Origin: Rhizaria sp. SCN 62-66
Lineage: Eukaryota
NCBI GenBank assembly: GCA_001724265.1
Contig: MEDY01000009.1
Location: forward strand, 62,001-126,000
DNA length: 64,000 bases
Direction: 5' to 3'
A program made the position numbers and the translations under genes. The notes under the pieces are model-generated. The model saw only the letters and a program-made list of their open reading frames with translations, was not told where the DNA came from and did no database searches. Shown piece by piece: positions 1 to 64,000 of the stretch (position 1 is its first letter; every line of letters begins with the position of its first letter).

Positions 1-278
1 TCAGATAAGTGTTTATTATTGGTTGTTGTTGCGCGTAATCAGAGACGCTGTACACACAAAAATATGAGAAAAGAACAATGCAGTTGATTCACGTATGTTG
101 CTTGTGCTTGTAAACGAAAAAGAAACATTACTAAGAAAAAAACACAAATTGACGTGAAAACGGATGAAATTAGAATTGGTATGGGTATTACCGAGAAAGA
201 AACGACGCTTAATACAACAATGACTTGTTTTCCTAATTGGTAATCATGAGTTGTACTGATGAAGCACATGTGCCCATT

Positions 279-3200
279 TTAGAACTTAACTCCAGTCGTG
301 GTGCTCGCGCGAGTGGGCCTGATGTCAGGCAGCGAGCTGGGGACGGCGCCGCTGCCGTTGACGCCACCGGTGGTGCTGGGGCGCGACTGCGGGGCGAACG
401 AGCCCGATAGTGAGGGCCCGCCGCGCGAGCGGAGGTCCATGCGTGCGAGCCCCAGCGCCTGCGGGGACTGCGCGCCGCCCACACCGCCGATGGAGCTAGC
501 GAAGCCGGCGGCGGTGCTGGGCGGCGAGAAGGCCGGGAGCTCGGAGCCGGGCAGCGGGGGCAGCGCGGCGAAGGTACGGCGGCGCAGCGCCTCGAGCTGC
601 GTGCGCAGGAAGGCGATCTCGCGCGACTGCAGCTTGGCGAGGTCCACCAGCTGGCGCCGCATCGTCACCTCCTTCATCTTGCGGCCCTGGCCGGAGCTGG
701 CGTGGTCGCCAATCACGTCCGTCACCGCCGCGGCCGCGGCCGCAGTCGTGCCCGCGCCGGGGGGCGCGTTGACGGTGCCTGCGGCAACGGCGGCGAGCAC
801 GGCCTCGAGGCTCTCGGCCGCGGCGGGCTCGAGTCCCAGGTCGCCCTCGACGTCCATGGCCAGCGCGACGATGTTGGGCATGCCGCCGTCGGCGCCCTGT
901 AGCGCCGTCGCGGTGCCCGGACGGCTGCCGCGGGACATCGGGCGCGGCGCGGCGCGCGAGGCGGGACGCGGGCCGGAGCCGGAGCGCAGAGTGGCGACGT
1001 GCGCGCGCTCCGCCACAGCCGCGGCGAGCAGCTTGACTGTCGAGATAAGTCTCGCGTTCTCGCGCTGGCGCTGGCCCGCGGCCGCGGCGAGCTGTGCCAG
1101 AGTATCCTGGCGCACGCGGAGACGGCCGCCCGCGGTCAGGCGCGCGAAGTCGACCTGGCGCTCGAGCTGCGCCTGCGTGGCGGCCTGCGCGGCTGACTGC
1201 GCGTGCGCGTCCGCCTCCTCAGTTTCAGCACGGAAGAAGGCCTCCGCGTCGCCACCCTCGGCGCCCGGCTCGCCCTTGGCGCTGGCGGCGCGCACCGCTG
1301 CCTGCAGTGACTTAGTTACGCGCAGCAGGTGCAGCTCGGCGGTCAGGTCGGCGGCGTCGGCGCGCTCAAGCTCGAGACGAACCAGGTCGCGCGCAGAGGC
1401 GGCGTTGGCAACCTTACCCTCGGCGCGCTGGCGCATGCGATTGACCTTCTCGTTGCCGGCGACGGTGACGGCGGCGTTGAGCGCGTGGACCCACTTGAGC
1501 GGGCACAGCAGAGCGTCTGAGCGGTCCGGCACCACGGCCACGGCGAGCGCGCCCAGCGCGGACGACGAGGCCTCCTCTGCGACCGTGGTGGCGCCGAAGC
1601 CCGCAGCGTCGAGCTCCACGGAGCCGTTCTGCAGCGAGATGGTGAGTTCGCAGTCGAGCGGGGAGCGCACGGTGCCGGAGACGGTGAGACCCGCAGCGAC
1701 GCAGGCCGGCGAGGGCGCCACGGCGGCCGCGAGGCGCGCGCGCGCGAGACGGCGGCGCGCGCGCTGCATCACGGCGGCGTCCTCGGAGGCCTCGGACACG
1801 GCGAGCGTGAGCGCGTCGTAGCTGTGCGCGAGCTCCATGAGGAAGTCGGCCAGACGCTGGCAGCGCAGCTCGCGCTCCCATTGAGCGCGGCGACGCCTGG
1901 CGAGCGTGCGGCGCCACTCGGACGGGCCCGTGCCGGCAGCGGCGCCAGCGGCAGCAGCGGCGACCGCGGCGGCAGCGAGGTCGTCGTCGGCCGAGTCGGA
2001 CGAGGTCGCGCCCGCGGCGTCGGGGTCGGCGCTGGCAGCGTCGGTCATCCACGCCAGCGCGTCGCCCGCGGCCGCGAGGCCGGCGCCGGCCGTGGCGGCG
2101 GCACCGGGGACAGCGACGACCGCAGCCGGGTATGGGTAGAGGAACGGCAGCGGCGCAGACATGGCGGCGGTCACCGCGGCGGCGAGAGCTGCGGCGGCGG
2201 GGCCGGAGGCAGCGGTGCCGGGCGGGGCAGACGCCGCAGCGGCAGCGAGGCCGGTGGTGACCGCGGAGGCGGCGGCGAGCGCGACGGCGACGTTGGTGGA
2301 GCCGAGCGAGGGCAGGGCCGCGGACGCCAGCGGCGCGGTGAGCACCGAGACTGGGTGCCACTGCATCGCGGGCGACAGGCTCGCGGCCACGACGCCCGCG
2401 CCGGCACTGCCAGCACCGCCGGCGCGGCTGCGGGGGCCGCCGCGAGCGGAGCCGGTGCGCGCGCCAGAGAGCGCAGTCGCGGCGCGGCCAGTACGGGTCG
2501 CGTTGACCGAGCTACCAGCAGCCGCGGCGGCCGCGGCGGAGGCGAATGCGCCGCCCGTGCCGCCGTGGCTCGAGGCGATGGCACGGGCGCCGTACGCGGC
2601 GAGCACGTGCCAGAGCGGCGACAGCGGCGTGCGCGTGAAGGTCGCAGCGCCGGCCGCGGCTGGCGCGGCGGTGAAGAAGGGCGCGAGGATCGCGGCCAGT
2701 GGCACCGGCGCGGCGGACGGAGAGGCCATGTGCAGCGCGGCGACGGGGCCCGACTGCGCGCCGTAAAGCAGCGCGTGCGCCGGCGACGCCCACGGCTGGC
2801 GCGCGCCAGGCAGCGTGAGCGGCGCGTCGCTCTGCACAGCGGACGTCGCCGTGGACTGCGACGCACCGGAGAGCAGCGCGCGGACCTGCGCGGTGAGCGG
2901 GCCCGCGGTAGTGTTGACCGCGGCCGTCGAGGCAGACGCGACGACGCCACCGTCCATCATGCCGTCGGCGTCGCCGTCGGGGCTGGCCCCGCTGGCGGCG
3001 TCCTCGTAGGGCGCGCCCGTCGCGGGGTCGATAGGCACCGCGGCGGCCACGGGCACGGGATAGTGCGCGACCATGACAGCGCCCAGCGCTAGCACCGACT
3101 GGTACAGCAGCGCGTGCGTGAACACGGGCGGACGGCGGCGCTGGCGCACCCACTTGAGGCCCGCGTCGACCATGGTGGGCACCGCGGCAGCGGGGACGAG

Positions 3201-6200
3201 GATCGTCGCCTCAGAGGTCAGGTCGCGGCGCATGCTGCGGTCCGCGTCCGCCGCGGCGGCCACGGCGCTGTACAGCGCGCGCGCGCCCGACTGCAGCAGC
3301 ACGGCGGCGTGGCCCAGCGCGGCCTGCGCGGTGTGGCGCTCGCGCTGGAGCGCGCCGCAGCGGGCATTGACCAGCGCGGTCTCGGTGGCGAGCTGCTCGG
3401 CGCGGACGGCGTCGCGCGCAAGCCCGGCGACGGCGAGCTCGTGCTCGAGCACCGCCTTGACAAACACCACGCGCGCCTTGGCCAGCGAGGTGAGGTGCGC
3501 GGTGAAGCGCTTGACGACGGCGGCGACGTCGGAGCGAAGCTTGGCAAGCTCCGTCTGCAGCACCTTGCGGCGCTTCTCGCGATCGTCCTGCACGCCGCGC
3601 AGCTTCTTCTCGTACGCCGTGTAATCGATCGTTTGCTGCTCGTTCAGCAGCGACACGTCCACCGTGCCGTCGGGGTTCAACACGATCACGCCCTCCGCGG
3701 CGGCGGCGGCAGCGGCAGCGGCAGCGGCGGCGGCGGCCATGTGGGGCGGCAGCGAGGGCGGTGGCGGCACGGGCTCGGCGGGCGCCTCGTCGCGGCCCTC
3801 AGCGGCAGCCAGCGCGGCGGCCTCCGCGTCGACCATCCACTCAGGCTTAGCCTTGTCGAGCTCGGCCACCCACACGTCGACCACGGACTGCACGATGCCG
3901 GCCACACCCGATTGCAGCTGTCCACCACGCAGCATCTGCTGCAGGCCGCGCTGCGGGTCCGCGCCGTCGTCGGCGTCGCCCGCGGCGGCGCGGCGCGCGG
4001 CCTCCTCGGCCTGCTGCTTGGCCGCGGCGGCGCGCTCCTTGGCCGAGAGCACCTTGGGCGCCTTGATCGCCGCGTCGGGCACGGTCAGCACCAGCAGCGG
4101 GTCCTCGCGCTCGTCCTGCAGCGGCGTGAAGAGCGGCACGGCGGCCGCAGGCGTTGCGCCGGCGGCGTCGCCCGCGCCCGGCAGGATGTGCCCGTGCGCG
4201 GCAAGGTGATCCTGCGCCAGCCGCAACAGCTCGACCTCGGCCTGCGCCTCGCGCACGCGCCGCGTCTTGTCCGCGACGACCTCGCAGTCGCGCTTCTTCT
4301 GCGCCGCAGCCTGCTCGACCAGCGCGTTGAAGGCGCGCTGGAAGCCCAGCATGCGCGCGCGCAGCAGCACAGCCTGTGTGCGCTTCTGGCGCGGCGACAG
4401 GCACTCGAGCGGGTGCATCAGCGCCGGCAGCGGGATTCCCGACATGGGGCCCGACGCTGACGCCGCCGAGGAGCCGTTGCGGTCTCCGGCAGACACGTCG
4501 TCGTCGTTGTCGGCGCGGCGGCCCGTCTTGGCGGCGGCACCCTCGTCGCCGTCCGCACCGTCGCCGTCCGCGTCACCGGTGGACGCGGTGGCGGCGGCGG
4601 AGGCGCGGGCGTTCTTGGCGGCATTCTTGCCCGCCGCAGCGCCCTTGGCACCGGCAGCGCTCTTACGCGCGCCAGAGCCGCCCGCGGCGCCGTCGGCGTC
4701 CTCCTCCTCGGCGGCCTCGGCGTCGGGGCGCAGGATGCGCGAGTCGTAGCACTGCTGCAGCGGGTCCGGCATCGTCACCGGGGAGGCGTTGAGCACCCAC
4801 TGCGCGCGCTGCGTCAGCGTCCACGGCCGCCACAGCGCCGTTGCCACGTGCGAGCCGCCGCCGTTGGCCGCGGAGGCCGCGCCCGCGCCGGCGCTCGCTC
4901 TCGCCCGCGCTGCAGCGGTCAGGACAGTGCCCGCGGAGGCCGAGCCGTTGCCGCGGGAGGACTCCTGCATGGCAATGGCCTGGCAGTACCAACGCTGCTC
5001 CATCGAGGCCATGAAGCGCAGGTGCAGCACCTGCGCCGTGCGGCGCTGCTCGTCGGCCGGCACGCGCCGCAGCGGGAAGTTGGCCACCTCGACGGCGGGC
5101 ACGGGCGCCGCGGCCGCGGGGGCGCCGCCAGGGGAGGCGAAGGACGGCGCGGGCGCGGCGGGGGCCGGCAGTGAGGTCATCGAGACGACGACCTTGCCCA
5201 TGACCTCCATGCCATCGACGCACTGCGCCTTGATGCGGTGCGCAATCATGCGCCGCGCCACGATCGCGCGCTCGGCGGCCTCGCGCACGCGCACCACGGC
5301 GGCCGCGGCCCGGCGGCGCAGCGCGGCCGCGAGCGCGACGTCGACGGTGAACTCGGCCAGCGGCAGCCGCTCGAGCGTGCCCGCGCGCTCGTTGCGCGCC
5401 ACCAGTCCCATGAACGCCTTGCGGAACTTGGCCAGCCCGGAGACAACGGCGTCGCGTGCGGCAGTCGCAGCGGCGGCGGCTGCCGCGGCATTGGCGCGCG
5501 CGATGGCAGCGGCGGCCGCGGAGCTCGCAGCGCCATCGCCGTTCGCAGCGGCGCCGTCGGCGTCGTCAGCGTTAGCGCCGTTGACGCGGTCGAGCGCGGC
5601 CAGCGCGGCGTCCTGGTCCGCGGCCTCGGCGAGCCCTGCGAGCACGCCGCCGTAGCCCAGTGACGCGCGGCGGCGGCTCGACTGGAAGCCGCCCGCGGGG
5701 GCTGCAGCAGACGCAGCGGCGGCTGCCACGGCGGCGGCCTGCGCGGCGGCAGCGCCCTCGGGGTCGTCATGCGCCGAGATGGACGCGGCGGTCGCGGCGG
5801 CGGCGGCGGCGGCGGCGGCGAGCTCCTTGGCCGAGGCGCTGACGCCGATGGGGCCCGTGCGCAGCGTGACCAGCGGCATCGCGGAGGCCGGGGCGGCGGC
5901 AGCAGGGGCGTTAGCGGCCACGGCGGCGGCGGCGCTGCCGGGTGCGGGCGCGGCGGGCTCGCTGGGCGCGGCCGAGACAAGCTCGACAGCGGAGTTGAGG
6001 GTGACCTCAGCGTGCGCCATCGAGACCGAGCCCCAGACCGCAGCGGCGATGCCCGGCGGCAGCACGGGGCCCACCGCAGCGGAGCCAGAGCCGGAGCCAG
6101 AGTTGCGGCTGGCGGGCGCGGGGATGCAGAGCGCGTGGCGGCTCAGCGCGGTAGCCAGCACGTCAAGCGTCTGCGCGCGCACCGAGGCGGGCGTGCGGAC

Positions 6201-9200
6201 CGCGGCTGCGGCGCGCGTGGCCAGGGCGGAGCGCATCGCGATGGCCGACTGGGCCGCGGCGGCGGCGCGGCCGTGGAGGCCGGTGTTCTGCAGCGCCGCG
6301 TGCGCGCGCACAAGCACCTTGCTCATGTCCCAGACCAGCGCGGCGCCCTCGCCGTCCACGGCGTCGGCGCGCGCGGCCGCGGCGGCCAGCGCGTCGGCGG
6401 GCGCGGTCGCGGGCAGCGCGCCAAAGGCCGCGGGCGCGGCAGCTGCGGCAGAGCCCGTGGTGGCGAGGTAGCGGCCCTCAGCGGTGAAGGCCAGCGACGC
6501 GGCGGCGCCAGTCAGCGCGGCGGCCACGGCGCGCGCGTTGGCGCGGCCGCTGGCGGGGAGCGCGGCGGGGAGCGCGGCGGACAGCGCGGCGCCGGCGGCG
6601 GGCGCGTGCGCCGAGAAGGCCATGAGGCAGCGCAGCGCGACGGTACGTGTGGGCCGCGAGTTAAGCGCGTAGCCGCCGCCCAGGTGCACGCCGTAGCACA
6701 GCGGCGCCAGTGCCTCCTGCTCGTGCGCCGCGCTGGCGGCCGCGGCGGCGGCGGACTGCAGCGAGCCGTCGGTGGTGAGCACGAACGAGTTGCGGCGGGG
6801 CGCTCTGGCCAGCGCGGCGGCCGTGATGCCTGCGGTGGCGTCCTCCCCGTCCTCGTCGCCGTCGTCATGGTCGCTCTCAGACGGCGGCGCGGTGCCCGCC
6901 TCCTCGGCGGCCGCGATCGCGGCGGCGCGGCGCTCGGCGACGGCGCGCACGCGGGCGGCCTTGTTTGCGGCGACCGCGGCGGCCTGGCGACGCGTGGCCA
7001 GCGCGCGCGCGGCGGTCATCATGAGCGGCGCCGACAACGCCGCCTGCTGCTGCTGCAGCTGCGCAGAGAGCTGCGCGGCGTCGCCCCCGGGCAGCGTGAC
7101 CGACACGTCGCCGCCGCCCAGAGCCGCGACGCCCGAGAGCGTGGCGGCCGTGAGCAGCGAGGCCGCGGCGGCCGAGGCCGAGGACGAGGAGCCGACAGCG
7201 CCGATGAGCCCCGGCGTCGTGGTCACGCCCGTCGCCGCGGCCGCGGTCGCCGTGGTGATGTTGTGCAGCGCCGTGCTCGCGCACGTCTCGGGGTCTGCGA
7301 TGTCCACGCCGCGGATCGCCAGGGGGCGCCCGCCGTCGGCGCTGGTCGGGGACCGCGGGCCGCCCGCAGACGACGCCGCGTTGGCGCCCGCGGCGGCCGC
7401 GGCCACGGGTCCGGGGTCGACGGCCGCGAGCGTGACGGTGCCGTCGGCCGCGGCGACGGCAAAGAGCGAGAGCCCGGGGAAGGCGTGCGAGAAGGGCGCG
7501 AAGGCGGCCGCGAGGGGCAGCGCGGGCATGGCGTCCGACTGCGCGGCGAGACACAGGCGGCCGTCGGGCAGCACCTGAACGGCGCGCAGCACGCGGTCTG
7601 CGCACAGCAGCAGCGCGAAGCTCAGCGCGGCGTCGGCACCTACGGGCACCGGGGCCGCGGGGCCCGCCGCCGTCGCCGGCGGTTGCAGCGGCGCGTGCAT
7701 GGCGGCGGCCGAGGGCAGCGTCGCGGCAATGTGGTGCGGCACGGCCTCGGCGGCGACGGCAGCGACGGGCAACACCGTCGCCACGGGCCGCAGCGCGGAG
7801 CGGCGCAGCGCCAGGTCGCGCGACGACGGGTGGTGGTACGCTGAAGGCGGGCGCGCGACGATGACGCGGCCCTTGGTCGTCAGGAACGCGATGCGCTCGA
7901 AGAACACGCCGCCGCCTACGGCCGCGGGCGCAGCGGCGGACGCGGCGGCGCCGTCAGACGCGGAGCCAGCTGCGGGCGCGGCGGCGGTGGCAAGGGGCGC
8001 GGAGGCGGGCAGCCAGCGCACGATGTGGACGCTCTCCTTGCGCATCGCGTCCGCGGCCACCTGCGCGGCCGCGGAGTAGCCCGCTGCAGTGACCGTGGGC
8101 GCGCCCGACACCACCACCAACCTCGCGCTGTCGCAGACACTCGCGGGCGCGCTCGCGGCGCCCGCGGGCTTGTCCGAGCCCAAGCGCGCGCCGCGGGCCG
8201 GGGCCGGCGCGGGGGGTGCGTCGGGGTCGGTGAGCAGCTCGTCGTGGTTGGCCACGGCGAGGACCTCGAGGTCGGCGGTGCGGATGAACACGGTGCAGTC
8301 GCGCGAGGAGACCGCGAAGACGTCGCCGTCGGTGTTGAACACAACGGACCGCACCAGCCCGGCCGCGTCCACGTCCGCGCCAGCGTCAGCGCCGCTGCCA
8401 CTGACAAGCACAGCATCAACGGCGGAGCCGGCGCCGGCGGAGGACTGGGGGTCGTCGCCGAGAGGAAACGCGTCGTCGTCGGCTGCGGCGGCCACGGCGG
8501 AGGCGGCGACCGCGGAGGCGGCGTCGGTGGCGGGCGTGTGCGCGGGGAAGAGGCGACGCGACCACACGAGGCGCATCGCGGTGGGCTCGGAGATGTCGAC
8601 GACGTTGACGCCGCCGTGCAGCGTGCCCACCACCAACAGCGAGCCGTCGGGGCACACGGCGGCCGCGGTGGCCGGCGCCGACGTGGGGTACACGCCCAGC
8701 AGCGCGCGCGGCGCCACGGCCCATACGGCCACGGGCGCGGTCAGCCCCCACGTCAGCACGCACGACGACGAGTCGCGCGCCGCGGCGCGGGCCAGCGCGC
8801 CCGACTGCGCGGCCCCCGCGGCGCCGTTCGCGCCGGCGCCCGTGCCGCCGGTGGCCGCGTTGAGCTCGTTGGTCGCGGCGGCCGCGGCGAAGGCGGCGGC
8901 GGTCGCGCGCGTGCGGCGGGCGCGCGCGAGCGCCTCTGCGGCCGCAGAGCCCGGCGCTGCAAAGGGCAGCGCGATGGTGTTGGTGCCGCGCGACCAGGGC
9001 GCCAGTGCAGAGGCCGCCAGCTGCGCCTGCTGCAGCTGCGTGTCGCCAGCGGTGCCGGGGGCCGCGACCGCGTTCGGCGGCATCAGAAAGGGCGTCTTGC
9101 TGTTGCTGCCGCTGCCAGTAGAGACAGTGGCGGCGGCAGAGGCGAGTGTGAGCGCGTACATGTGCTGCAGACCGGGCGCCGCGGCGAGCGGGAAGGTGCC

Positions 9201-12200
9201 GAGCGCGGTGACGTCGAAGATGGAGCCCAGCAGCAACGCCACAGCGGCGTTAAACAGGCGCTCCTCTTGCTCCGCAGTCGCCGCCAGCGCCACGGGGTCA
9301 ATGTCCTCGTCGTCGTCGCCGTCACCGTTGTCATCGTCGTCGTCGTCCTCGCCGTTGTTGTCGTCGAGCGAGCCGGCAATGACGCCGTCGCCCGCGGCGG
9401 CCGCGGCCTCGGCGGCGCGCCGCGCGCGGCGGCCCCCGCGCGCGTTGCGGCGCGCGATGGTGTGCAGGTCGAGCGAGGGCAGCGCGGCGCCGAGGCCCTG
9501 GAGGATGCGCACGGCGGCCGCGCCCGAGGGCGGCAGCGCGGCGATGGCGGCCGGGGAAAGCCCGGTGGACGCGGCTGCAGCGGCCTCGGCGGTCAGATGC
9601 GAGGCGCCCGAGTGGCGGCGCGCGGTGCTGCCCGCGCCCGCGGCGGCGCTGGCGGCCTCGGCTGCGGCCAGCGCGGCGGGGGCGGCGGCGAGCGCGGCCG
9701 TGGCGGCCGAGTTGGCGGCCGCGGCGGGATCCGGCGAGTTGAGAAAGCTCTTCCAGTACGCAAAAGCGTCCGCGACGACGCGGCGCGCGTGTGTCAGCAC
9801 GCGCGGCTGGCCGACAACTTGCACGCGCCGCAGCAGCCCACCCGCGGTGAGCACCACGTACGACGTGAAGTCTGGCGCGAACGCCAGCGACGCCACGGCC
9901 GAGCTGTTAGCGGCGGCGGGGAACGCGGAGGACGCAGACAGCGGCGCCGTCAGCGCGGCGGCCATCAGCGCGGCGGGGCTGCCGGGCGCCGCGGCGGGCG
10001 ACAGCACGGCGGCCGCGAGCGTGGCCAGCGCGGCAGTGGGGGGCGCGTAGAAAGGCGGCAGAACGCCGCCTGCGCCCGCGGGCAGCGTCGGGGGCGCGCC
10101 TGCGGTGCCTGGCGCGGCCTCAGCCTCGTCGTGCGTCGCCGTTGTGGCGGCGTTGGCGGCGGACTCAGCAGCGGCGGGCGAGGGCAGGCGGTGTCGGTAC
10201 ACGCAGAGCGCGCCCAGCGCGGCGGCCGCGGCGGCCGGGGCGGGCAGCACGCGGCCGGCGGCCCCGGGGCACGGCAGCGGCGGCGGCGAGGGCAGCGCGG
10301 CCACCCACGCCGCCGCGGCGTCGGCTGCCGACAGCGACGGCGCCAGCGGTCCGTCTCTTGTCGCGGCCGCGGTGACCGAGGCCGAGACAGCGGTGGTCGT
10401 CGTCGCCGTCGCAGACGCGGTCGCCGCAGCAGCGCCGTCAGTCGAGGGGCCGTAGGGCACGAGCGCGGTACTGTTGGCCGCAGCGGCCGCGGCAGCAGCA
10501 GCAGCAGCAGCAGCAGCGGCAGCGGCGGCGGCGTGCGAGGCCGCGAAGCCGGGCGGCGGTGCAAAGACCTGCGCCAGCGCGGCGAGCGAGACCCACACGG
10601 CCGTGTCGTTGTGCGTGCCGACGAGCAGGTGCGCACGGCACAGCGCCAGCGCGGGCGCGTGCGCCGCCAGGTGCGCCAGCGCGGCGGCGGGCGCGGCGCG
10701 GGCCAGAGCGGGCAACAGCGCGGCGGCGGGGGCGGCCGCACAACCGGCGGGGGCGCCGGCGGCGGCGGGCGCGGCGGCGAGGTCGAGCAGTGCGGCCAAG
10801 GGCGAGATGGGCTCGTCGGCGTCCGCGGGGTCCGCGTTGAGGCGGGCCAGCGCGCGGGCCGTGGCGGTGCGCGCGCGCCACAGCGCGGCGTCGCCGTCGA
10901 CGTCGGCGAGCGCCAGCACCGTCGGCACGGACAGCGCCACCAGCGCGCGCACCGCGCGGGCCGCCGCCGAGACGCGGCCGTCGCCGCTGCCGGCGTGCGC
11001 GCTTGATGAGTCCATCGCGGCGGTGGCGGCGGCGGCGGCGGGGGAGCCGGCGTGGAGCACATGGTTGATGACGCCGGCCTCGGCCTCGGTGAAGAGCACC
11101 GTCGACACGCTGTGTGCGGCGCCCGACGCCGCGGCCACGGTCGCGTTGCCCGAGCACGCGGCGCCGGAGACGAGCGCCGAGGCCTGCACGAACGGCAACT
11201 TGCGCGGCGCGTCAAACGCGTGCTGCTCGCCGTCGTCGGCCGCGCTGTTAGCGAGCGCGTTGCTGACCGGCGGCGCGAGCATGCCGGCCGTGGGACGCAG
11301 CGGCTCGGAGCCGCTGGCCAGCGCGAGCGGCGTCGCGCCCGCCGCGGGCGTCACGCGCGGGACCACCAGCGCGGGCGCGGCGACCGTGAGCACGGCGCCC
11401 AGCACCGTCGACAGCGCCACGGTCCCCGCCGCGATCCACGCGTGCGCCGCCACGGACCGCGCGGCGGCGGCGGCGACTGCGCCGGGCAGCGACGTCAGCG
11501 CGGACAGGTACGGCGTCGCTACGGCCAGCGCGTCCAGCTCCGCGGCGTCCAGCGCGGGGCTCGCGGCCAGCGCGGCGGCGGCGGCGGACGCCTGGCTGTC
11601 GCGGTGGCCGCGGCGGCTGCCGCCATGACGACCGCGGCTATGGCGATCGAAGCCGTCGTCGTCTCTGGGCGAGCCCAGGTCCGAGCCGGAGCCGCTGGCG
11701 CGGTACCGCGGGTTGTTCTCATCCGCGTCGTCGTCCGTCTCGCCGCCGCTGTGATCGCGCTCGCCCTGCTGCGGCGCGGCGGCCGCGGCCTCAGCGCGCG
11801 CGTGGCGCTGGACCGACGCGCGCACGGTCTCGGCGAAGACGTCAGCGGCGGCGGGGCCCGAGGTGCGCTGGCGTGCGAGCTGCTCCTCGGCGCCGGGCAG
11901 CGCGACGTCGACGGCCGTAAGCACAGGGTTGAAGGCGCCGCGCAAGAAGGGGCCCACGGACCAGAGCGTGGCGCGGCCGCACGCGGTGATCGTGAGCAGC
12001 TCGCCGCGGTTGAACGGGTTGAACGACACCACACACGCCGCGCGGGCCTGCGCGCGCGCCAGGGAGCCCAGGGCCGCCGTGCTGGCTTGCGCCGCGGCCG
12101 CTGCGGCGGCGTCGGCGGCGGTCGTGTCACCGCCCAGCGCGCTCATGGCGGCCGCCGCGGCCGCGGGGTCGTCCGACTCGGCCGCAGCGGCCGCAGCGTC

Positions 12201-13091
12201 GGCGACGGCAAGCCCCGCAGCGCGCGCGGTGGCGGCGGGCGCAGTCAGCGAGGCCGCGATGGCGTCGGCAAGCGCGCCATCGACGTTGGCAGCGGCAATG
12301 AGCTCGAAGCAGTCGGCGTTGAACTGGCCCTGCGCGACGGCGTAGGACGCGTAGGTGGGCGCGGCGGCGGACCGCAAGGAGGCTGGGAGCGTGGGGAGTA
12401 GCTCACCGGGCACAGGGGACGTCGGCGTCAGCGCGTAGAGATACAGCGCGGTGCGAGCGCCCGCGAGGAGTACCGCGAGCTGCGTGCCGTCGCGCGAAAC
12501 ATCGAGCCCGGCCACGCGTGCGCCCGCCGGAAGGGAGAACGAGGCGTGCAGCGCGCGGGAGGGGAAGCCATAGACGGTGATGGCGGCACCTGCGGGCGAG
12601 TGCGTCGCGCAGAAGACGCGCGACTCGTCGTGCAGAGTCGTGTTGCCACTGCCGCCGTCGCCTGTGTTCGCGTAGCCACGAGTGGCAGACTTGTTGCTGC
12701 TGTCGTAGCCGGGGCGGGCAGCGGGGTCGGCGGGGCCCGAGGGGTCGGCCTCGGCAAGGAGCGGGGAGACGCAGAAGGCGTCGAAGGTGGTGCCGAGTCC
12801 GAACGAGATGTGACGCTGCTCGCGAGTGGAGCACGACAGTAGCGCGAGGACGTTGCCGGCCTTGAAGCATAGCACGTCGTCGCTGAGGTACGAGACGCGC
12901 TTGTGAGAGATAGCAAGCGCCTCCTTGAGGACAACAAGCGAAGATCCGTCCGCGGGGTCGTCGAAGCCGCCCTGTGAGGCGTCGGCACCGCTGCCGCCCG
13001 CGGCCGAGGACGACGAGGGCGAGAAGGGGGTCGTGGGGCCCGAGAAGACGGGCGCGGCCGGCAGCGCAGCTACGCGCGGGTTCGAGCTCAT
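279..13091 (-). CDS. CFAP43: Cilia- and flagella-associated protein 43 (WDR96)-like, about 4270 aa, heavily expanded by Ala-rich inserts
   Basis: Uninterrupted ORF ending TAA (279-281); first ATG at 13091 (the track uses a non-ATG start at 13124). Blocks resembling CFAP43, in order: N-terminal RVSYLSDDVLCFKAGNVLALL; WD-like ATAAAVCPDGSLLVVGTLHGGVNVVDISEP and VRSVVFNTDGDVFAVSS; LERLPLAEFTVD; HRIKAQCVDGMEV; EVANFPLRR; LMHPLECLSPRQKRTQAVLL; KPEWM; coiled coil YEKKLRGVQDDREKRRKVLQTELAKL; C-terminal RQLVDLAKLQSREIAFLRTQLEALRRRTFAAL (cf. the CFAP43 end EVERLRMKTFPAL). Confidence 0.85.
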   Translation of the reverse strand: MSSNPRVAALPAAPVFSGPTTPFSPSSSSAAGGSGADASQGGFDDPADGSSLVVLKEALAISHKRVSYLSDDVLCFKAGNVLALLSCSTREQRHISFGLGTTFDAFCVSPLLAEADPSGPADPAARPGYDSSNKSATRGYANTGDGGSGNTTLHDESRVFCATHSPAGAAITVYGFPSRALHASFSLPAGARVAGLDVSRDGTQLAVLLAGARTALYLYALTPTSPVPGELLPTLPASLRSAAAPTYASYAVAQGQFNADCFELIAAANVDGALADAIAASLTAPAATARAAGLAVADAAAAAAESDDPAAAAAAMSALGGDTTAADAAAAAAAQASTAALGSLARAQARAACVVSFNPFNRGELLTITACGRATLWSVGPFLRGAFNPVLTAVDVALPGAEEQLARQRTSGPAAADVFAETVRASVQRHARAEAAAAAPQQGERDHSGGETDDDADENNPRYRASGSGSDLGSPRDDDGFDRHSRGRHGGSRRGHRDSQASAAAAALAASPALDAAELDALAVATPYLSALTSLPGAVAAAAARSVAAHAWIAAGTVALSTVLGAVLTVAAPALVVPRVTPAAGATPLALASGSEPLRPTAGMLAPPVSNALANSAADDGEQHAFDAPRKLPFVQASALVSGAACSGNATVAAASGAAHSVSTVLFTEAEAGVINHVLHAGSPAAAAATAAMDSSSAHAGSGDGRVSAAARAVRALVALSVPTVLALADVDGDAALWRARTATARALARLNADPADADEPISPLAALLDLAAAPAAAGAPAGCAAAPAAALLPALARAAPAAALAHLAAHAPALALCRAHLLVGTHNDTAVWVSLAALAQVFAPPPGFAASHAAAAAAAAAAAAAAAAAAANSTALVPYGPSTDGAAAATASATATTTTAVSASVTAAATRDGPLAPSLSAADAAAAWVAALPSPPPLPCPGAAGRVLPAPAAAAAALGALCVYRHRLPSPAAAESAANAATTATHDEAEAAPGTAGAPPTLPAGAGGVLPPFYAPPTAALATLAAAVLSPAAAPGSPAALMAAALTAPLSASSAFPAAANSSAVASLAFAPDFTSYVVLTAGGLLRRVQVVGQPRVLTHARRVVADAFAYWKSFLNSPDPAAAANSAATAALAAAPAALAAAEAASAAAGAGSTARRHSGASHLTAEAAAAASTGLSPAAIAALPPSGAAAVRILQGLGAALPSLDLHTIARRNARGGRRARRAAEAAAAAGDGVIAGSLDDNNGEDDDDDDNGDGDDDEDIDPVALAATAEQEERLFNAAVALLLGSIFDVTALGTFPLAAAPGLQHMYALTLASAAATVSTGSGSNSKTPFLMPPNAVAAPGTAGDTQLQQAQLAASALAPWSRGTNTIALPFAAPGSAAAEALARARRTRATAAAFAAAAATNELNAATGGTGAGANGAAGAAQSGALARAAARDSSSCVLTWGLTAPVAVWAVAPRALLGVYPTSAPATAAAVCPDGSLLVVGTLHGGVNVVDISEPTAMRLVWSRRLFPAHTPATDAASAVAASAVAAAADDDAFPLGDDPQSSAGAGSAVDAVLVSGSGADAGADVDAAGLVRSVVFNTDGDVFAVSSRDCTVFIRTADLEVLAVANHDELLTDPDAPPAPAPARGARLGSDKPAGAASAPASVCDSARLVVVSGAPTVTAAGYSAAAQVAADAMRKESVHIVRWLPASAPLATAAAPAAGSASDGAAASAAAPAAVGGGVFFERIAFLTTKGRVIVARPPSAYHHPSSRDLALRRSALRPVATVLPVAAVAAEAVPHHIAATLPSAAAMHAPLQPPATAAGPAAPVPVGADAALSFALLLCADRVLRAVQVLPDGRLCLAAQSDAMPALPLAAAFAPFSHAFPGLSLFAVAAADGTVTLAAVDPGPVAAAAAGANAASSAGGPRSPTSADGGRPLAIRGVDIADPETCASTALHNITTATAAAATGVTTTPGLIGAVGSSSSASAAAASLLTAATLSGVAALGGGDVSVTLPGGDAAQLSAQLQQQQAALSAPLMMTAARALATRRQAAAVAANKAARVRAVAERRAAAIAAAEEAGTAPPSESDHDDGDEDGEDATAGITAAALARAPRRNSFVLTTDGSLQSAAAAAASAAHEQEALAPLCYGVHLGGGYALNSRPTRTVALRCLMAFSAHAPAAGAALSAALPAALPASGRANARAVAAALTGAAASLAFTAEGRYLATTGSAAAAAPAAFGALPATAPADALAAAAARADAVDGEGAALVWDMSKVLVRAHAALQNTGLHGRAAAAAQSAIAMRSALATRAAAAVRTPASVRAQTLDVLATALSRHALCIPAPASRNSGSGSGSAAVGPVLPPGIAAAVWGSVSMAHAEVTLNSAVELVSAAPSEPAAPAPGSAAAAVAANAPAAAAPASAMPLVTLRTGPIGVSASAKELAAAAAAAAATAASISAHDDPEGAAAAQAAAVAAAAASAAAPAGGFQSSRRRASLGYGGVLAGLAEAADQDAALAALDRVNGANADDADGAAANGDGAASSAAAAAIARANAAAAAAAATAARDAVVSGLAKFRKAFMGLVARNERAGTLERLPLAEFTVDVALAAALRRRAAAAVVRVREAAERAIVARRMIAHRIKAQCVDGMEVMGKVVVSMTSLPAPAAPAPSFASPGGAPAAAAPVPAVEVANFPLRRVPADEQRRTAQVLHLRFMASMEQRWYCQAIAMQESSRGNGSASAGTVLTAAARARASAGAGAASAANGGGSHVATALWRPWTLTQRAQWVLNASPVTMPDPLQQCYDSRILRPDAEAAEEEDADGAAGGSGARKSAAGAKGAAAGKNAAKNARASAAATASTGDADGDGADGDEGAAAKTGRRADNDDDVSAGDRNGSSAASASGPMSGIPLPALMHPLECLSPRQKRTQAVLLRARMLGFQRAFNALVEQAAAQKKRDCEVVADKTRRVREAQAEVELLRLAQDHLAAHGHILPGAGDAAGATPAAAVPLFTPLQDEREDPLLVLTVPDAAIKAPKVLSAKERAAAAKQQAEEAARRAAAGDADDGADPQRGLQQMLRGGQLQSGVAGIVQSVVDVWVAELDKAKPEWMVDAEAAALAAAEGRDEAPAEPVPPPPSLPPHMAAAAAAAAAAAAAAEGVIVLNPDGTVDVSLLNEQQTIDYTAYEKKLRGVQDDREKRRKVLQTELAKLRSDVAAVVKRFTAHLTSLAKARVVFVKAVLEHELAVAGLARDAVRAEQLATETALVNARCGALQRERHTAQAALGHAAVLLQSGARALYSAVAAAADADRSMRRDLTSEATILVPAAAVPTMVDAGLKWVRQRRRPPVFTHALLYQSVLALGAVMVAHYPVPVAAAVPIDPATGAPYEDAASGASPDGDADGMMDGGVVASASTAAVNTTAGPLTAQVRALLSGASQSTATSAVQSDAPLTLPGARQPWASPAHALLYGAQSGPVAALHMASPSAAPVPLAAILAPFFTAAPAAAGAATFTRTPLSPLWHVLAAYGARAIASSHGGTGGAFASAAAAAAAGSSVNATRTGRAATALSGARTGSARGGPRSRAGGAGSAGAGVVAASLSPAMQWHPVSVLTAPLASAALPSLGSTNVAVALAAASAVTTGLAAAAASAPPGTAASGPAAAALAAAVTAAMSAPLPFLYPYPAAVVAVPGAAATAGAGLAAAGDALAWMTDAASADPDAAGATSSDSADDDLAAAAVAAAAAGAAAGTGPSEWRRTLARRRRAQWERELRCQRLADFLMELAHSYDALTLAVSEASEDAAVMQRARRRLARARLAAAVAPSPACVAAGLTVSGTVRSPLDCELTISLQNGSVELDAAGFGATTVAEEASSSALGALAVAVVPDRSDALLCPLKWVHALNAAVTVAGNEKVNRMRQRAEGKVANAASARDLVRLELERADAADLTAELHLLRVTKSLQAAVRAASAKGEPGAEGGDAEAFFRAETEEADAHAQSAAQAATQAQLERQVDFARLTAGGRLRVRQDTLAQLAAAAGQRQRENARLISTVKLLAAAVAERAHVATLRSGSGPRPASRAAPRPMSRGSRPGTATALQGADGGMPNIVALAMDVEGDLGLEPAAAESLEAVLAAVAAGTVNAPPGAGTTAAAAAAVTDVIGDHASSGQGRKMKEVTMRRQLVDLAKLQSREIAFLRTQLEALRRRTFAALPPLPGSELPAFSPPSTAAGFASSIGGVGGAQSPQALGLARMDLRSRGGPSLSGSFAPQSRPSTTGGVNGSGAVPSSLPDIRPTRASTTTGVKF
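10476..10532 (-). repeat. Trinucleotide tract encoding a 19-Ala run in CFAP43
   Basis: (GCA/GCG)n on the + strand; protein reads SH(A)19NS. Confidence 0.9.
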
Positions 13092-14122
13092 CTGCGAGTG
13101 TGAATCAGGTCTTGCGTTTAGCAAGGAAACGTCGCGCGCGAACTAGAACGGCCGATGGGTTGAATAACTTTAATCCGTGAACGAGTTTGTGAGAAGTGCA
13201 ACGACTGGTCAGTAGGTTAACGGACAGAAGTACAAAGGTCGGTGAGCAATACGTGCGAGAAAGTAAGCATACGCGCAATCTTAAGATACAACAATACACA
13301 ATCACGACTTAAGGCGTGCCAAACTCTTTAAACATGAGATACTGACTACAGGCAGGTCTTGCAAGTGATGCGTTAGCGTTCATCTTGGTCGACCGAGAAG
13401 CACACACGAAAGTAGAGTGTTCATCGGGATAGATCCGTCTAGTAAAAGAGCGACAAGTATGGTAGTAGTGTCCAATCACTATTTGCCATATGTTTTAATT
13501 ATGTGCCTATACAACACTGCCACGGGTCACTGTGCGTACGTTTGTGTCCAAACCGTTTTTCATTTTTTTCAAACCTGCAAGACGAGTCGTTGGACAATTT
13601 TCACGAACAGGCTGTCTCGACATCGTCTCAGCCGCGGTCACAAAACCATGTAAAGGACTGTATTACGGCAGATTCTTACATGGTAAAGTTGCAATTTGAA
13701 GAGATTATAGAAATTTAGCTCATACTTATTGGGAGCTGGACTATTCTCCTGTTAACGGACTATGTACTCCGATTGAGTCTGCTTTTAAGGACACTCCGGA
13801 GCCATCTTTGGGGTCTTCTTGGCCCGTCACCCCGGTTCAACTTTAAACGTATCATGCTTTGTCCACATTCCCTCAATGATTTTATATTTTGCTGGGCCGT
13901 TTTTATTGTTAAGTATTTCAACGAAAACACTTGCTTAAAACCTCTCTGGTCCTTTCTGAATATTCGTATTGGCTAGTTTTGCGAGCTTAAGTAGGATCAC
14001 CTTCCGCCCTCCACGCCGCCGCCAACGAGGTCACCCCGGTCCCCCGCGCGGCCTCACACGCACCGGACCTTTTTCGTCCGCGCCCGCACCGCGCCTCTTG
14101 CGCTTTGCGCCCCGCGTAGCCC
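13092..14122. promoter_or_regulatory. AT-rich divergent (head-to-head) spacer, CFAP43/ThrE-like; probable bidirectional promoter and 5' UTRs
   Basis: Sharp GC drop between two outward-pointing start codons; no credible ORF. Confidence 0.55.
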
Positions 14123-17100
14123 ATGTCTTCTCTCGGCAAGCGCGCCGGCGACTCAGCCGACGCCGCCGTGCCCCCGTCTTCGTCCCCGGCGAGCACTGGT
14201 GGCGCCGCGAACCTGCCGCCGCCAGTGGTCGTCGTGAACCGCGCGTCGTCGTCCTCGGACGCCGCAGACCCCGATGCGAGAATGTACAACCTTCCGCCGA
14301 CGCCGCAATTCCCCCAAATTCCCGAGGCGCCCTCGGCCGTCACCGCCCACGCGCCGGGCGCCACAGCAACAACAAACGCGACTGCTGCAACTGCGTCGCC
14401 CTACTTCGTGCCGCTGCTTCCTTCCCAGCAGCAGCAGCCGCTGCCGCTGCCCGCGACAACGATGCCTACTATACCCACGGTCACGTCTCAGTTCCCCGCT
14501 GGCATCAACACAACGCCCTCGTTCGCTTTCAACACCGCCCTGTTCCCCAACTCCACCACTGGCGTCGTCAACACGGCGGCGCCCACGTCCGGCTCGGTGC
14601 AGTTCCCCAACAGCGTCGTCTTCCCCGCGGGCTCGGTCGCCCCGCCTGCGTCCCTGGTTTCTAGCGCCACCGCCGCCGTCCCCACCACTGCCGCAATGGC
14701 AACGGGCGGCATGGCCACTTCGGGCGGCTTCAGCAGCTTCTCGCCGCCGCAGCAGAGCGTGCTAGGCTCGGTCACCGGCCTTAACAACAACAACGTGAAC
14801 ATGAATATGATCATGCTCGGCTCGACTGTGGGTGCAAACCCGTTCGGCTCCGTTGTCAGCGCTGCCGTTGACTCCAGCATGGGCTCAACGGGCCACATGG
14901 GCCACAACGCGTTCTCAAACCTGCCGACTCTGCCTCAGCCGAATGCAATGCAATTCTCCCATCAGCCGCAGTCCACGCTGCCGCTATCCATGACCATGCA
15001 GCCCCTACAACAGCCCCTCCAGCAGCCTCTGCAGCAGCAGCACTTTGCGCCGATGCACCACCACCACCCGCTGCTGCACACGGCGTACCAGGTCTCGCCC
15101 TCGGCGGCGGCGCCCTTCTACGCTGTGGACCCCGTGGCTGTGGCCGCCGCCACGGAGGCCGTCAACGCCTTCGCGGCCTCGGCGCTCGCGGCGGCCCAGG
15201 CGCCCGACGCCGACACCGCGAACACTGCCACGGCCACCTCGCAGCAGCAGCAGCAGCAGCAGGTCGAGGAGTACGGCAGCGACAACGCCGAGACCGAGTA
15301 CTCGGCGACGGCGTACGTGCAGCAGGCCGAGGCCGAGGCCGCGGCGGCGCGGAAGCTCCGCGACGAGCGCATCACACGTCAGAAGAAGCTCCTCATCGTC
15401 GGGCTGCTCAAGGCGCTGGCGCGCTACGGCTGCACGACCCACCGCATCGAGTTCTTGGTGCACCGCGTGGCCAAGGCGCTAGGTGTGCGCTGCAACGCGA
15501 TGGTGCTGCCGAACATGCTCATGATTACCTTCGGCTCGAAGCTCATGGACCCTTCGGAGTCGCACTCGCTGGTGCTGGCCATGGGCGGCGGGCTCGACTG
15601 CTACAAGCTGCACGAGACCGAGACGCTGGCCCTGGCCATCGCCGAGCTGGCCAACCCCAAGCGCCGCCTGGCGCTCGCCGCCGCCGCCGTGGCCGCCGCC
15701 GCTGACGCGGACGGTGCCGACACCGGGGCCGACGCAGGCTGCGCAGACAGCGGCGACGCGGCGGCCGCAAACCGGCTTGCGGAGGCCCCGCTCTTGGGCG
15801 CAACGCGGCGCTCCCGCGCGGCGGGCGGCATCGGCGCGACGCTGCGCGGAGCCGTGGGGATGACGGCGCGGCGGCGGCAGGTGCCCGCACTAGGCACGGC
15901 CTCGCTCGGCGACAGCGTCCGCGACACCAGTCCACGCTCTGCCAACAACAATAATAATACCAACGGCAATATCAACGTGGCTAATCCGGCGACGGTGGTG
16001 GTCAGCGGCCGGCGCGGCAGCGGCAGCGTTTCCCGGTCCCAGTCCCAGTCGCGCTAGCAGTCTCAAAGACACAACGGCCCCGCGTCTGTTGGCCTCCGCG
16101 GCCTCACTGCGCGCGGCAACGGCGCCGGCGCCGGCGCCGGCAGAAGCGCCAACGCGGCGTCCGCGCACGCGCAGACTATGCTTTCGCACCGGGAGACGCG
16201 CAGCAGCGACGGCGAGGATGACGACGTCGACCCCGAGGCGCCGCGCGCGCGCCCGCGCCTCGCAAGCAACGGCGGCGGCGGCGGCAACTGCACCACCAGC
16301 AAGGGCGCGTCCGCCCGTCGCGGCGGCGCTGCGAGCGCGGGCGCGGGCGCGGGCGCGATGGGCTCCGGCTCGGGCCTGGCGCGGCCGCCGCGGGGCGCGG
16401 TGATTGACCCGCCGGAGCCACAGGAGGAGGACACGGACGAGTCGGACGGCGGCGACGGCGTCTTCGGCGCCGCGCGCAGGCAGGTGCCGCAGCGCACAGG
16501 CTACTTCCCGCCGCCGATCAACACGCTCGACGACGTGGCCATGTCGCCGCACGTCCCGCTCAAGGGCGCGGCCGGCTACGCTGGGGGGCCGCAGCCGCTC
16601 AGCGCAGTGGGGCTGCAGGGCAGCGCCAGCTTCGCCGGCAGCCCCCGCCTCGGCGCCGGCTTCTATCACGCACCCGGGACCGCTCCCAACAAAATTGCTG
16701 CGAACGGTGCACCGTCTGCGCCGTCTGTGGTGCGCTCCATCGGCAATAACAATAATAGCATCACTTCCGTGAACGCGGCGCCCGTGACTCCCGTCTCTGT
16801 CGTCGGCAAGCCCAGCAAAAACAGCAGTCAGGGCAGCAGCACCAGCGCTGTGGCCAACAACAACGACATTAACAACAACAACAACAACGGTAGCGGTAAC
16901 GGAAGCGGTATCGCGCCGCCGCCCGGGTCGAACAGCACGAGTCACCGCTGCGCGAACCGCCGGGCCGCTGCGGCCAACGCCGCCGCTGCCGTCGCCGCCG
17001 CGAGTGGCATGAACAGCGGCGGTGGCGCCCCGCTGCCACCGCCGCCGATGCCGCTGCCGCCCAGCGGCGACTCCGCAGCCCCCAGCGCGGCCGCCAGCTC

Positions 17101-18221
17101 CCATCCCAGCAGCGTCCAGGACTCCCCCGCCGCGGTCGCGCAGCCCGCGCCCGAGTCGGCCGCCGTGCAACCCGCGCAGCCGCACGGCGACGCAGTTGTC
17201 TCGGTGACCTCCGGCGGCGGCGCGGCGGCCACGCGGCCGGCCTCGCAGTCGATCCCGCGCGCGGGCGCCGCGGTGCCGCCGATCATCCCCGACAACGTAT
17301 CGGTGCCAGGCACCACGGGTGCCATGCCGCTCGTGCACCAGCAGTACGCACAGCAGCAACAGCAGCAGCAGCAGCTGGCGCTCGCGGGCCCGTCGTTCTC
17401 GCAGCTGAGCTCGGTGGCGATGCCGGTGACGAGCAGCTCGCTCATGTCCCAGTCGGCGCTGCCGCTGTCCACCCTCGCGGGCGTCCCCGTCTCCGTCACC
17501 GGCGCCGCCCCCCCTGCTGGCTCTGCTGCCGCTCCCAGCGCTGCCGCTCCCAGCATTGCCGCTGCCGGCGCGGCGCTGCCCCCGCTCGACACCACCTCGG
17601 TCGCGGCACGCGTTCGGCAGGCTGCGCGCGAGGTGGCCCGCGAGAAGCGCCGCAAGCGGATCCTGCACATGCAGCGCGTGCAGCAGCATCTTCAGCAGCA
17701 GCAGCAGCAGCAGCGCCAGGCGGCCGCTGCGAGCGCCGCTGCCGCCGCTGCGGCCGCCGCGTCTGCGGTCGGCGGGTCCGATAGCGACTACTCGTTCAGC
17801 GGCACCGACACGGACGATGACGACGAGTTCATGCGGCCGCCCGGCTACCTTGGCGGCGGGTCAGCCGGCACGGGCGGCTTCCGCGCGATGCCGCTGCTTA
17901 ACGCGCGCAAGGCCGTGGTGGCGCGGTCCACGGCCGTGAGCTCTCACGTCGGCAATATCGCCGACAAAGACAAAGAGAAGGACAAGGACAAGGTCAAGGA
18001 CAGCAAGGTGACGAGCACACCCACGCTCACCGCTGCCCCGGCGCCCGGCTCTGGCTCTCTGGGCCCCGCGCAGCCCGCCGCCGACGCCACCATCGCTGGC
18101 ACGGGCCTCACCGCAGGCCAGATCGCACTGGGCGCCGTGGCGAACGCGATCGCGCCAGACACGTTGCCGCAGTACATCGCAGCGCTGATCTCGTCCCAGC
18201 AGCAGCAGCAGCAGCTCCAGC

Positions 18222-18257
<36 letters not shown>

Positions 18258-21200
18258 CGGCGGCCGCGGCGGCGCTTGGGGCGGCCGGCCTGCCCCCTGG
18301 CGCGGTGGGGATCACTCTGCCGCTGGGCATGCCTGTTGGGACTGCGCCACACCCCGTCGACGTCCGCCAAGCGCGCGAGCTGTCGCTGCTGGCCCAGTCC
18401 AACGCTGTGCTGGGCGCGCTCACCGGACAGCCCCCGCTGTCGGCCGCGCTGCCCGGCTTCGCGCCCGCTCCCATCGCCCCTGTCGCGGTAGGGACGGCGA
18501 CTGCGCAGCTTATTGCGAGCCCGCATCAGGCGCCGCGCCTGCCACAGCCGCTGTCGCCCGCGCTGGTGCCGTCGATGCTCTCGACACAAGGCTCCGCTGC
18601 AACGGGCGCGACGTCGCTGGCCGCCTCCGAGAGCGCGCTCGCGGGCTCCGCGTCGAGCATGGGCGCCGCGCTGGCCGCGGAGCAGGTGTCCGCAGTCGAC
18701 GTCGCCGCCGCCGCTGCCGCTGCGTCGTCACCGTCGTCGAAGCCTGGCTCTGCGTCCGTGTCGCCATCGGTGGCGCCCGCCGCCGCCGCGGGGCCTTCAT
18801 CATTGTCTCCCCAGCTCATCGCCACCGTCCCCGCGGTCGCGACCAGCACTAGCCCTAGCGGTTTCGTGTCCACCACGGCCTACGCCGGGCTCCCCGCGTT
18901 GCAGCCTGCCGTCTCGGTGCCCATGACCGCGCCCGGGAGCGCCCCGACGACTGCGGCGGCGCCCGTATTTGTGCCGACCGCGGTGACCGTAGGCGGCGTG
19001 CCCTGTGTGCTCATCCCCACCGCGAGCGCACTGACGACGGCCGCGGCGCCGGGCTTGGTCTCGCCCGTCGCGCTTCCACCCCCCGCCGCGGGCTCGGTGG
19101 CCACCGGCCCCGTGGCCACCGGCCCGGTGGCCGGCGGCCCAGTGGCCGGCGGTGCGACCGACGTGGCCGCGATGGCCGCGTCCGCCGCCGTGGAGGCCGC
19201 CAAGGACGGCGCGGCGGGCGAGGACAACTCGGACGCTGACGACCGTGCCAACGCCGCCGAGCTGGCCTCGGCGCTCGCGCTGCCCGGCGCAGCCGAGTCG
19301 GCGGTGGGAGGCGGTCGGTACGAGTATGATTACGACTACGACTCGGACAACGGCGACGCCGACGAGCAGACCGGCACAGGCGCTGGCTACGGTGACGCAG
19401 AGGGGGGATACTATGACGACGAGGACGAGGACGACGGCGAAGACGAGTCGTACCTCCCGGTCTATGTGTACGACTCCGAGGGCCACATCGTGACGGTGGA
19501 CGAGGAATCCGGCAACGTCATGGTCGTCGACCCCTTCGATCAGCCCCTCGGCGACGGCCTCACACCCGAGTCGCTGGGCACCGTCGTCGCTGTCATCCCC
19601 GCGCAGGTCTACATCCGTGCGAACCTGCCGATGCTCACCGCCGCCGCCGAGGCCGCACTGCACGCGGAGGTGGCCGCCGAGAAGACGCGCGCCGCCGCGC
19701 AGGACGCCGCCAACGCCGCCGCCGCCGCCGCCGCGGCCCTGGCGGGCGCCGGGGACGAGGCCGCGGACTGGGACGCCGTCGAGGGCTCCCCTGAACACGC
19801 ACTCGTGGTTGAGGCCAACGCACAGGCTGAGCAGGCTGAGGCCGACGCCGTGGCCGCCGAGGGCGTGCTGGCGATGGCGCGCGCGTACCAGTCGCTGCTG
19901 CAGAAGCTGCTGGTGGCGGCAGCGCGCCAGAACGCGCTGCACGTCGACGCCAGCTGGTTTGACGGCATGCCCGCCGAGGTGGCCGAGTACTACGGCGTCA
20001 CCGCCGACAAGGTTGCCGCCGCGGCGCAAGCAGCCGGCGCCACGAGTGCAGGCGACGATGGCTACGAGGCCGGCGCCGCCGAGGCCGGCGGGCGCGTGCA
20101 GCGCCATCTAGCGATGGTAGCCTATGGCGCGGGCGGTGGCGACGACGACAACGGCGGCGGCGGCGGTCTGGGCGGCAAAGCCGCGCAGGCATCGGGCATG
20201 GACGACGACCCGATGCCCAAGAGCGGCTGGGACATCTTCTTCTCATGTCGGCGCCCGAGGTACGACCACTTCCACCCAGACAAGCCGTACGACATGCGCG
20301 TGGCGCTGCACCGCATCATCAGCGCACCCTCGCTGTACCCGCCCTGGCTGCAGGCCGTCATGATCGTCGTGTGCTCGACCGCGTGCGCGACGCTTTTCTT
20401 CGGCGGCGGTCTCAACGAGACCTACGTCGCCTTCGTCGGCTCCGTCATCTCGGCGCTGTTTCAGTACTTGTCATGCTACTACTCGGCCGTCGACAAGCTG
20501 CTTAACTTCCTCTGCCCCATGCTCGTCGCCTTCGTCACGGCCGTGTTCCGCATGTACGTCTTCCCCGATCTCTGCCCCACGCCGACCTCGCTGGCGGCGA
20601 TCATTTGGTTCCTGCCCGGCTGGTCCATCACCACGGCCGTCATTGAACTGGGCGCACGCAGCATGATCTCCGGCACCGTGCGCTTCATGAACGCCATCTT
20701 CACCACGCTCCAGATGGGCTTCGGGCTCGCGCTGGGTGCTGAGCTGGCCTCGTGGAAGTCGATGCCGCCAGTGCCCTCGCCGTGTACCTCGGGCGTCAGC
20801 GACGTGTGGCAGGCGCTCACGTTTCCCATGATGTCGGTTGCGTTCAACGTGCTGCTGGGCGGGCATCCGCGCCAATGGCTGGGTATGAGCTCCACCGCGA
20901 TGGTCGCCATGTTCGGGTCCAACTGGCTCTCCAAGGTTATCCCGGGCGACCTCATCACCATGGTCACGGCTTTCCTCGTCGGCGTCTGGGGCGGCCTGCT
21001 GTCCATCGTGTTCAACGAGCAGCCCATCGTCTTCTTCCTTGCTGGCACGCTCATGCTCGTGCCCGGTTCCATCGGCGTGCGCGGCGCCGCCGCCATCTTC
21101 AACAACAAGTCGTTCGAGATGTTCGACTTCTTCACGACGCTGCTGCGCACCACGATCTCCATCTGCGTCGGGCTGCTCGTGGCCAACTTCCTCGTCCCAC

Positions 21201-24200
21201 CGCGCAAGTCCTACCACGTCTCGCTCGCGCGCGCGCTGTGGAGCGCGTGCCGCTGCAGCGGCGACTCGGCGCGCCGCCGCCGCCTTAAGGCCGAGCCGCA
21301 GCAGGCCGCCGAGGCCTGGTCGGACATCCTGCGTAGGCTCAAGGAGCGCCAGGAGACGCTGGAGAAGAAGACCGAGGAGGTCAACGCCGCTGCGGCCGCC
21401 GCGGCCGTCGCCAAGAGTTCCGCACTGACCGACAACGGCGGCGCAGTGAGAATGCAGTCTGCCGCGCGCCCAGCGCCCGGCGCCGCCGCGGGGGAGGACT
21501 CTGTCTCGCGCCGCGGCGCCGACACGGTGTCGCGCCGCAGCAAGTCGTCGATGTCGCGCGTGTCGCAGACGCAGCGCGCGCCGGGGCCCGTGCACAGCGC
21601 CACTCTCGCGCGCGCGATGCCGGCCTCCAACGCCGCGCAGGCCGCCGCGATCGCCGCCGCCAACGCCAGTGCGGCGGACAGCAAGGGCGGCGACAAGCAG
21701 ATCTCGTTCTCGCTGACGTCGATGCGCGCCGGCGCGGACATGGGCTCCTCGGCTGGCCAGTCGGACGCCGAGTACTGGGGCGTGTCGGCCACGGGCTCCG
21801 CGTCGGCCTCCGCCGCGGGGTCCCCGGCGCAGACGCAGCCGCCGCTCGACGCCTACGCCATCGCGGCCGCTAATGCCGCCAACGCCGCCGCTGCGACCGT
21901 GGCTGTGTCCGGCGAGCTCAAGCCCGCACAGCTGCAGCAGCAGCAGTCAACGACGGACTCCGCCAGCACTGGTGCCGGCGCTGGCGCTGCTGGGGCCGCT
22001 GGCAGCGTCAGAGGCCTGCCGCCGCTGCCTGCGCCGGCTCTGTCGACCGCGCCGTCGTGGACCGACGCTCGATATCAGCACCAGGTGCTGACGCACCCCT
22101 GGACTGTCCACCAGCAGCAACAACAGCAGCAGATGTACCCCGGCCTCTTCAACGCGCAGCTGCCGCAGCAGCCGCAGCAGCAGCAGTTCTTGATTCCCTA
22201 TCAGCCGCAGCCGCCGACGTACACCGCGCCCTTTGTCCCCGCGCCGTCCATCGTGTCGGGTCCCGTCGTCGCCACCGGCGGCTGCCCCACGGTCGCCGCG
22301 GGCGGCTGCCCCGCCAGCGTCGCCGGCGCCAGCGCGGCCAGCGCGGCCAGCGCGGCAGGCTGCCCTGCAAGCGCGGCGCCGACCGCGGCCGCGCCCACCG
22401 CCCTGAGCCTGCAGGAGCAGCTGCAGAGCCAGATTACTGCGATCCAGTCGCAGCTCGTGGCCTCGCAGGCGGCGTTCGCGGCCACGTCGTCGACTCTCGC
22501 GCTGCCTATGTCGCCCTCCCTGGTGCCCATGTCGCCGCCCATCGCGCCGCTGCCACTGCCCCTGCCCGTTCCCGGCGCATCGACAGCCCCGGGAGCGGCC
22601 GGCCTGCCCGGTTCTGCGGGCATCATGGGCGCGACCGGTCCCATGCAGTCGGTGCCCGCGCTCGCCGGCGGCGGACTCGCAGGCAGCCCCTCGTTCGCCG
22701 GCGTCGGCGTCGGTGTCATCGCTGGCGGCGTGCCGGCCGCGTCTCTGGCGCCCGCGCCGGCGCCCGTGGTGCTACCCGCGAGCGCGCCCGTCACGTCGCC
22801 CGCCAGAGTCCCTGCCAACCCCGCCGGCGTCGCAGTCAACACTGGCGGCGCGGTCTCGGCTATCCCCGCGCTCTCTCCGGCGCACTCGTCGCTGTCCTCC
22901 GTGCCCGCCGGCGGCGGCTCTGCCGCCGTGACCGCCGCAGCGACCGTGGCCGCCGCGACGGCGAATGCGGACCTAGAGCGCCGCCTGCAGCAGCAGCAGG
23001 ACCTCACGTCGCGCCTCTCCGACGCCGTCGACACGCTTAAGGCCGAGCTGGCCGCGCTCAGGGCCGCGCCGCCCGTGCTCCGTCCCTCCGCCGCCGCCGC
23101 TGCTGCTGCCGCCGCCGCCGCAGCTGCGGGTGCGGGTGCGAACGCAGGAATGTCCAAGTTGCCCCGCCACAACAGCTACGGCGCTGGCATCTCCTCTTTA
23201 GCTCCTGGCGGCAGTGGCAACGCGCTGCCCTCGCAGCTGCAGCAGCAGATCCACCTGCACAGTGCCGCCGCACCGGGCCCGGCCGTGTCGCCCAGTCCGC
23301 AGCCTTACACCGCTGGTGCTGGGTCTGGCGCAGCAGGCAGCCGGACGCCGCACGTGACGCCGCCGGCGACGCCCGGGCTGCTGGTCATCCCGCCCGCGCA
23401 GGGCCCCGTCATATCGTCCCCGATCGGCTCCGTGCCAGGCGCCTTCGCCGGCGCGGGCGCCAGAGGCATGCCGGGCGCGTTCGTAGCGCCGCGCCAGTAC
23501 AACACCTTCATGGCAGGCCCCTCGCGGCCGGGGCGCATCGGCGGCGCGGGCGGCGCGACGGGCGGCGCTGCCGCGTTGCGCGCGCTCTTCAACAACCCAG
23601 CCCCACGCCCGTCGCCGCCGCCGGCCACCGTCTCCCCGGGCACAGGCGCGGGCAACGGCGGGCAGCGCCGCGGCAGCCAGCTGCTGTCGCCGGGCGCGAT
23701 GATGTCCGCCGCCGCCGCGAGTCCGCACGGCAGCACGCGGGCCAGCCCGGAGCCCGTCGGGCCGGGCGCGGGCGCGAGCGCGGGCGCCGCCGCGGCGATG
23801 CCGGCCGTCCCGCCGCAGCTGTGGCTGCAGCAGGAGCTGCGCCGCCACCGTCAGCTGACTGCGCAGCGCGAGCAGCAGCGCTCGCGCGGCCTCGCCGGCG
23901 CGGGCGCGACTCCTCTAGCCTCTGGAGGCGTGCCGGGCGCCCTCGCCCCGCTGGCGGCCACGACCAAGATCGGCAGCGCCAGCACGAACGCGATCGCTGC
24001 GACCGCGGCGGCCAACGCGGCGGGCAGCGGCGAGGTGACGCCCATCACCCCGCTCACGGTCACCAGCTCCGGCAGCGGCCTCGGGCACGCGCGCCACAGC
24101 CTCTCCGGCGCCGGCGCCGGGCTGGGCCACAGCTACAGCGCGGGCAACGCCGCCGTCATCGCCGCGGGCGCCACTGCGGGAGCGCCCAGTGTGCTGGTCA

Positions 24201-25621
24201 CGCCACGCGGGTCGCCTCACGGCACGGCGCGGTCGCTCTCGCGCGCGGGCTCGCTGCAGCGCGTGCCTAGCGACATCCCCTTCTTCGGCGCCGCGGCCGC
24301 GCAGCTCATGGTGGGTCCCAACGGCGCCGTCACCGGGCCTTCGGTCTCACCGCCCGCACAGGGGCTGGGGCTCGGCATCGACCGCGGGCTCACACCGCGG
24401 CCGCGCCCCGCGTCGCGGTCCTCGTCCTTTGCCAACCTGCACCACGCCGCCAGCGCCGACGACGTCGCGGCCCCCACCGCCACTGCCGGCGGCGGCGGCT
24501 CCAGAGTCATCGCCGCCGCGGCGACTGGCACCGAGGACGGCGGGGACAGCCCCGTTTCGCCCACACCCGCCGCGAAGCCGACCGTGCTGCTCGCCGGCTC
24601 CGCGGTCCCGCAGCCGCAGGCCCGCGTGTCGCCGTCCCCCGGCGCTAGCGGCGGCGGCGGCGGCATGAAGCGCTCGCAGTCGACGGGTAAGATCCCGGGC
24701 GCGGGCGACGTGCCCTCAATCGTTGTCTCGGGCGCCACCGGCGGCATCGTGACCCCGCAGCCGCACGCGGGCGGCGCAGCGGCGCAGGACCGGCCGCGCA
24801 CGCCGCGGACCGCGCTGTCGGGCACCGGCACGCCGATCCTGACCGCGCAGCACCACGCGGGGCTGTCGCTTTCGCGCCCGCCGTCGGTCAACGCGGTGTC
24901 AGCGCTCGGCGCGCCTGCCGCGGGCCGCATGCGACCGGCGCCGAGCGCGGCGTCGCTGCTGCTGCCGCCCACGACCTCGGCCGCGACGCTCGCCGCGCTC
25001 GCCGAGTCCACCGCGCACGCCTACGCCACGCTCTCCGCCGCTGCCGCTGCGGCGGCGATGAAGCACATCACGTCCTCGCGCCAGCAGCAGCAGCGCAACG
25101 GCGGCGGCGACGGCGGCGGCGAGCGCGCCGGAGTGCAGCCGCTGCTGCCGGGCCACCGACGCGGGCCCGCCGCTGCCGAGAGCGCGGCCGGCGACGCGCT
25201 GGCCAGTCTGTTCGTCCCGCCCTCGGCCACCGGCGCCGGGGCCGTGGGCTCTTCGGGTGCGGGCGCCAAGTCCGGCCGCTGGTCCCCGGCCCCTGGCGGC
25301 GCGGCGGGCGACTTGACCGTCGGCGACCGCAAGCGGGGCGTGAGTGGGCACGGCGCCACGCTTGAGCACCATCTCAGCTCGGTCAACGAGGAGCTCCCAG
25401 GCGAGGACGAGGACGGCGCCGCGCGACTCACCGGCCGCAGCGGCCACTATGGCGGCGGCGGCCACGGCGGCCCGCCCAATGGCCCCCGCGGCGGCCGCGG
25501 CGGCGCGCGGGGCGGCCGGGGTGGCGTGGCGGGCGGCCGCGTGCGCGCCGACAGCGTCGAGTTCCCCGCGCTGGACATGGACGACGACGTCACCATGCCC
25601 GGCACCGACGCTGCTGTCTAA
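14123..25621 (+). CDS. ThrE/PRM10 (DUF1212) family threonine/serine exporter-like membrane protein, about 3830 codons with one in-frame TAG at 16055-16057
   Basis: ORFs 14123-16057 and 16178-25621 are in the same frame, separated only by one TAG plus 40 open codons. The N-terminal part of the ThrE domain (LLKALARYGCTTHRIEFLVHRVAKALGVRCNAMVLPNMLMITFG...GLDCYKL, about 15380-15650) is in ORF1. Its continuation and roughly 10 hydrophobic segments (ALHRIISAPSLYPPW...FFGGG...IIWFLPGWSITTAVIELGARSMISGTVRF...LMLVPGSIGVRG, about 20290-21210) are in ORF2. Ends TAA. Confidence 0.8.
18197..18256 (+). repeat. (CAG)n poly-Gln tract
   Basis: CAG run with two CTC interruptions; other poly-Q runs occur near 15240, 17350, 17695 and 22110. 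Confidence 0.9.
19097..19153 (+). repeat. 15-nt coding tandem repeat, about 4 copies (VATGP/VAGGP)
   Basis: gtggccaccggcccc gtggccaccggcccg gtggccggcggccca gtggccggcggt. Confidence 0.85.
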
Positions 25622-26361
25622 ATGGCACGCTTGCTGTGGTTGAGTGTGGTGCGTGATGTTAGCTTGTAAGATTTTGTATGCTGTTACATTTAGCTGTTTT
25701 CGTATCTTAATGATGTTGTGTCGGAATAGCTGCACAACTCAAACTTTTTGATTTTTTATCTTTATTTAATGCAAGGATGTATTTCTCTTTTTTTTGCGTT
25801 CTCCGATGTTGTACGTGACTGGCAGTGCTCGTTATTGGTTAAAAGCGCGCTGTCAAACTTCATGACAGACATAAGTTAACACAGAGACGTCCTCGACAAA
25901 TAATTCTAATTCAAATTTCAACGCAATACAGATGTAGATTCAACCGACGGAGCATATCATATCGCAAGAGATAAATGGGAGATAGTTTTAGAATGTACAA
26001 TGTGTGTATGATTTTCTTTCGTCTTCCATTCCAAGCCGCATCGTGCACCGCACAACGTGCACAGCGCCCGACAACAACTCATCTTAAACAAACAGAAACA
26101 ACTCAAAAAGAAAAAAATGACTATTTTAGTTTTGAATCTTACTAGACTTGTTGGTATTTAGTTTTACAAATGATAACCTTCCTTCCATGCCTTACTTACA
26201 AACTCACTCCTCAATCCTCACGAGAATAAAAACGCAGCACAAGCTTGTCTCTGGAGCATGTTGCTTCAAACAACGCGCTCTGTGACCTTATGTCGCGTCA
26301 TGAATATCCTTTTTCGCCTGCTTAGATGCGTGCAGCGCGGTACTTAACCTTGGCCTTGCGC

Positions 26362-27684
26362 TTAGAGGTACTTGGAGGCGTCCCAGACGGTGATGCGGCC
26401 GTCGAGGCCCGAGGTGGTGAAGTGGCCGCGCGTCTGGCGACCGAGCTTGAGGCACGTGATGGTGTTGGTGTGCGTGGTGAAGGCGACCTTGGTGGCGACC
26501 TCCTCGCCGAACTTGGTGCCCTGGTACGCGGCCTGGCGGAACTTAGCAAAGGCCGCCGAGGTCGCCGACTGCGCGGGGCCCGCCGCAGCCTTGGCGTCGG
26601 ACTCCTTCTCAGCGTAGCCCTTGAAGGACCACTCGCCGTTGCCGCCGCGGGTGAAGAAGGCGGGGTTGTTGTCGAAGCCGACGGCGACGATGGCGTCGTC
26701 GGTCAGGAACTCGACCTGCAGGAAGGGCAGGTCGCGCAGCTTCAGCGTCTGCACGTCAGTGACAGACTTGTCCAGGTCCACAAAGTGGATGGTCGAGCCG
26801 TGGCCGGCGAACACCACGCGGCGGCCGTTGGGGGAGAAGGCGGCGGCGTTGACCCAGCCGTTGGCCTGAGAGCGAGAGAATGAGTGAAAAGAGAAAGATA
26901 TATGCGACGGTGTGAGTCATAAAAAAAAACAAAAAACGAGGAACGTAGTCAGCAGGAAAACAATCTATGTGGTTCTTCTCATCGAACCAAAGTGAAGTAA
27001 AGACTAAAGAGCTAGAGAGTATTGCAACGAAGAGACAAGACGCACCTGGTCGTACTCGACGAGGGTCTCGCCGAAGGTGTAGAGGTCGGGGGTGTTGAAG
27101 ATGGCATCGTACTCGCCCGTCTTGGCGTCGAGCGCCTTGTCGAACACGGACACAATGCGGCACTTGTAGTCGGTGCCCGCGGTGACCATGAGCTGGGAGT
27201 TGGGCGAGAAGGCCGCCGTGAGGATGGTCGACTTGTGGTTCTTACGGACGATCTTGCTGATCCACCAGTCGGACGACGCCTCGTGGTTGCACACGGCGAT
27301 CTGCTTCGAGCCAGACGGCACGGCGAACTTCTTCTGGCAGGGGGACCACACGGCGCCCGTGGCGGCGCGGTTGATGCGGAGCATGCAGAGAGACGGCTTC
27401 CAGATGTTGTCGGCGGCGTTGTAGGTCCAGACGTAGGCATTGCGGTCGTGCGAGGCAGTGAGGATCTGGTTGTCGGTGTTCCAGTCGATGCCAGAGACAA
27501 TGGAGGTGTGCTCGGCGATGGTGTGGAGCTTAGTCCACTTCTTGGGGTCGGAGCCCGAGGAGCAGTCGTAGATGTGGACCTCGGGGGAGTTGGGGCAGAT
27601 GGCGACCATCTTGCCGTCGGGGCTGAAGGTGTGCGCGGTGATCACCTCCGCAAGGCCCTTCTCCTCGGCAACCATCAAGGACAT
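26362..27684 (-). CDS. ARPC1: Arp2/3 complex subunit 1 (p41-Arc), WD40; join(27684..27046,26865..26362), 380 aa
   Basis: Motifs AICPNSPEVHIY, ILTASHDRNAYVW, WKPSLCMLRINRAATGAVWSP, KKFAVPSGSKQIAVC, DWWISK, HKSTILTAAFSPNS, GTDYKCRIVS; after a phase-0 intron GWVNAAAFSPNG, LPFL, THTNTITCL, FTTSGLDGRITVW. Ends TAA. Confidence 0.95.
26866..27045 (-). other. Spliceosomal intron in ARPC1 (180 nt, phase 0)
   Basis: Donor CAG|GTGCGT, T-rich body, pyrimidine tract ending CTCTCAG|GCC; splicing restores YDQ-ANGWVN. Confidence 0.92.
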
Positions 27685-28660
27685 TGGTCTCTTGTCTGAG
27701 CGCAGTAAGTGCGGGGGTGATGTAGTGTGAGGGACGCGGAGCAAAAGAGAGGAGGGGGAAGACGTGGTGAGGGGACTGGTCAAGCAAAGCACACGATGGT
27801 TCAAGAAAGATTAAACTACGCCTCGCACAACCGTTACTGAAAAAAAGCCAAGTAGATCAAGATAGAACATGTCGTCATCTATGTGATGGCTTTCCTAGAA
27901 GTTCAGCAAGCTCCCGTGGATAGCGGAAACGAGGATCCCATCTGGAGCACGAAGAGGCGACGACGTCAAGCGGGATTCTTGGTCGAAACAGACGGTCATA
28001 TCTAGAACAAGCAGACGCAGCTGAGCGCAATAGTGCCACAATATAGATACAACGCATTCTCATAAATTATACAATACAAAAATCACGTCAAAGAAGTAAA
28101 GTCTACGGCAAGATATCTCGATTTTGAGCAAGTCATGGTGTTGGCTAAGGGGCCGTCGCGAGCAGCGACCAGCCTCGCGCCCAGACCGAAAAATCGATCA
28201 GTTGCTCACGGTCACTCTTCGGTGAACTTCACAGAAGAACACCACAATCTGAACCGACCATGACTCAGAGATAAAATGATGTATCGGACGCGTGATTGCT
28301 GTCGTCAAACAGCGATGCTGTTAAGATTCAGGCATCGAGTAGAACATGTTCTCTGTATTCTGTTTATTACATGTCCAACAAAGCTGAGTACATGACGCAG
28401 GGGACTGCCAGGAGACCCTGCAATCGCAAATCTTTGCTCCCTTGCGTCGACTGCCGCGTGCCACCTCCCTCTCACAACGCAATGATGCTCAAGCCTTCGC
28501 ATGATCGGAGCTATAATCGATGAACCTGTTTTTTATCACCTGAAATCTCGTCTGGCTCTACTCTTGACTTTGTCTACACGTTATCCTGTTGCACTATGCT
28601 CACTCCTGATCTCGTACTTCACACTTGCGCGCTCTCTCAATCTCCAGTCATCACCCCCGA
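27685..28660. promoter_or_regulatory. Divergent spacer ARPC1/SPP; probable bidirectional promoter
   Basis: Low-GC head-to-head spacer with a short GC patch near 28145-28190. Confidence 0.55.
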
Positions 28661-30400
28661 ATGCGCGGACGCCTCGACATTCTGGTGTGCTACGGCGCCA
28701 TGGTCGTAGTCTCGCTGCTGTCGATCATCGCAACCGTGCCCGTCTTCCTGCAGATGCTGATCTTCACTGTGGCGACCATCTACCTGGGCTGCCACTACGC
28801 CATGGCGCCCGAGGGCCACACCAAGACCGCCGACGCGGAGCGCATGGAGCGCTCGGACGTCTACCTCTTCCCCATCATCGGTTCCTGTGTGCTCTTCTCG
28901 CTCTACATTGTCTTCAAGATTTTCCCTCGCGCGATCCTCATGTTCGTCGTCAAGACCTACTTCCTCGCCGTCGGCTCCTTCGTGGTCTACTCGCGCGTCG
29001 CCGCGCTCGCCCGCGACTACCTCAAGCCCGAGACGCTGACCACCCTCGAGGCCAAGACGTACACCGTGCCGCTCACGGCCGTGAACACGCAAATCAACAA
29101 CGTGCGCGCGCAGTACGCCAAGCACGAGCCCGCGCTGCGCCCGCACCTCGAGACAGCGCAGAAGCTCTACGCCAAGGCTTCGGAGGTCGCAGTTATGGTT
29201 TACGAGAAGGCTCAGCCCGCGCTTGCCGCCGCCGAGACCAAGCTCAACTCGATCTTCGGCGACGACAAGAACGCTGCCGCCAAGCCCGCTGAGCCCGCCG
29301 CCGCCCCCGCTCCCGCTGCTGCCCCCGCCGCTGCTGCCGCCGCTGACAGCAACGGCGACATGCTGCCCGCCTCCCTGCCCCTCACCGGTGTCGACGCCGC
29401 CGCGGCCGCCTTCGCGATCTTCGTCGCCGTCGTGTACATCATCTTCAACCCGCCGTGGGCAAACAACGTGTACGGCGTGCTTATGTCCATCCAGGCCATC
29501 GAGCTCCTCAACCTGGGCTCCATCCTCAACGGCACCATCCTGCTCTCGGCGCTCTTCATCTACGACATCTTCTGGGTCTTCGGCACCGAGGTCATGGTTA
29601 CCGTCGCCAAGAACTTCGACGCGCCGATCAAGCTCATCTTCCCCGCGCTCCCGCGCAACAGCATGCTCGGCCTCGGCGACATCGTCATCCCGGGCATCTT
29701 CATCGCCATGGCGCTGCGCTACGACGCCAAGGTTGCGCGCCCCGCCGTGGCGCCCGTCGCGCCCGTCCCCGCCGCCGGTGCGGCCGCCGTGACCCCGCTG
29801 CAGCACGTCCAGTTCGCGCTCGCGCACGTGGCCAACTTCAACCCCGCCAAGCTGGCGTTCCGCCCCGAGTACTTCAACATCGTCATGCTGGGCTACGCCG
29901 CGGGCATCGCGGTCACGCTCGGCGTCATGTACGTCTTCAAGGCCGCGCAGCCCGCGCTGCTGTACCTCGTGCCCGCCTGCCTGGGCGCCGTGTACGGACT
30001 GGCCTACTCCAAGGGCGCCAAGGAGCTCGACGCCGTGCGCGACTTTAGCGACGACGCCCCCGCTCCCGAGGCCGCCGCGCCCGTCGCGCCCGCCGTGCCC
30101 AAGATCCCCGAGGTCAAGCCGCTCGCCGCCTCCGTTGCCGCCGCCGCTGCGGGCGCCGCTGACGCCGCCAAGGCTGCCGCCGCCAAGGCTGCCGCGGCGG
30201 CCAAAGAGGCCGTAGAGGAGGCGAAGGCGGCTGTGGCGACCCCCGAGGCGGAGGCCAAGGCTGAGGCCGAGGCCGCGGCCGAGATCGAGGGCGCCCCGCT
30301 CGAGGGCGACGTCGGCGAGCTGGCCGAGGAGGCCGACGAGGGCGAGGGCGACGGCCTGCGCGAGCGCACCAACACCATGGTCGAGCCCGTCGACGAGTAA
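28661..30400 (+). CDS. SPP: Signal peptide peptidase (peptidase A22B, HM13-like), 579 aa
   Basis: Catalytic LFIYDIFWVFGTEVMVTVAK (YD at 29561), SMLGLGDIVIPGIF (GxGD) and AQPALLYLVP (PAL); FPIIGSCVLFSLY; multiple TM segments. First ATG at 28661; ends TAA. Confidence 0.95.
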   Translation: MRGRLDILVCYGAMVVVSLLSIIATVPVFLQMLIFTVATIYLGCHYAMAPEGHTKTADAERMERSDVYLFPIIGSCVLFSLYIVFKIFPRAILMFVVKTYFLAVGSFVVYSRVAALARDYLKPETLTTLEAKTYTVPLTAVNTQINNVRAQYAKHEPALRPHLETAQKLYAKASEVAVMVYEKAQPALAAAETKLNSIFGDDKNAAAKPAEPAAAPAPAAAPAAAAAADSNGDMLPASLPLTGVDAAAAAFAIFVAVVYIIFNPPWANNVYGVLMSIQAIELLNLGSILNGTILLSALFIYDIFWVFGTEVMVTVAKNFDAPIKLIFPALPRNSMLGLGDIVIPGIFIAMALRYDAKVARPAVAPVAPVPAAGAAAVTPLQHVQFALAHVANFNPAKLAFRPEYFNIVMLGYAAGIAVTLGVMYVFKAAQPALLYLVPACLGAVYGLAYSKGAKELDAVRDFSDDAPAPEAAAPVAPAVPKIPEVKPLAASVAAAAAGAADAAKAAAAKAAAAAKEAVEEAKAAVATPEAEAKAEAEAAAEIEGAPLEGDVGELAEEADEGEGDGLRERTNTMVEPVDE

Positions 30401-31122
30401 GCTTAACGTAAACGCGCGCTTGCTGGTGCTAACAACGCTTACCAATGCGACTGCCGAGTCAGTCCTGACAGAGTCGCTCGGCAGCTATCTTCTCAACGTG
30501 ACGCCCGCTGACAAGTGGATCATTGATGTCACTTGTTTGCGAGCCGCTGAAACATACTGAACTGACTACACAGTGTGTTTCTCTCTCTCTTTTCTCTGTT
30601 TTTGATCGCGGTCACAATATGACTCTTGTTGTAAGTATCATCATTGCTGATGTGTAAAGTAAAAATGCCTAAAACTAAACAAAAAGTGAACAAGTAATCT
30701 GACCAGTTACTGGCGTTTGATAATCATTGTGTCTCTTAGCGACATCATGACAACGAACGCAAGTGACGAAGAGCTAATATGATTGTGCATGTTCATAGGT
30801 CGTCACTTATCAAGCGACATCTTGCAGCTGTGCACTTTCGGAAAAGTTCTGTTTTGTTATACTAGTATGATAATAACTCAATACACTGTACATGGATAAA
30901 AAATTAATACTCCATATCTGAATCAACACTTACTCATGAAATCAAATTAGCGTTCGTAGGTTGCAGCACGCAGTGCCTGTAACGATGTACAAGAGTTGTT
31001 TTGACATAATATAGAGGTTTATTAGTATAAATATGTAATAAATAAGTAGGTAACTGGGCGTCCTTGATATGCAGATAAATAACCGAGTGCTAAATCTCAA
31101 CGGTACAAAAAGATGAAAAGCC

Positions 31123-34100
31123 TTACTTCTTCTTGACAGTTCGCAGGTGCGCAAATGCCGTCGTGATCGTCTCTTCCGCGGCCAAAAACGGCGTCAGTGC
31201 CACGGCGTACGCCTCCTCAAACGTCAGGCGCACGAGCACGCCCGCGCGCGTGTCTGCCCGGGCGAGTGCGGCGGCCGCGGGCACTGCGGCGGCGCGGCGC
31301 ATGGCCATGGCGGCCAGGATCTGCGGGCCAGCGCCGCCGCCGCCCACGAGCGCGTGCGCAATCGTCTCCGCGGCGGCCAGCGTGTCGCTGCTGAGTGTGA
31401 TCGCGGTGCCGGCAGCGCGGCGCGCGAGCACAGCGGCGCTGAACCTCGCAGCCGCGGCGACGGACGTAGCCATGGCGATGGCGACGGTCAGCTCGGCCTG
31501 CAAGGCAGTCGCCGCCGCGGTGGTGTCTCGGTCGCCAAGCAGCGAGCCTGAGGCGCCGGAGGCCTGGGACTTGCGCAAGTACAGCGGTGGCAGCGACACA
31601 GATAGCGTGAGGGCCGCGTGCAATGATAACGCGTCGATGATACTCGGAAGCGCGGTCGCAGAGGCAGAAGACGGGGCGTCGACAGCGGCCTCGGCGGCGA
31701 CGAGCGCGTCCGCGGCCGCGGCAGCGAGCGTGGCCGGCGCGGGCGAAGGCAGCCGGGCGCCGCCGGGGAACGGCGACGTCGCCACGCTCTCGCTGGCCAT
31801 GCTCACGGTCAGCGGCGAGGCGCGGCTGAGCAGGTCGAACGCCTCAGTGACCGCGCGCGCGAGCTTCGCCGCCGCGGCCGCCCCCGCGCTCGCACTTGCA
31901 CTTGCGCCGTGCGCGGACGGGGTGTCTGCGCCATACACAACGCTCGTCCCGCCAGGCGCGCTGTGGAGCAGCGCGGGCAACGTGGCCGCCGAGGTGGCGA
32001 CGGGTCCGTCGAGCGCGACGACCCGCTCCAGCATGTTGAGCACGCGGTCGCTCGCCTTGCCCAACGTCGAGTTGCCGCCCTCGCTAGGGGGCTTACCGTG
32101 CGGAGCGCCGTGAATGGCGCTGTGTGTGGGGCTGTGTGGGGCGCCGTGCGAGGAGCGGTGAAACGAGACCGTGCGCAGACCGCGCGCGACGGAGGCCTGC
32201 AGCGCGGCGGCGGCCGCGGGGGACGACGCGGGCGCCGACAGCAGCGGCGCGCGGCCGGTCGTGAGTGCGGCCGCGGCGTAGCACAGCGTGAGCTGCGCAG
32301 CGAGCCAGTCGAATGTCGCGGCGTGGGACCGCGGAACCGGCTCTGCGGCGCGCGCGGACTCGGCGGCAGCGGCGGCCGCGGCGGCAAAGACCTGCGGGTT
32401 CGCCTCGATGGTGGTGCACGAGCGCGGCCACCTGCCCGCGGTCGCCGCCGCGAGGGCAGGCGTGCGCAGAGGCAGCGTCACTGCACTGCAGACGGCGTTG
32501 GCCGCGGCGGCCGAGGCCGACGCGAACGCCGCCGGGTCTGCGTCCAGCACGATGGCCGCGGCGGCGTCGGCGACGGCCAGCACGCGCGGCGACAGCGCCT
32601 GCAGGAAGGCGTTGGGGCCGACGCTGACCGCGTGCAGCGTCGTGACCGGCGCGCCGACGACGCTTTGGCGCAGCAGCGGCGGGCACAGATTGCGCGACAG
32701 CGTCGCTTGCGCCTCCGCGGCCGCGTGCGCTGTGAGCAGCGGCATCGCGTTTTCCTTGAACAGCGCGGCCTGCGCGGCGACAGCGGCATCGAGCGTTGTC
32801 TGCCACAGCGGCGGCGAGTCGCGCGCGGTCGGGACTGGACTCAGCACGGGGTAGCCCAGCGCCGCCAGCGCGGGCCCCGCCACCAGCAGCCGTAGCGCCG
32901 CGGCGTCGGAGCCGACCGCGCCCTGTAGCAGCGTCTGCGGATGCACGGGCGGCGCCGTCGCCGCCGCGCGTGGGGCCTGCGGCAGCTGCGTCCACGCGGG
33001 CGTCAGGTGCGCGCGCGCGAGCTGCAGTCGGCACCGCGGCAGAACCTCCCCCAGCGTGGCCAGCGCGTCGCTCGTCCTCTTCGTCAGCGCAGACGAGGCA
33101 CCCTCCGTCTTCGCCGCAGTAGCCGTGGCGTGCGCAACGCCCTCGGCGAGCAGCAGTGCGCAGAGCCCGCGGTAGGCGTTGCGCTTGGCGGGCGCCACGT
33201 GTGGGCTAGCGGCGAGTCCGTCGAGCACGGCCGCCAGCGCGGCGCCGCCCAAGCGATGCGTGCGCGCGGGGAACGCGACGGCGCCCAGCGCGTCATCGTG
33301 GTACACCATGCGCGCGAGCCGCGCGCGGGCCGCGGGCGCGCTATCTGGGCCGGCGCGCTTGTGGAATGGCGCGTGCGCGGCGTCAAGCGAGAGCAGCACG
33401 GGCAGCCACGAGCGCACCGCCTTGGGCGGCAGCAGCAGCAGCAGCGCGTCGGCCGCGCAGTCGTAGTACGCCAGCGAGTATAGCGCGAACGACAGCACCG
33501 CCGAGTCGAGTCCGCCGTGCGCGCGCGCGGTGTGCGACGAGGTGACGACGGACGACGCGAGCAACGCCGCGGTCGCCACAGGCAAACCGCCGTCGACGTC
33601 GCGGGCGCGCGCAAAGCCGACGAGAGCGTCGACGTAAGACGACGCCGGCACTGGCGGTGCGCCCGCGGACGCGGCCGTCGCTGCGGCGGCGAGCAGCGCC
33701 AGCGTGCCGCGCGCGTCTCCATGGTGCGCCAGCGCGGTGACCCCGACGGCGAGCAGCGCGCGCGTGGGGCGCTGGGCCGCGCGCAGCTGCGAGGCCAGCC
33801 ACAGCCGGCGGCTCGACAGCACGTCGGTGCCCTGCATCGCCAGGGTCATCGCGTACTCGACGCTGCGCGAGTCGCACAGCGCCAGCGCGGTTGCGGGCTG
33901 CGCGTGTGCGAGCGTGGCGTCGGCCGGGAAGTCGCCGCTGGAGAGCAGGCAGCGGGCCTCGGTCAGCAGAGCTTGCAGCCGCGCGAGCCCGGCGGCGGCG
34001 GCAGCAGCGGTCTCAGCCACCACTGGGTCAGCGGCCTCACCCGCCGCGGCGGCGCTGATTGCTGCGGGGATCGTGATCGCGCCCGTGCTGGCAACAATCT

Positions 34101-37100
34101 CAGCCGCAGTACGTGCAGTGAACGCGGGCGCAACCGCGGCGGCCGCAGCGGCCGTGGGGTGGGACGATGACGCAGTCGCTGCAGCGGCCGCAGCCGCAGC
34201 AGCCGCAGCGGCCGGCAGTGCGGGTGCGATGTCGGGATGCGTGGCAAGCACCGCAGCACAGGCGGCGGCGTGTGCGCGCAGCTCAGCGTCGAGCGCGGCG
34301 GGCGGCAACCTCCAGGCGCGCGCGAGGTACGTGCGCAGGAACCCCGTGGCCAGCCCGTCGGCAAGCCCGGAACCCGGCGCGAGCTGGCTGGCGACGCGCG
34401 CTTCGTCCGACATGGCCTCTGCGGCGGCGATGGCGGCGGCTGAGGCCGCGTCGTCGTCGGCCGGCAGCAGCAGCTCGAGCTCGGTCTCCGCCACGGCCTC
34501 GGCGTCGGTATCGGCGTCAGGGTGAGCGACCGCGCCGTTGCTGTTGCTGCCGGCGTAGGCCGCGGGCCGAACCCACGGTACCGCGCGCCGCTTGCGCTGC
34601 GTGCGCGCGACTAAGCTCAGCACCTTGTACGCGCGTGCGCGGGCGCTGACGACAGCGGCCGCGACGGCGCACAGCGCGGACCGCGCCAGTGTGAGCGTCG
34701 CGCTAACCTCAGCCGTGACCGCAGCGTCCACGCCGCCACTCGCCGCGTCGGAAGACCGCGCGGTGGCGGCGGCAGCTGCGGCGGCGGCAAGGTCGGCGGC
34801 CTCACCCGCGACTGCGGAGGCGTAGAGCGTAAGCCGCTGCAGCAGCGCCTCGACCGCGGGGTAGTTGCCGTCGCGCGCGTATGCGATTGCGAGCGCCTCC
34901 ATGGTCGTGAGTTGCAGCGCGTCGCGGTCAGAGTGCAGCGACGCCAGCAGCCGCGGCGGCGCCGACAGCGCGACGGTCACCACAGCGGCCGCAGCCCGCG
35001 CGCGCGCGCTGTCCACCGCGTCGGTGGCCACGCTCGGCGAGAGCGAGTTCGAGTGCGCGGTGGAGACGTGGCCCAGAGCGACTGCGGAGAGAATGCGCGG
35101 CGCTGCGATCGCCAGGGGCGCGGCCGGGTGCACTGAGGCGGCCGCGGCAGCGTCGATGGCAGCGAGCGCCTCGCTCTCAGCAACCTCTGCGGGGCTGCTA
35201 CGCTCGCTGGTGTAGCGAGACTGAGGCTGCGACCGCGAAGGCGAGGATGTCGGAGGGCCGGCGAGAGCGAGGAGCGAGTGGAAGAGGTGCCAGCGCGCGG
35301 CGGCGTGGCGGCGCGCGCGGCGGCGCAGCACGCCCGCCGAGAAGCCCGCGGTGGCGGTGAACCCTGCAGTTGCGAGCTCGGGCAGCTGCGCAGACACAGC
35401 GCCGTCGCTATTGGGAAGAGCGACAGGGGGCGCGGGCGGCAATGAGAGCACGCCGGCGACTGTCTCATTGAGCACGACAGCGTCGGGCGTCGAGATGATG
35501 GCAGCGGAGGCGCTAACGGCGGTGCCGCGCGACATGTGCTGCGTCAGCGCCTGCGCGCGGGCCAGGAACAACGCGCCGGGGCCGCGGCGAGCTGCTCCGG
35601 CGGCGGAGCGATGCAACAGCGGGGCTGAGCGCGCAGCCGGCTCGGTCGGGGCGGCAATCGAGCCGTCATCGGCAGTTGCATCGGCGCTCTTGTACTCGTC
35701 AGTGGAAGTCGCAGGGGCGCACGCCGCGGCAGAAGCAGCAGCAACACAGGCTACAGCGTCCGCGATGGCACTCCGCAACGAAGCCTCGACCACCGCAGCT
35801 GCTGAAGGCGCAGCGCCAGTGGCTGCAGTAGGGGAGCTTGCACTAGACTCTTGCGCAGTGCCGGGCGCGTGGAAGTAGCTGGGGAAGCATGCGACGGGAA
35901 GACTGACCGTGAGCGTAAGAGGCGACTGAGGGGCAAAGTCCTCCTCGCCGTCACCGTCGCCGTCTGCGTCACCGAACGCGTCGTCGGCCTCACCCGCAGC
36001 CTCGGCCGCGGCGACCACGGCGGCGGTCACGCGCTCGCCGTTGGCGGCCGCCACCGCCGCCGCGGTCGCCGCCGCCTCGGCCGCGGAGGCCGCCGCGTCT
36101 GCAGCGTCCGCAGCGGCCGCGGCGCCGGCGTCTGCAAGGTGCGCGACGACGCGGGACAGCGCGGCCATGCCCGAGGCGTGCGGGTCCGGCAGCGCGCGCA
36201 GCGCGCGCACGGCGGCGGCAAGCACGCGCGGGTGCGGCAGCGAGTGCAGCGAGAGCACGAGGAAGAGCAGCCGCGTGGCGTGCGCGACGGACGTGTGCGA
36301 CTGGACCCACGCCGCGCGCGTTGCCGCCGCGACCGCCGGGGCGATCGCGGCGCCCGTCGCCGCCGACTGCGCGGCGGCGAGCACGGCGGGCGACGCGGCG
36401 CCCGTGGCCGCAGCGACCGTGAGCCCCGCAGCGGCGACGGGCTCGTGCAGCAGGTACGCGCGGTGCGCCTGCAGCAGCAGATGCGGCGTCGGCGCCGTGG
36501 GTAGCCCGGGCAGGTCGGCTAGCGTCAGCCCCGCGAGGCGCGCCCACAGACGCGGGAACGCCGCGGACAGCACGCCCGCAAACGCGTCGGCCGCGGCCGG
36601 CCCGCGCGCCTCTGCGGCCACCGCGGGGGGGTCACGCGAGGCGGCCACGGCGGCGCGCGCGCGGTAGCGCTCCAGCACGGCGCCTGTCGCGGTGGCCGCC
36701 GAGCTCTCGGCAGTGGCGCCGTCAGCGTTCACGGCGCTCTCGGGAGGAACAGACGACTGGTGCGCGGTGACGAGGGAAGTGAACCGGTGGAGCTCCGGGG
36801 ACTCAGCCTCTGTATTGTTCTCAGCGCTTTCCTCGGCAGCGTTGCTGGCCCCCGTTGCGGAGCTCGTACGCACGCGCGCGGCCTCGGTCAGCGGCACTGC
36901 GCGCGGCAGCCCCGCGGCGATCTCTGCCGCGGAGGTAGCGTCACGGACGCGCAGCCCCGCGGCGCGCTCGCCCGCCACAGCGGCGGCCTCGTAGGCGCGG
37001 CGCACGGCCGTCAGGTGCGTGAGCGTGGCCAGCTCGTAGACTGCGAGCGCGGGCGCGCGGAGCTTCTCGGTCCGCAGCAGCCGCATCACCAGCGCGGCCG

Positions 37101-40100
37101 CGTTGGCCGACACGCCCACTGAGCCCGGCGCGGGGGCTGCGAGTGCCGATGCATACAACGCCAGCGCAAACACAGGGTCTGCGCATGCGCGCATCTCAAC
37201 GCCCGCGCCCCGCGACGACGCGTGGCTACTGCCGCTCTGTGCAGCGGGCTCTGTGTCGGCGAGTGGCGAGTTGGCGTGCTGCGCGCAGAGCGTAAGCAGC
37301 TGCAGCAGCGCCGTCTCGGGCAGTGCTGCCGTCGAGAACGCAGCCGGAAGCGCGTCAGCCATCTCGCGCACCGCGGCCGCCCACGACAGCACGCTGCCGC
37401 CGCCCGAGCTGCCAACGCCCGAGCTGCCAACGCCGGTAGCAGAGCGCGCAGCTGCGTTGACACGGTCTTCGGCGCTGGGGAGCGCAGCCGCGGCGAAGCG
37501 GGCGAAGGGCTCGAGCACACGCGCGCGCGCCCGGTCGGTGAGCCCCAGCAGCGCGGCGGCGGTCTCGCGGTCACCGGCGGCGGCGCAGGCGGCGACCAGC
37601 TCGTCGCGCGCGGCGCCCGCGCGGTACTGCAGCGCAAAGGCCGGCAGCGGCGGCGGCGGCGGCGGCGGCAGCAGGAAGCCCGCGGCCGCGAGCAGCTGGC
37701 CGCCGGGCGCGGGCGGCGGCGCGGTGTAGACGGTCACGTCGCCCGACGGCAACAGCTGCGCCTGCGCCGCTGAGAGCGCGTAGCCTGTGGACCGGGAGAA
37801 GCTCACCGCGGTGCGCGCGGCGACGGCGGGGACGGCAGCGGCAGCGTTCTCGGGCGAGTCGACCGCAGCAAGCAGCAGCGTACCGTCACAGTCAGCGCTG
37901 CCGCTTGCGACCGCGAGTGCGCGCGCACGTGCGTCGTAGTCTGCAAACGCGGCGGCCAGCGCAGCGTCGAGCGCGCCCGCCTCGCCGCTGCGCGCGCGCG
38001 CAGTGCTCGTCGCCGCCGTGGAGCCCGCAGAGGGCAGGAAAGCGAGCCCGCGCACGGTGCGCAGACCGGAGTCCGCGGAGTCCCCGGCACCCGCAGCGGC
38101 CGCGGCGCTCATCGCGGGCAGCGCGGCAGGCATCGCGGCGTCGACCGCGGCCGCGACGGCCGGGTGGGCCCCGTCGGTGAGCGGCGCGCGGTCACCCAGC
38201 AGCGGCGGCGGCGGCGCGGCGGCGGGCCAGCGCGCGCCGAACGGCAGCGATGACCGGCCCGAGTCCAGGTCCGTGCCCAGCGCGGTGGCCAGGGCCAGGA
38301 TGTCGAGCGCCTCCTGCGTGCGGCCGCCGCGCGCGAGCTCGCGCAGCACGAGAGAGAGCAGCGGCGCCGTGAGCGCGCGGTGAACCAGCGCGTCGCCGCG
38401 CTGCGCCGCCGTCGGGGGCGCACGCAACGCGTACAGCAGCAGCGGCGCGCCCGTGTCGGTCATCGCGGCCGCGAGCGAAGACGACGACGCCACGACTGTG
38501 ACGTCATCGTCCGTTGCGACGGTGGTGAGGTGCGTGCCGAAGCCGTGGCGGGTGTGGTGCACGAGCTGCGGCAGCGGCATCTCCACGACCAGCGGGCCCG
38601 CGCCCGCGCTGTCCCAGGCCGCCCCAGAGCTCACCACCGTCGTCTGATTGCCCTGTGCGCCGCCCCACTGGCCCGCACTCGCAGTGCCCACAGGATTCGG
38701 AGTGCTTACAGACGCCGCACCGCCCTGCGAGCCCGAGTCGGTGAGGGCGCCCGGCAACAGCACTGCCGCGGCGGCCAGCGCCGGGGTCAGCGCGCGCCCG
38801 TCCTGGCGCGGATCGGACAGCGCGGAAGCGGCGGCGGCCGCGGTCTGCAGCGCCAGGAGCGTGCGGTGGCGAGCCGCGTTGGAGAAGAGTGGGTGCGTCT
38901 CGGTGGCTTCGCCGCTGCCCGCGGCCGCGGAGCCCGCCGCGGCGGTGGCGGCCAGCGGATCCCGAAGTAGCGGCGCGAGGTGCGCGCGCAGCGCGGGCAG
39001 CAGCGCGGCCAGCGCGGCGGCCGCGGCGGGGGCAGAGCCGCTGCGCAGCGCCGCAGCGACCGAGGGCACGGCCGCGGCCCAGTCAAGCGGCACGAAAGGC
39101 GCGCCGGGGGCTAGGAACAGGGACGCGGGGGACGAGGGCGACTGTGCGGGTGACTCTGGTGAATGGACATTCGAAGCTTGAGCAGTCTCAGAGTTCAGGT
39201 TACTGTTGCTGCTGTTGTCATTGTAATTTTGGACTACATATGAAAGCGCCAGGTCCTCGCACATGTGCCTGGCGAGCGCGGCGAACTCGTCGGCCTGCCC
39301 GCGCGCGGCCAGCAGCAGCGGCGCGTACACGCGCGGCGGCAGCAGCGCGCCCTGCGAGTGCAGCAGGTCCACCAGCGGCAGCACCAGCGCCGGCGCGTGG
39401 GCCGCGCGCAGGGCCGCGAAGAGCGCGCTGTACTGCTCCGATGGCAGGGACGCCACAGGGCGCGTACTCGCATTCCCACTTGCGCTGGCTTCAATCGCGC
39501 CGGACGTGGTCGGTGCAGCCCCAGTCGCAGCGGCGCTGTGGGTGTGGCTGCCCGCGGGCGGAACGGTGGCGTAGGCAAGCGCGAGGTGGTTGTGGAGCAC
39601 GAGCACGGCGAGCCGCGCGTGCCCACAGTGGAAGTACGCAGCGGCCAGCGCGGCGGCGGCCGCAGGCAGCGCGGGCACGAACGGCATCGCGCCAGACTCG
39701 GCCAAGTACGAGCGGTACGCAGAGGTCCCGGGCGCCGCGTCGCCACCGGCGGCGGCAGCGCTGGCGCTGTGCGAGTCTGCGGAGGGAATTGTGTCGTGGT
39801 CAACGCTGTGGCTGTAGCCGTGAATGTGGGACTTAGACGTAGCGTGGAGTGTCGTCGGCAGCGCAGCCAGTGACAGCCCCGCCAGCGCCGGCGCCGACTG
39901 CAGCAGCGTCGACAGCGACTGTGGCTGCCCTGGCGAAGCGGCCGCTGCGCCTGCGGCCGCTGCGGCGGCAGCGGCGGCGGCTGCTGCGCCCTCGCTGGCG
40001 GCGAGCGCAGCCCGGAGCGCGGGCAGCGCGGCGGCCTCGAAGGCGCGCAGCGCGGCGGCGTGGGCGCGCGCGGCGGTAAGCGCGGTGAGCGCGCGCACGG

Positions 40101-40668
40101 CCGGGTCCGCGGGCGCGAGCGCGACGGGGAGGTGGCCCGAGGGCAGCTGCGGCGCCGAGAGCAATGGCGAGAGAGCGACGGCGTCGGGGTGCAATCGCGC
40201 GATCAGGGGGCGCAACGACGACGCGGGCGCGCGCACCGAGGGAAAACGGAAGCCCGGGCCAGCGGAGGCGGGCGCCGCGGGCGGCTGCGGGAATTGCGAG
40301 GCTGTTGCGGAGTGCGCGTACGTCGAGAAGCAGTTGCGAGGTTGCTGCAGCTGCTGTGCTGAGGGGCGCGGCGATAACGCGGGGCTGCAGCTAGGGAATG
40401 CAAGACGCTGTTGCGTGGAGCAACAAGAGAAAGTCGAAGGCTGCGACATCAGAGAGCCTGACATAATTGAGGCAGCATGTTGTGCAGTTGTCGCATGTGA
40501 GATTGAAACGCAGGACTCGGACTCAGTTGTCGGCGGTGGTGCAGGGCCAACGCAAACGGGGGCGGCTGTAGCGGTGTTCAATGAAGACAGCTGCGTTGCG
40601 GCGGACTGTAGGGCTGAAGGGAGAAAGCCTGTGCGGACCGCCGCAGTACTCGTTGCACGGGTCAGCAT
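31123..40668 (-). CDS. Large Ala-rich protein (about 3180 aa) with a probable mitochondrial presequence and dispersed, degenerate PPR-like helical motifs
   Basis: Open for 9.5 kb, ending TAA. Preferred ATG 40668 (MLTRATSTAAVRTGF, Arg/Ser/Thr-rich). PPR-like segments: QYSALFAALRAAHAPALVLPLVDLLHSQG, LLSLVLRELARGGRTQEALDIL, DELVAACAAAGDRETAAALL, TMEALAIAYARDGNYPAVEALLQRL, SYVDALVGFARARDVDGGL. The ORF is solid; the product is tentative. Confidence 0.6.
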   Translation of the reverse strand: MLTRATSTAAVRTGFLPSALQSAATQLSSLNTATAAPVCVGPAPPPTTESESCVSISHATTAQHAASIMSGSLMSQPSTFSCCSTQQRLAFPSCSPALSPRPSAQQLQQPRNCFSTYAHSATASQFPQPPAAPASAGPGFRFPSVRAPASSLRPLIARLHPDAVALSPLLSAPQLPSGHLPVALAPADPAVRALTALTAARAHAAALRAFEAAALPALRAALAASEGAAAAAAAAAAAAGAAAASPGQPQSLSTLLQSAPALAGLSLAALPTTLHATSKSHIHGYSHSVDHDTIPSADSHSASAAAAGGDAAPGTSAYRSYLAESGAMPFVPALPAAAAALAAAYFHCGHARLAVLVLHNHLALAYATVPPAGSHTHSAAATGAAPTTSGAIEASASGNASTRPVASLPSEQYSALFAALRAAHAPALVLPLVDLLHSQGALLPPRVYAPLLLAARGQADEFAALARHMCEDLALSYVVQNYNDNSSNSNLNSETAQASNVHSPESPAQSPSSPASLFLAPGAPFVPLDWAAAVPSVAAALRSGSAPAAAAALAALLPALRAHLAPLLRDPLAATAAAGSAAAGSGEATETHPLFSNAARHRTLLALQTAAAAASALSDPRQDGRALTPALAAAAVLLPGALTDSGSQGGAASVSTPNPVGTASAGQWGGAQGNQTTVVSSGAAWDSAGAGPLVVEMPLPQLVHHTRHGFGTHLTTVATDDDVTVVASSSSLAAAMTDTGAPLLLYALRAPPTAAQRGDALVHRALTAPLLSLVLRELARGGRTQEALDILALATALGTDLDSGRSSLPFGARWPAAAPPPPLLGDRAPLTDGAHPAVAAAVDAAMPAALPAMSAAAAAGAGDSADSGLRTVRGLAFLPSAGSTAATSTARARSGEAGALDAALAAAFADYDARARALAVASGSADCDGTLLLAAVDSPENAAAAVPAVAARTAVSFSRSTGYALSAAQAQLLPSGDVTVYTAPPPAPGGQLLAAAGFLLPPPPPPPLPAFALQYRAGAARDELVAACAAAGDRETAAALLGLTDRARARVLEPFARFAAAALPSAEDRVNAAARSATGVGSSGVGSSGGGSVLSWAAAVREMADALPAAFSTAALPETALLQLLTLCAQHANSPLADTEPAAQSGSSHASSRGAGVEMRACADPVFALALYASALAAPAPGSVGVSANAAALVMRLLRTEKLRAPALAVYELATLTHLTAVRRAYEAAAVAGERAAGLRVRDATSAAEIAAGLPRAVPLTEAARVRTSSATGASNAAEESAENNTEAESPELHRFTSLVTAHQSSVPPESAVNADGATAESSAATATGAVLERYRARAAVAASRDPPAVAAEARGPAAADAFAGVLSAAFPRLWARLAGLTLADLPGLPTAPTPHLLLQAHRAYLLHEPVAAAGLTVAAATGAASPAVLAAAQSAATGAAIAPAVAAATRAAWVQSHTSVAHATRLLFLVLSLHSLPHPRVLAAAVRALRALPDPHASGMAALSRVVAHLADAGAAAAADAADAAASAAEAAATAAAVAAANGERVTAAVVAAAEAAGEADDAFGDADGDGDGEEDFAPQSPLTLTVSLPVACFPSYFHAPGTAQESSASSPTAATGAAPSAAAVVEASLRSAIADAVACVAAASAAACAPATSTDEYKSADATADDGSIAAPTEPAARSAPLLHRSAAGAARRGPGALFLARAQALTQHMSRGTAVSASAAIISTPDAVVLNETVAGVLSLPPAPPVALPNSDGAVSAQLPELATAGFTATAGFSAGVLRRRARRHAAARWHLFHSLLALAGPPTSSPSRSQPQSRYTSERSSPAEVAESEALAAIDAAAAASVHPAAPLAIAAPRILSAVALGHVSTAHSNSLSPSVATDAVDSARARAAAAVVTVALSAPPRLLASLHSDRDALQLTTMEALAIAYARDGNYPAVEALLQRLTLYASAVAGEAADLAAAAAAAATARSSDAASGGVDAAVTAEVSATLTLARSALCAVAAAVVSARARAYKVLSLVARTQRKRRAVPWVRPAAYAGSNSNGAVAHPDADTDAEAVAETELELLLPADDDAASAAAIAAAEAMSDEARVASQLAPGSGLADGLATGFLRTYLARAWRLPPAALDAELRAHAAACAAVLATHPDIAPALPAAAAAAAAAAAATASSSHPTAAAAAAVAPAFTARTAAEIVASTGAITIPAAISAAAAGEAADPVVAETAAAAAAGLARLQALLTEARCLLSSGDFPADATLAHAQPATALALCDSRSVEYAMTLAMQGTDVLSSRRLWLASQLRAAQRPTRALLAVGVTALAHHGDARGTLALLAAAATAASAGAPPVPASSYVDALVGFARARDVDGGLPVATAALLASSVVTSSHTARAHGGLDSAVLSFALYSLAYYDCAADALLLLLPPKAVRSWLPVLLSLDAAHAPFHKRAGPDSAPAARARLARMVYHDDALGAVAFPARTHRLGGAALAAVLDGLAASPHVAPAKRNAYRGLCALLLAEGVAHATATAAKTEGASSALTKRTSDALATLGEVLPRCRLQLARAHLTPAWTQLPQAPRAAATAPPVHPQTLLQGAVGSDAAALRLLVAGPALAALGYPVLSPVPTARDSPPLWQTTLDAAVAAQAALFKENAMPLLTAHAAAEAQATLSRNLCPPLLRQSVVGAPVTTLHAVSVGPNAFLQALSPRVLAVADAAAAIVLDADPAAFASASAAAANAVCSAVTLPLRTPALAAATAGRWPRSCTTIEANPQVFAAAAAAAAESARAAEPVPRSHAATFDWLAAQLTLCYAAAALTTGRAPLLSAPASSPAAAAALQASVARGLRTVSFHRSSHGAPHSPTHSAIHGAPHGKPPSEGGNSTLGKASDRVLNMLERVVALDGPVATSAATLPALLHSAPGGTSVVYGADTPSAHGASASASAGAAAAAKLARAVTEAFDLLSRASPLTVSMASESVATSPFPGGARLPSPAPATLAAAAADALVAAEAAVDAPSSASATALPSIIDALSLHAALTLSVSLPPLYLRKSQASGASGSLLGDRDTTAAATALQAELTVAIAMATSVAAAARFSAAVLARRAAGTAITLSSDTLAAAETIAHALVGGGGAGPQILAAMAMRRAAAVPAAAALARADTRAGVLVRLTFEEAYAVALTPFLAAEETITTAFAHLRTVKKK

Positions 40669-40871
40669 CTGAGCTGGGTCAGCGGGAGGCGAGCTAGTGA
40701 GAGCTGTGGACGAGTGACCTACGGAGTAAGGCATGCGGGGAAGAGACAAAAATGAGGTTATAAATAAGAATTTAGAACTAGTTTTAAAATACACGGGGCA
40801 TTTCGGGCATGTGTGTTATTTCTCATTAGACGGATGTATAGCAGAGTTATGGATTGTTTTTCGCGACGCAC
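40669..40871 (-). other. Candidate 5' UTR intron of the PPR-like gene (203 nt)
   Basis: Consensus donor GTGCGT at 40871, branch-like GCTGAC, and acceptor CTCAG directly abutting ATG 40668. Confidence 0.45.
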
Positions 40872-42092
40872 AAAAGCCGAAGCTTGTCTCCGCCCGTTGC
40901 ATCGAACCATGACTAAGATCTTTTAAGACGTTATTTATCATCAACATGTTCTGTTCAAGTGAAATAGCAAGCAAAACCCGTGAAATGAGTTGTTTTGATC
41001 TCGTCCTGGTGTCCAATATTGCTCCAGGTGACATTTCAGCCTATGTCAATCACAAGTTCAAACCAGGAGTCTCGGCCAATGGCCAAAACTGTCGATCAAT
41101 ACCATCGCGATCATCACTGTAACAAAGTCATTATCAAATTATACTTCAGTATCATGTATTAAAGCAGTATCACGATGTAAAAACGTGTTCCACATCCTCA
41201 ATATTTGTGATATGTCCTCCTAACTCTGGTTATTTAGATTGTCCATGGTCCATTTTGCACTTGTATCAGTGCATACAAGAGTTAATAAAAGAGCGAGTGG
41301 TGTTAGAACAGTGTACCAACATCGGATACATGATGTACAACAGCGTATAGTTGCCAGCAAGAGGATATTTTGAAGAAATCCCGAAACGCTACTTGGAAAA
41401 TGTCAGGCTTAATGGCTGTCGATGTCTCAAAATGAGACAGAAACAAGCATCACGACAGAGTGCTTCCCATGCTATAGTCAATAGCATAGTAGTGCACCTT
41501 GCGTATAACGCCCAATGCTTAGAAGCCATGTCTATCGACATTGTAAGCGATGTAATCAGTCATTACACCAACCTCACATTATGACCAGAGTGGAATGACA
41601 CCCCGCATAAACCGAGTCCAGACACAGCCACAACCGTATCGCAGCCTCAGCCGGTGCATATACTATCAATATCAGCAAGTCGTGCTATCATAAACCTCCA
41701 ATAAGTACATGATATCAATTCAAACGATGAAAACATAGCCCTTCAGACAAGCCCAGCGAACCACAAACTAAGGGATACATTCTGTCAATCGTATCCCCGT
41801 CAAGAATGAAATAGCACAGCAAATACTCTCTTATGGCTTAGATCTATATAAAGTATTTTCATTTCTAATTGATAAAGTGAAGACGGCACTTGAAGAGCAA
41901 AATGAGTTTGTCAGAGGACGGAACTAATTTGTAGCTGAATCGGCCAGCGGCTTAGCTTCGCGGTGCTTAGAGGGCTGTAAGGGCCCGCGGTCTGGCCAGA
42001 GCCGCGAGGAAGGCAGGGCCGGGGCGAGAGGAGGAGTCGACCGGGACGAGGCTAAAATTGTCAGGATTCTCACAGGACCTCGTTGATTCAAC
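40872..42092. promoter_or_regulatory. Divergent spacer PPR-like/RPL38
   Basis: AT-rich head-to-head spacer with a GC-rich patch (41940-42050) just upstream of RPL38. Confidence 0.5.
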
Positions 42093-42871
42093 ATGGTACG
42101 TTTTTATATAGCAATTTCACGCCACGACACACCCTCCTGTCGAACTCTATCATCTATCAACGGTTTCTATTGCCCCGAACTGGAGCCTCAAATACTCGGT
42201 CCGCCAGAGCCCCTCTCGCCCCACCAACCTCGCTCACCTCCGCACCCTCGCCCCGCGCCCGCCCTCTTCGCCCCCACAGCCCAAGGAGCAGACCTCTATC
42301 CGTACCTTCGTCAAGGACACCCGCCGCAAGGACGCCAAGTGTACGTCTCCCTCCCCATCGCCCCCCGCTTCCCATTTCTCACAACAGCTAACCAGCAGGC
42401 ACGACTCGTGAACCGTTCGCCGCCTCTCCGCTGCCTGCGCTCTCCTTTCGTGCTGCTCCAACGGCCGCGCGCTTCCGCATGACCGTCGTGCGGGCTCTCT
42501 CACGCATATGCACCCTATCTCCGCTTCCTCGCCACTCTGCTCTTCCTGCATCCTCTCACCCTCTCACTTTTCGTTTCCCCTTGACTCTTGCCCTCCCACC
42601 CATTCGCACGCCGCTCCGCCCTGCACTGTCCTTGCGCCCCCGCTGCTGCCGCCGCGCATCACTGCTCTTCCCCTCATATCCGTGCGTTTCCTCTACAGAC
42701 ATCAAGATCAAGCGTGATGTTGACCAGTACAAGTTCAAGCTCCGCCTCGGCAAGTACCTCCACACCATCGTCGTCAAGGACAAGTCCAAGGCGCAGAAGA
42801 TGATCGAGTCCTTCGTCGTCCCCACCCTCAAGGTCATCCACTATTCAACCCCTCACTGCGCGAACAACTAA
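42093..42871 (+). CDS. RPL38: 60S ribosomal protein eL38; join(42093..42095,42280..42340,42699..42871), 78 aa
   Basis: Spliced product MPKEQTSIRTFVKDTRRKDAKYIKIKRDVDQYKFKLRLGKYLHTIVVKDKSKAQKMIESFVVPTLKVIHYSTPHCANN matches eL38 (RRKDAK, KFK.R...YL.T.V..D..KA.K). The first coding exon is ATG only. Not recovered intact by the ORF track. Confidence 0.93.
42096..42279 (+). other. RPL38 intron 1 (184 nt, directly after ATG)
   Basis: ATG|GTACGT ... C-rich tract ... CCCACAG|CCC AAG. Confidence 0.88.
42341..42698 (+). other. RPL38 intron 2 (358 nt, phase 1)
   Basis: AAG T|GTACGT ... pyrimidine-rich ... CTCTACAG|AC ATC AAG; restores DAKYIKIK. Confidence 0.9.
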
Positions 42872-43590
42872 CAACGCACAACTGCAAGCAAACGCACGCG
42901 CTCACTCGCCTTCAAACCGTGGGTGAGCGCAGCCGCAGCCACCGTCGTCGTCGCTCTCCGATGGCGACGCGTGCGGCGCCTTTGTTTGTCGTCGTACCAT
43001 GAAGCTGGGCGTATACGCATAGTGGAAGCAAGCACTCTGTTGCTTTGCTAAATCTGTGTGTCTCTGAACTGCTTTATGGTGTGAATGAATGAATTCCCTA
43101 CTTAAACCATCCAACAACCCACACTCCTGTGTACCACAATACAATCTTGTGTATCAAATCCAACTAATGTACTCGCTTTAACTCTTGTCTCTTTGATCTT
43201 GCGCGACTTCACGAACTGTTTCCTAAGCCCATGTATTATTTTGACGTGGTGCTTGGAATATAACGCACTCGTGTATGTGTCATGTCATCGGTTGACCATG
43301 GTATTTGTTGTGCGTGTCATCACTGTTTATAGATTAATACCTGATGTCATACCCTGCTCCTATGCACGTTTGTGCTGGTTTGAATTCGCTTCTGAGTTAT
43401 ATCAACCCGTCACTCACATGGTCCCTTGCACATACTATGCGCTCGTTGGTGCTGTGAATTATAGGGTATCCAACCATCATCCAGACTTAACAATATTTAT
43501 TATGAAATTTTACTCAGATGAAAGAACGGGGATCCTCACAGTCAAAAGTGTTGAAGGCATCTTTGCAGCTATCTACCGTCATCATGATAA

Positions 43591-43614
43591 GTGTATCAAA
43601 TAGTGTATCAAATA
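43591..43614. repeat. 12-nt tandem duplication GTGTATCAAATA x2, with a further 11-nt copy at 43149-43159
   Basis: Directly visible in the RPL38/NIT2 convergent spacer. Confidence 0.7.
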
Positions 43615-43681
43615 GTAGTAAGTATTCCTTGCATGTTCTGTCCCCTCAATCATCACCGACAGTTTGTTATACAACTCGTTT

Positions 43682-45166
43682 TTATGCTTGCGCCGTCTTG
43701 TCAACAACGGCGTAGAGATCGGTGCGCTTCTGCACCGTGATAGGGATCTGAGCGCGCACCTCCCTGGCCCTCGCGAAGTCCACAGTCGTCACGACGACCG
43801 CGCTGTCATGCTCCGTGGTCGCGACCACCGTGCCCCAGGGGTCGACGACGCTCGAGTGCCCCCACGCCTGGTACTTGGACTCAGGGTTGCGGGCGGGAGA
43901 GCACGTGGCGACAAAGACTTGCTGCCCCACGGCGTGGGCGCGCTGCAGCAGCTCCCAGTGCGCAGGCCCAGTCACCGTGTTAAAGGCGCCCGGGTACAGC
44001 AGCAGCCCGGCGCCACGGCGCGCGCACGCCTGCGCATACTCGGTGAAACGGATGTCGTAGCAGATGCCCAGCCCCATGCGCAGCACCGTGTCCTTGCTCT
44101 CAGCCTTCGCATCGCTCTTGTCGAGCGCGGCGTCGACGGCGGCCCGGACGAGACTGAAGTCGATGTCGACCGTCGTGATGGCGGAGCCGGCCGTGAGGGA
44201 GTCGCTCTCGCGGAAGGTCATCTTGCCGGGGATGTCGATGTCGAACAAGTGCGCCTTACGGTGCTTGCCGATCAGTGCGCCCGCGGGCGAAAAGACCGTC
44301 GACGTGTTATAGATGGCCGCGTTGGCGCCTAAACAAAGAGTCGAGACAAACATCAATATACACAAATCATTTTGAAATGAGTTAGATGAAGACATATCTT
44401 CGGGCATTTTACACGATGTCTCATTATCTGTGCGAATATTACGGCTTCCTTCGATGTTGCGCGTCACGTACCGCGCTCGGGGATGGAGCCGGCGACGATG
44501 AAGACGCCAAACTCCCGGGCCCAGCTCGCGATCGCGGCCACGCTCGGCGCAGCGCTCGCGTTGCCTGCTGCGGAAGCAGCAGAAGTAGTGGCGGCATCAG
44601 CTGGAGCATCAGAAGCGGAATCGATGACTTGGCCGTTGGCATCGGGGATGGGCTCGGCGTACTCGGGGAACGCGTCGGTCGAGTAGGGGCAGTTGAAGCA
44701 CTCGGGCAGCACGACAAGCTGCGCGCCCGCGGCCACGGCCGAGGCGACGGCGGTGCGTGCCGTGGCCAGGTTGGCGGCCTTGTCGGCGCCCACGGTCACC
44801 TGGCAGAGACCCAGCGTCACGGGCGCGACGGGGACGACGAGGGGGGCGGGGGCGGGCATCGCTGCGGGTGAGGAGGTGGAAGGCGGCGGCGCGGGGCGAG
44901 GATAAGGCAGGATTAAACACGTGTAAGAATATTTCGCGCAAGTGTGAAGGAAATAGAGTGACAACAATGCGACGATAGAAAAGAAAAGTGATTGAGTGAG
45001 ATTGAGTGCAAGGAGGGGGGCATAGAGACGGTCGTGTACGAAAGATAAGAGCTTTGATGGCTGGTGCTGACGTACTATGGATAGCGCGGCGGGAAAAAGA
45101 TGTCGTGGGCAGCTTGGAAAGAAGACTGGAAGGAGGAAAGAAAGATCGGGCGCGGCGTAGCAGCAT
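43682..45166 (-). CDS. NIT2: Omega-amidase NIT2-like (nitrilase superfamily); join(45166..45076,44861..44472,44328..43682), 375 aa including presequence
   Basis: Catalytic triad motifs LVVLPECFNCPY (E), KHRKAHLFDIDIPGKMTFRESDSLTAG (K) and GLGICYDIRF (C); also YPGAFNTVTGPAHWELLQRA, CSPARN, YQAWGHSSVVDPWG, VRAQIPI..QKRTDLY. Ends TAA. Confidence 0.93.
44329..44471 (-). other. NIT2 intron 2 (143 nt, phase 1)
   Basis: CGC G|GTACGT ... AT-rich ... TTTGTTTAG|GC GCC; restores GSIPERGANAAIYNT. Confidence 0.92.
44862..45075 (-). other. NIT2 intron 1 (214 nt, phase 1)
   Basis: CAT A|GTACGT ... CACCCGCAG|CG ATG; joins the presequence exon in frame to MPAPAP. Confidence 0.75.
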
Positions 45167-45807
45167 CCAAGACCCGCGGTTGAGGACGGCGCTGTGTGAG
45201 AGGGGTACGGGAGGAATCAGAAGGGATAGTGAGTCATATAGAGTTCGATACCAATAATAACAAGGAGCGATTATATTTATATATGCTTTATACAGTATTG
45301 CGGCAGTTTCATATCCACAAATAGATATTTAGCTGCATGTAACTGTGGAAAGATTATGACACGAGCAAGTTGATCGGCCCTATGGTGACATGGCAGTAAA
45401 AGGTTGTCGGTATAAGGCATATCAGCACCTGAAGAAGTGATACATTGTGTGAATAACGAAGAAAACATAGGCACAGCGTAAACACCATCAAAAGAGCCAA
45501 GCCTTGATAATGTGGTGTATACGCTTGAAAGTGCCTCAGTCACCACATGATGACCAGCAGCCAACCGTTGGCAGATGCTCGCTTTGATTACATTATTGTG
45601 GCGTGAACAATCCGTTAATCGCGCCAGCCTCGTAATATCATAAGTTTATCGACTAATCACCTTCAAATCCTTTATATGCACTCTTTAAAACTTGATTCTG
45701 TAGTCCTAGCTGTGTTTGTCTGACCGCACCGTCAACACTGGCACCCGGCACACCCCCTCACTCCAACCAACCACCGCACAGCCCTCGCGCAGGCGCAACA
45801 ATTCGCC
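45167..45807. promoter_or_regulatory. Divergent spacer NIT2/Clp1-like gene
   Basis: AT-rich head-to-head spacer. Confidence 0.5.
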
Positions 45808-48800
45808 ATGAGTGCGCCCTGGGCGTCCGCGGCGCTGCCTCCGTCGCCGACGACTCCGCACGGGCCGCACCTGCCGCAGACTCCCCCCGCGCCGTCGGGC
45901 CCCGTGCCGTTTCCGTCCCCCAACTCCTCATTCTCGTTCTCCTTCCCCACACCGAGCGCGCCCTCCGCCTCGTCGTCCTCTAGCGCTGGCGCCGGCGCCA
46001 TCGCGGGCCCCGCGGCGGCGCCCGCGCTGCCGTTCCACTCGCTGGTGCGGCTGACCCCGCAGCGGCCGCGCGCGCTCGTCCGCAGCCGCCTGCCTTTCCT
46101 GCTGCTGCCTCTGCGCGGCTCGGCCTCTGCGCTGGGCACCGTGCTGCCCGCGCGCCGACCCTGGCTGCTCGCGCCGGGCGCCACCATTGTTGAGGCTTGG
46201 GACTTCACCGTCACCAAGACCGTGGACGTGCTCGTCGCGCTCCAGGACGCCGCGCCCGCGTCGCTCGCCGCCGCGCTCGCCGCGCACCGCGCGCTCCTCA
46301 CCGCAGACCCGCGCGCCCTCCGGCTCGAGATCACCGCCGCGGCGGCCGCGCTCGCGCTGCCCGCTGCGGCGGCGATGACATCAGAGGCGGGCCCGGCGTC
46401 GCCACTGTCGGCCTCGCCGTCGCTCACGACGCTGGGCTACTCGCCGCCGCTGCTGCGGCTCGCCGCCTCCGCCACGGGAGGAGCCAGTCCACCCGTGCCT
46501 GTTGCGCAGCCACAGCTGGGGTCAGCGGCGTTGGCGCCGACCCCCGCCTTGGCGGCGGCCGCGGCGACTGCGACTGGGTCCGGAGCGGGGGCGGGAGGGG
46601 CGAGTGCGAGCGCACGCGCGCGGCCGCCGCGGCTGTCGCTGCCGCCGCAACATCAGCATCTCTCTGAAGAGGGCACGGCTGACGCAGCGAGCACGGCGAC
46701 GTCTTCTGCGCTTGCTGGCGGTAGTATTGCGTCGAGATCAGCTGCTGCGGCGCGGGCGCGGGCGTCCACCGACGCCGGGATTGGAGACGCCGGCGCCGGG
46801 AACGCAGGCCCGGGGGAGTCTGGGCTGTCGTCGACAAGCCACTCGGCCAACCAGTCGCCGACCGCGTTTCCGCTCCCGCTGCCCCTGCCGTTGCCGCCAC
46901 TGTCCGCAGACGGGGTCGCGCTGGCCATGACGTCCACCGCGTCCGGCCAGCTTAACAGCATGGGTAGCGGCGATAGGGCGGGTAGCAGCAGCTACAGCAG
47001 CGCGGGCGCGACGGGCAGCGGCTCACTGCACAGCGTGAGCTTTAGCGGCGTCAGCAGTAGTGGCGGCGGCGGGTCGGCCAACCCGAGCGGGCGGCTCGAG
47101 TACCGCGTGACGAGCCTCAACACCACGCCCGACGTCAGCGGCGACACCACGCCCCTGCTCCGCAAACGCGCCTCCGCGTCGGCGTCGATCAACCGCGCCG
47201 CCAAGCTCGCCGCGTCACGCAGTCATCATGGCAACGGCAGTATCAGCAGCGCCACAGAGTCCGGTCGCGCTGCCGTCGACCTCGACCCCGCTGCGGCGGC
47301 GGCAGCGATGGCCGCGACGACGGCGCTGCTGGCGACTGCGGCGACCGCGGCCGCGCTGGGCGCACTCGTTGCGCACCCGCGGCTCCCGCTGCCGGCTGCG
47401 CTCGCGGCAGCGCATCGTGTCACTACCAATGTCGCCAACAGCGACGGCATCTGCGTTGCCACCACGGAGACAGATGCGCTGCCGCCTGACGCGGATGATG
47501 ACGCCGAGACCGAGGCTGAGGCCGCGGCTGAGGCGGAGGCTGACCGCGAGTGCCGCGCGCTGTGGCTGCCCGGGGTGCTCACGGTTACACCGCTGCCGCC
47601 GCCGCCGCCGCCCGCGCCCGCAGCCCCCGTCCCGGCGCCCGCCGCGCAGCTGCTGTCCCGCCGCCCCGCCAACGGCTCCCCCGCCCCCGCGGTCCCCGGC
47701 GCGACGCTGGTCACCGCGGCGGCTACGGCTGCGGTCGCCGCGGCGGCGCTGGCCCGGGCGGGCTCGGCCGCGGGCGCGGGCGCTGCGGTGGCGTCGGACG
47801 GCGCGGCCGCGGGCGCGAGCGTGGTGGTCGCGGCGCGCGAGTGGGTGCGGTGGCTGCTAGACGCGGCGGCGCTGCAGGCGAGCGCTAAAGGCGCGCAGTC
47901 AGTGGATCAGTCGCATGATAGTGCTCCAAATGCATTTGGGGTGTCAAATGCTGTGGCAGAGAGCGCTCCGACGCCACCAGTGCACGTGCCGACGGCTGTG
48001 ACGGCGAGTAAGCAGGGCTCAAGCGCTGTGCGCGCTGTTGTTGCGGCAGAAAAACGCAAGCAATTGCTGCAACAGCAGCAGCAGCAACAACAGCAACATG
48101 TTCAAGCCAACACTGGCGAACAGACTCTGACCCAAGCTGATTCTGCATCAACTGCAACAAAGGATGCTATTGCACTTACAAGCACTCCGACGGCCACGCA
48201 CACGGAAGCTATTGCGCCAATGCTGGCAAGTCCGCTTAGTGAAAGCCCCGCATCTGCGTGCGACGCGACCCTTAGCCCCAACCCGCTTGACGTGAGTGTG
48301 AGCGAGACTGCCGCCGGCTATAACACCGACAATAATGGCGGCAACGACGACGGCGACGACGATGGCGACGAGACCGGCGCCGCGACCGGTGGCGAGGGAA
48401 AGAAGAAGAAGCGCCGCCAGCGCGGCCGCGGCGGCAAGCCGAAGCCGGCGCCTGTAGACGCTGCGCAGCCGCAGGAAGCAGCTGGCGACGACGTTGTAGC
48501 GCCCGTTGACCCTGCGACTAATGTCGCTGCGACGGCTGATGAAAAGGTCACTCCAACGGAGACTACAACGGCGAAGAATGATGCTGCCACGACGGACGCC
48601 GTGCATGAAAGGTCCGCTGATGTTGCCAGGACCGCTGTCGCTGGCACTGAAACCGCATCGGCAGATGTGACTGCAAAGAGCGAGGCTATTCCCGCTGACG
48701 GCGTTGCCGACGACGACGACGGCGACAACGCCGAGGACGGCGACACGACTGCTGGCGCGACGACTGACGCGGTTGGAGGCGTGAAGAAGAAGCGGCGCCA

Positions 48801-51800
48801 GCGCGGGCGCGGCGGCAAGCCCAAGGTAGCTGCGACAAACGAGGCCGTCGCTGATGATGCTGGTGACGCAACGGCGGATGTCTCTGCTGTGCACGTCAAG
48901 CACGACACTGTTGCTGTTAATACCGAGAATCACGTGACTGACGATAGTACTGCGCAGAATGTGCTGGTCGACTCTGTTGTTACTGCTCTCATTCCAACTC
49001 CCGCCGTCAATTCAGTCAACGTCCCTGCCCTGCCAAATCCCGCTGCAAAGTCTGCTGCTGCATCCACTGCTGTAACATCCATCACAGCAGATGCAACTGC
49101 GGCGCGCGGGCTCACTCTCGTGTGCACGCCTCCGCCGCCGCCCGCGCCGCTGCCCGCGCTGCCGGACGCGGTGCGCGCTCTATTTGCACTCGGCGTGCTC
49201 CCCGTTGACGCCACCACGTACGCGCGGGCGATCAGTAGCGACGCAGACGACTCCTTTGCGCGCGATGCGGCCGCCGCTGGCGATGCCGCCGTGCGCGTGC
49301 GCGTGCGGCCGCCCCCGCAGCCGCTGTCATGGTCGCTTGTGACCGCGACCACCGCGCACCGCGCTGCCCTGCGCATCCGCGAAGTCAGCGCCAGCGCCGC
49401 CGCGCGCAACGGCGGCGGACGCGTCCTCGTGCTCGGACACTCGCGCCGCTCGCAGGCGGCGTGCGCTGCGCAGCTGCACGGCAGCCGTAGAGACAGAGCA
49501 AGTGCAGAAGAGAAGAATGACGCTGAAACTGAGGACGATGGGGTGGGCTCGAAGTTGTGGCTCACGACGATGCTGAACGCGCTCGCCACGCGCGGTCCGC
49601 AGCCGGTGCTGTTGGATCTCACCCAAGCCGCTTCTGTCGCAGAAAGCCAAGCCGTCTCGCGCTGTGGTGCGGGACAAGGGCTGATCGCTGCGCCGGGCGC
49701 TGTCGCGGCTGTGGCGATCGTGCTCTCGCCGACAGCGTCCGCAGTGCCTGCGCTGCGGCAGTCTTCGCCGCTCAACACGGCTGCGTACTCCATTGTAATG
49801 CCTGACGCGGAGGCTGGTTCCGGAGCAAACGGTGCAGCAATGTCTGTCGCGCGGGCCGTGGTGGCTCAGTACGACGGCGAACTTGCTGCAGCTACTGCTG
49901 CGGCCGCCGCGTCTGTTGTTGTCGCCAGCGCTGTGTCTGTAGACGCTATTGCTGATGCAAACGCCGAACCCTCTCTGTCCCCGCTGCCCCAACCGAGCAT
50001 CGGCCTCGCGTCGCACAGCGGCGAGGGCGCTGCTAACAACGCTGCAGATGGCGATGAAGAGGAAGAGGAGTCCGCGCAACCGACGGCGCAGCAGCCGCAG
50101 AAGCAAGCCGATACTGCGCCGCGCAAGGGCGCTGGCGGCAAGAAGGGTCGCAACACTGCCAAACGCACAGGTGCTGCCGCAACTGCCACCCTGGCCGCAA
50201 GCACGGCTGCTGCGAGTGGAACTAAACGCTGCCTTGTTGTCGACGCTACATGGGACTTTGATTCGTGCGTGTCTGAAACAGCCACGTGCAGTGCTGCAGA
50301 CGCGGTGTCGCGCGCACAGCAGTATCTTGACTTTGCGCGCGCTGTTATTGCAACGGTGAAGCCGACGATGGTGATGCTATGCCCACTTGCAACGGCTGTG
50401 ACAGCGAGCGCGGAGAGCCTTGGTCCCGGCGACGTGCGTGTGCCAAGTCTGCTGCTTCCTGGAACGCCCGCTGCAAATTCCGGCGCGCCTGCGGGTGCTG
50501 TGGCGTGCGAGCTCGTGTGCACGGCCATCGCCACAGCCAACACTGCCGCGGTCACTGCGCCCGGCTGTGTCGGGGCCCGCAGCGCCCGATACGGTGCAGA
50601 AGAGGACGAAGTCGACGCGCTGCTCAGCAGTGTCTCGTTCGTCCGGCCGCCGCCACTACACCCTGCGCCCGCACCCGTGTTCACGCTTGCTCCCGCCGCC
50701 ACTGACTCTTCGACCACAAGCGCGAGTGAAGGGCGTGTGCTGTACGATCTTGTGTATCCGCGTCGCTACCGCGCTTCGGCCGCGCCTGTCTCTCTCACTG
50801 CCGCCGAGGCGGCGGTGCGCGCTGCGAGCGCTGAAGCCGAGGCCGCATGGCGCGCGCTGACTGTACACGGCTCGCAGTCACTCGTGCTCGTCGCCGCCTC
50901 CGCGCCGCGGACTGCTGCGGCGGCCGCTGGCTGGCTCGACGCGAGCACCGGGTCTCGCATGCGTTGTCGTCTTGCAGTAGTCACGCCTGTTGGCGACAAC
51001 GACAGTGACGCAAAGTCAGACCGGCTCGTCGCTGGTGACTCCGCCCTGCTTTTGTCAACGACCGGAAGCGGGAACTCCTCTGTTGTTACTGCCGTGTTTG
51101 CAGCTGCACCATCCGTTGCCGCGCGCATCTGCCTGCGCGCGCGCGGCGCCGCAGCGATCGTGGCGCCCGCGCGCGCCGCAGCGCGGTCCGCGACGTGGGG
51201 CGCGCGCGGGTGGTCCGACTTCGGCCCGCCGAGCGCCGGCGGCGATGGGCCCGACGCGCCGCCCCCGCCGCTGCAGTGGCTGCGCGTGGGACCCGCGCTC
51301 TACGGCGTGGGTCTCCCGGCTATTGCGACTGCTGGGGGCCGCAAGAGTGTTCGTTGCATCGATCCAATGTCGCATCCACCGCTGCTGTGCGCACTCCTCC
51401 AGTTGCTGGGCCAGGTGCCAGTGTCTGCATCTGCGCTCAACACTCTCGCCGCAGGCTGGACGCGGCGCGCTGCTTTTGGTGCGGGCGCTGGCCTTGCAGC
51501 AATGTCGCGTGTTGCTGGAGACGCTGTGCGCGCCACTGCTTACGCTGCAACCGGCGCCTCACCGGCCCTGCTACCCCACACCGCGCGCCCTGCCACCGAC
51601 ACAGCGGCGATGCAGCGCGCGATTGACTGGGCCCAGTACTTGCTGCTCACAATCGCCCCGCCGCTCCCGCAAACGTCGCTCGGCCACATCGCTGCGGCTC
51701 CGACCGCCGCGCTTGCCGCCGCGGCCCACGCGCTGGGCCCGTTGCTTACGGCTCTTATAGCGCCGCGCCGCAGCCACCCGAGCAAGCGCTTACAACAAAC

Positions 51801-53085
51801 GCGGTCGCGCATAGGTCATATTGGTGTCAGGGGCCGCGACACCGCTCTCCTGTTCACCCCCGGCGCGTTCCATCACGGTGCCGCTGCGGCCGCGGTGACC
51901 GCGGGTGGCGACGGTACGGTTGCCGTCGTGGGATCCGTGCGCACCTTCTTCCCCCGCCCCGCGGCTCGCGCTGCTGCAAGTCAAGCTGTCGCGGGAGCTG
52001 CGGGTGATGCTGCGGAGAACGCTACACCTGATGTGGTGCGTGCGCTTGCAGCATTACTTGCTCCCGACGTGCATAACAGCCACGCCGCGGCTGCTGCCGC
52101 CACAGCAGACAGTGTGGGCGCTCTCAGCTCCGGCAGTGTGCTGGCAACCCCGCCCGCGGCCTCCCGCCGCGCGCGCCGCCGTCGGGGCGCTGCCTCTGCG
52201 AACGCGTCTCCCTCAAGCAATGGAGGTGGCTCTGGGAGTTCGCCAGGTCCGTCGCCCGGTCCTTCGCCCTCGTTCGCACCCATTGCCGCCGCCGCGGCCG
52301 CGCGCGCTGCCGCTGCGACTGCGGCCGCAACAGCAGCGCGTGCTGCCGCCGCGGCCGCAGTGCCGTCTTGGCTGGCCGTGGACTTGCTTGCTGCTCCGTG
52401 GGACGGCGTTGACCCACGCCCACAGTCATTCAGCGCGAGCGCCATGAGTAGCGTCAGGAGTGGCGCCGGTGAGAACGAACCATTCCCGTACTTCACGCCG
52501 CGTGTGCGCATTCCTGTCCCGACGGCTTCTTCCGCGAAAAACGGCGCTTGTGAGCGCGCTCTGGAGACAGTGCGGGCAGCGGTCGCCGCTGCGATCGCGG
52601 CGGGCAGTCCGGCCGCGGGGCCCGAAGGCGCGGGTGTGGAGTCGCGCGTGACTGCGGCGCTGTGGGCGGGGTTCGACGTGCTTGTCTCCGCTGTGGCGGC
52701 GGACCCGGCGCGCGCGATGCGGCACACGCTGCCGTCGCCGGTCCCCGCGCTCGCTGGCTCGACACTACCGCAGGGCGAGGGCGCGGCGTGCGCAAAGGGC
52801 GTCGTCGTGGTGCGGACAGAGCTCCGCGCGCCGCAACCCGCGCTGCCGCTGCGCGCGGTGCTCGTGCTCACAGTGATGTACTTGATGCTGGGGCAGTACC
52901 TGGCGAACCATCTGCTGAGTCAGCTTGTGTCGGCGACGCGGCTGCGCAACATTACTGCGTTTGCGCTTGTGCTGGCATCGGTGCCGTGGGTTGTGTATGG
53001 CAGGGCGCCGGACGCAATGCAAGCCACTGTTGCTGGTGCAGTAGCGGGGTTTGTCGCGTTGCTCGCATGGGCAGATTTTATCTAA
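45808..53085 (+). CDS. 2425-aa protein with a degenerate Clp1/Nol9-like P-loop domain and 2-3 C-terminal transmembrane helices
   Basis: Open ORF from ATG 45808 to TAA. GRVLVLG...DDGVGSKLWLTTMLNALATRGPQPVLLDL...GQGLIAAPGAVAAVAI (about 49415-49720) and SGTKRCLVVDATWD...VKPTMVML (about 50215-50380) parallel the motif order of Clp1. Hydrophobic C-terminus at about 52850-53082. Confidence 0.6.
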   Translation: MSAPWASAALPPSPTTPHGPHLPQTPPAPSGPVPFPSPNSSFSFSFPTPSAPSASSSSSAGAGAIAGPAAAPALPFHSLVRLTPQRPRALVRSRLPFLLLPLRGSASALGTVLPARRPWLLAPGATIVEAWDFTVTKTVDVLVALQDAAPASLAAALAAHRALLTADPRALRLEITAAAAALALPAAAAMTSEAGPASPLSASPSLTTLGYSPPLLRLAASATGGASPPVPVAQPQLGSAALAPTPALAAAAATATGSGAGAGGASASARARPPRLSLPPQHQHLSEEGTADAASTATSSALAGGSIASRSAAAARARASTDAGIGDAGAGNAGPGESGLSSTSHSANQSPTAFPLPLPLPLPPLSADGVALAMTSTASGQLNSMGSGDRAGSSSYSSAGATGSGSLHSVSFSGVSSSGGGGSANPSGRLEYRVTSLNTTPDVSGDTTPLLRKRASASASINRAAKLAASRSHHGNGSISSATESGRAAVDLDPAAAAAAMAATTALLATAATAAALGALVAHPRLPLPAALAAAHRVTTNVANSDGICVATTETDALPPDADDDAETEAEAAAEAEADRECRALWLPGVLTVTPLPPPPPPAPAAPVPAPAAQLLSRRPANGSPAPAVPGATLVTAAATAAVAAAALARAGSAAGAGAAVASDGAAAGASVVVAAREWVRWLLDAAALQASAKGAQSVDQSHDSAPNAFGVSNAVAESAPTPPVHVPTAVTASKQGSSAVRAVVAAEKRKQLLQQQQQQQQQHVQANTGEQTLTQADSASTATKDAIALTSTPTATHTEAIAPMLASPLSESPASACDATLSPNPLDVSVSETAAGYNTDNNGGNDDGDDDGDETGAATGGEGKKKKRRQRGRGGKPKPAPVDAAQPQEAAGDDVVAPVDPATNVAATADEKVTPTETTTAKNDAATTDAVHERSADVARTAVAGTETASADVTAKSEAIPADGVADDDDGDNAEDGDTTAGATTDAVGGVKKKRRQRGRGGKPKVAATNEAVADDAGDATADVSAVHVKHDTVAVNTENHVTDDSTAQNVLVDSVVTALIPTPAVNSVNVPALPNPAAKSAAASTAVTSITADATAARGLTLVCTPPPPPAPLPALPDAVRALFALGVLPVDATTYARAISSDADDSFARDAAAAGDAAVRVRVRPPPQPLSWSLVTATTAHRAALRIREVSASAAARNGGGRVLVLGHSRRSQAACAAQLHGSRRDRASAEEKNDAETEDDGVGSKLWLTTMLNALATRGPQPVLLDLTQAASVAESQAVSRCGAGQGLIAAPGAVAAVAIVLSPTASAVPALRQSSPLNTAAYSIVMPDAEAGSGANGAAMSVARAVVAQYDGELAAATAAAAASVVVASAVSVDAIADANAEPSLSPLPQPSIGLASHSGEGAANNAADGDEEEEESAQPTAQQPQKQADTAPRKGAGGKKGRNTAKRTGAAATATLAASTAAASGTKRCLVVDATWDFDSCVSETATCSAADAVSRAQQYLDFARAVIATVKPTMVMLCPLATAVTASAESLGPGDVRVPSLLLPGTPAANSGAPAGAVACELVCTAIATANTAAVTAPGCVGARSARYGAEEDEVDALLSSVSFVRPPPLHPAPAPVFTLAPAATDSSTTSASEGRVLYDLVYPRRYRASAAPVSLTAAEAAVRAASAEAEAAWRALTVHGSQSLVLVAASAPRTAAAAAGWLDASTGSRMRCRLAVVTPVGDNDSDAKSDRLVAGDSALLLSTTGSGNSSVVTAVFAAAPSVAARICLRARGAAAIVAPARAAARSATWGARGWSDFGPPSAGGDGPDAPPPPLQWLRVGPALYGVGLPAIATAGGRKSVRCIDPMSHPPLLCALLQLLGQVPVSASALNTLAAGWTRRAAFGAGAGLAAMSRVAGDAVRATAYAATGASPALLPHTARPATDTAAMQRAIDWAQYLLLTIAPPLPQTSLGHIAAAPTAALAAAAHALGPLLTALIAPRRSHPSKRLQQTRSRIGHIGVRGRDTALLFTPGAFHHGAAAAAVTAGGDGTVAVVGSVRTFFPRPAARAAASQAVAGAAGDAAENATPDVVRALAALLAPDVHNSHAAAAAATADSVGALSSGSVLATPPAASRRARRRRGAASANASPSSNGGGSGSSPGPSPGPSPSFAPIAAAAAARAAAATAAATAARAAAAAAVPSWLAVDLLAAPWDGVDPRPQSFSASAMSSVRSGAGENEPFPYFTPRVRIPVPTASSAKNGACERALETVRAAVAAAIAAGSPAAGPEGAGVESRVTAALWAGFDVLVSAVAADPARAMRHTLPSPVPALAGSTLPQGEGAACAKGVVVVRTELRAPQPALPLRAVLVLTVMYLMLGQYLANHLLSQLVSATRLRNITAFALVLASVPWVVYGRAPDAMQATVAGAVAGFVALLAWADFI
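48400..48825 (+). repeat. Duplicated basic motif KKKRRQRGRGGKPK (48400-48444 and 48784-48825), each preceded by an Asp-rich tract
   Basis: Identical 14-residue peptide with synonymous differences between the copies. Confidence 0.85.
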
Positions 53086-53409
53086 AACATTTAGTGCTAA
53101 AAGAAAACTATTGGTACTATAATTTGTGTACATATTCCTTTTTAAACTCGTTACTTAGAATACAGCGACGCTATTTTGTAATTGAATTTTAGAAATTACT
53201 TTTTTTTCAGTCACAATCAACAATATGCCAACCATCTGTACTGAAGGCCCCAAAGATTCCTAGATCAATGAAGTACTTGACATACCACATAAACTAAAAA
53301 AGTAATTCATGATTTAAATAGAAAATATTATGTATTTTCAGATATATAATAAATATTACGTCAGAGTCTATGTAAGCTGTCAATTTTGTAAATGCTAAAA
53401 TTTGGTAGT

Positions 53410-56400
53410 TCAGTTGGTTGGCACAGATTTGCGGAGGAGGTAGGTAAACTCCTCGACCAAGTCCATGCCATCACCATTGATCATGTAGATCTCGAAGATG
53501 TCCTTAATTCGCCAGCCATGTAGCTTCATCAGCACGTCTGCAACCGCATCGGCGCTGTTCTGCCGCAGCAGCACGCGCACGTGCATGACTGGCCTGTTGA
53601 TCGCGAAGCGCCAGTTGTACTCGTCGCCCTCGCTCTCGTTGTCGCTGCCCATCGCGCCGCGGGGCAGGTCCATAATCAGACTGTCGGGCTGCGCGCACCG
53701 CATCGGCGACAGGAATGCGACGCCCCCGGGGGCCAGCTCCCCGGCCGGCAGCGCCTCTCGCAGCCCCGCCTCGGTCTGGATCTGGCTCACATACAGCGCC
53801 ACCTGCGCACGCAACGGCAGCTCCACCAGTGCCGCGGGCGGCGGCTGCGGCCGCACGTTGACCGGCACGAGCTGGCGCCGGATGCGCGCAAACCGGGCGC
53901 GGTTGGCCTTGCGGTATTCCTCGGCGGCCCGGCGCGCAGGCTCCTCGGCCTCGGCCTTGGCGTTGCGCCACGCCCAGTCGGCGAACCAGGCCTTGTACTC
54001 CGGCGTGCCCGGGAACGGCACGTCCTCGCCGAGCGCCTTCTCGCGCATCACGCGCCACATGTCCTGGTGGTACGCCTCGAGCGCGCGCGCGTCGGCCTGG
54101 GTCCGCGCGGCAGCGGCGGCCTCGAGCTCGGCGCGCCGCAGAATGCGGTCCGCCTGCTCCTGCGCCACGCGCTGCACGCGCAGCTTTTCCGCCATCGCGC
54201 GCTCGCGCTTCCACATCCGGTGCGTGTAGAGCAGCAGCCGGTGATACTTTACCGAGCGCGGCGAGTTCTTGTGCTCGAACCAGCACAGCGGCTGCCGGAT
54301 CGCGGGGAAGGCGTAGTTGAGCCGCTCTTGCCCGATGTCGCGGCGCATCGTCTCGTCGTCGGCGTCGGAGCTGTGCGGGGACAGCTCAGAGAAGTCCGAG
54401 TCGCCGTCCGGGTGCTCGGGCGAGAAGTTGATCGGCGGTAGATAGTTGCGCCGGCGGCTGCTCTTGCGCCGCCCGCTGCGCGACGGCCGCGTCGGCGGCA
54501 GCGTGTTGGGGTCGAAGCGGTACCGGTTGAGGTTGATGTTGTGGCGGCCGCGGAGCCGCTCCTCGAGCGCAAAGATGACCTTCTCGTGCTTGAACGTGAG
54601 TCTATGCGCGGCGGCGTCGGCGCGGTACGCCTCGAGCTCGGCCGTGAGGGCATCGTGCTCGAAGTCGCTGAGCTCGGCAAGGGCACCGTCGTCACCGTGC
54701 CACAACATTAGCCCCTCGGTGTCGGAGCCGGCGGAGTCCTCCACGGGCGGGAACTCGTACGGGATGAACGAGACGCGGAACCGGGGCGCGGGGAGAGAGG
54801 CGGAAGCGGGATCGGCGGCGATGTGGTCAGGAACTGACTCGTTATTGGTGGGGTCTGGAAGTGAGATGACCACCTCGTTGTGGACATCGGGCTCAGACAG
54901 AGCAGGAACACCGTCATCGTCGACGTCGTCATCGTCAGAGTCATACTCGTCTTCACCGTCAGAGCCCGAGTCAGGCGCAGTGCGCGCGGCATCCTTGCTG
55001 CGCTTCTTCTTTGTCTTCTTGGACTTGGCAGCCGTTGCATCAGAGTCAGCTGTGGGCCCATTTCCATCATTCGGAATAAGCTCATCAGCAACCTTGACAC
55101 CAACCACAGTCTCAGCACGAGCATAAACCTCGGCATCACCATCGACAACATCAGCGGCGTTGGTATTTGTCTCCACAGTAGCGGCAGGATAAAGGTCAAC
55201 GAGCGATGCATCGGCGGCAGAGAGAATCTGCGTGAGACCCGAGTCCAGCGCCGCCGCGGCCGCAGCGAACGCGCTCTTGCGAGCCTCAAGCTCGGCCACC
55301 TCGCTCTCGCTCTCGCGCCTCGCGTCGTCCTGCGACTCCGACTTAGTCTCCGCCTCAGGCGTTGTCGACCCAGCGGCGCTGGCGCGGCTGCGGGCGACTG
55401 CCGAGTCGGGGTGCGAGCCGACGGCCTCGTCAGCGACTTCGGCGGCCTGCCTGGCCCTTAGTGCGGCGGCCGCGGCCTCGGCCTCGGCGATGGCCTCCTC
55501 GACCTGCAGCACGTCCTCGATGTCCTCCAGCGCGCTCTCCTGTGCGCGCTCCATGGCCGCGGCCTCGGCGTCGGCCGCGGGCAGCGCGGGGGCCGCGGGG
55601 CGCAGCGCGGCGTGCAGGCGCGCGCGCATCGCCGCCGTGCGCGCGGCCGCGGCGGCGCTCTCGGCCTGCATCGCGTCCACGCTCGCCAGCGCCGAGGCCC
55701 ACGCGGCGGACTCGGCAGCCACGGCGGCGGCCGAGTCGGCGCCCGCGGCCGCGGAGGCGCGGGAGGCCAGCGCAGCCAGACTGGCCCACGCGGGCGCAAG
55801 ACCGTCGCTCTCGTCCGCGGTGACGGCGGCGGCTGCGGCGTCCTTCGCCGCCTTAGCGGCGTCGGCGGCGGCCGCAGCGGGAGTGGTGATCTCGGTGACT
55901 TGCTCCGCTGTGGTGACAGCGGGGATGTCTTCAGTTGCAGCGACCGGGTGAGGCTCAGACACAGCGTCAATGATGGGAATGTCATCGTGGCTGGGCTCAG
56001 CGTGCACAACGTTGAAGCTGTCTTCGTCTTCAGCAGCGTGCTCTGCTTCGTTGATCTCGCCACTGCTGGAGGCAGCTACATCAATGCAGCCATCATCGTC
56101 GTCGTAGTACTCGTCGTCGCCGCCCATCGGCAGCGCGCTGTCGTCGATGGCGCTGAAGTACGCGTCGACGTCGCCGGCCACCGCGCCCGCGCTGCTGGCG
56201 GCGGCGGGTGCGGGGGCTTCCGCGTTGTCGTCGTCGTTGTAGAAGCGGCTCTTCTCAGCCTCGGCAAGCGCGTTGGCCGCGGCGACAGAGACAAACGAAC
56301 GGTTCACGTCATCGTCACCGGTGTCGTCGAATGCGCTGACCGCGGTGATGGCAGGCTCACCAGTCGCGGGAGGAGCAGCAACGGCGTCTGCGGCGTTGAA

Positions 56401-59400
56401 GGCGGCGACAGCCTCATCAATGCCATCGTCCAGATCACTGATCTCGGGAGAGCCAGGAATTGCAGCCACCTTAGCTTCCACCGTCGTCTCCACATCATTC
56501 TTGGCTTGATCCTGGGCAACTGTCTCGACAACATCATCATCAGCAGCAACCACATCCGACTTCGTCTCCGCCTCGGGCTTGCTATCTGCCTCAGACTTGG
56601 TCTCTGCTTCGACAACAGCAGTGGGGTCACGATTGCGTCTCCAGGCGACCGCGGCGCGCTTGCGCTGCTCGATCTGGGCCAGGGCCGCGGCAGGCGTCAG
56701 CTTCACGCGGCCTTTGGCCGCAGCTGCAGACTCGGAACTGCTCGCTGCGACAGACTCCCCAGTCGCAGCGGGCGCCTCATCGGCAGCGGCGGCGGCGGGC
56801 GACACAGCGATTGGCACACCGGCTGCGTGAGCCGCAACAGCGGCCTCGGCGGCGACGGCCTCGAGTTTGTCCGCTTCCTTGGCGGCAGCGGCTGCGGCCT
56901 GCGCCTTCATGGCGGCCAAGCGCTTGAGACGCAGCCCGCCGCCAGCGGCGAGCGCGGCCTCGGCCTCGGCCGACGCCTCGAAGGCGGTGGTCGCCGCGGC
57001 GCGGGCGGCTCTGGCGGCTGCGGCAGCGGTGTCGCGCGCGGAGACAAGGGCTTCGAGAGTCGCAAGATACTGAGCGGTGAAGCTCTCAGCGTCCGGGTCC
57101 GGCTGTGAGACATCACCATCAGCGTGCTCGACGCCGCTGACGTTGTGGCTGTCGCCACCAAAGGCGTCGGCGAGCAGCATGGCGTCGACCGCGGACTGCG
57201 ACAGGTCATCAGCGTCGCCGGCCGCAAGCAGAGCGGGGTACTTCCCGTCCTCAGTCGCAGCAGCAGCCTCCGTATTGGCACGGTGTTCGCTCGCAGCGGC
57301 CTCAATCTCGGCCGCGGCAAGAGCGGCGTCGGTGACCACGAGCGACACGACGGTGGAGACAAAGCTGCTGTCGTCCTTGATGTCGTCCCCGTCGGCGTCG
57401 GCCTCGTTGCGCTCGCCCTCGTCCGTCGAGTCGTCGGGCCCCACGCCGATCTGGTCGTTGCGCGGCTCGCGGCCCGAGCGCCCGCGCCGGCCGCCCGCGC
57501 TGGGCTCGAGCGCCCACGCGCCGCCCATGCCGCCGTCAGCGCTGGCGAACATGCGCGCGAGCGTGCGGCCGTGGACCGCGTTGAAGCTGGTGTTGGCCGC
57601 GGCCTCCTCGTGTGTCTGGCGCAGGAACGAGTCCAGCGCGGCCGTGGCGCGCTTGGTGTCGGCGGCCAGGCGGCGGGCCAGCGCGGCGCCCTTGTCGGGG
57701 ACACCATCGCAGCAGTGGGAGAAGTCTTCCTCGTCTTCGTCCTCGTCGTGGTGATCGTCGTCGTGACCAGCGTTTGCTGCGTGGACGTCTTCGTCACTGC
57801 GCTCGCTGTCGCTGCTGCTGTTATCACCGCTACTGCTGCTGCTGCTGCTGTTGTCAACCTTCTTAGCCACAGGCAGCACGCTGTTGACGCGCACCGGCCG
57901 GTCCCAGTCCTCCTCCATGACCGCAGGCTCTTCAGGCGCAGCTGACGCGGCTGCTGGAGGCGTGACGCGAACAGGTTTGTCCCAGTCATCGTCCGTGACA
58001 GTTGAGCCAGTCGATGCAGCAAGCGCGGCTGACTTAATTTTAACAGGCTTGTCCCAGTTGTCATCGGTGACCCCGCTGTCGCTCTCAGCCGCATAAGTAA
58101 CAGTGGGCGTGGGCGCGGAGGCCTTGACCGGCCTGTCCCAGTCGTCCACAGCAGCGTCCTCGTCGCCCTCCTCGATGGGCGGCACTGCGGGAGCCGGCGG
58201 CGCGGCGCGCACGGGCCGGTCCCAGTCGTCCTCGCTCACCGCCGCGGTGGATGACGCACTGTCCTCGTCGCCGTCGCCGTCGCTGTCGTCACCGTCGGTC
58301 ATGATGGCGCGGTGTGGGACGCCCGGCGTGCCCGCGAGCAAGCGGCGCAGCGCAGCGGCCTCCTGCTCGGTGAGCCCGTCGTCGGCGTCGGCGGCGGCGC
58401 CGGGGGACGGCTGCGCGGGGTCGAACACGCGCACCTGTTCCAGTTTCTCCGCGAACGCGATCGCGGCCGAGCGCCTGCGCAGCGCGCGCACGTGCACGCG
58501 CGCGCGGCCGCCAGGCGAGAGCAGAGCGCCGTCGCCGCTGCTGTCGAACTCAGCGCTCTCGGCGAAGGGCGCGGTGCGGCTCGTGCTGCCGCCGCCTTCG
58601 GCGCCGTCGTTGACGGCGGTAGGAGTGTCCACGTCCTCGCTGTCCTCGCTGTCGGGCCCGTACGGCGCCGGATCGTCGGGGTGGTGCAGCGCGTGGCGGC
58701 GGCGCACCGCGCGGCGGCGGCGGCGCGCGCTGTCGGGTGACGTGATGCATGACCGCAGCGGGGACTTCATCGGCGACGCAGGGGTGACGTGCAGCACTAG
58801 AGACGCGGAAGCGATGCCCGCGTGACTGCGGGGAGGTGTGTGATGCGCGTCGTCGTCGGCAGCGCTCTCGTCAATATCAGCAGTTGTGGCGGGCTGAGAC
58901 AAACACATCAGCGGATTGGGCAGGTCAGGCATCGAGGTCGACGACTGAACCGTCTCTGCAGTGACGTTGCACTCGCTGTCATCACTGTGCTCAGCAGCAA
59001 CGCCGCTCTGCACGGCTTCACCCGCGTCTTGCACAGCGGGCGCCATCCACGACTCCACGACGCTCTGCCGCGCGGCCACAAACGCTGCCCAGTCAAGCGT
59101 CTCCCCCGCGGCGGCCTCAGCGGCGGCCTCCGTTGGAGCGCCGTCCGCAGCAGCAGCGAGCTCGGCAGCGCGCATGTCCGTATACTGCTCGAAGAGCTCG
59201 GCGAGCTCGTCCGTGCCCATCGGGTCGCGGTTCGTGGTCAGGAAGGCGATAAGATCCGCGCTGGTGAGCTCGTCGCCGTCTTCGTCGTCGTCTTCCGCGT
59301 CGCCGTCGAGCACCACAACGTCAATGTGAGGTGCGTGTGAGCTGACAGCAGGTTCAGTGCGACTCGCGTCGTTCGTCTCAGAGTGAGCGTAGGCACCAGC

Positions 59401-62400
59401 GTCAACGACCGCATCCGCAGCAGTCGACACATGCTCAGCAACAGTCACCGTCTCGGTCGCAGCGTGCTCCTCGACTTCGACGTCGCTGACGGCGGAGGAG
59501 TGTGGGGACGGCACGCGCTCTGCCACTGTGTCGTCGTCGATCGCAGCGTGCTCCACCTTGTGCTGTGCCTCAGGCGCTGCATCAGCCACAGCAACAACAC
59601 CATCGCCGTCCTTGTGGTCGTCGTCATCGGCGTACGCGGACAGCATCTCCCGCGCGCGACGCAGCGCGTCCTGCGCGCGCGTGGGCTTATCGCTGTCGCC
59701 GCTGTCCGCGCCCGCGGTGGCCGCATCATCCGAGTCAGAGTCGCTCGGGGGCGCCACGGGGTCGTGCTGGGCGAAGCGCGAGGCCGCGGCGCGCACGGCA
59801 GCCTCCACTGCGGCCTCCGCCTCGGCAGAGGCCGCGGCGTCGGAGCCAGCGGCAGCGGCGGCAGGGTCTTGTGCGGTGTGTTCTGCGGCGAGAAGGCACT
59901 CCTCGTCCTCGTCGTCCGCGGCGAACGCGGCGGTCACTGAGGACTTGGAATTTGACTTGGACACAGCAGAGGGCGCAGTCGGGCGCGCAAGCATGAACGC
60001 GAGCGATGCACGCACAGGCGCGGCGTCGCTGCCAGAGCCCTTGGCGCCGTCGGCGTCGCTGTCGCTGTCGTTCTTGTCGTCGGCGTCGCCGGCGCGCTCT
60101 TCGTGCTCGACCGCGGTCGCCGCGGCGGCGTCGAAGGAGCCCGAGGCGTAGAGCCCGACCTCCTCAGCCATGCTCGCGGCCAGCCCCACCTCGTCCGCCT
60201 CTACCGCGCCGCGCTTTGCGCTGCCTTGACGCGGCCTGCTGCCGCTCGGGGCGGCGTCGCCGAGGGCCGCCACACTGAATGACGCATTGAAGGACGCGTG
60301 CGCGGCATCGTCGTTCTCGGGCTCCTCCTCCTCCGGCTCCGTCACGGGCTCGGCGCCGCACGCCTCGGCTTCGGCGCGCGCGTCCGCGCACAGTCGCGCG
60401 TACACCGCGGCGTCGTCAGCATCCTCTGCCTCCGCGGCCTCGGCGGCGCGCCGCTGCTGCTCCTCCTTGAGGACGCGTGCGCGCTGCGCGGCGAGCGCGG
60501 AGCCCACAGTCGCCGCGGCGCGCGCCATGTCGGCAACGGCGGCGCCGAGCCACGCGCCCGCAGTCGCGGAGACGGCGCCGTCGGGCCAAAGGAAGCACAG
60601 CGGCGGCGCCTCAGCCGCGACGACGGCGATACCGATGAAGCGGACGTCGCCGCTCTCCGCCGAGGCCTCTGCGGCTGCAGTTGCGAGCGCAGCGGCGGCG
60701 GCCGCGAGCGCGCGGTGCCCGCAGCGCACCGCGGCGTCCGCGGGCGAATGCAGCAGCGACGCGCCGGCGGCGGCGGCCCCCGCGGCGGCGGCAGCGGCGG
60801 CGGCGGGCGGCGGCGCGGGCGCGCGCGGGGGCAGCAGCAGCACGACGGTAGGCTTGCGCGCGTAGTCGGTCCGCGCCAGCGCGAGCGCGGCGGCGCCGGG
60901 GGTCAGCGCCAAAGTCGCCATGGTCGATGCCGAGGCGGGTGATGCGGCGGGCGCGGAGTCAGCTTCGGAGGCCAGCGCGGCGGGGAGCGAGATGAGCACT
61001 GGCACGGGGCTGTCGAAGTGAGCCACCGCGTCCGCGGCCGCGGACAGCGCGGCGGGCACGCGTTCGAGGTCCTCGGGCAGAGCGAGGTACGTGCACGAGG
61101 GCAGCTCTTGCTCACAGTGTCCTCCGTCACCTTCATCGCCCTCGAAGTCACCTTCCAGGCCGTCGGCAGCGCAGTGCACGGAGTCGTCGCCCTCGCAGTG
61201 GTCGACGGTGTCGCCCTCGTCCGCGCCCACGGCGAAGAGCGCCGCGTCCTCGGCGGCCTCGCTGTCGACGGCGTCCACTTCGCTGACTTCGGGGCCGTAG
61301 ATGTCGCTTGCCACGACGCTGTCGCTGCCGACGCGGTCGCTACCAATGCGGTCGCGGCGGCGGTCAACGACGGAGTCGGCGCCGTACTCTTCGTCGTAGT
61401 CGCTATCGACCTCGCCCAGACCGAAATCGGCCCAGTCGCCCGTCACGCGCGCGTCCAAACTCAGGCCGTCAGCGCCACCACTGCTGCGCGTACCATTGAT
61501 AGCGGCAATTGTGGAGAGAATGGGGTCGCTCGTGTAGTGCTGCTCACTGCCAGCACTGACGTCGGCGTCAGTCGCGACCTGCGCGGCCTCATCGTCCTCG
61601 TCATCGTTCTCGCCGTCGTCGTGAACGCTCGCGCGCTTGCCGGCCTTGGCGTCCCCAAGCGTGCGGTTCGAGTTGCCGCCGTTGGTGAGCCCGTTCAGCC
61701 GCAGCAGCAGCGACGCAAACGTCGCCGACGTGCCCACGCGCTCTCTTTTGCCGGCGTTCGCTCCTACAGTTGCCGATGCGTCGGGAGCGCCCTTGTCGCC
61801 GTCATCAGAGTGCTCAGAGCTGTCGACCCCGTCCAAGTCTTCCTCAGAATCTGATTCGGCCGCCAATCCACGCGGGGCTCCCTTGCGCTTTGACATGTGC
61901 CGGGGCCGCGGCTCCACCTGCGCGCGAGCGGAGGCGAGGCGGCCGTAGGAGTCCGACGGCAGCGCGTCGTCGTCGGAGGGGTCGTGAAAGTCCCAGTCGG
62001 CCCCAGAGCCGTCGTCACCATCGTGTTCGTCAACGCGTCCACAGTCAGCGGTCTCTCCGTCGTCGCCGTCGTAGGCGCGGTTGCATTCTCCGGCGCACAG
62101 CAGGCGTTCGCACTCGGACTCGGAGTCGGCGGCGAGCGCGTCTTCGGCGTCGCACTGCCCGTTGTCGCAGCTGTCGTCCATCTCGAGCACACGGCCGGTC
62201 GCCGCAGCGGCGTCCAGGTTCAGCGCTTGCACAACAGGCGAGTGCATGTCCGAGTCCGGGGACACTTCGCCGCTGCGCCGCCGCGCCGCCGCCGCGGCCA
62301 CGGCCGAGGCAGCGGGTGCAGGCGCCAGAGCGGGGTTTTGCCATCGGCGCGCGGTGACGCCGCTCGTGAAGCTCTGTGAGCTCTTGCTGTTGTTCGCGGC

Positions 62401-64000
62401 GGTAAACGCAGAGGCCGGAGCAGGGCTCGCACGCGCGGCGTGCGTGACCGTGTGGCGCGCACCGCGGGCGCTCATGCTGCCACTCGCAGAGCTGATCTGT
62501 TGGACAGCGCCGATGGGCGACGCGCGCGCGGGCAGCGTGAAGGATGCCGACGCCGACGACGCACCGAGGGAGGGGCCGCGCGCAGAGCTGGGAGCGGACG
62601 CCGTCGACGCGAGCACGTGCGCTTGGTTCGCACTGAATAGCGGGGGCACGGGGCCGTACTGCGGCCGCTGCTGGCGCAGGCGGGCCGCGGCGTTGGCCGC
62701 GGCTGAGAGGAAGGTAGTGTCGTAAAAGGCCTCGTCGCCCTCGCTTAGGTCCGCGTCACCGTCAGCAGTACCGCCATCTTCACCGTCGTCGCCGTTGATA
62801 ACGCTGTCGTCAAGGAGATACGCGGGGAGATGCATACTAATCGGAGCGCCATATCTAACGCCCTGCCCCGGGTGCTGTTGTTGTTGCTGCTGCTGCGCGC
62901 CGCCGGGAAAAGCAAGCTGCGCCTGGCGCGACGGCGAGCGCACGAGTGCGGCCACGGCGTGCGCCTGCAGCGCCTGCGCCTGGGCCTGCTCGGCGTGGCG
63001 CTGCGCGGACCGGAACGCGCGGTACTCACGCTCTTGCGCTTGCTGCTGCTGCTGTTGTTGGAGCGCGAGTGCGTGCGCGTGAGCAGGCGATGTCGTGTGC
63101 GCAGCGGCGGGCTGGCTCGTGCGCGAGGGTGCGCGGGATGGCACATGCTGGCCGCGGAAAGACTGCAAGCCGGCGGCAATAAAGCTGTCGTGACTCGGCA
63201 TCGCCCACTGTCCGCGGCCGCGGCCGGCGCGCTCGTATTGAAGCTGCGCATGTGCTTGCGCTTGTGCCGCTGCATATGCATCAGCCTGCGCCTGCGCGTG
63301 CGCCATCGTTTGTGCGTGCGCAAGTGCCTGGGCGTGCAGTTGCTGCGTCTGCGCTGCGGATGCAGCGTAGCGTAGCCACAGCGCGTCCCCGTCCCCGTCA
63401 TCGTCGTTGTTGTTGTCACCGCAACCGTCGGCAGTGACAACGTTGTTGTTGTATGCCATATGATCATCGTAATTATCGAAATCGGTCACGTTGCGAGGAT
63501 ACACCACACCAGGATTCGCATACGCGTTGCCGCGATCCCCAACGTCGGTCAAGGACACGTATTTGGGCCCTCCATGCGTCTCAGGATACTCATCAACGTA
63601 CTCGTGTGCATCGCCATCAACACCGTGCGCGTAAACTAGTCCTTCCGCGTCACTTTCGGCCTCAGCATCATCCACATCAGCAGGCGCCAAGGCATCCGCG
63701 TCAGCAGCCACAGCGTCAAACGCAACACCAAAGCCATGATTGACGTCAGAGTCATCAGCCACACCAGCATCCTCAGGGGCAGCATCGGCGTTATTGGCGA
63801 GGAGAAGCTCCCAGTCGCCGGTACACAGCTCCTCGCGCGCGGCAGGGCTGTACAGCACGGCGTCCGCCACCGCAGCCAGCGTCATCGCCTCACCCGCCGA
63901 GGCGACAGAGCGCGCACCTGCGGCGACCGGCGCGGCGAGCGGCAGCAGCGCAGCGGGGGCGTGCACGCGCGCGTCAATTCCGAGCGCGGCCGTGAGCGCG
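53410..64000 (-). CDS. Large (>3500 aa) acidic, Ala-rich protein of unknown function, 5' end outside the window
   Basis: The frame stays open to the window edge (ALTAALGIDARVHAP...); ends TGA at 53410-53412. Mostly low complexity, with five DW(D)(R/K)PV repeats, coiled-coil-like stretches and a complex C-terminal region (about 53410-54790). Confidence 0.75.
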   Translation of the reverse strand, partial: ALTAALGIDARVHAPAALLPLAAPVAAGARSVASAGEAMTLAAVADAVLYSPAAREELCTGDWELLLANNADAAPEDAGVADDSDVNHGFGVAFDAVAADADALAPADVDDAEAESDAEGLVYAHGVDGDAHEYVDEYPETHGGPKYVSLTDVGDRGNAYANPGVVYPRNVTDFDNYDDHMAYNNNVVTADGCGDNNNDDDGDGDALWLRYAASAAQTQQLHAQALAHAQTMAHAQAQADAYAAAQAQAHAQLQYERAGRGRGQWAMPSHDSFIAAGLQSFRGQHVPSRAPSRTSQPAAAHTTSPAHAHALALQQQQQQQAQEREYRAFRSAQRHAEQAQAQALQAHAVAALVRSPSRQAQLAFPGGAQQQQQQQHPGQGVRYGAPISMHLPAYLLDDSVINGDDGEDGGTADGDADLSEGDEAFYDTTFLSAAANAAARLRQQRPQYGPVPPLFSANQAHVLASTASAPSSARGPSLGASSASASFTLPARASPIGAVQQISSASGSMSARGARHTVTHAARASPAPASAFTAANNSKSSQSFTSGVTARRWQNPALAPAPAASAVAAAAARRRSGEVSPDSDMHSPVVQALNLDAAAATGRVLEMDDSCDNGQCDAEDALAADSESECERLLCAGECNRAYDGDDGETADCGRVDEHDGDDGSGADWDFHDPSDDDALPSDSYGRLASARAQVEPRPRHMSKRKGAPRGLAAESDSEEDLDGVDSSEHSDDGDKGAPDASATVGANAGKRERVGTSATFASLLLRLNGLTNGGNSNRTLGDAKAGKRASVHDDGENDDEDDEAAQVATDADVSAGSEQHYTSDPILSTIAAINGTRSSGGADGLSLDARVTGDWADFGLGEVDSDYDEEYGADSVVDRRRDRIGSDRVGSDSVVASDIYGPEVSEVDAVDSEAAEDAALFAVGADEGDTVDHCEGDDSVHCAADGLEGDFEGDEGDGGHCEQELPSCTYLALPEDLERVPAALSAAADAVAHFDSPVPVLISLPAALASEADSAPAASPASASTMATLALTPGAAALALARTDYARKPTVVLLLPPRAPAPPPAAAAAAAAGAAAAGASLLHSPADAAVRCGHRALAAAAAALATAAAEASAESGDVRFIGIAVVAAEAPPLCFLWPDGAVSATAGAWLGAAVADMARAAATVGSALAAQRARVLKEEQQRRAAEAAEAEDADDAAVYARLCADARAEAEACGAEPVTEPEEEEPENDDAAHASFNASFSVAALGDAAPSGSRPRQGSAKRGAVEADEVGLAASMAEEVGLYASGSFDAAAATAVEHEERAGDADDKNDSDSDADGAKGSGSDAAPVRASLAFMLARPTAPSAVSKSNSKSSVTAAFAADDEDEECLLAAEHTAQDPAAAAAGSDAAASAEAEAAVEAAVRAAASRFAQHDPVAPPSDSDSDDAATAGADSGDSDKPTRAQDALRRAREMLSAYADDDDHKDGDGVVAVADAAPEAQHKVEHAAIDDDTVAERVPSPHSSAVSDVEVEEHAATETVTVAEHVSTAADAVVDAGAYAHSETNDASRTEPAVSSHAPHIDVVVLDGDAEDDDEDGDELTSADLIAFLTTNRDPMGTDELAELFEQYTDMRAAELAAAADGAPTEAAAEAAAGETLDWAAFVAARQSVVESWMAPAVQDAGEAVQSGVAAEHSDDSECNVTAETVQSSTSMPDLPNPLMCLSQPATTADIDESAADDDAHHTPPRSHAGIASASLVLHVTPASPMKSPLRSCITSPDSARRRRRAVRRRHALHHPDDPAPYGPDSEDSEDVDTPTAVNDGAEGGGSTSRTAPFAESAEFDSSGDGALLSPGGRARVHVRALRRRSAAIAFAEKLEQVRVFDPAQPSPGAAADADDGLTEQEAAALRRLLAGTPGVPHRAIMTDGDDSDGDGDEDSASSTAAVSEDDWDRPVRAAPPAPAVPPIEEGDEDAAVDDWDRPVKASAPTPTVTYAAESDSGVTDDNWDKPVKIKSAALAASTGSTVTDDDWDKPVRVTPPAAASAAPEEPAVMEEDWDRPVRVNSVLPVAKKVDNSSSSSSSGDNSSSDSERSDEDVHAANAGHDDDHHDEDEDEEDFSHCCDGVPDKGAALARRLAADTKRATAALDSFLRQTHEEAAANTSFNAVHGRTLARMFASADGGMGGAWALEPSAGGRRGRSGREPRNDQIGVGPDDSTDEGERNEADADGDDIKDDSSFVSTVVSLVVTDAALAAAEIEAAASEHRANTEAAAATEDGKYPALLAAGDADDLSQSAVDAMLLADAFGGDSHNVSGVEHADGDVSQPDPDAESFTAQYLATLEALVSARDTAAAAARAARAAATTAFEASAEAEAALAAGGGLRLKRLAAMKAQAAAAAAKEADKLEAVAAEAAVAAHAAGVPIAVSPAAAAADEAPAATGESVAASSSESAAAAKGRVKLTPAAALAQIEQRKRAAVAWRRNRDPTAVVEAETKSEADSKPEAETKSDVVAADDDVVETVAQDQAKNDVETTVEAKVAAIPGSPEISDLDDGIDEAVAAFNAADAVAAPPATGEPAITAVSAFDDTGDDDVNRSFVSVAAANALAEAEKSRFYNDDDNAEAPAPAAASSAGAVAGDVDAYFSAIDDSALPMGGDDEYYDDDDGCIDVAASSSGEINEAEHAAEDEDSFNVVHAEPSHDDIPIIDAVSEPHPVAATEDIPAVTTAEQVTEITTPAAAAADAAKAAKDAAAAAVTADESDGLAPAWASLAALASRASAAAGADSAAAVAAESAAWASALASVDAMQAESAAAAARTAAMRARLHAALRPAAPALPAADAEAAAMERAQESALEDIEDVLQVEEAIAEAEAAAAALRARQAAEVADEAVGSHPDSAVARSRASAAGSTTPEAETKSESQDDARRESESEVAELEARKSAFAAAAAALDSGLTQILSAADASLVDLYPAATVETNTNAADVVDGDAEVYARAETVVGVKVADELIPNDGNGPTADSDATAAKSKKTKKKRSKDAARTAPDSGSDGEDEYDSDDDDVDDDGVPALSEPDVHNEVVISLPDPTNNESVPDHIAADPASASLPAPRFRVSFIPYEFPPVEDSAGSDTEGLMLWHGDDGALAELSDFEHDALTAELEAYRADAAAHRLTFKHEKVIFALEERLRGRHNINLNRYRFDPNTLPPTRPSRSGRRKSSRRRNYLPPINFSPEHPDGDSDFSELSPHSSDADDETMRRDIGQERLNYAFPAIRQPLCWFEHKNSPRSVKYHRLLLYTHRMWKRERAMAEKLRVQRVAQEQADRILRRAELEAAAAARTQADARALEAYHQDMWRVMREKALGEDVPFPGTPEYKAWFADWAWRNAKAEAEEPARRAAEEYRKANRARFARIRRQLVPVNVRPQPPPAALVELPLRAQVALYVSQIQTEAGLREALPAGELAPGGVAFLSPMRCAQPDSLIMDLPRGAMGSDNESEGDEYNWRFAINRPVMHVRVLLRQNSADAVADVLMKLHGWRIKDIFEIYMINGDGMDLVEEFTYLLRKSVPTN
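57886..58233 (-). repeat. Five spaced peptide repeats [DE][DE][DN]WD[RK]PV[RK]
   Basis: EDDWDRPVRA, VDDWDRPVKA, DDNWDKPVKI, DDDWDKPVRV, EEDWDRPVRV, spaced about 24-28 codons apart. Confidence 0.9.

Follow-up and report, generated by a model that had tools for sequence, protein, structure and literature searches.

The window analysed here is a stretch of 64,000 nucleotides, in which a single minus-strand frame stays open over 12.8 kb. The following genes and frames were located in it:

279-13124, minus strand: CFAP43 ORF, a single open frame of 4281 codons
279-13091, minus strand: likely CFAP43 coding sequence, from the ATG at 13091 to the TAA at 279-281, encoding an inflated CFAP43 orthologue of 4270 aa
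14120-25621, plus strand: ThrE-like frame of 3834 codons, its ThrE domain split by ~1550 low-complexity codons, with an in-frame TAG at 16055-16057
26365-27810, minus strand: ARPC1, compact, with an intron at ~26866-27045 (GTGCGT..CAG, GC ~0.40)
31123-40815, minus strand: giant ORF without family, open frame
42093-42868, plus strand: RPL38, with introns at ~42096-42279 and 42341-42698 (both GTACGT..CAG)
43685-45216, minus strand: NIT2-type C-N hydrolase, with an intron at 44329-44471 (GTACGT..TAG, GC 0.38)
45724-53085, plus strand: giant ORF without family, open frame
53410-63999, minus strand: giant ORF without family, open frame

Two kinds of gene lie together in the window, as an earlier sequence-only reading had noticed: giant Ala-rich single ORFs that carry filler, and compact intron-bearing genes that carry none. 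The ordinary introns that it had ascribed to the compact genes were located and are canonical GT..AG introns. The other giant ORFs are also enriched in Ala (20-28%). The three without family have no in-frame stop, against 19-147 stops in their other frames. Neither whole nor in 19 overlapping pieces did they match any Pfam family, comparison with PDB sequences gave no match, and the one piece compared with the Atlas gave no usable match; the labels 'PPR-like' and 'Clp1-like' proposed for such frames thus have no Pfam or PDB match behind them. For the ThrE-like gene, the proposed inflation stands, but a fully open frame does not, owing to the TAG; an open frame can thus not be demonstrated for all inserts of this kind in the genome.

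Identity and size of the CFAP43 gene

The first ATG of the CFAP43 ORF is residue 12, and the resulting single-exon product is ~2.6 times as long as the CFAP43 chains of solved structures (1665-1682 aa), in good agreement with the length of about 4270 aa, the absence of a stop and the roughly 2.5-fold inflation first claimed for it. GC content is 0.69-0.79 across six 2-kb windows spanning positions 1-12000. Stops are scarce in every frame, with off-frame ORFs of up to 993 codons in the window; the coding frame runs through 4282 codons with no stop but the last, against 49, 45, 19, 28 and 101 stops in the other five. GC3 lies between 0.80 and 0.99 in 43 of 43 windows of 100 codons, and the codon-position pattern is maintained all along the ORF. 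Overall, 28% of the residues are Ala.

The Pfam family CC_Cfap43 (PF25828) matched the protein above its gathering score, in five stretches (E 1.1e-33, 116.7 bits, cut-off 27), and propeller and WD40 families matched below their cut-offs (22.7 bits versus 90; 14.7 versus 27). A PDB search at E up to 0.1 listed three CFAP43 sequences, which align to the ORF in colinear stretches (E 4.9e-11 to 3.8e-6), and no chain of the paralogue CFAP44, which the library may lack. Our own profile, made from a 24-sequence alignment of normal-sized homologues, environmental or named, matched at E 5.3e-133 through nine colinear blocks, all in one reading frame, running from profile position 9 to 1603 of 1607. 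Block edges follow this profile alignment and are good to roughly ten residues; E values of the N-terminal blocks lie between 2.6e-13 and 0.051, several of them being weak matches (E 0.0011, 0.051). Global alignment to the profile put just 873 residues on profile positions. None of the N-terminal 2518 residues was placed by hmmalign; sites in that part were located through the hmmsearch blocks and through BLASTP against P0157, a second inflated orthologue. An alignment of a window fragment with 29 full-length homologues spread the fragment over columns far apart and was left aside. To judge from its sequence, the gene is a genuine full-length, intronless CFAP43 orthologue; the identity and block order originally proposed are confirmed by the family and profile matches, and alignment to CFAP43 orthologues gave a colinear match over the full length.

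An exhaustive homologue search found 151 proteins at E up to 1e-3, the best at 37% identity and none of them thus closely related. A word-indexed search among shorter proteins with residues 2540-3320 gave no match, low-complexity words having probably swamped it, and a metagenome scan with the window's own fragment yielded 596 pattern matches, of which none was confirmed. The nearest named CFAP43 relative is from a chytrid. For the signal peptide peptidase, the nearest named relatives are from oomycetes and Nannochloropsis.

Conserved blocks, inserts and the coding-like character of the filler

The conserved blocks and the main inserts, all on the minus strand, are arranged as follows:

12435-12929, minus strand: conserved block 1, aa 66-230, profile 9-127 (E 9.8e-8), putative N-terminal beta-propeller start; aligns to P0157 16-240
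12045-12434, minus strand: insert, aa 231-360, 130 aa, 41% Ala; matches the 118-aa P0157 insert after profile 130
11376-12044, minus strand: conserved block 2, aa 361-583, profile 143-235, weak (E 0.0011), filler within; core 365-410 aligns to P0157
9909-11375, minus strand: insert region, aa 584-1072, 489 aa, 36% Ala; island 799-855 resembles P0157 581-637
9804-9908, minus strand: conserved block 3, aa 1073-1107, profile 292-326, a weak match at E 0.051; BLASTP pairs 1084-1123 with P0157 676-719
8799-9803, minus strand: insert, aa 1108-1442, 335 aa, profile site 326-339; 217 aa there in P0157
8475-8798, minus strand: conserved block 4, aa 1443-1550, profile 339-444, putative WD40 blades (E 2.6e-13; Pfam WD40-type matches below cut-off)
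8349-8552, minus strand: Ala/Asp-rich insert, aa 1525-1592, 68 aa, in a putative WD40 blade loop; wholly in the colinear contig 8187-8591 of RNA run X1
5571-8474, minus strand: aa 1551-2518, where 968 aa correspond to ~264 profile positions; putative second propeller with much filler, sharing islands 1593-1631 and 1743-1905 with P0157
3915-5570, minus strand: conserved block 5, aa 2519-3070, profile 708-1062 (E 1.7e-58), Cfap43 coiled coil start, with smaller inserts (for example aa 2718-2848)
3129-3653, minus strand: conserved block 6, aa 3158-3332, profile 1086-1251 (E 4.7e-28); best match to CC_Cfap43 and the PDB CFAP43 chains
1539-3128, minus strand: insert region, aa 3333-3862, 530 aa, 30% Ala, profile site 1259; 399 aa in P0157, 44-124 aa in ordinary homologues
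978-1538, minus strand: conserved block 7 (aa 3863-3946) and block 8 (aa 3976-4049), separated by an insert of 29 aa; colinear X1 contigs 891-1303 and 1421-1861
558-698, minus strand: conserved block 9, aa 4143-4189, profile 1556-1603 (E 2.6e-16), C-terminal motif ...LRRRTFAAL; 65% identity to P0157

The blocks are separated, as had been described, by segments rich in Ala, Gly, Pro and Asp, which amount to 2807 codons (A 31.2, L 8.5, G 8.3, S 8.3, P 7.9, D 4.7 %). The claim that filler intrudes even between WD40 strands, here putative ones, also holds: residues 1525-1592 stand where P0157 has 8 residues. This filler contains no in-frame stop; the other sense frames contain 30 and 32, and the antisense frames 10, 16 and 63. 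Position-specific composition predicts 16.5 stops (probability of none ~7e-8), and a single substitution would turn 306 of the 2807 codons into a stop. Filler and blocks have GC3 values of 0.90 and 0.91, and their synonymous choice is nearly identical (GGC 0.84 and 0.80, CGC 0.81 and 0.81, respectively). Tandem repeats (27 rows) cover only ~1.1 kb of the 12.8 kb by the sum of merged rows, which rules out recent microsatellite slippage as the source of most filler.

A second inflated orthologue and contigs of a poly(A) run over the gene

P0157 (locus L001) has 3559 aa, encoded by a 10,677-nt ORF in DNA of ~53% GC. Its frame has no in-frame stop, against 129, 141, 145, 94 and 156 stops in the other frames. 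Its inserts make up 1912 codons, again free of stops (against 66 and 67 in the two remaining sense frames), where 39 stops would be expected over 1911 insert codons. BLASTP between the two proteins gives 11 colinear segments, with 25-45% identity over the longer aligned blocks. Inserts occur at the same profile sites, with window and P0157 lengths of 131 and 89 aa at site 874, 350 and 399 at 1259, 89 and 92 at 1559, and 92 and 152 at the C-terminus; after profile 130 they measure about 130-131 and 118 aa. Elsewhere, the gaps between matched segments differ greatly in length (674 versus 257 aa; ~69 versus 8 aa). Islands of similarity lie within the insert regions at 799-855 (E 7e-9), at 1743-1905 (E 2.5e-25) and in the C-terminal tail (E 7e-5), and no similarity is detectable between the two proteins in the large inserts after profile 130, 1259 and 1559. 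Ordinary homologues also vary at such sites: among eight others aligned, six have an insert of at least 20 aa at site 874, and six at site 1259.

The P0157 filler (A 15.5, S 12.6, T 8.3 %) is not of very low complexity, its entropy being 3.91 bits versus 4.08 elsewhere in the protein. Comparison of these two lineages, with 31% Ala in the filler at 78% GC and 15.5% at 53% GC, suggests that filler composition follows genome GC. On the evidence of these sequences, P0157 also shows that the gain in length would have preceded the base bias or been independent of it.

Three sequencing runs were compared with the gene. Of the sampled words, 0.32 occur in X1, a poly(A) metatranscriptome, and just 0.08 in X2 and X3, which may be DNA. 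Reads were aligned at 90% likeness, a noisy setting at which most of the 1662 X1 pieces are partial low-complexity matches. Among the 8 X1 pieces listed, 5 lie on the CFAP43 gene, all of them colinear and gap-free, and 4 of these 5 cross a boundary between block and filler in our own block map (891-1303, 1421-1861, 3853-4260 and 8187-8591). These contigs are short (326-441 nt) and could stem from library DNA or unspliced precursor. X1 contigs show 16 single-base differences, of which 10 affect the third position of a codon and 8 leave the amino acid unchanged. In X3, one contig lacks 3 nt in frame at 10659. One X1 contig, of depth 3.1, is a base short at 6423, in filler, which would break the frame, and a lone contig at a depth below 5 may be in error. 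Fifteen joints were listed, with 240 further ones; those listed have sides of 20-26 letters and all come from X2 or X3, and we disregarded them. Between the divergent genes, depth is 0 in all three runs in the bin 13341-14007, a gap that carries no evidential weight.

Probable growth of variable loops and its alternatives

The explanation that we consider most probable, with good confidence, is that this is a real CFAP43 whose variable loops have grown by in-frame filler that is kept in the mRNA and translated. It would be low-complexity expansion of an ordinary kind, though extreme in degree, in a very GC-rich microbe. The variable loops and linkers would have been lengthened through in-frame insertion by ~2800 residues, at sites that include the loops of the WD40 propellers and the breaks of the coiled coil. 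The extra sequence would remain in the mRNA and be translated, most likely forming disordered loops off a conserved scaffold of propeller and coiled coil. Much of this growth is probably old: inserts occupy matching sites in a deeply diverged relative whose genome is 53% GC. Later, strong GC pressure on weakly constrained codons would have made the filler rich in Ala, Gly and Pro. We infer that the inserts are translated and disordered, that GC pressure caused their composition and that the protein has its place in the axoneme. The features of compositionally driven low-complexity expansion were all found here: in-frame, stop-free filler, host codon usage, variable sites and a composition that tracks GC. 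The sequence-only reading had left two alternatives, tolerated expansion or removal of the inserts; the former is favoured by the open frame, the block-like codon usage, the variable sites and P0157, and the latter gained no support.

Exitron-like or other non-canonical splicing might remove the inserts, or a part of them, from the mRNA and leave a working protein of nearly normal size; we regard this as very unlikely. All inserts preserve the frame, as do many exitrons when retained, according to passages of PMC4484396 and PMC10985678; moreover, the ThrE-like neighbour needs some bypass of its TAG, and rare spliced forms would be compatible with the contig data, given the 15 joints listed and the 240 further ones. 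However, no segment of the ORF looks like an intron of the local type, for which the four verified in neighbouring genes served as reference (GTRCGT..YAG ends, GC 0.38-0.63). The lowest GC over 90 nt is 0.58, inside conserved sequence, so that an intron-like drop in GC is missing; the 12.8-kb ORF has only 5 GTRYGT sites, and of the 12 candidate spans that start from the local 5' splice motif, none is a multiple of 3 in length. A comparison of seven insert boundaries, where the earlier reading had suggested looking for shared motifs, revealed no common motif, residues or GT..AG; the junction residues differ at all seven, and two of the seven 3' boundaries lack an AG within 30 nt. The four boundary-crossing X1 contigs are colinear, and among the 15 joints listed none is from X1. 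Furthermore, under obligate removal 2807 codons would not have stayed stop-free and block-like in codon usage, nor would the 1912 codons in the 53% GC relative P0157.

Removal could instead act on the protein, the inserts being translated and then spliced out in the manner of inteins or clipped by proteolysis. This would fit the open frame, the block-like codon usage and RNA retention, the first two being equally expected if the inserts simply stay. A Pfam search of the 4281-aa protein at E up to 1 found no intein-type domain, only CC_Cfap43 and five WD40/propeller families; the seven boundaries share no residues, and the insert sites are ordinary variable loops, which makes removal unnecessary. 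We know of no precedent for the excision of more than eight protein segments with re-ligation, and hold this route to be extremely improbable. The broader proposition that the inserts are translated yet lie outside the working protein, more than eight segments being excised after translation or removed from some transcripts by signal-poor splicing, is highly improbable. If it were true, a near-normal CFAP43 would reach the axoneme despite the open frame of 12.8 kb in the genome, and only if the inserts prove to be removed would a new mechanism be at hand.

The extra regions might, on the other hand, have a function, as modules specific to this lineage in a tether complex that has been remodelled; their position and length would then be under selection rather than merely tolerated. 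The sites common with P0157 despite 25-45% identity, the close lengths at several of them (131/118, 350/399 and 89/92 aa), the islands of similarity within insert regions and the near-normal entropy of the P0157 inserts all speak for this. It is nonetheless unlikely: the large inserts after profile 130, 1259 and 1559 bear no detectable similarity to P0157, lengths at other sites differ greatly, composition tracks genome GC, and the equal Ala enrichment of the window's other giant ORFs points to a genome-wide process. As for a decaying or unexpressed relic, open merely through the rarity of stops in 78% GC DNA, the scarcity of stops in every frame and the long off-frame ORFs are what it would predict, but the absence of in-frame stops against 19-101 in other frames, nine ordered blocks in one frame with the codon-position pattern throughout, and the contigs of a poly(A) run on the gene make it scarcely credible.

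Under the preferred reading of retained, translated filler, the ~2800 extra residues and the 3559-aa relative would gauge the unstructured mass that the CFAP43 scaffold tolerates and mark the loops that are free to grow. CFAP43 lies where the 96-nm axonemal repeat is crowded and its spacing precise. Parts of PMC5921572, PMC5921573 and PMC6208767 assign CFAP43/FAP43 to the tether/tether-head complex of inner dynein f/I1. The case also calls for caution in annotating very GC-rich, intron-poor eukaryotic contigs, where a giant Ala-rich ORF can be a real conserved gene that all but escapes family searches; three of the window's five giant frames remain without family. A passage of PMC8226300 describes low-complexity sequence being left unmasked, since masking would hide genuine high-GC coding sequence; the inflation of proteins is not a subject of that passage.

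Compared with known CFAP43 proteins, including the solved human chain, the window's orthologue belongs to the same family and has the putative N-terminal WD40-type blocks, the coiled coil and the C-terminal motif in the same order, but differs in its length, its Ala content and its single exon. Exitrons are, in the parts of PMC4484396 and PMC4494720 devoted to them, frame-preserving, coding-like segments inside an exon; the inserts share both properties, whereas no splice signals, boundary motif or spliced X1 contig (among the joints listed) were found. Long uninterrupted exons gain insertions that code for structure-less regions, as sections of PMC12457776 and PMC9825244 relate. Likewise, the window's giant single-ORF genes carry filler and its intron-bearing compact genes none, although the scale here is larger, at thousands of residues per gene. 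The low-complexity inserts of compositionally extreme genomes are, as portions of PMC7534687 describe them, in-frame and translated, follow base bias and are enriched near disordered parts of domains. The Asn-rich tracts of Plasmodium falciparum are similarly in-frame filler with amino acids that follow the base bias; in the window the bias is towards GC, giving Ala, Gly and Pro rather than Asn and Lys, and the filler is mostly cryptic, not homopolymeric.

Identity and extent of the CFAP43 gene

The gene is carried by one long frame, whose conserved blocks were placed with our own profile (24 normal-sized homologues, 1607 positions).

CFAP43 features
279-13124, minus strand: CFAP43 ORF, a single open frame of 4281 codons
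aa 66-230, 361-583, 1073-1107, 1443-1550, 2519-3070, 3158-3332, 3863-3946, 3976-4049 and 4143-4189, minus strand: blocks 1-9, profile match

The first ATG lies at nt 13091 (codon 12) and a TAA at 279-281 ends the frame, which yields a protein of 4270 aa. The terminal stop is the only one in frame, against 49, 45, 19, 28 and 101 in the other five frames, and GC3 is 0.80-0.99 in all 43 consecutive 100-codon windows, exceeding the other two codon positions; the same frame is therefore coding-like from end to end. GC is 69-79% across window positions 1-12000. The gene is overlapped by antisense and off-frame ORFs, the longest of 993 codons (8025-11006, plus strand); we take them to be by-products of stop scarcity at 78% GC, and such long ORFs are a trap for gene callers. 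The gap at 13125-14119, between the divergent CFAP43 and ThrE-like genes, has lower GC (about 0.60 in a 2-kb window) and is probably a promoter region common to both.

The sequence-only reading had named this gene CFAP43, and our searches bear it out. In Pfam the Cfap43 coiled-coil family scored 116.7 bits (E 1.1e-33) vs a cut-off of 27, with propeller and WD40 matches below threshold. A PDB sequence search returned three CFAP43 sequences (9fqr_H8, 8j07_i6 and 9d2f_Y; E 4.9e-11 to 3.8e-6), whose matched stretches, spread from the N-terminus as far as the C-terminal motif, are colinear with the window protein. Residues 2540-3320, used as query in an exhaustive search, yielded 151 proteins with E no higher than 1e-3, mostly of 1500-2100 aa and with a best identity of 37%; the one named protein among nine looked-up homologues is CFAP43 of the chytrid Physocladia obscura. 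Our profile matched at E 5.3e-133 in nine colinear blocks, all in the same frame, spanning profile positions 9-1603 of 1607. Judged by sequence similarity, the assignment is firm for the C-terminal half; two N-terminal blocks are weak in the profile search (E 0.0011 and 0.051) and global alignment to the profile left the first 2518 residues without placement, which makes the call less precise, if still good, for the propellers. The window protein is a member of the CFAP43 family, described in the available portions of PMC5921572, PMC5921573 and PMC6208767 as the tether of inner dynein f/I1.

Coding character and fate of the filler

Outside the blocks lie 2807 codons of filler, which encode 31.2% Ala, 8.5% Leu, 8.3% Gly, 8.3% Ser and 7.9% Pro. 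The blocks themselves are 22.8% Ala, so composition drift affects the whole protein. Tandem Repeats Finder detected 27 short arrays in the gene, summing to about 1.1 kb of 12.8 kb, and the filler is therefore mostly cryptic low complexity rather than fresh microsatellite. Inserts had been said to occur even between WD40 strands; a 68-aa insert (aa 1525-1592) does lie between strands of a putative blade, a place where P0157, a second inflated CFAP43 orthologue, has 8 residues. The filler contains no in-frame stop, against 30 and 32 in the other sense frames and 10, 16 and 63 antisense. Its own position-specific base composition predicts 16.5 (P of none about 7e-8), and a single substitution would turn 306 of the 2807 codons into a stop. 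Synonymous codon choice is alike in filler and blocks (GC3 0.90 and 0.91).

In the RNA search, X1, a poly(A) metatranscriptome, accounts for 0.32 of the words sampled; two other runs, uncertain in kind, account for 0.08. The longest X1 pieces on the gene (891-1303, 1421-1861, 3853-4260, 5158-5477 and 8187-8591) are colinear and ungapped, with 0-11 differences; in our block map, a boundary between block and filler falls inside four of the five, and one contains the whole WD40-loop insert. No X1 joint is found among the 15 joints listed (240 further joints lie beyond those). Single-base differences in X1 (n=16) fall at third codon positions in 10 cases and are synonymous in 8. X1 contigs are short, and precursor RNA or DNA may be their source. 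In one contig, of depth 3.1, a base is missing at 6423 within the filler; this lone low-depth difference is possibly an error.

The sequence-only reading had also allowed that the inserts are removed, by exitron-like or non-canonical splicing or by processing. Four verified introns of the window served as comparison.

Verified introns
44329-44471: NIT2 intron
~26866-27045: ARPC1 intron
~42096-42279 and ~42341-42698: two RPL38 introns

All four begin with GTACGT or GTGCGT and end with YAG; their GC is 0.38-0.63, and three are pyrimidine-rich. Several carry CTAAC- or CTGAC-like branch motifs, and one RPL38 intron directly follows the ATG. The organism has few introns and strong splice signals. 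No segment resembling these introns was found in the CFAP43 frame. Its lowest 90-nt GC is 0.58, in a conserved stretch, it has five GTRYGT sites, and not one of 12 candidate intron spans is a multiple of three nucleotides long. No motif is common to the seven well-placed insert boundaries, and two lack an AG within 30 nt of the 3′ boundary. Pfam at E up to 1 returned only CC_Cfap43 and five WD40/propeller families, with no intein-type domain. The inserts fail the tests run for exitrons and for inteins alike. With a stop-free filler, no local-type splice signals and no boundary motif, removal of the inserts is unsupported, keeping a low probability at the protein level.

A second inflated orthologue

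Among the CFAP43 homologues we recovered P0157 (also P0005; 3559 and 3516 aa, respectively), encoded on a contig of about 53% GC.

P0157 gene and inserts at common profile sites
L001 10001-20677: P0157 ORF, a single ORF
After profile ~130: window ~131 aa, P0157 118 aa
After profile 326: window 336 aa, P0157 217 aa
After profile 874: window 131 aa, P0157 89 aa
After profile 1259: window 350 aa, P0157 399 aa
After profile 1559: window 89 aa, P0157 92 aa
C-terminal tail: window 92 aa, P0157 152 aa

The P0157 ORF has no in-frame stop vs 129, 141, 145, 94 and 156 in the other frames. Its catalase and kinesin neighbours are each single-ORF, and this lineage is likewise intron-poor on L001; within L001 1-28171 the catalase, of the large-subunit type, has 739 codons and the kinesin, with a C-terminal motor, 1750. 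BLASTP aligned the two CFAP43 proteins in 11 colinear segments. The P0157 inserts (1912 codons; 15.5% Ala, 12.6% Ser, 8.3% Thr) hold no stop, against 66 and 67 in the two remaining sense frames and 39 expected over 1911 of those codons; their entropy is 3.91 bits, that of the remaining protein 4.08. Between the two proteins no similarity is detectable in the large inserts that follow sites 130, 1259 and 1559; islands of similarity within inserts lie at 799-855, 1743-1905, 2763-2785 and in the C-terminal tail. Ordinary homologues carry shorter inserts at the same sites, of at least 20 aa in 6 of 8 others aligned at 874 and in 6 of 8 at 1259.

The insert sites would then be permissive loops of the family, which may have grown large long ago in the lineage of the window protein and P0157 and stayed open in two lineages that differ strongly in base composition, the filler's amino-acid make-up presumably tracking the GC of each genome. 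The absence of filler stops, the codon choice shared with the blocks and the insert sites common to P0157 favour the other proposal of the sequence-only reading, tolerated low-complexity expansion. We hold it highly probable that translated filler has inflated the window CFAP43, a real and extreme case that is probably old.

Two gene classes and known parallels

Five giant frames, all 20-28% Ala, lie in the window, CFAP43 among them.

Further long frames
14120-25621, plus: ThrE-like frame, 3834 codons
28610-30400, plus: signal peptide peptidase, single exon, 596 codons stop to stop, 21% Ala
31123-40815, minus: giant unnamed frame, 3230 codons
45724-53085, plus: giant unnamed frame, 2453 codons
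53410-63999, minus: giant unnamed frame, >3529 codons

The three unnamed giant frames have no in-frame stops vs 19-147 in their other frames. They match no Pfam family and no PDB sequence, and an Atlas search with one piece gave no usable match; the labels 'PPR-like' and 'Clp1-like' proposed for such genes are therefore unsupported. They may be conserved genes diluted past recognition, or lineage-specific proteins. For the ThrE-like gene the proposed inflation stands: about 1550 codons separate profile positions 8-83 of its ThrE domain from positions 92-240. A single in-frame TAG (16055-16057, plus strand) among those codons breaks the frame; the gene may be dead, the stop read through, a small intron unrecognised, or the TAG a sequencing error.

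ARPC1, RPL38 and NIT2 proved compact and intron-bearing, as had been described, and no sizeable insert interrupts their alignments to solved homologues. GC3 reaches the same extreme level in the two classes (0.81-0.95). What separates them is codon positions 1 and 2 and the Ala content: of five compact-gene exon pieces measured, four have 2-15% Ala and one has 27%. Such a difference would be expected from GC pressure acting on residues under weak constraint. The signal peptide peptidase is intermediate between the classes, with an A22B domain that takes up 397 residues for 272 profile positions; its nearest named relatives are from oomycetes and Nannochloropsis, and its best match (68% identity) is a metagenome protein.

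In kind the inflation of CFAP43 is ordinary; its degree is what is unusual. As a phenomenon, its filler matches the bias-driven low-complexity inserts of conserved proteins, for instance in Plasmodium, described in the accessible part of PMC7534687. It also matches the tendency of long exons to gain insertions encoding disordered regions, as reported in the sections available of PMC12457776 and PMC9825244.

Follow-up and report, generated by a model that had tools for sequence, protein, structure and literature searches.

We propose that the organism from which this DNA derives probably uses a variant nuclear genetic code, in which genes end at UAA and UGA, and UAG, rarely used, mainly encodes glutamate. 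That UAG is a sense codon of some kind is very likely. Visible directly in the DNA are the distribution of TAG triplets, a gene for a tRNA with anticodon CUA, and differences at T32, G57 and T58 of the release factor eRF1. The window, the whole 64,000-nucleotide stretch that was analysed (G000:C9:62001-126000), belongs to a eukaryotic assembly of 34.9 Mb in 714 contigs, and the organism recurs in bioreactor and wastewater sequencing runs. Within the window, a single TAG lies in the frame of a very long gene of the ThrE family, with the following features.

14123..25621, + strand: gene of the ThrE family (threonine/serine exporters) with 3,832 codons and no intron; contains a single in-frame TAG and long inserts of low complexity
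15410..15643, + strand: N-terminal part of the ThrE domain (profile positions 8-83), without a membrane segment
15881..16057, + strand: candidate intron of the initial annotation, rejected here, coding-like
16055..16057, + strand: in-frame TAG in a Ser/Gln/Arg linker, a sense codon (most likely Glu)
20294..21187, + strand: membrane part of the ThrE domain (profile positions 92-240) and ThrE_2, with five hydrophobic segments
25619..25621, + strand: TAA that actually ends the gene; AT-rich non-coding DNA follows

The initial annotation, made from the sequence of this window, had described a TAG at 16055-16057 in a frame open for 644 codons before it and about 3190 after it, and our counts agree: from ATG at 14123 there are 644 codons 5' of the TAG and 3187 codons 3' of it, before the TAA at 25619-25621. 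GC content is 0.71-0.73 on both sides of the TAG, matching the earlier statement that it does not change there. The two halves of one ThrE domain said to flank the TAG were recovered with Pfam (PF06738, 120 bits against a cut-off of 26.3), with profile positions 8-83 matching residues 430-507 before the TAG, positions 92-240 matching residues 2058-2208 after it, and a weak ThrE_2 match downstream of the latter. About 1,550 low-complexity residues separate the soluble and membrane parts of the domain, and about 1,450 more lie behind it. Both halves stand in one chain only if the TAG is read through, and transport is the predicted function of that chain. All five of the hydrophobic segments found in the product lie C-terminal to the TAG, so termination at the TAG would yield no transporter; the functional short soluble isoform that had been suggested found no support. 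The membrane part differs from that of a sister lineage (runs X4/X5) mostly at third codon positions (21 of the 24 listed differences), indicating that the part of the gene 3' of the TAG is, judged by this pattern, under purifying selection. At 20300-21400, X4/X5 contain both a near-identical strain and this sister lineage, which is about 86-90% identical in the ThrE domain. Contigs of the RNA run X5 cover other parts of the gene, and none of the pieces listed for X5 or for run X8 spans the TAG at 16055; the small-share runs X7-X11 were excluded as evidence.

The TAG at 16055 is the sole in-frame TAG in about 19,000 codons of the window's long ORFs, as had been observed for its giant ORFs, and the other five long ORFs end in TAA (four) or TGA (one). 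Several of the window's genes are large. Low-complexity inserts expand the CFAP43 gene (279-13142, - strand) to about 4,270 codons, and three giant ORFs of 2,450-3,530 codons, at 31123-40815 (-), 45724-53085 (+) and 53410-63999 (-), have no Pfam match at E 0.01. A signal peptide peptidase gene was identified with Pfam at 28610-30400 (+). From labels assigned by eye, we take 27004-27810 (-) to encode an Arp2/3 WD40 subunit, 43682-44596 (-) a nitrilase-family protein, and 42392-42871 (+) a ribosomal L38-like protein.

We sampled about 1 Mb (roughly 3%) of the 35-Mb genome, and scored the sampled loci with a model that separates coding from non-coding DNA and had been trained on long ORFs of the same genome. 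The 158,122 codons that were confidently coding included 19 TAG, no TAA and no TGA, together with 7,232 GAG, 862 GAA, 5,611 CAG and 568 CAA. TAG is therefore about 400 times rarer than GAG, at approximately 0.2% of glutamate codons, which bears out the earlier argument, from its rarity, against fully synonymous reassignment. Because about 7 of the 19 were fetched for their TAG, the unbiased rate is nearer 1 in 13,000. Internal TAA, absent from this count, appeared as one weak call in a separate analysis of gene ends. A control showed that, with the codon usage of this genome, TAG would result from about 70% of nonsense changes occurring at random; the 19:0:0 ratio is thus weak by itself (P ~0.001-0.002), and the approximately 12 sites that were not sought for a TAG give 12:0:0, with P ~0.015-0.02. 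The location of the TAGs in conserved genes is the stronger point.

In-frame TAGs occur in the genes for eRF1, DDX46/Prp5 (upstream of the helicase core), SUV3, mitochondrial L28 and several kinases, as well as in the ThrE gene. The mitochondrial L28 of a relative (P0227, 68% identical) is collinear past the TAG site. Nine kinase matches contained TAG as their only stop triplet, of which five were internal and four were intron acceptors, and one further internal kinase TAG was found elsewhere. The TAGs of eRF1, L28, SUV3 and the kinases align without a gap, and therefore cannot be acceptors. The 39,456 aligned codons of the dyneins contained seven TAGs, all acceptor-like and none truly internal; kinesins likewise showed no internal TAG, the one TAG among 54 matches being an acceptor. 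The inspected matches containing TAA or TGA (C147, C89 and C118) were intronic; inspection left aside the TAA/TGA matches on C520, C178, C6:20127, C68 and C66, and a TAG match on C132. Two public protein records, P0226 (mitochondrial L28) and P0228 (DDX46), stop exactly at the in-frame TAG, indicating that proteins of this organism have been mis-called under the standard code.

The initial annotation had named terminal stop usage, a tRNA-CUA and changes in eRF1 as points to check for recoding. UAG is nearly absent from gene ends: 122 gene-end calls, a class that may include a few intronic stops, comprised 71 TAA, 48 TGA and 3 TAG, and with a TAG share of 0.21 in non-coding DNA, the probability of three or fewer TAGs among 122 is 2e-9. 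None of the three is a clear terminator on inspection. One is the internal TAG of DDX46, another looks like the antisense shadow of a gene on the opposite strand, and the remaining one, which is followed by seven codons and then TAA (L136, G000:C86, ~1012, - strand), is the only candidate for a genuine UAG terminator.

A pattern search, which is blind to tRNA-CUA genes containing introns, returned 19 candidates, one of which is a tRNA with anticodon CUA (G000:C84:76008-76080, - strand; L038 1489-1561; Rfam score 58 bits). It is followed by a run of T, and a Vps39 gene lies nearby, which places it in nuclear DNA. Over its 73 nucleotides it is identical to the organism's own tRNA-Glu(CTC) at 47 positions, to its tRNA-Glu(TTC) at 40, to its own tRNA-Gln sequences at 33 and 29, and to E. 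coli tRNA-Glu at 51. The first five acceptor pairs are those of both own tRNA-Glu types and have little in common with own tRNA-Gln; G73 is common to Glu(TTC), and most of the 3' half to Glu(CTC). By sequence comparison, then, this tRNA is of the glutamate type in both acceptor stem and D-arm, and its short variable arm counts against leucine. At least 120 prokaryotic stretches contain a 20-nt D-arm identical to its own, and 114 of the 115 D-arm-identical prokaryotic tRNAs seen in full have a Glu anticodon; among the organism's own tRNAs seen, the tRNA-CUA is the only one with C at position 9. No CUA-anticodon tRNA with the same D-arm was found in prokaryotic or viral contigs. The comparison with prokaryotic tRNAs suggests, as a lead, that a bacterial contribution is possible, through a chimeric or transferred origin, with an acceptor end that is eukaryote-like. 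The program ARAGORN labelled this gene as tRNA-Pyl. The body of tRNA-Pyl differs from the canonical cloverleaf. We rejected the label, as the gene fits the general tRNA model end to end, has canonical D and T loops, and is closest to tRNA-Glu. No tRNA with anticodon UUA was present among the tRNAs seen (63 of 506 candidates scored in one listing).

The only eRF1 gene found (G000:C63, L033 1125-1815 / L094, - strand) itself carries an in-frame TAG and is collinear with human eRF1; the copy-number check was made for eRF1 only. It contains the substitutions T32S, G57S, T58K and L126M, and L69 is unchanged. In the spliced gene, GSS stands in place of the GTS present in 114 of 114 homologues, and SK in place of the GT that precedes ASNIKS in 108 of 109. 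Its nearest relative (P0005, 85%) also has T58K, keeps T32, and has valine at the TAG column. T32 contacts the third-position G of the stop codon (PMC5304391, PMC5681627), and the change T32A reduces release at UAA and UAG alike (PMC3384315), so the effect of T32S is not predictable from published data.

Several lines of evidence make glutamate the likely meaning of UAG. The eRF1 column that holds TAG is E in 106, D in 10 and V in 1 of 117 homologues, and a kinase TAG lies at a hinge column with E in 30, D in 3 and N in 1 (34 of 104 kinases used). Among the organism's own kinases, aligned by eye at the hinge, 15 of 18 have E and none has Q, and the closest own paralogue has E. Against glutamate, KSR2 has serine at the hinge and RAF kinases have glutamine. 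The SUV3 column has E 16 and Q 3 among 57 bacterial homologues (57 of 80 loci used), and D in human. Summed over eight columns, Glu scores best, with Gln 10.7-13.7 bits and Lys 7.7-11.1 bits lower; with eRF1 and the hinge removed, the remaining six columns are roughly balanced. Scoring six sites with Pfam gave E 422.3, Q 419.2, K 417.4, D 417.0, Y 408.3 and L 407.4. Glu thus leads Gln by 3.1 bits and Tyr and Leu by 14-15, which tells against the UAG=Leu codes that the initial annotation had also raised (Leu 14.9 bits below Glu). This scoring is uninformative for SUV3 and for L28, where the site lies outside the profile. It is the eRF1 and hinge columns, together with the tRNA, that carry the glutamate call.

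The initial annotation had favoured glutamine, from the SQ-repeat context of the window's TAG, and a number of sites do lean this way. The CAMK kinase site is Q in an 81%-identical orthologue, in a column with Q 15, K 10 and E 3 of 41; NEK1 and DDX5 have Q at the positions aligned to TAG; the DDX46 column has Q 14 and E 8 of 124 (124 of 149 matches used); the two TAGs in the repeat of a ubiquitin-S74 fusion gene (L180) align to Q; and at least four TAG sites, the window's included, lie in Gln-rich runs. Codes in which UAG means Gln and UAA remains a stop are also known, in Iotanema, Hartmannula and Trochilia (PMC5304391, PMC11687900). UAG might be read genome-wide as Gln, or as a Glu/Gln mixture, if the Glu-bodied tRNA were partly charged by GlnRS or if a near-cognate tRNA-Gln shared the codon. 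We regard this as a minority possibility, as the acceptor pairs of the tRNA-CUA match own tRNA-Glu and little of own tRNA-Gln, and the eRF1 (106 of 117) and hinge (30 of 34) columns are glutamate. CAG is one transition from TAG and is expected to supply 22-53% of new TAGs by mutation, whatever TAG means, so glutamine contexts at variable sites would weigh less than glutamate at near-invariant ones. Furthermore, between Gln codons there is 1 TAG against 336 CAG and 48 CAA.

Other explanations keep the standard code. Readthrough of a few programmed or leaky stops by near-cognate tRNAs would yield short soluble and long membrane isoforms, and the TAG in the window is followed by CAGTCT, which, as had been described, matches the leaky-stop context CARYYA at five of six positions. 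The base after TAG is C in 9 of 19 cases, where the frequency over all codons would predict a share of 0.26 (P = 0.03), but the excess is small compared with 0.30 after GAG and 0.38 after CAG, so no special 3' context is needed, and at the other sites, eRF1 included, the next base is A, G or T. In the loci sampled, TAG is missing from gene ends and is not in use as an ordinary terminator, and a cognate tRNA-CUA exists; truncation would also cost catalytic or essential parts of eRF1, DDX46 and SUV3. We consider this readthrough very improbable, and the recoding raised in the initial annotation is supported in the form of a genome-wide code change served by a cognate tRNA, rather than of a leaky stop specific to one gene.

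Nonsense alleles, pseudogenes or assembly errors are an equally improbable source of the TAGs. Their rarity, the 70% share of TAG among random nonsense changes, and the occurrence of some TAGs in degenerate repeats (L180) or divergent kinases would all fit such an origin. However, this would account neither for the lack of TAG at gene ends nor for the tRNA, a TAG lies in the only eRF1 found, and purifying selection acts on the gene behind the TAG in the window. As to the sequencing error that the initial annotation had allowed for at 16055, a contig of run X3 covers 15720-16635 without a differing letter, and the listed pieces of the X3 contigs, which total about 5.8 kb and include the TAG, show none either. 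X3 is a run other than the possible source X1, and may duplicate X2 of the same study (455 versus 456 M letters), so this bridge excludes a simple assembly error more than it provides independent support. Least probable of all, to the point of being scarcely credible, is that a 177-nt phase-0 intron at 15881-16057 uses the TAG in the window as its acceptor. The length and phase fit, and TAG is a common acceptor in this genome (acceptor-like TAGs at the edges of matches number at least 7 in dyneins and 7 in kinases or helicases), but the interval scores +14.3 per 100 nt as coding, has a GC content of 0.65 and no T-rich tract, whereas four of four real introns score -13.6 to -38.9, with GC 0.37-0.52. 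No such splice joint occurs among the joints listed.

If UAG is a sense codon read mainly as glutamate, the tRNA-CUA would be transcribed, charged with Glu, and able to outcompete an eRF1 weakened at UAG, and the ThrE gene would give one full-length transporter of 3,832 residues. Decoding of UAG would be poor, with one tRNA gene found and the release factor probably still competing. A poorly decoded codon would be selected against, and the copies that survive would mostly have arisen recently, by a single-base change from CAG, GAG or another neighbouring codon; this would account for both its rarity and its Gln-rich contexts. More tentatively, and with considerable doubt, we suggest that this is an early code change in a free-living eukaryote, in which UAG has been removed from gene ends and is caught by a single tRNA-Glu(CUA) with a bacterial-type D-arm, termination by eRF1 at UAG persists in part, and the UAG within the eRF1 reading frame acts as a feedback switch like that of bacterial RF2, such that more eRF1 would lead to more truncation of eRF1. 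Feedback control through this UAG, drawn by analogy, is speculative; at the observed rate, the chance of a TAG in a gene the size of eRF1 is about 3%, and the nearest relative has Val at that site.

The organism is likely a member of the Rhizaria, a placement drawn from the sequence of one kinase gene, for which the best named match is Plasmodiophora brassicae (57%), and oomycetes reach 43-45%. The genome also contains axonemal genes, including CFAP43 and dyneins. A feature described for Rhizaria is an insertion at the junctions of polyubiquitin monomers (PMC12930898, PMC13746701). The ubiquitin loci of this genome (L178-L192) are unusually divergent, and several genes start with two extra residues, with no monomer junction assembled; one of these loci, L180, is the ubiquitin-peptidase S74 fusion, with a degenerate repeat and two in-frame TAGs. 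DNA of a relative was found in metagenome contigs as one 1.6-kb piece only, which ends in TAA.

This is probably an undescribed nuclear genetic code, and a real genome-wide change from stop to sense in an unusually early or weak state. A code with UAG as Glu and UAA as a stop was not found in our literature search, which covered mostly open-access main texts, and the recent Rhizaria literature looked at does not mention UAG; UAG=Glu with UAA and UGA as stops would thus be a nuclear code new to the literature searched, and the second, independent uncoupling of UAG from UAA in what are probably Rhizaria. The same search found no in-frame UAG in a cellular eRF1 gene in the texts covered, and no bacterial-derived suppressor tRNA in a eukaryote. 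The state of the code may be more useful than its novelty, with the stop codon gone from gene ends and a cognate tRNA present, yet a usage of about 0.2% of glutamate codons in a GC-rich genome. Tools for codon inference would probably miss a codon this rare.

Peritrich ciliates (NCBI table 30) read UAR as Glu; there, as in Blastocrithidia, UAG is glutamate, as it probably is here, and UAA is glutamate as well, whereas no internal TAA was found in our codon count. For Blastocrithidia, UAR=Glu is reported in PMC12153298. The ciliate Oligohymenophorea sp. PL0344 reads UAG as Glu and UAA as Lys, and resembles the present case in using a tRNA-CUA most similar to tRNA-Glu; as described, it has UGA as sole stop and ten tRNA-CUA genes, in contrast to UAA as the main stop and one tRNA-CUA found here (PMC10553269). 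Stop triplets in the release factor's own frame, which could give feedback control, are known from the RF genes of Mimivirus and Megavirus and from bacterial RF2, and such mechanisms are stated in that account to be absent from eukaryotic and archaeal homologues (PMC3521657). Here the gene is a cellular eRF1, and an in-frame UAG with a cognate tRNA would operate without a frameshift; if the proposed feedback is real, it would be the first such switch in a cellular eukaryotic eRF1 gene, as far as our literature search shows.

The closest counterparts are nuclear codes in which UAG alone is reassigned, and UAA and UGA end genes. These are described for the rhizarian exLh, probably of the same supergroup as our organism, with UAG=Leu, for Iotanema spirale, with UAG=Gln (PMC5304391), and for phyllopharyngean ciliates, with UAG as Leu or Gln (PMC11687900). 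A tRNA with anticodon CUA is reported from two of the ciliate MAGs (PMC11687900), and eRF1 is changed at T32 in Iotanema as it is here, although to T32G there and T32S here (PMC5304391). Relative to these codes as described, ours has UAG most likely as Glu, not Leu or Gln, a GC-rich genome, and an unchanged L69 in eRF1. It also differs in extent of use, with 19 UAG in 158,122 codons compared with 384 in 71 genes in exLh and 78-91% of genes in the ciliates (PMC5304391, PMC11687900). Theories of reassignment, by codon capture or through an ambiguous intermediate, predict a stage of this kind, whereas the known cases are fully established and mostly in AT-rich genomes.
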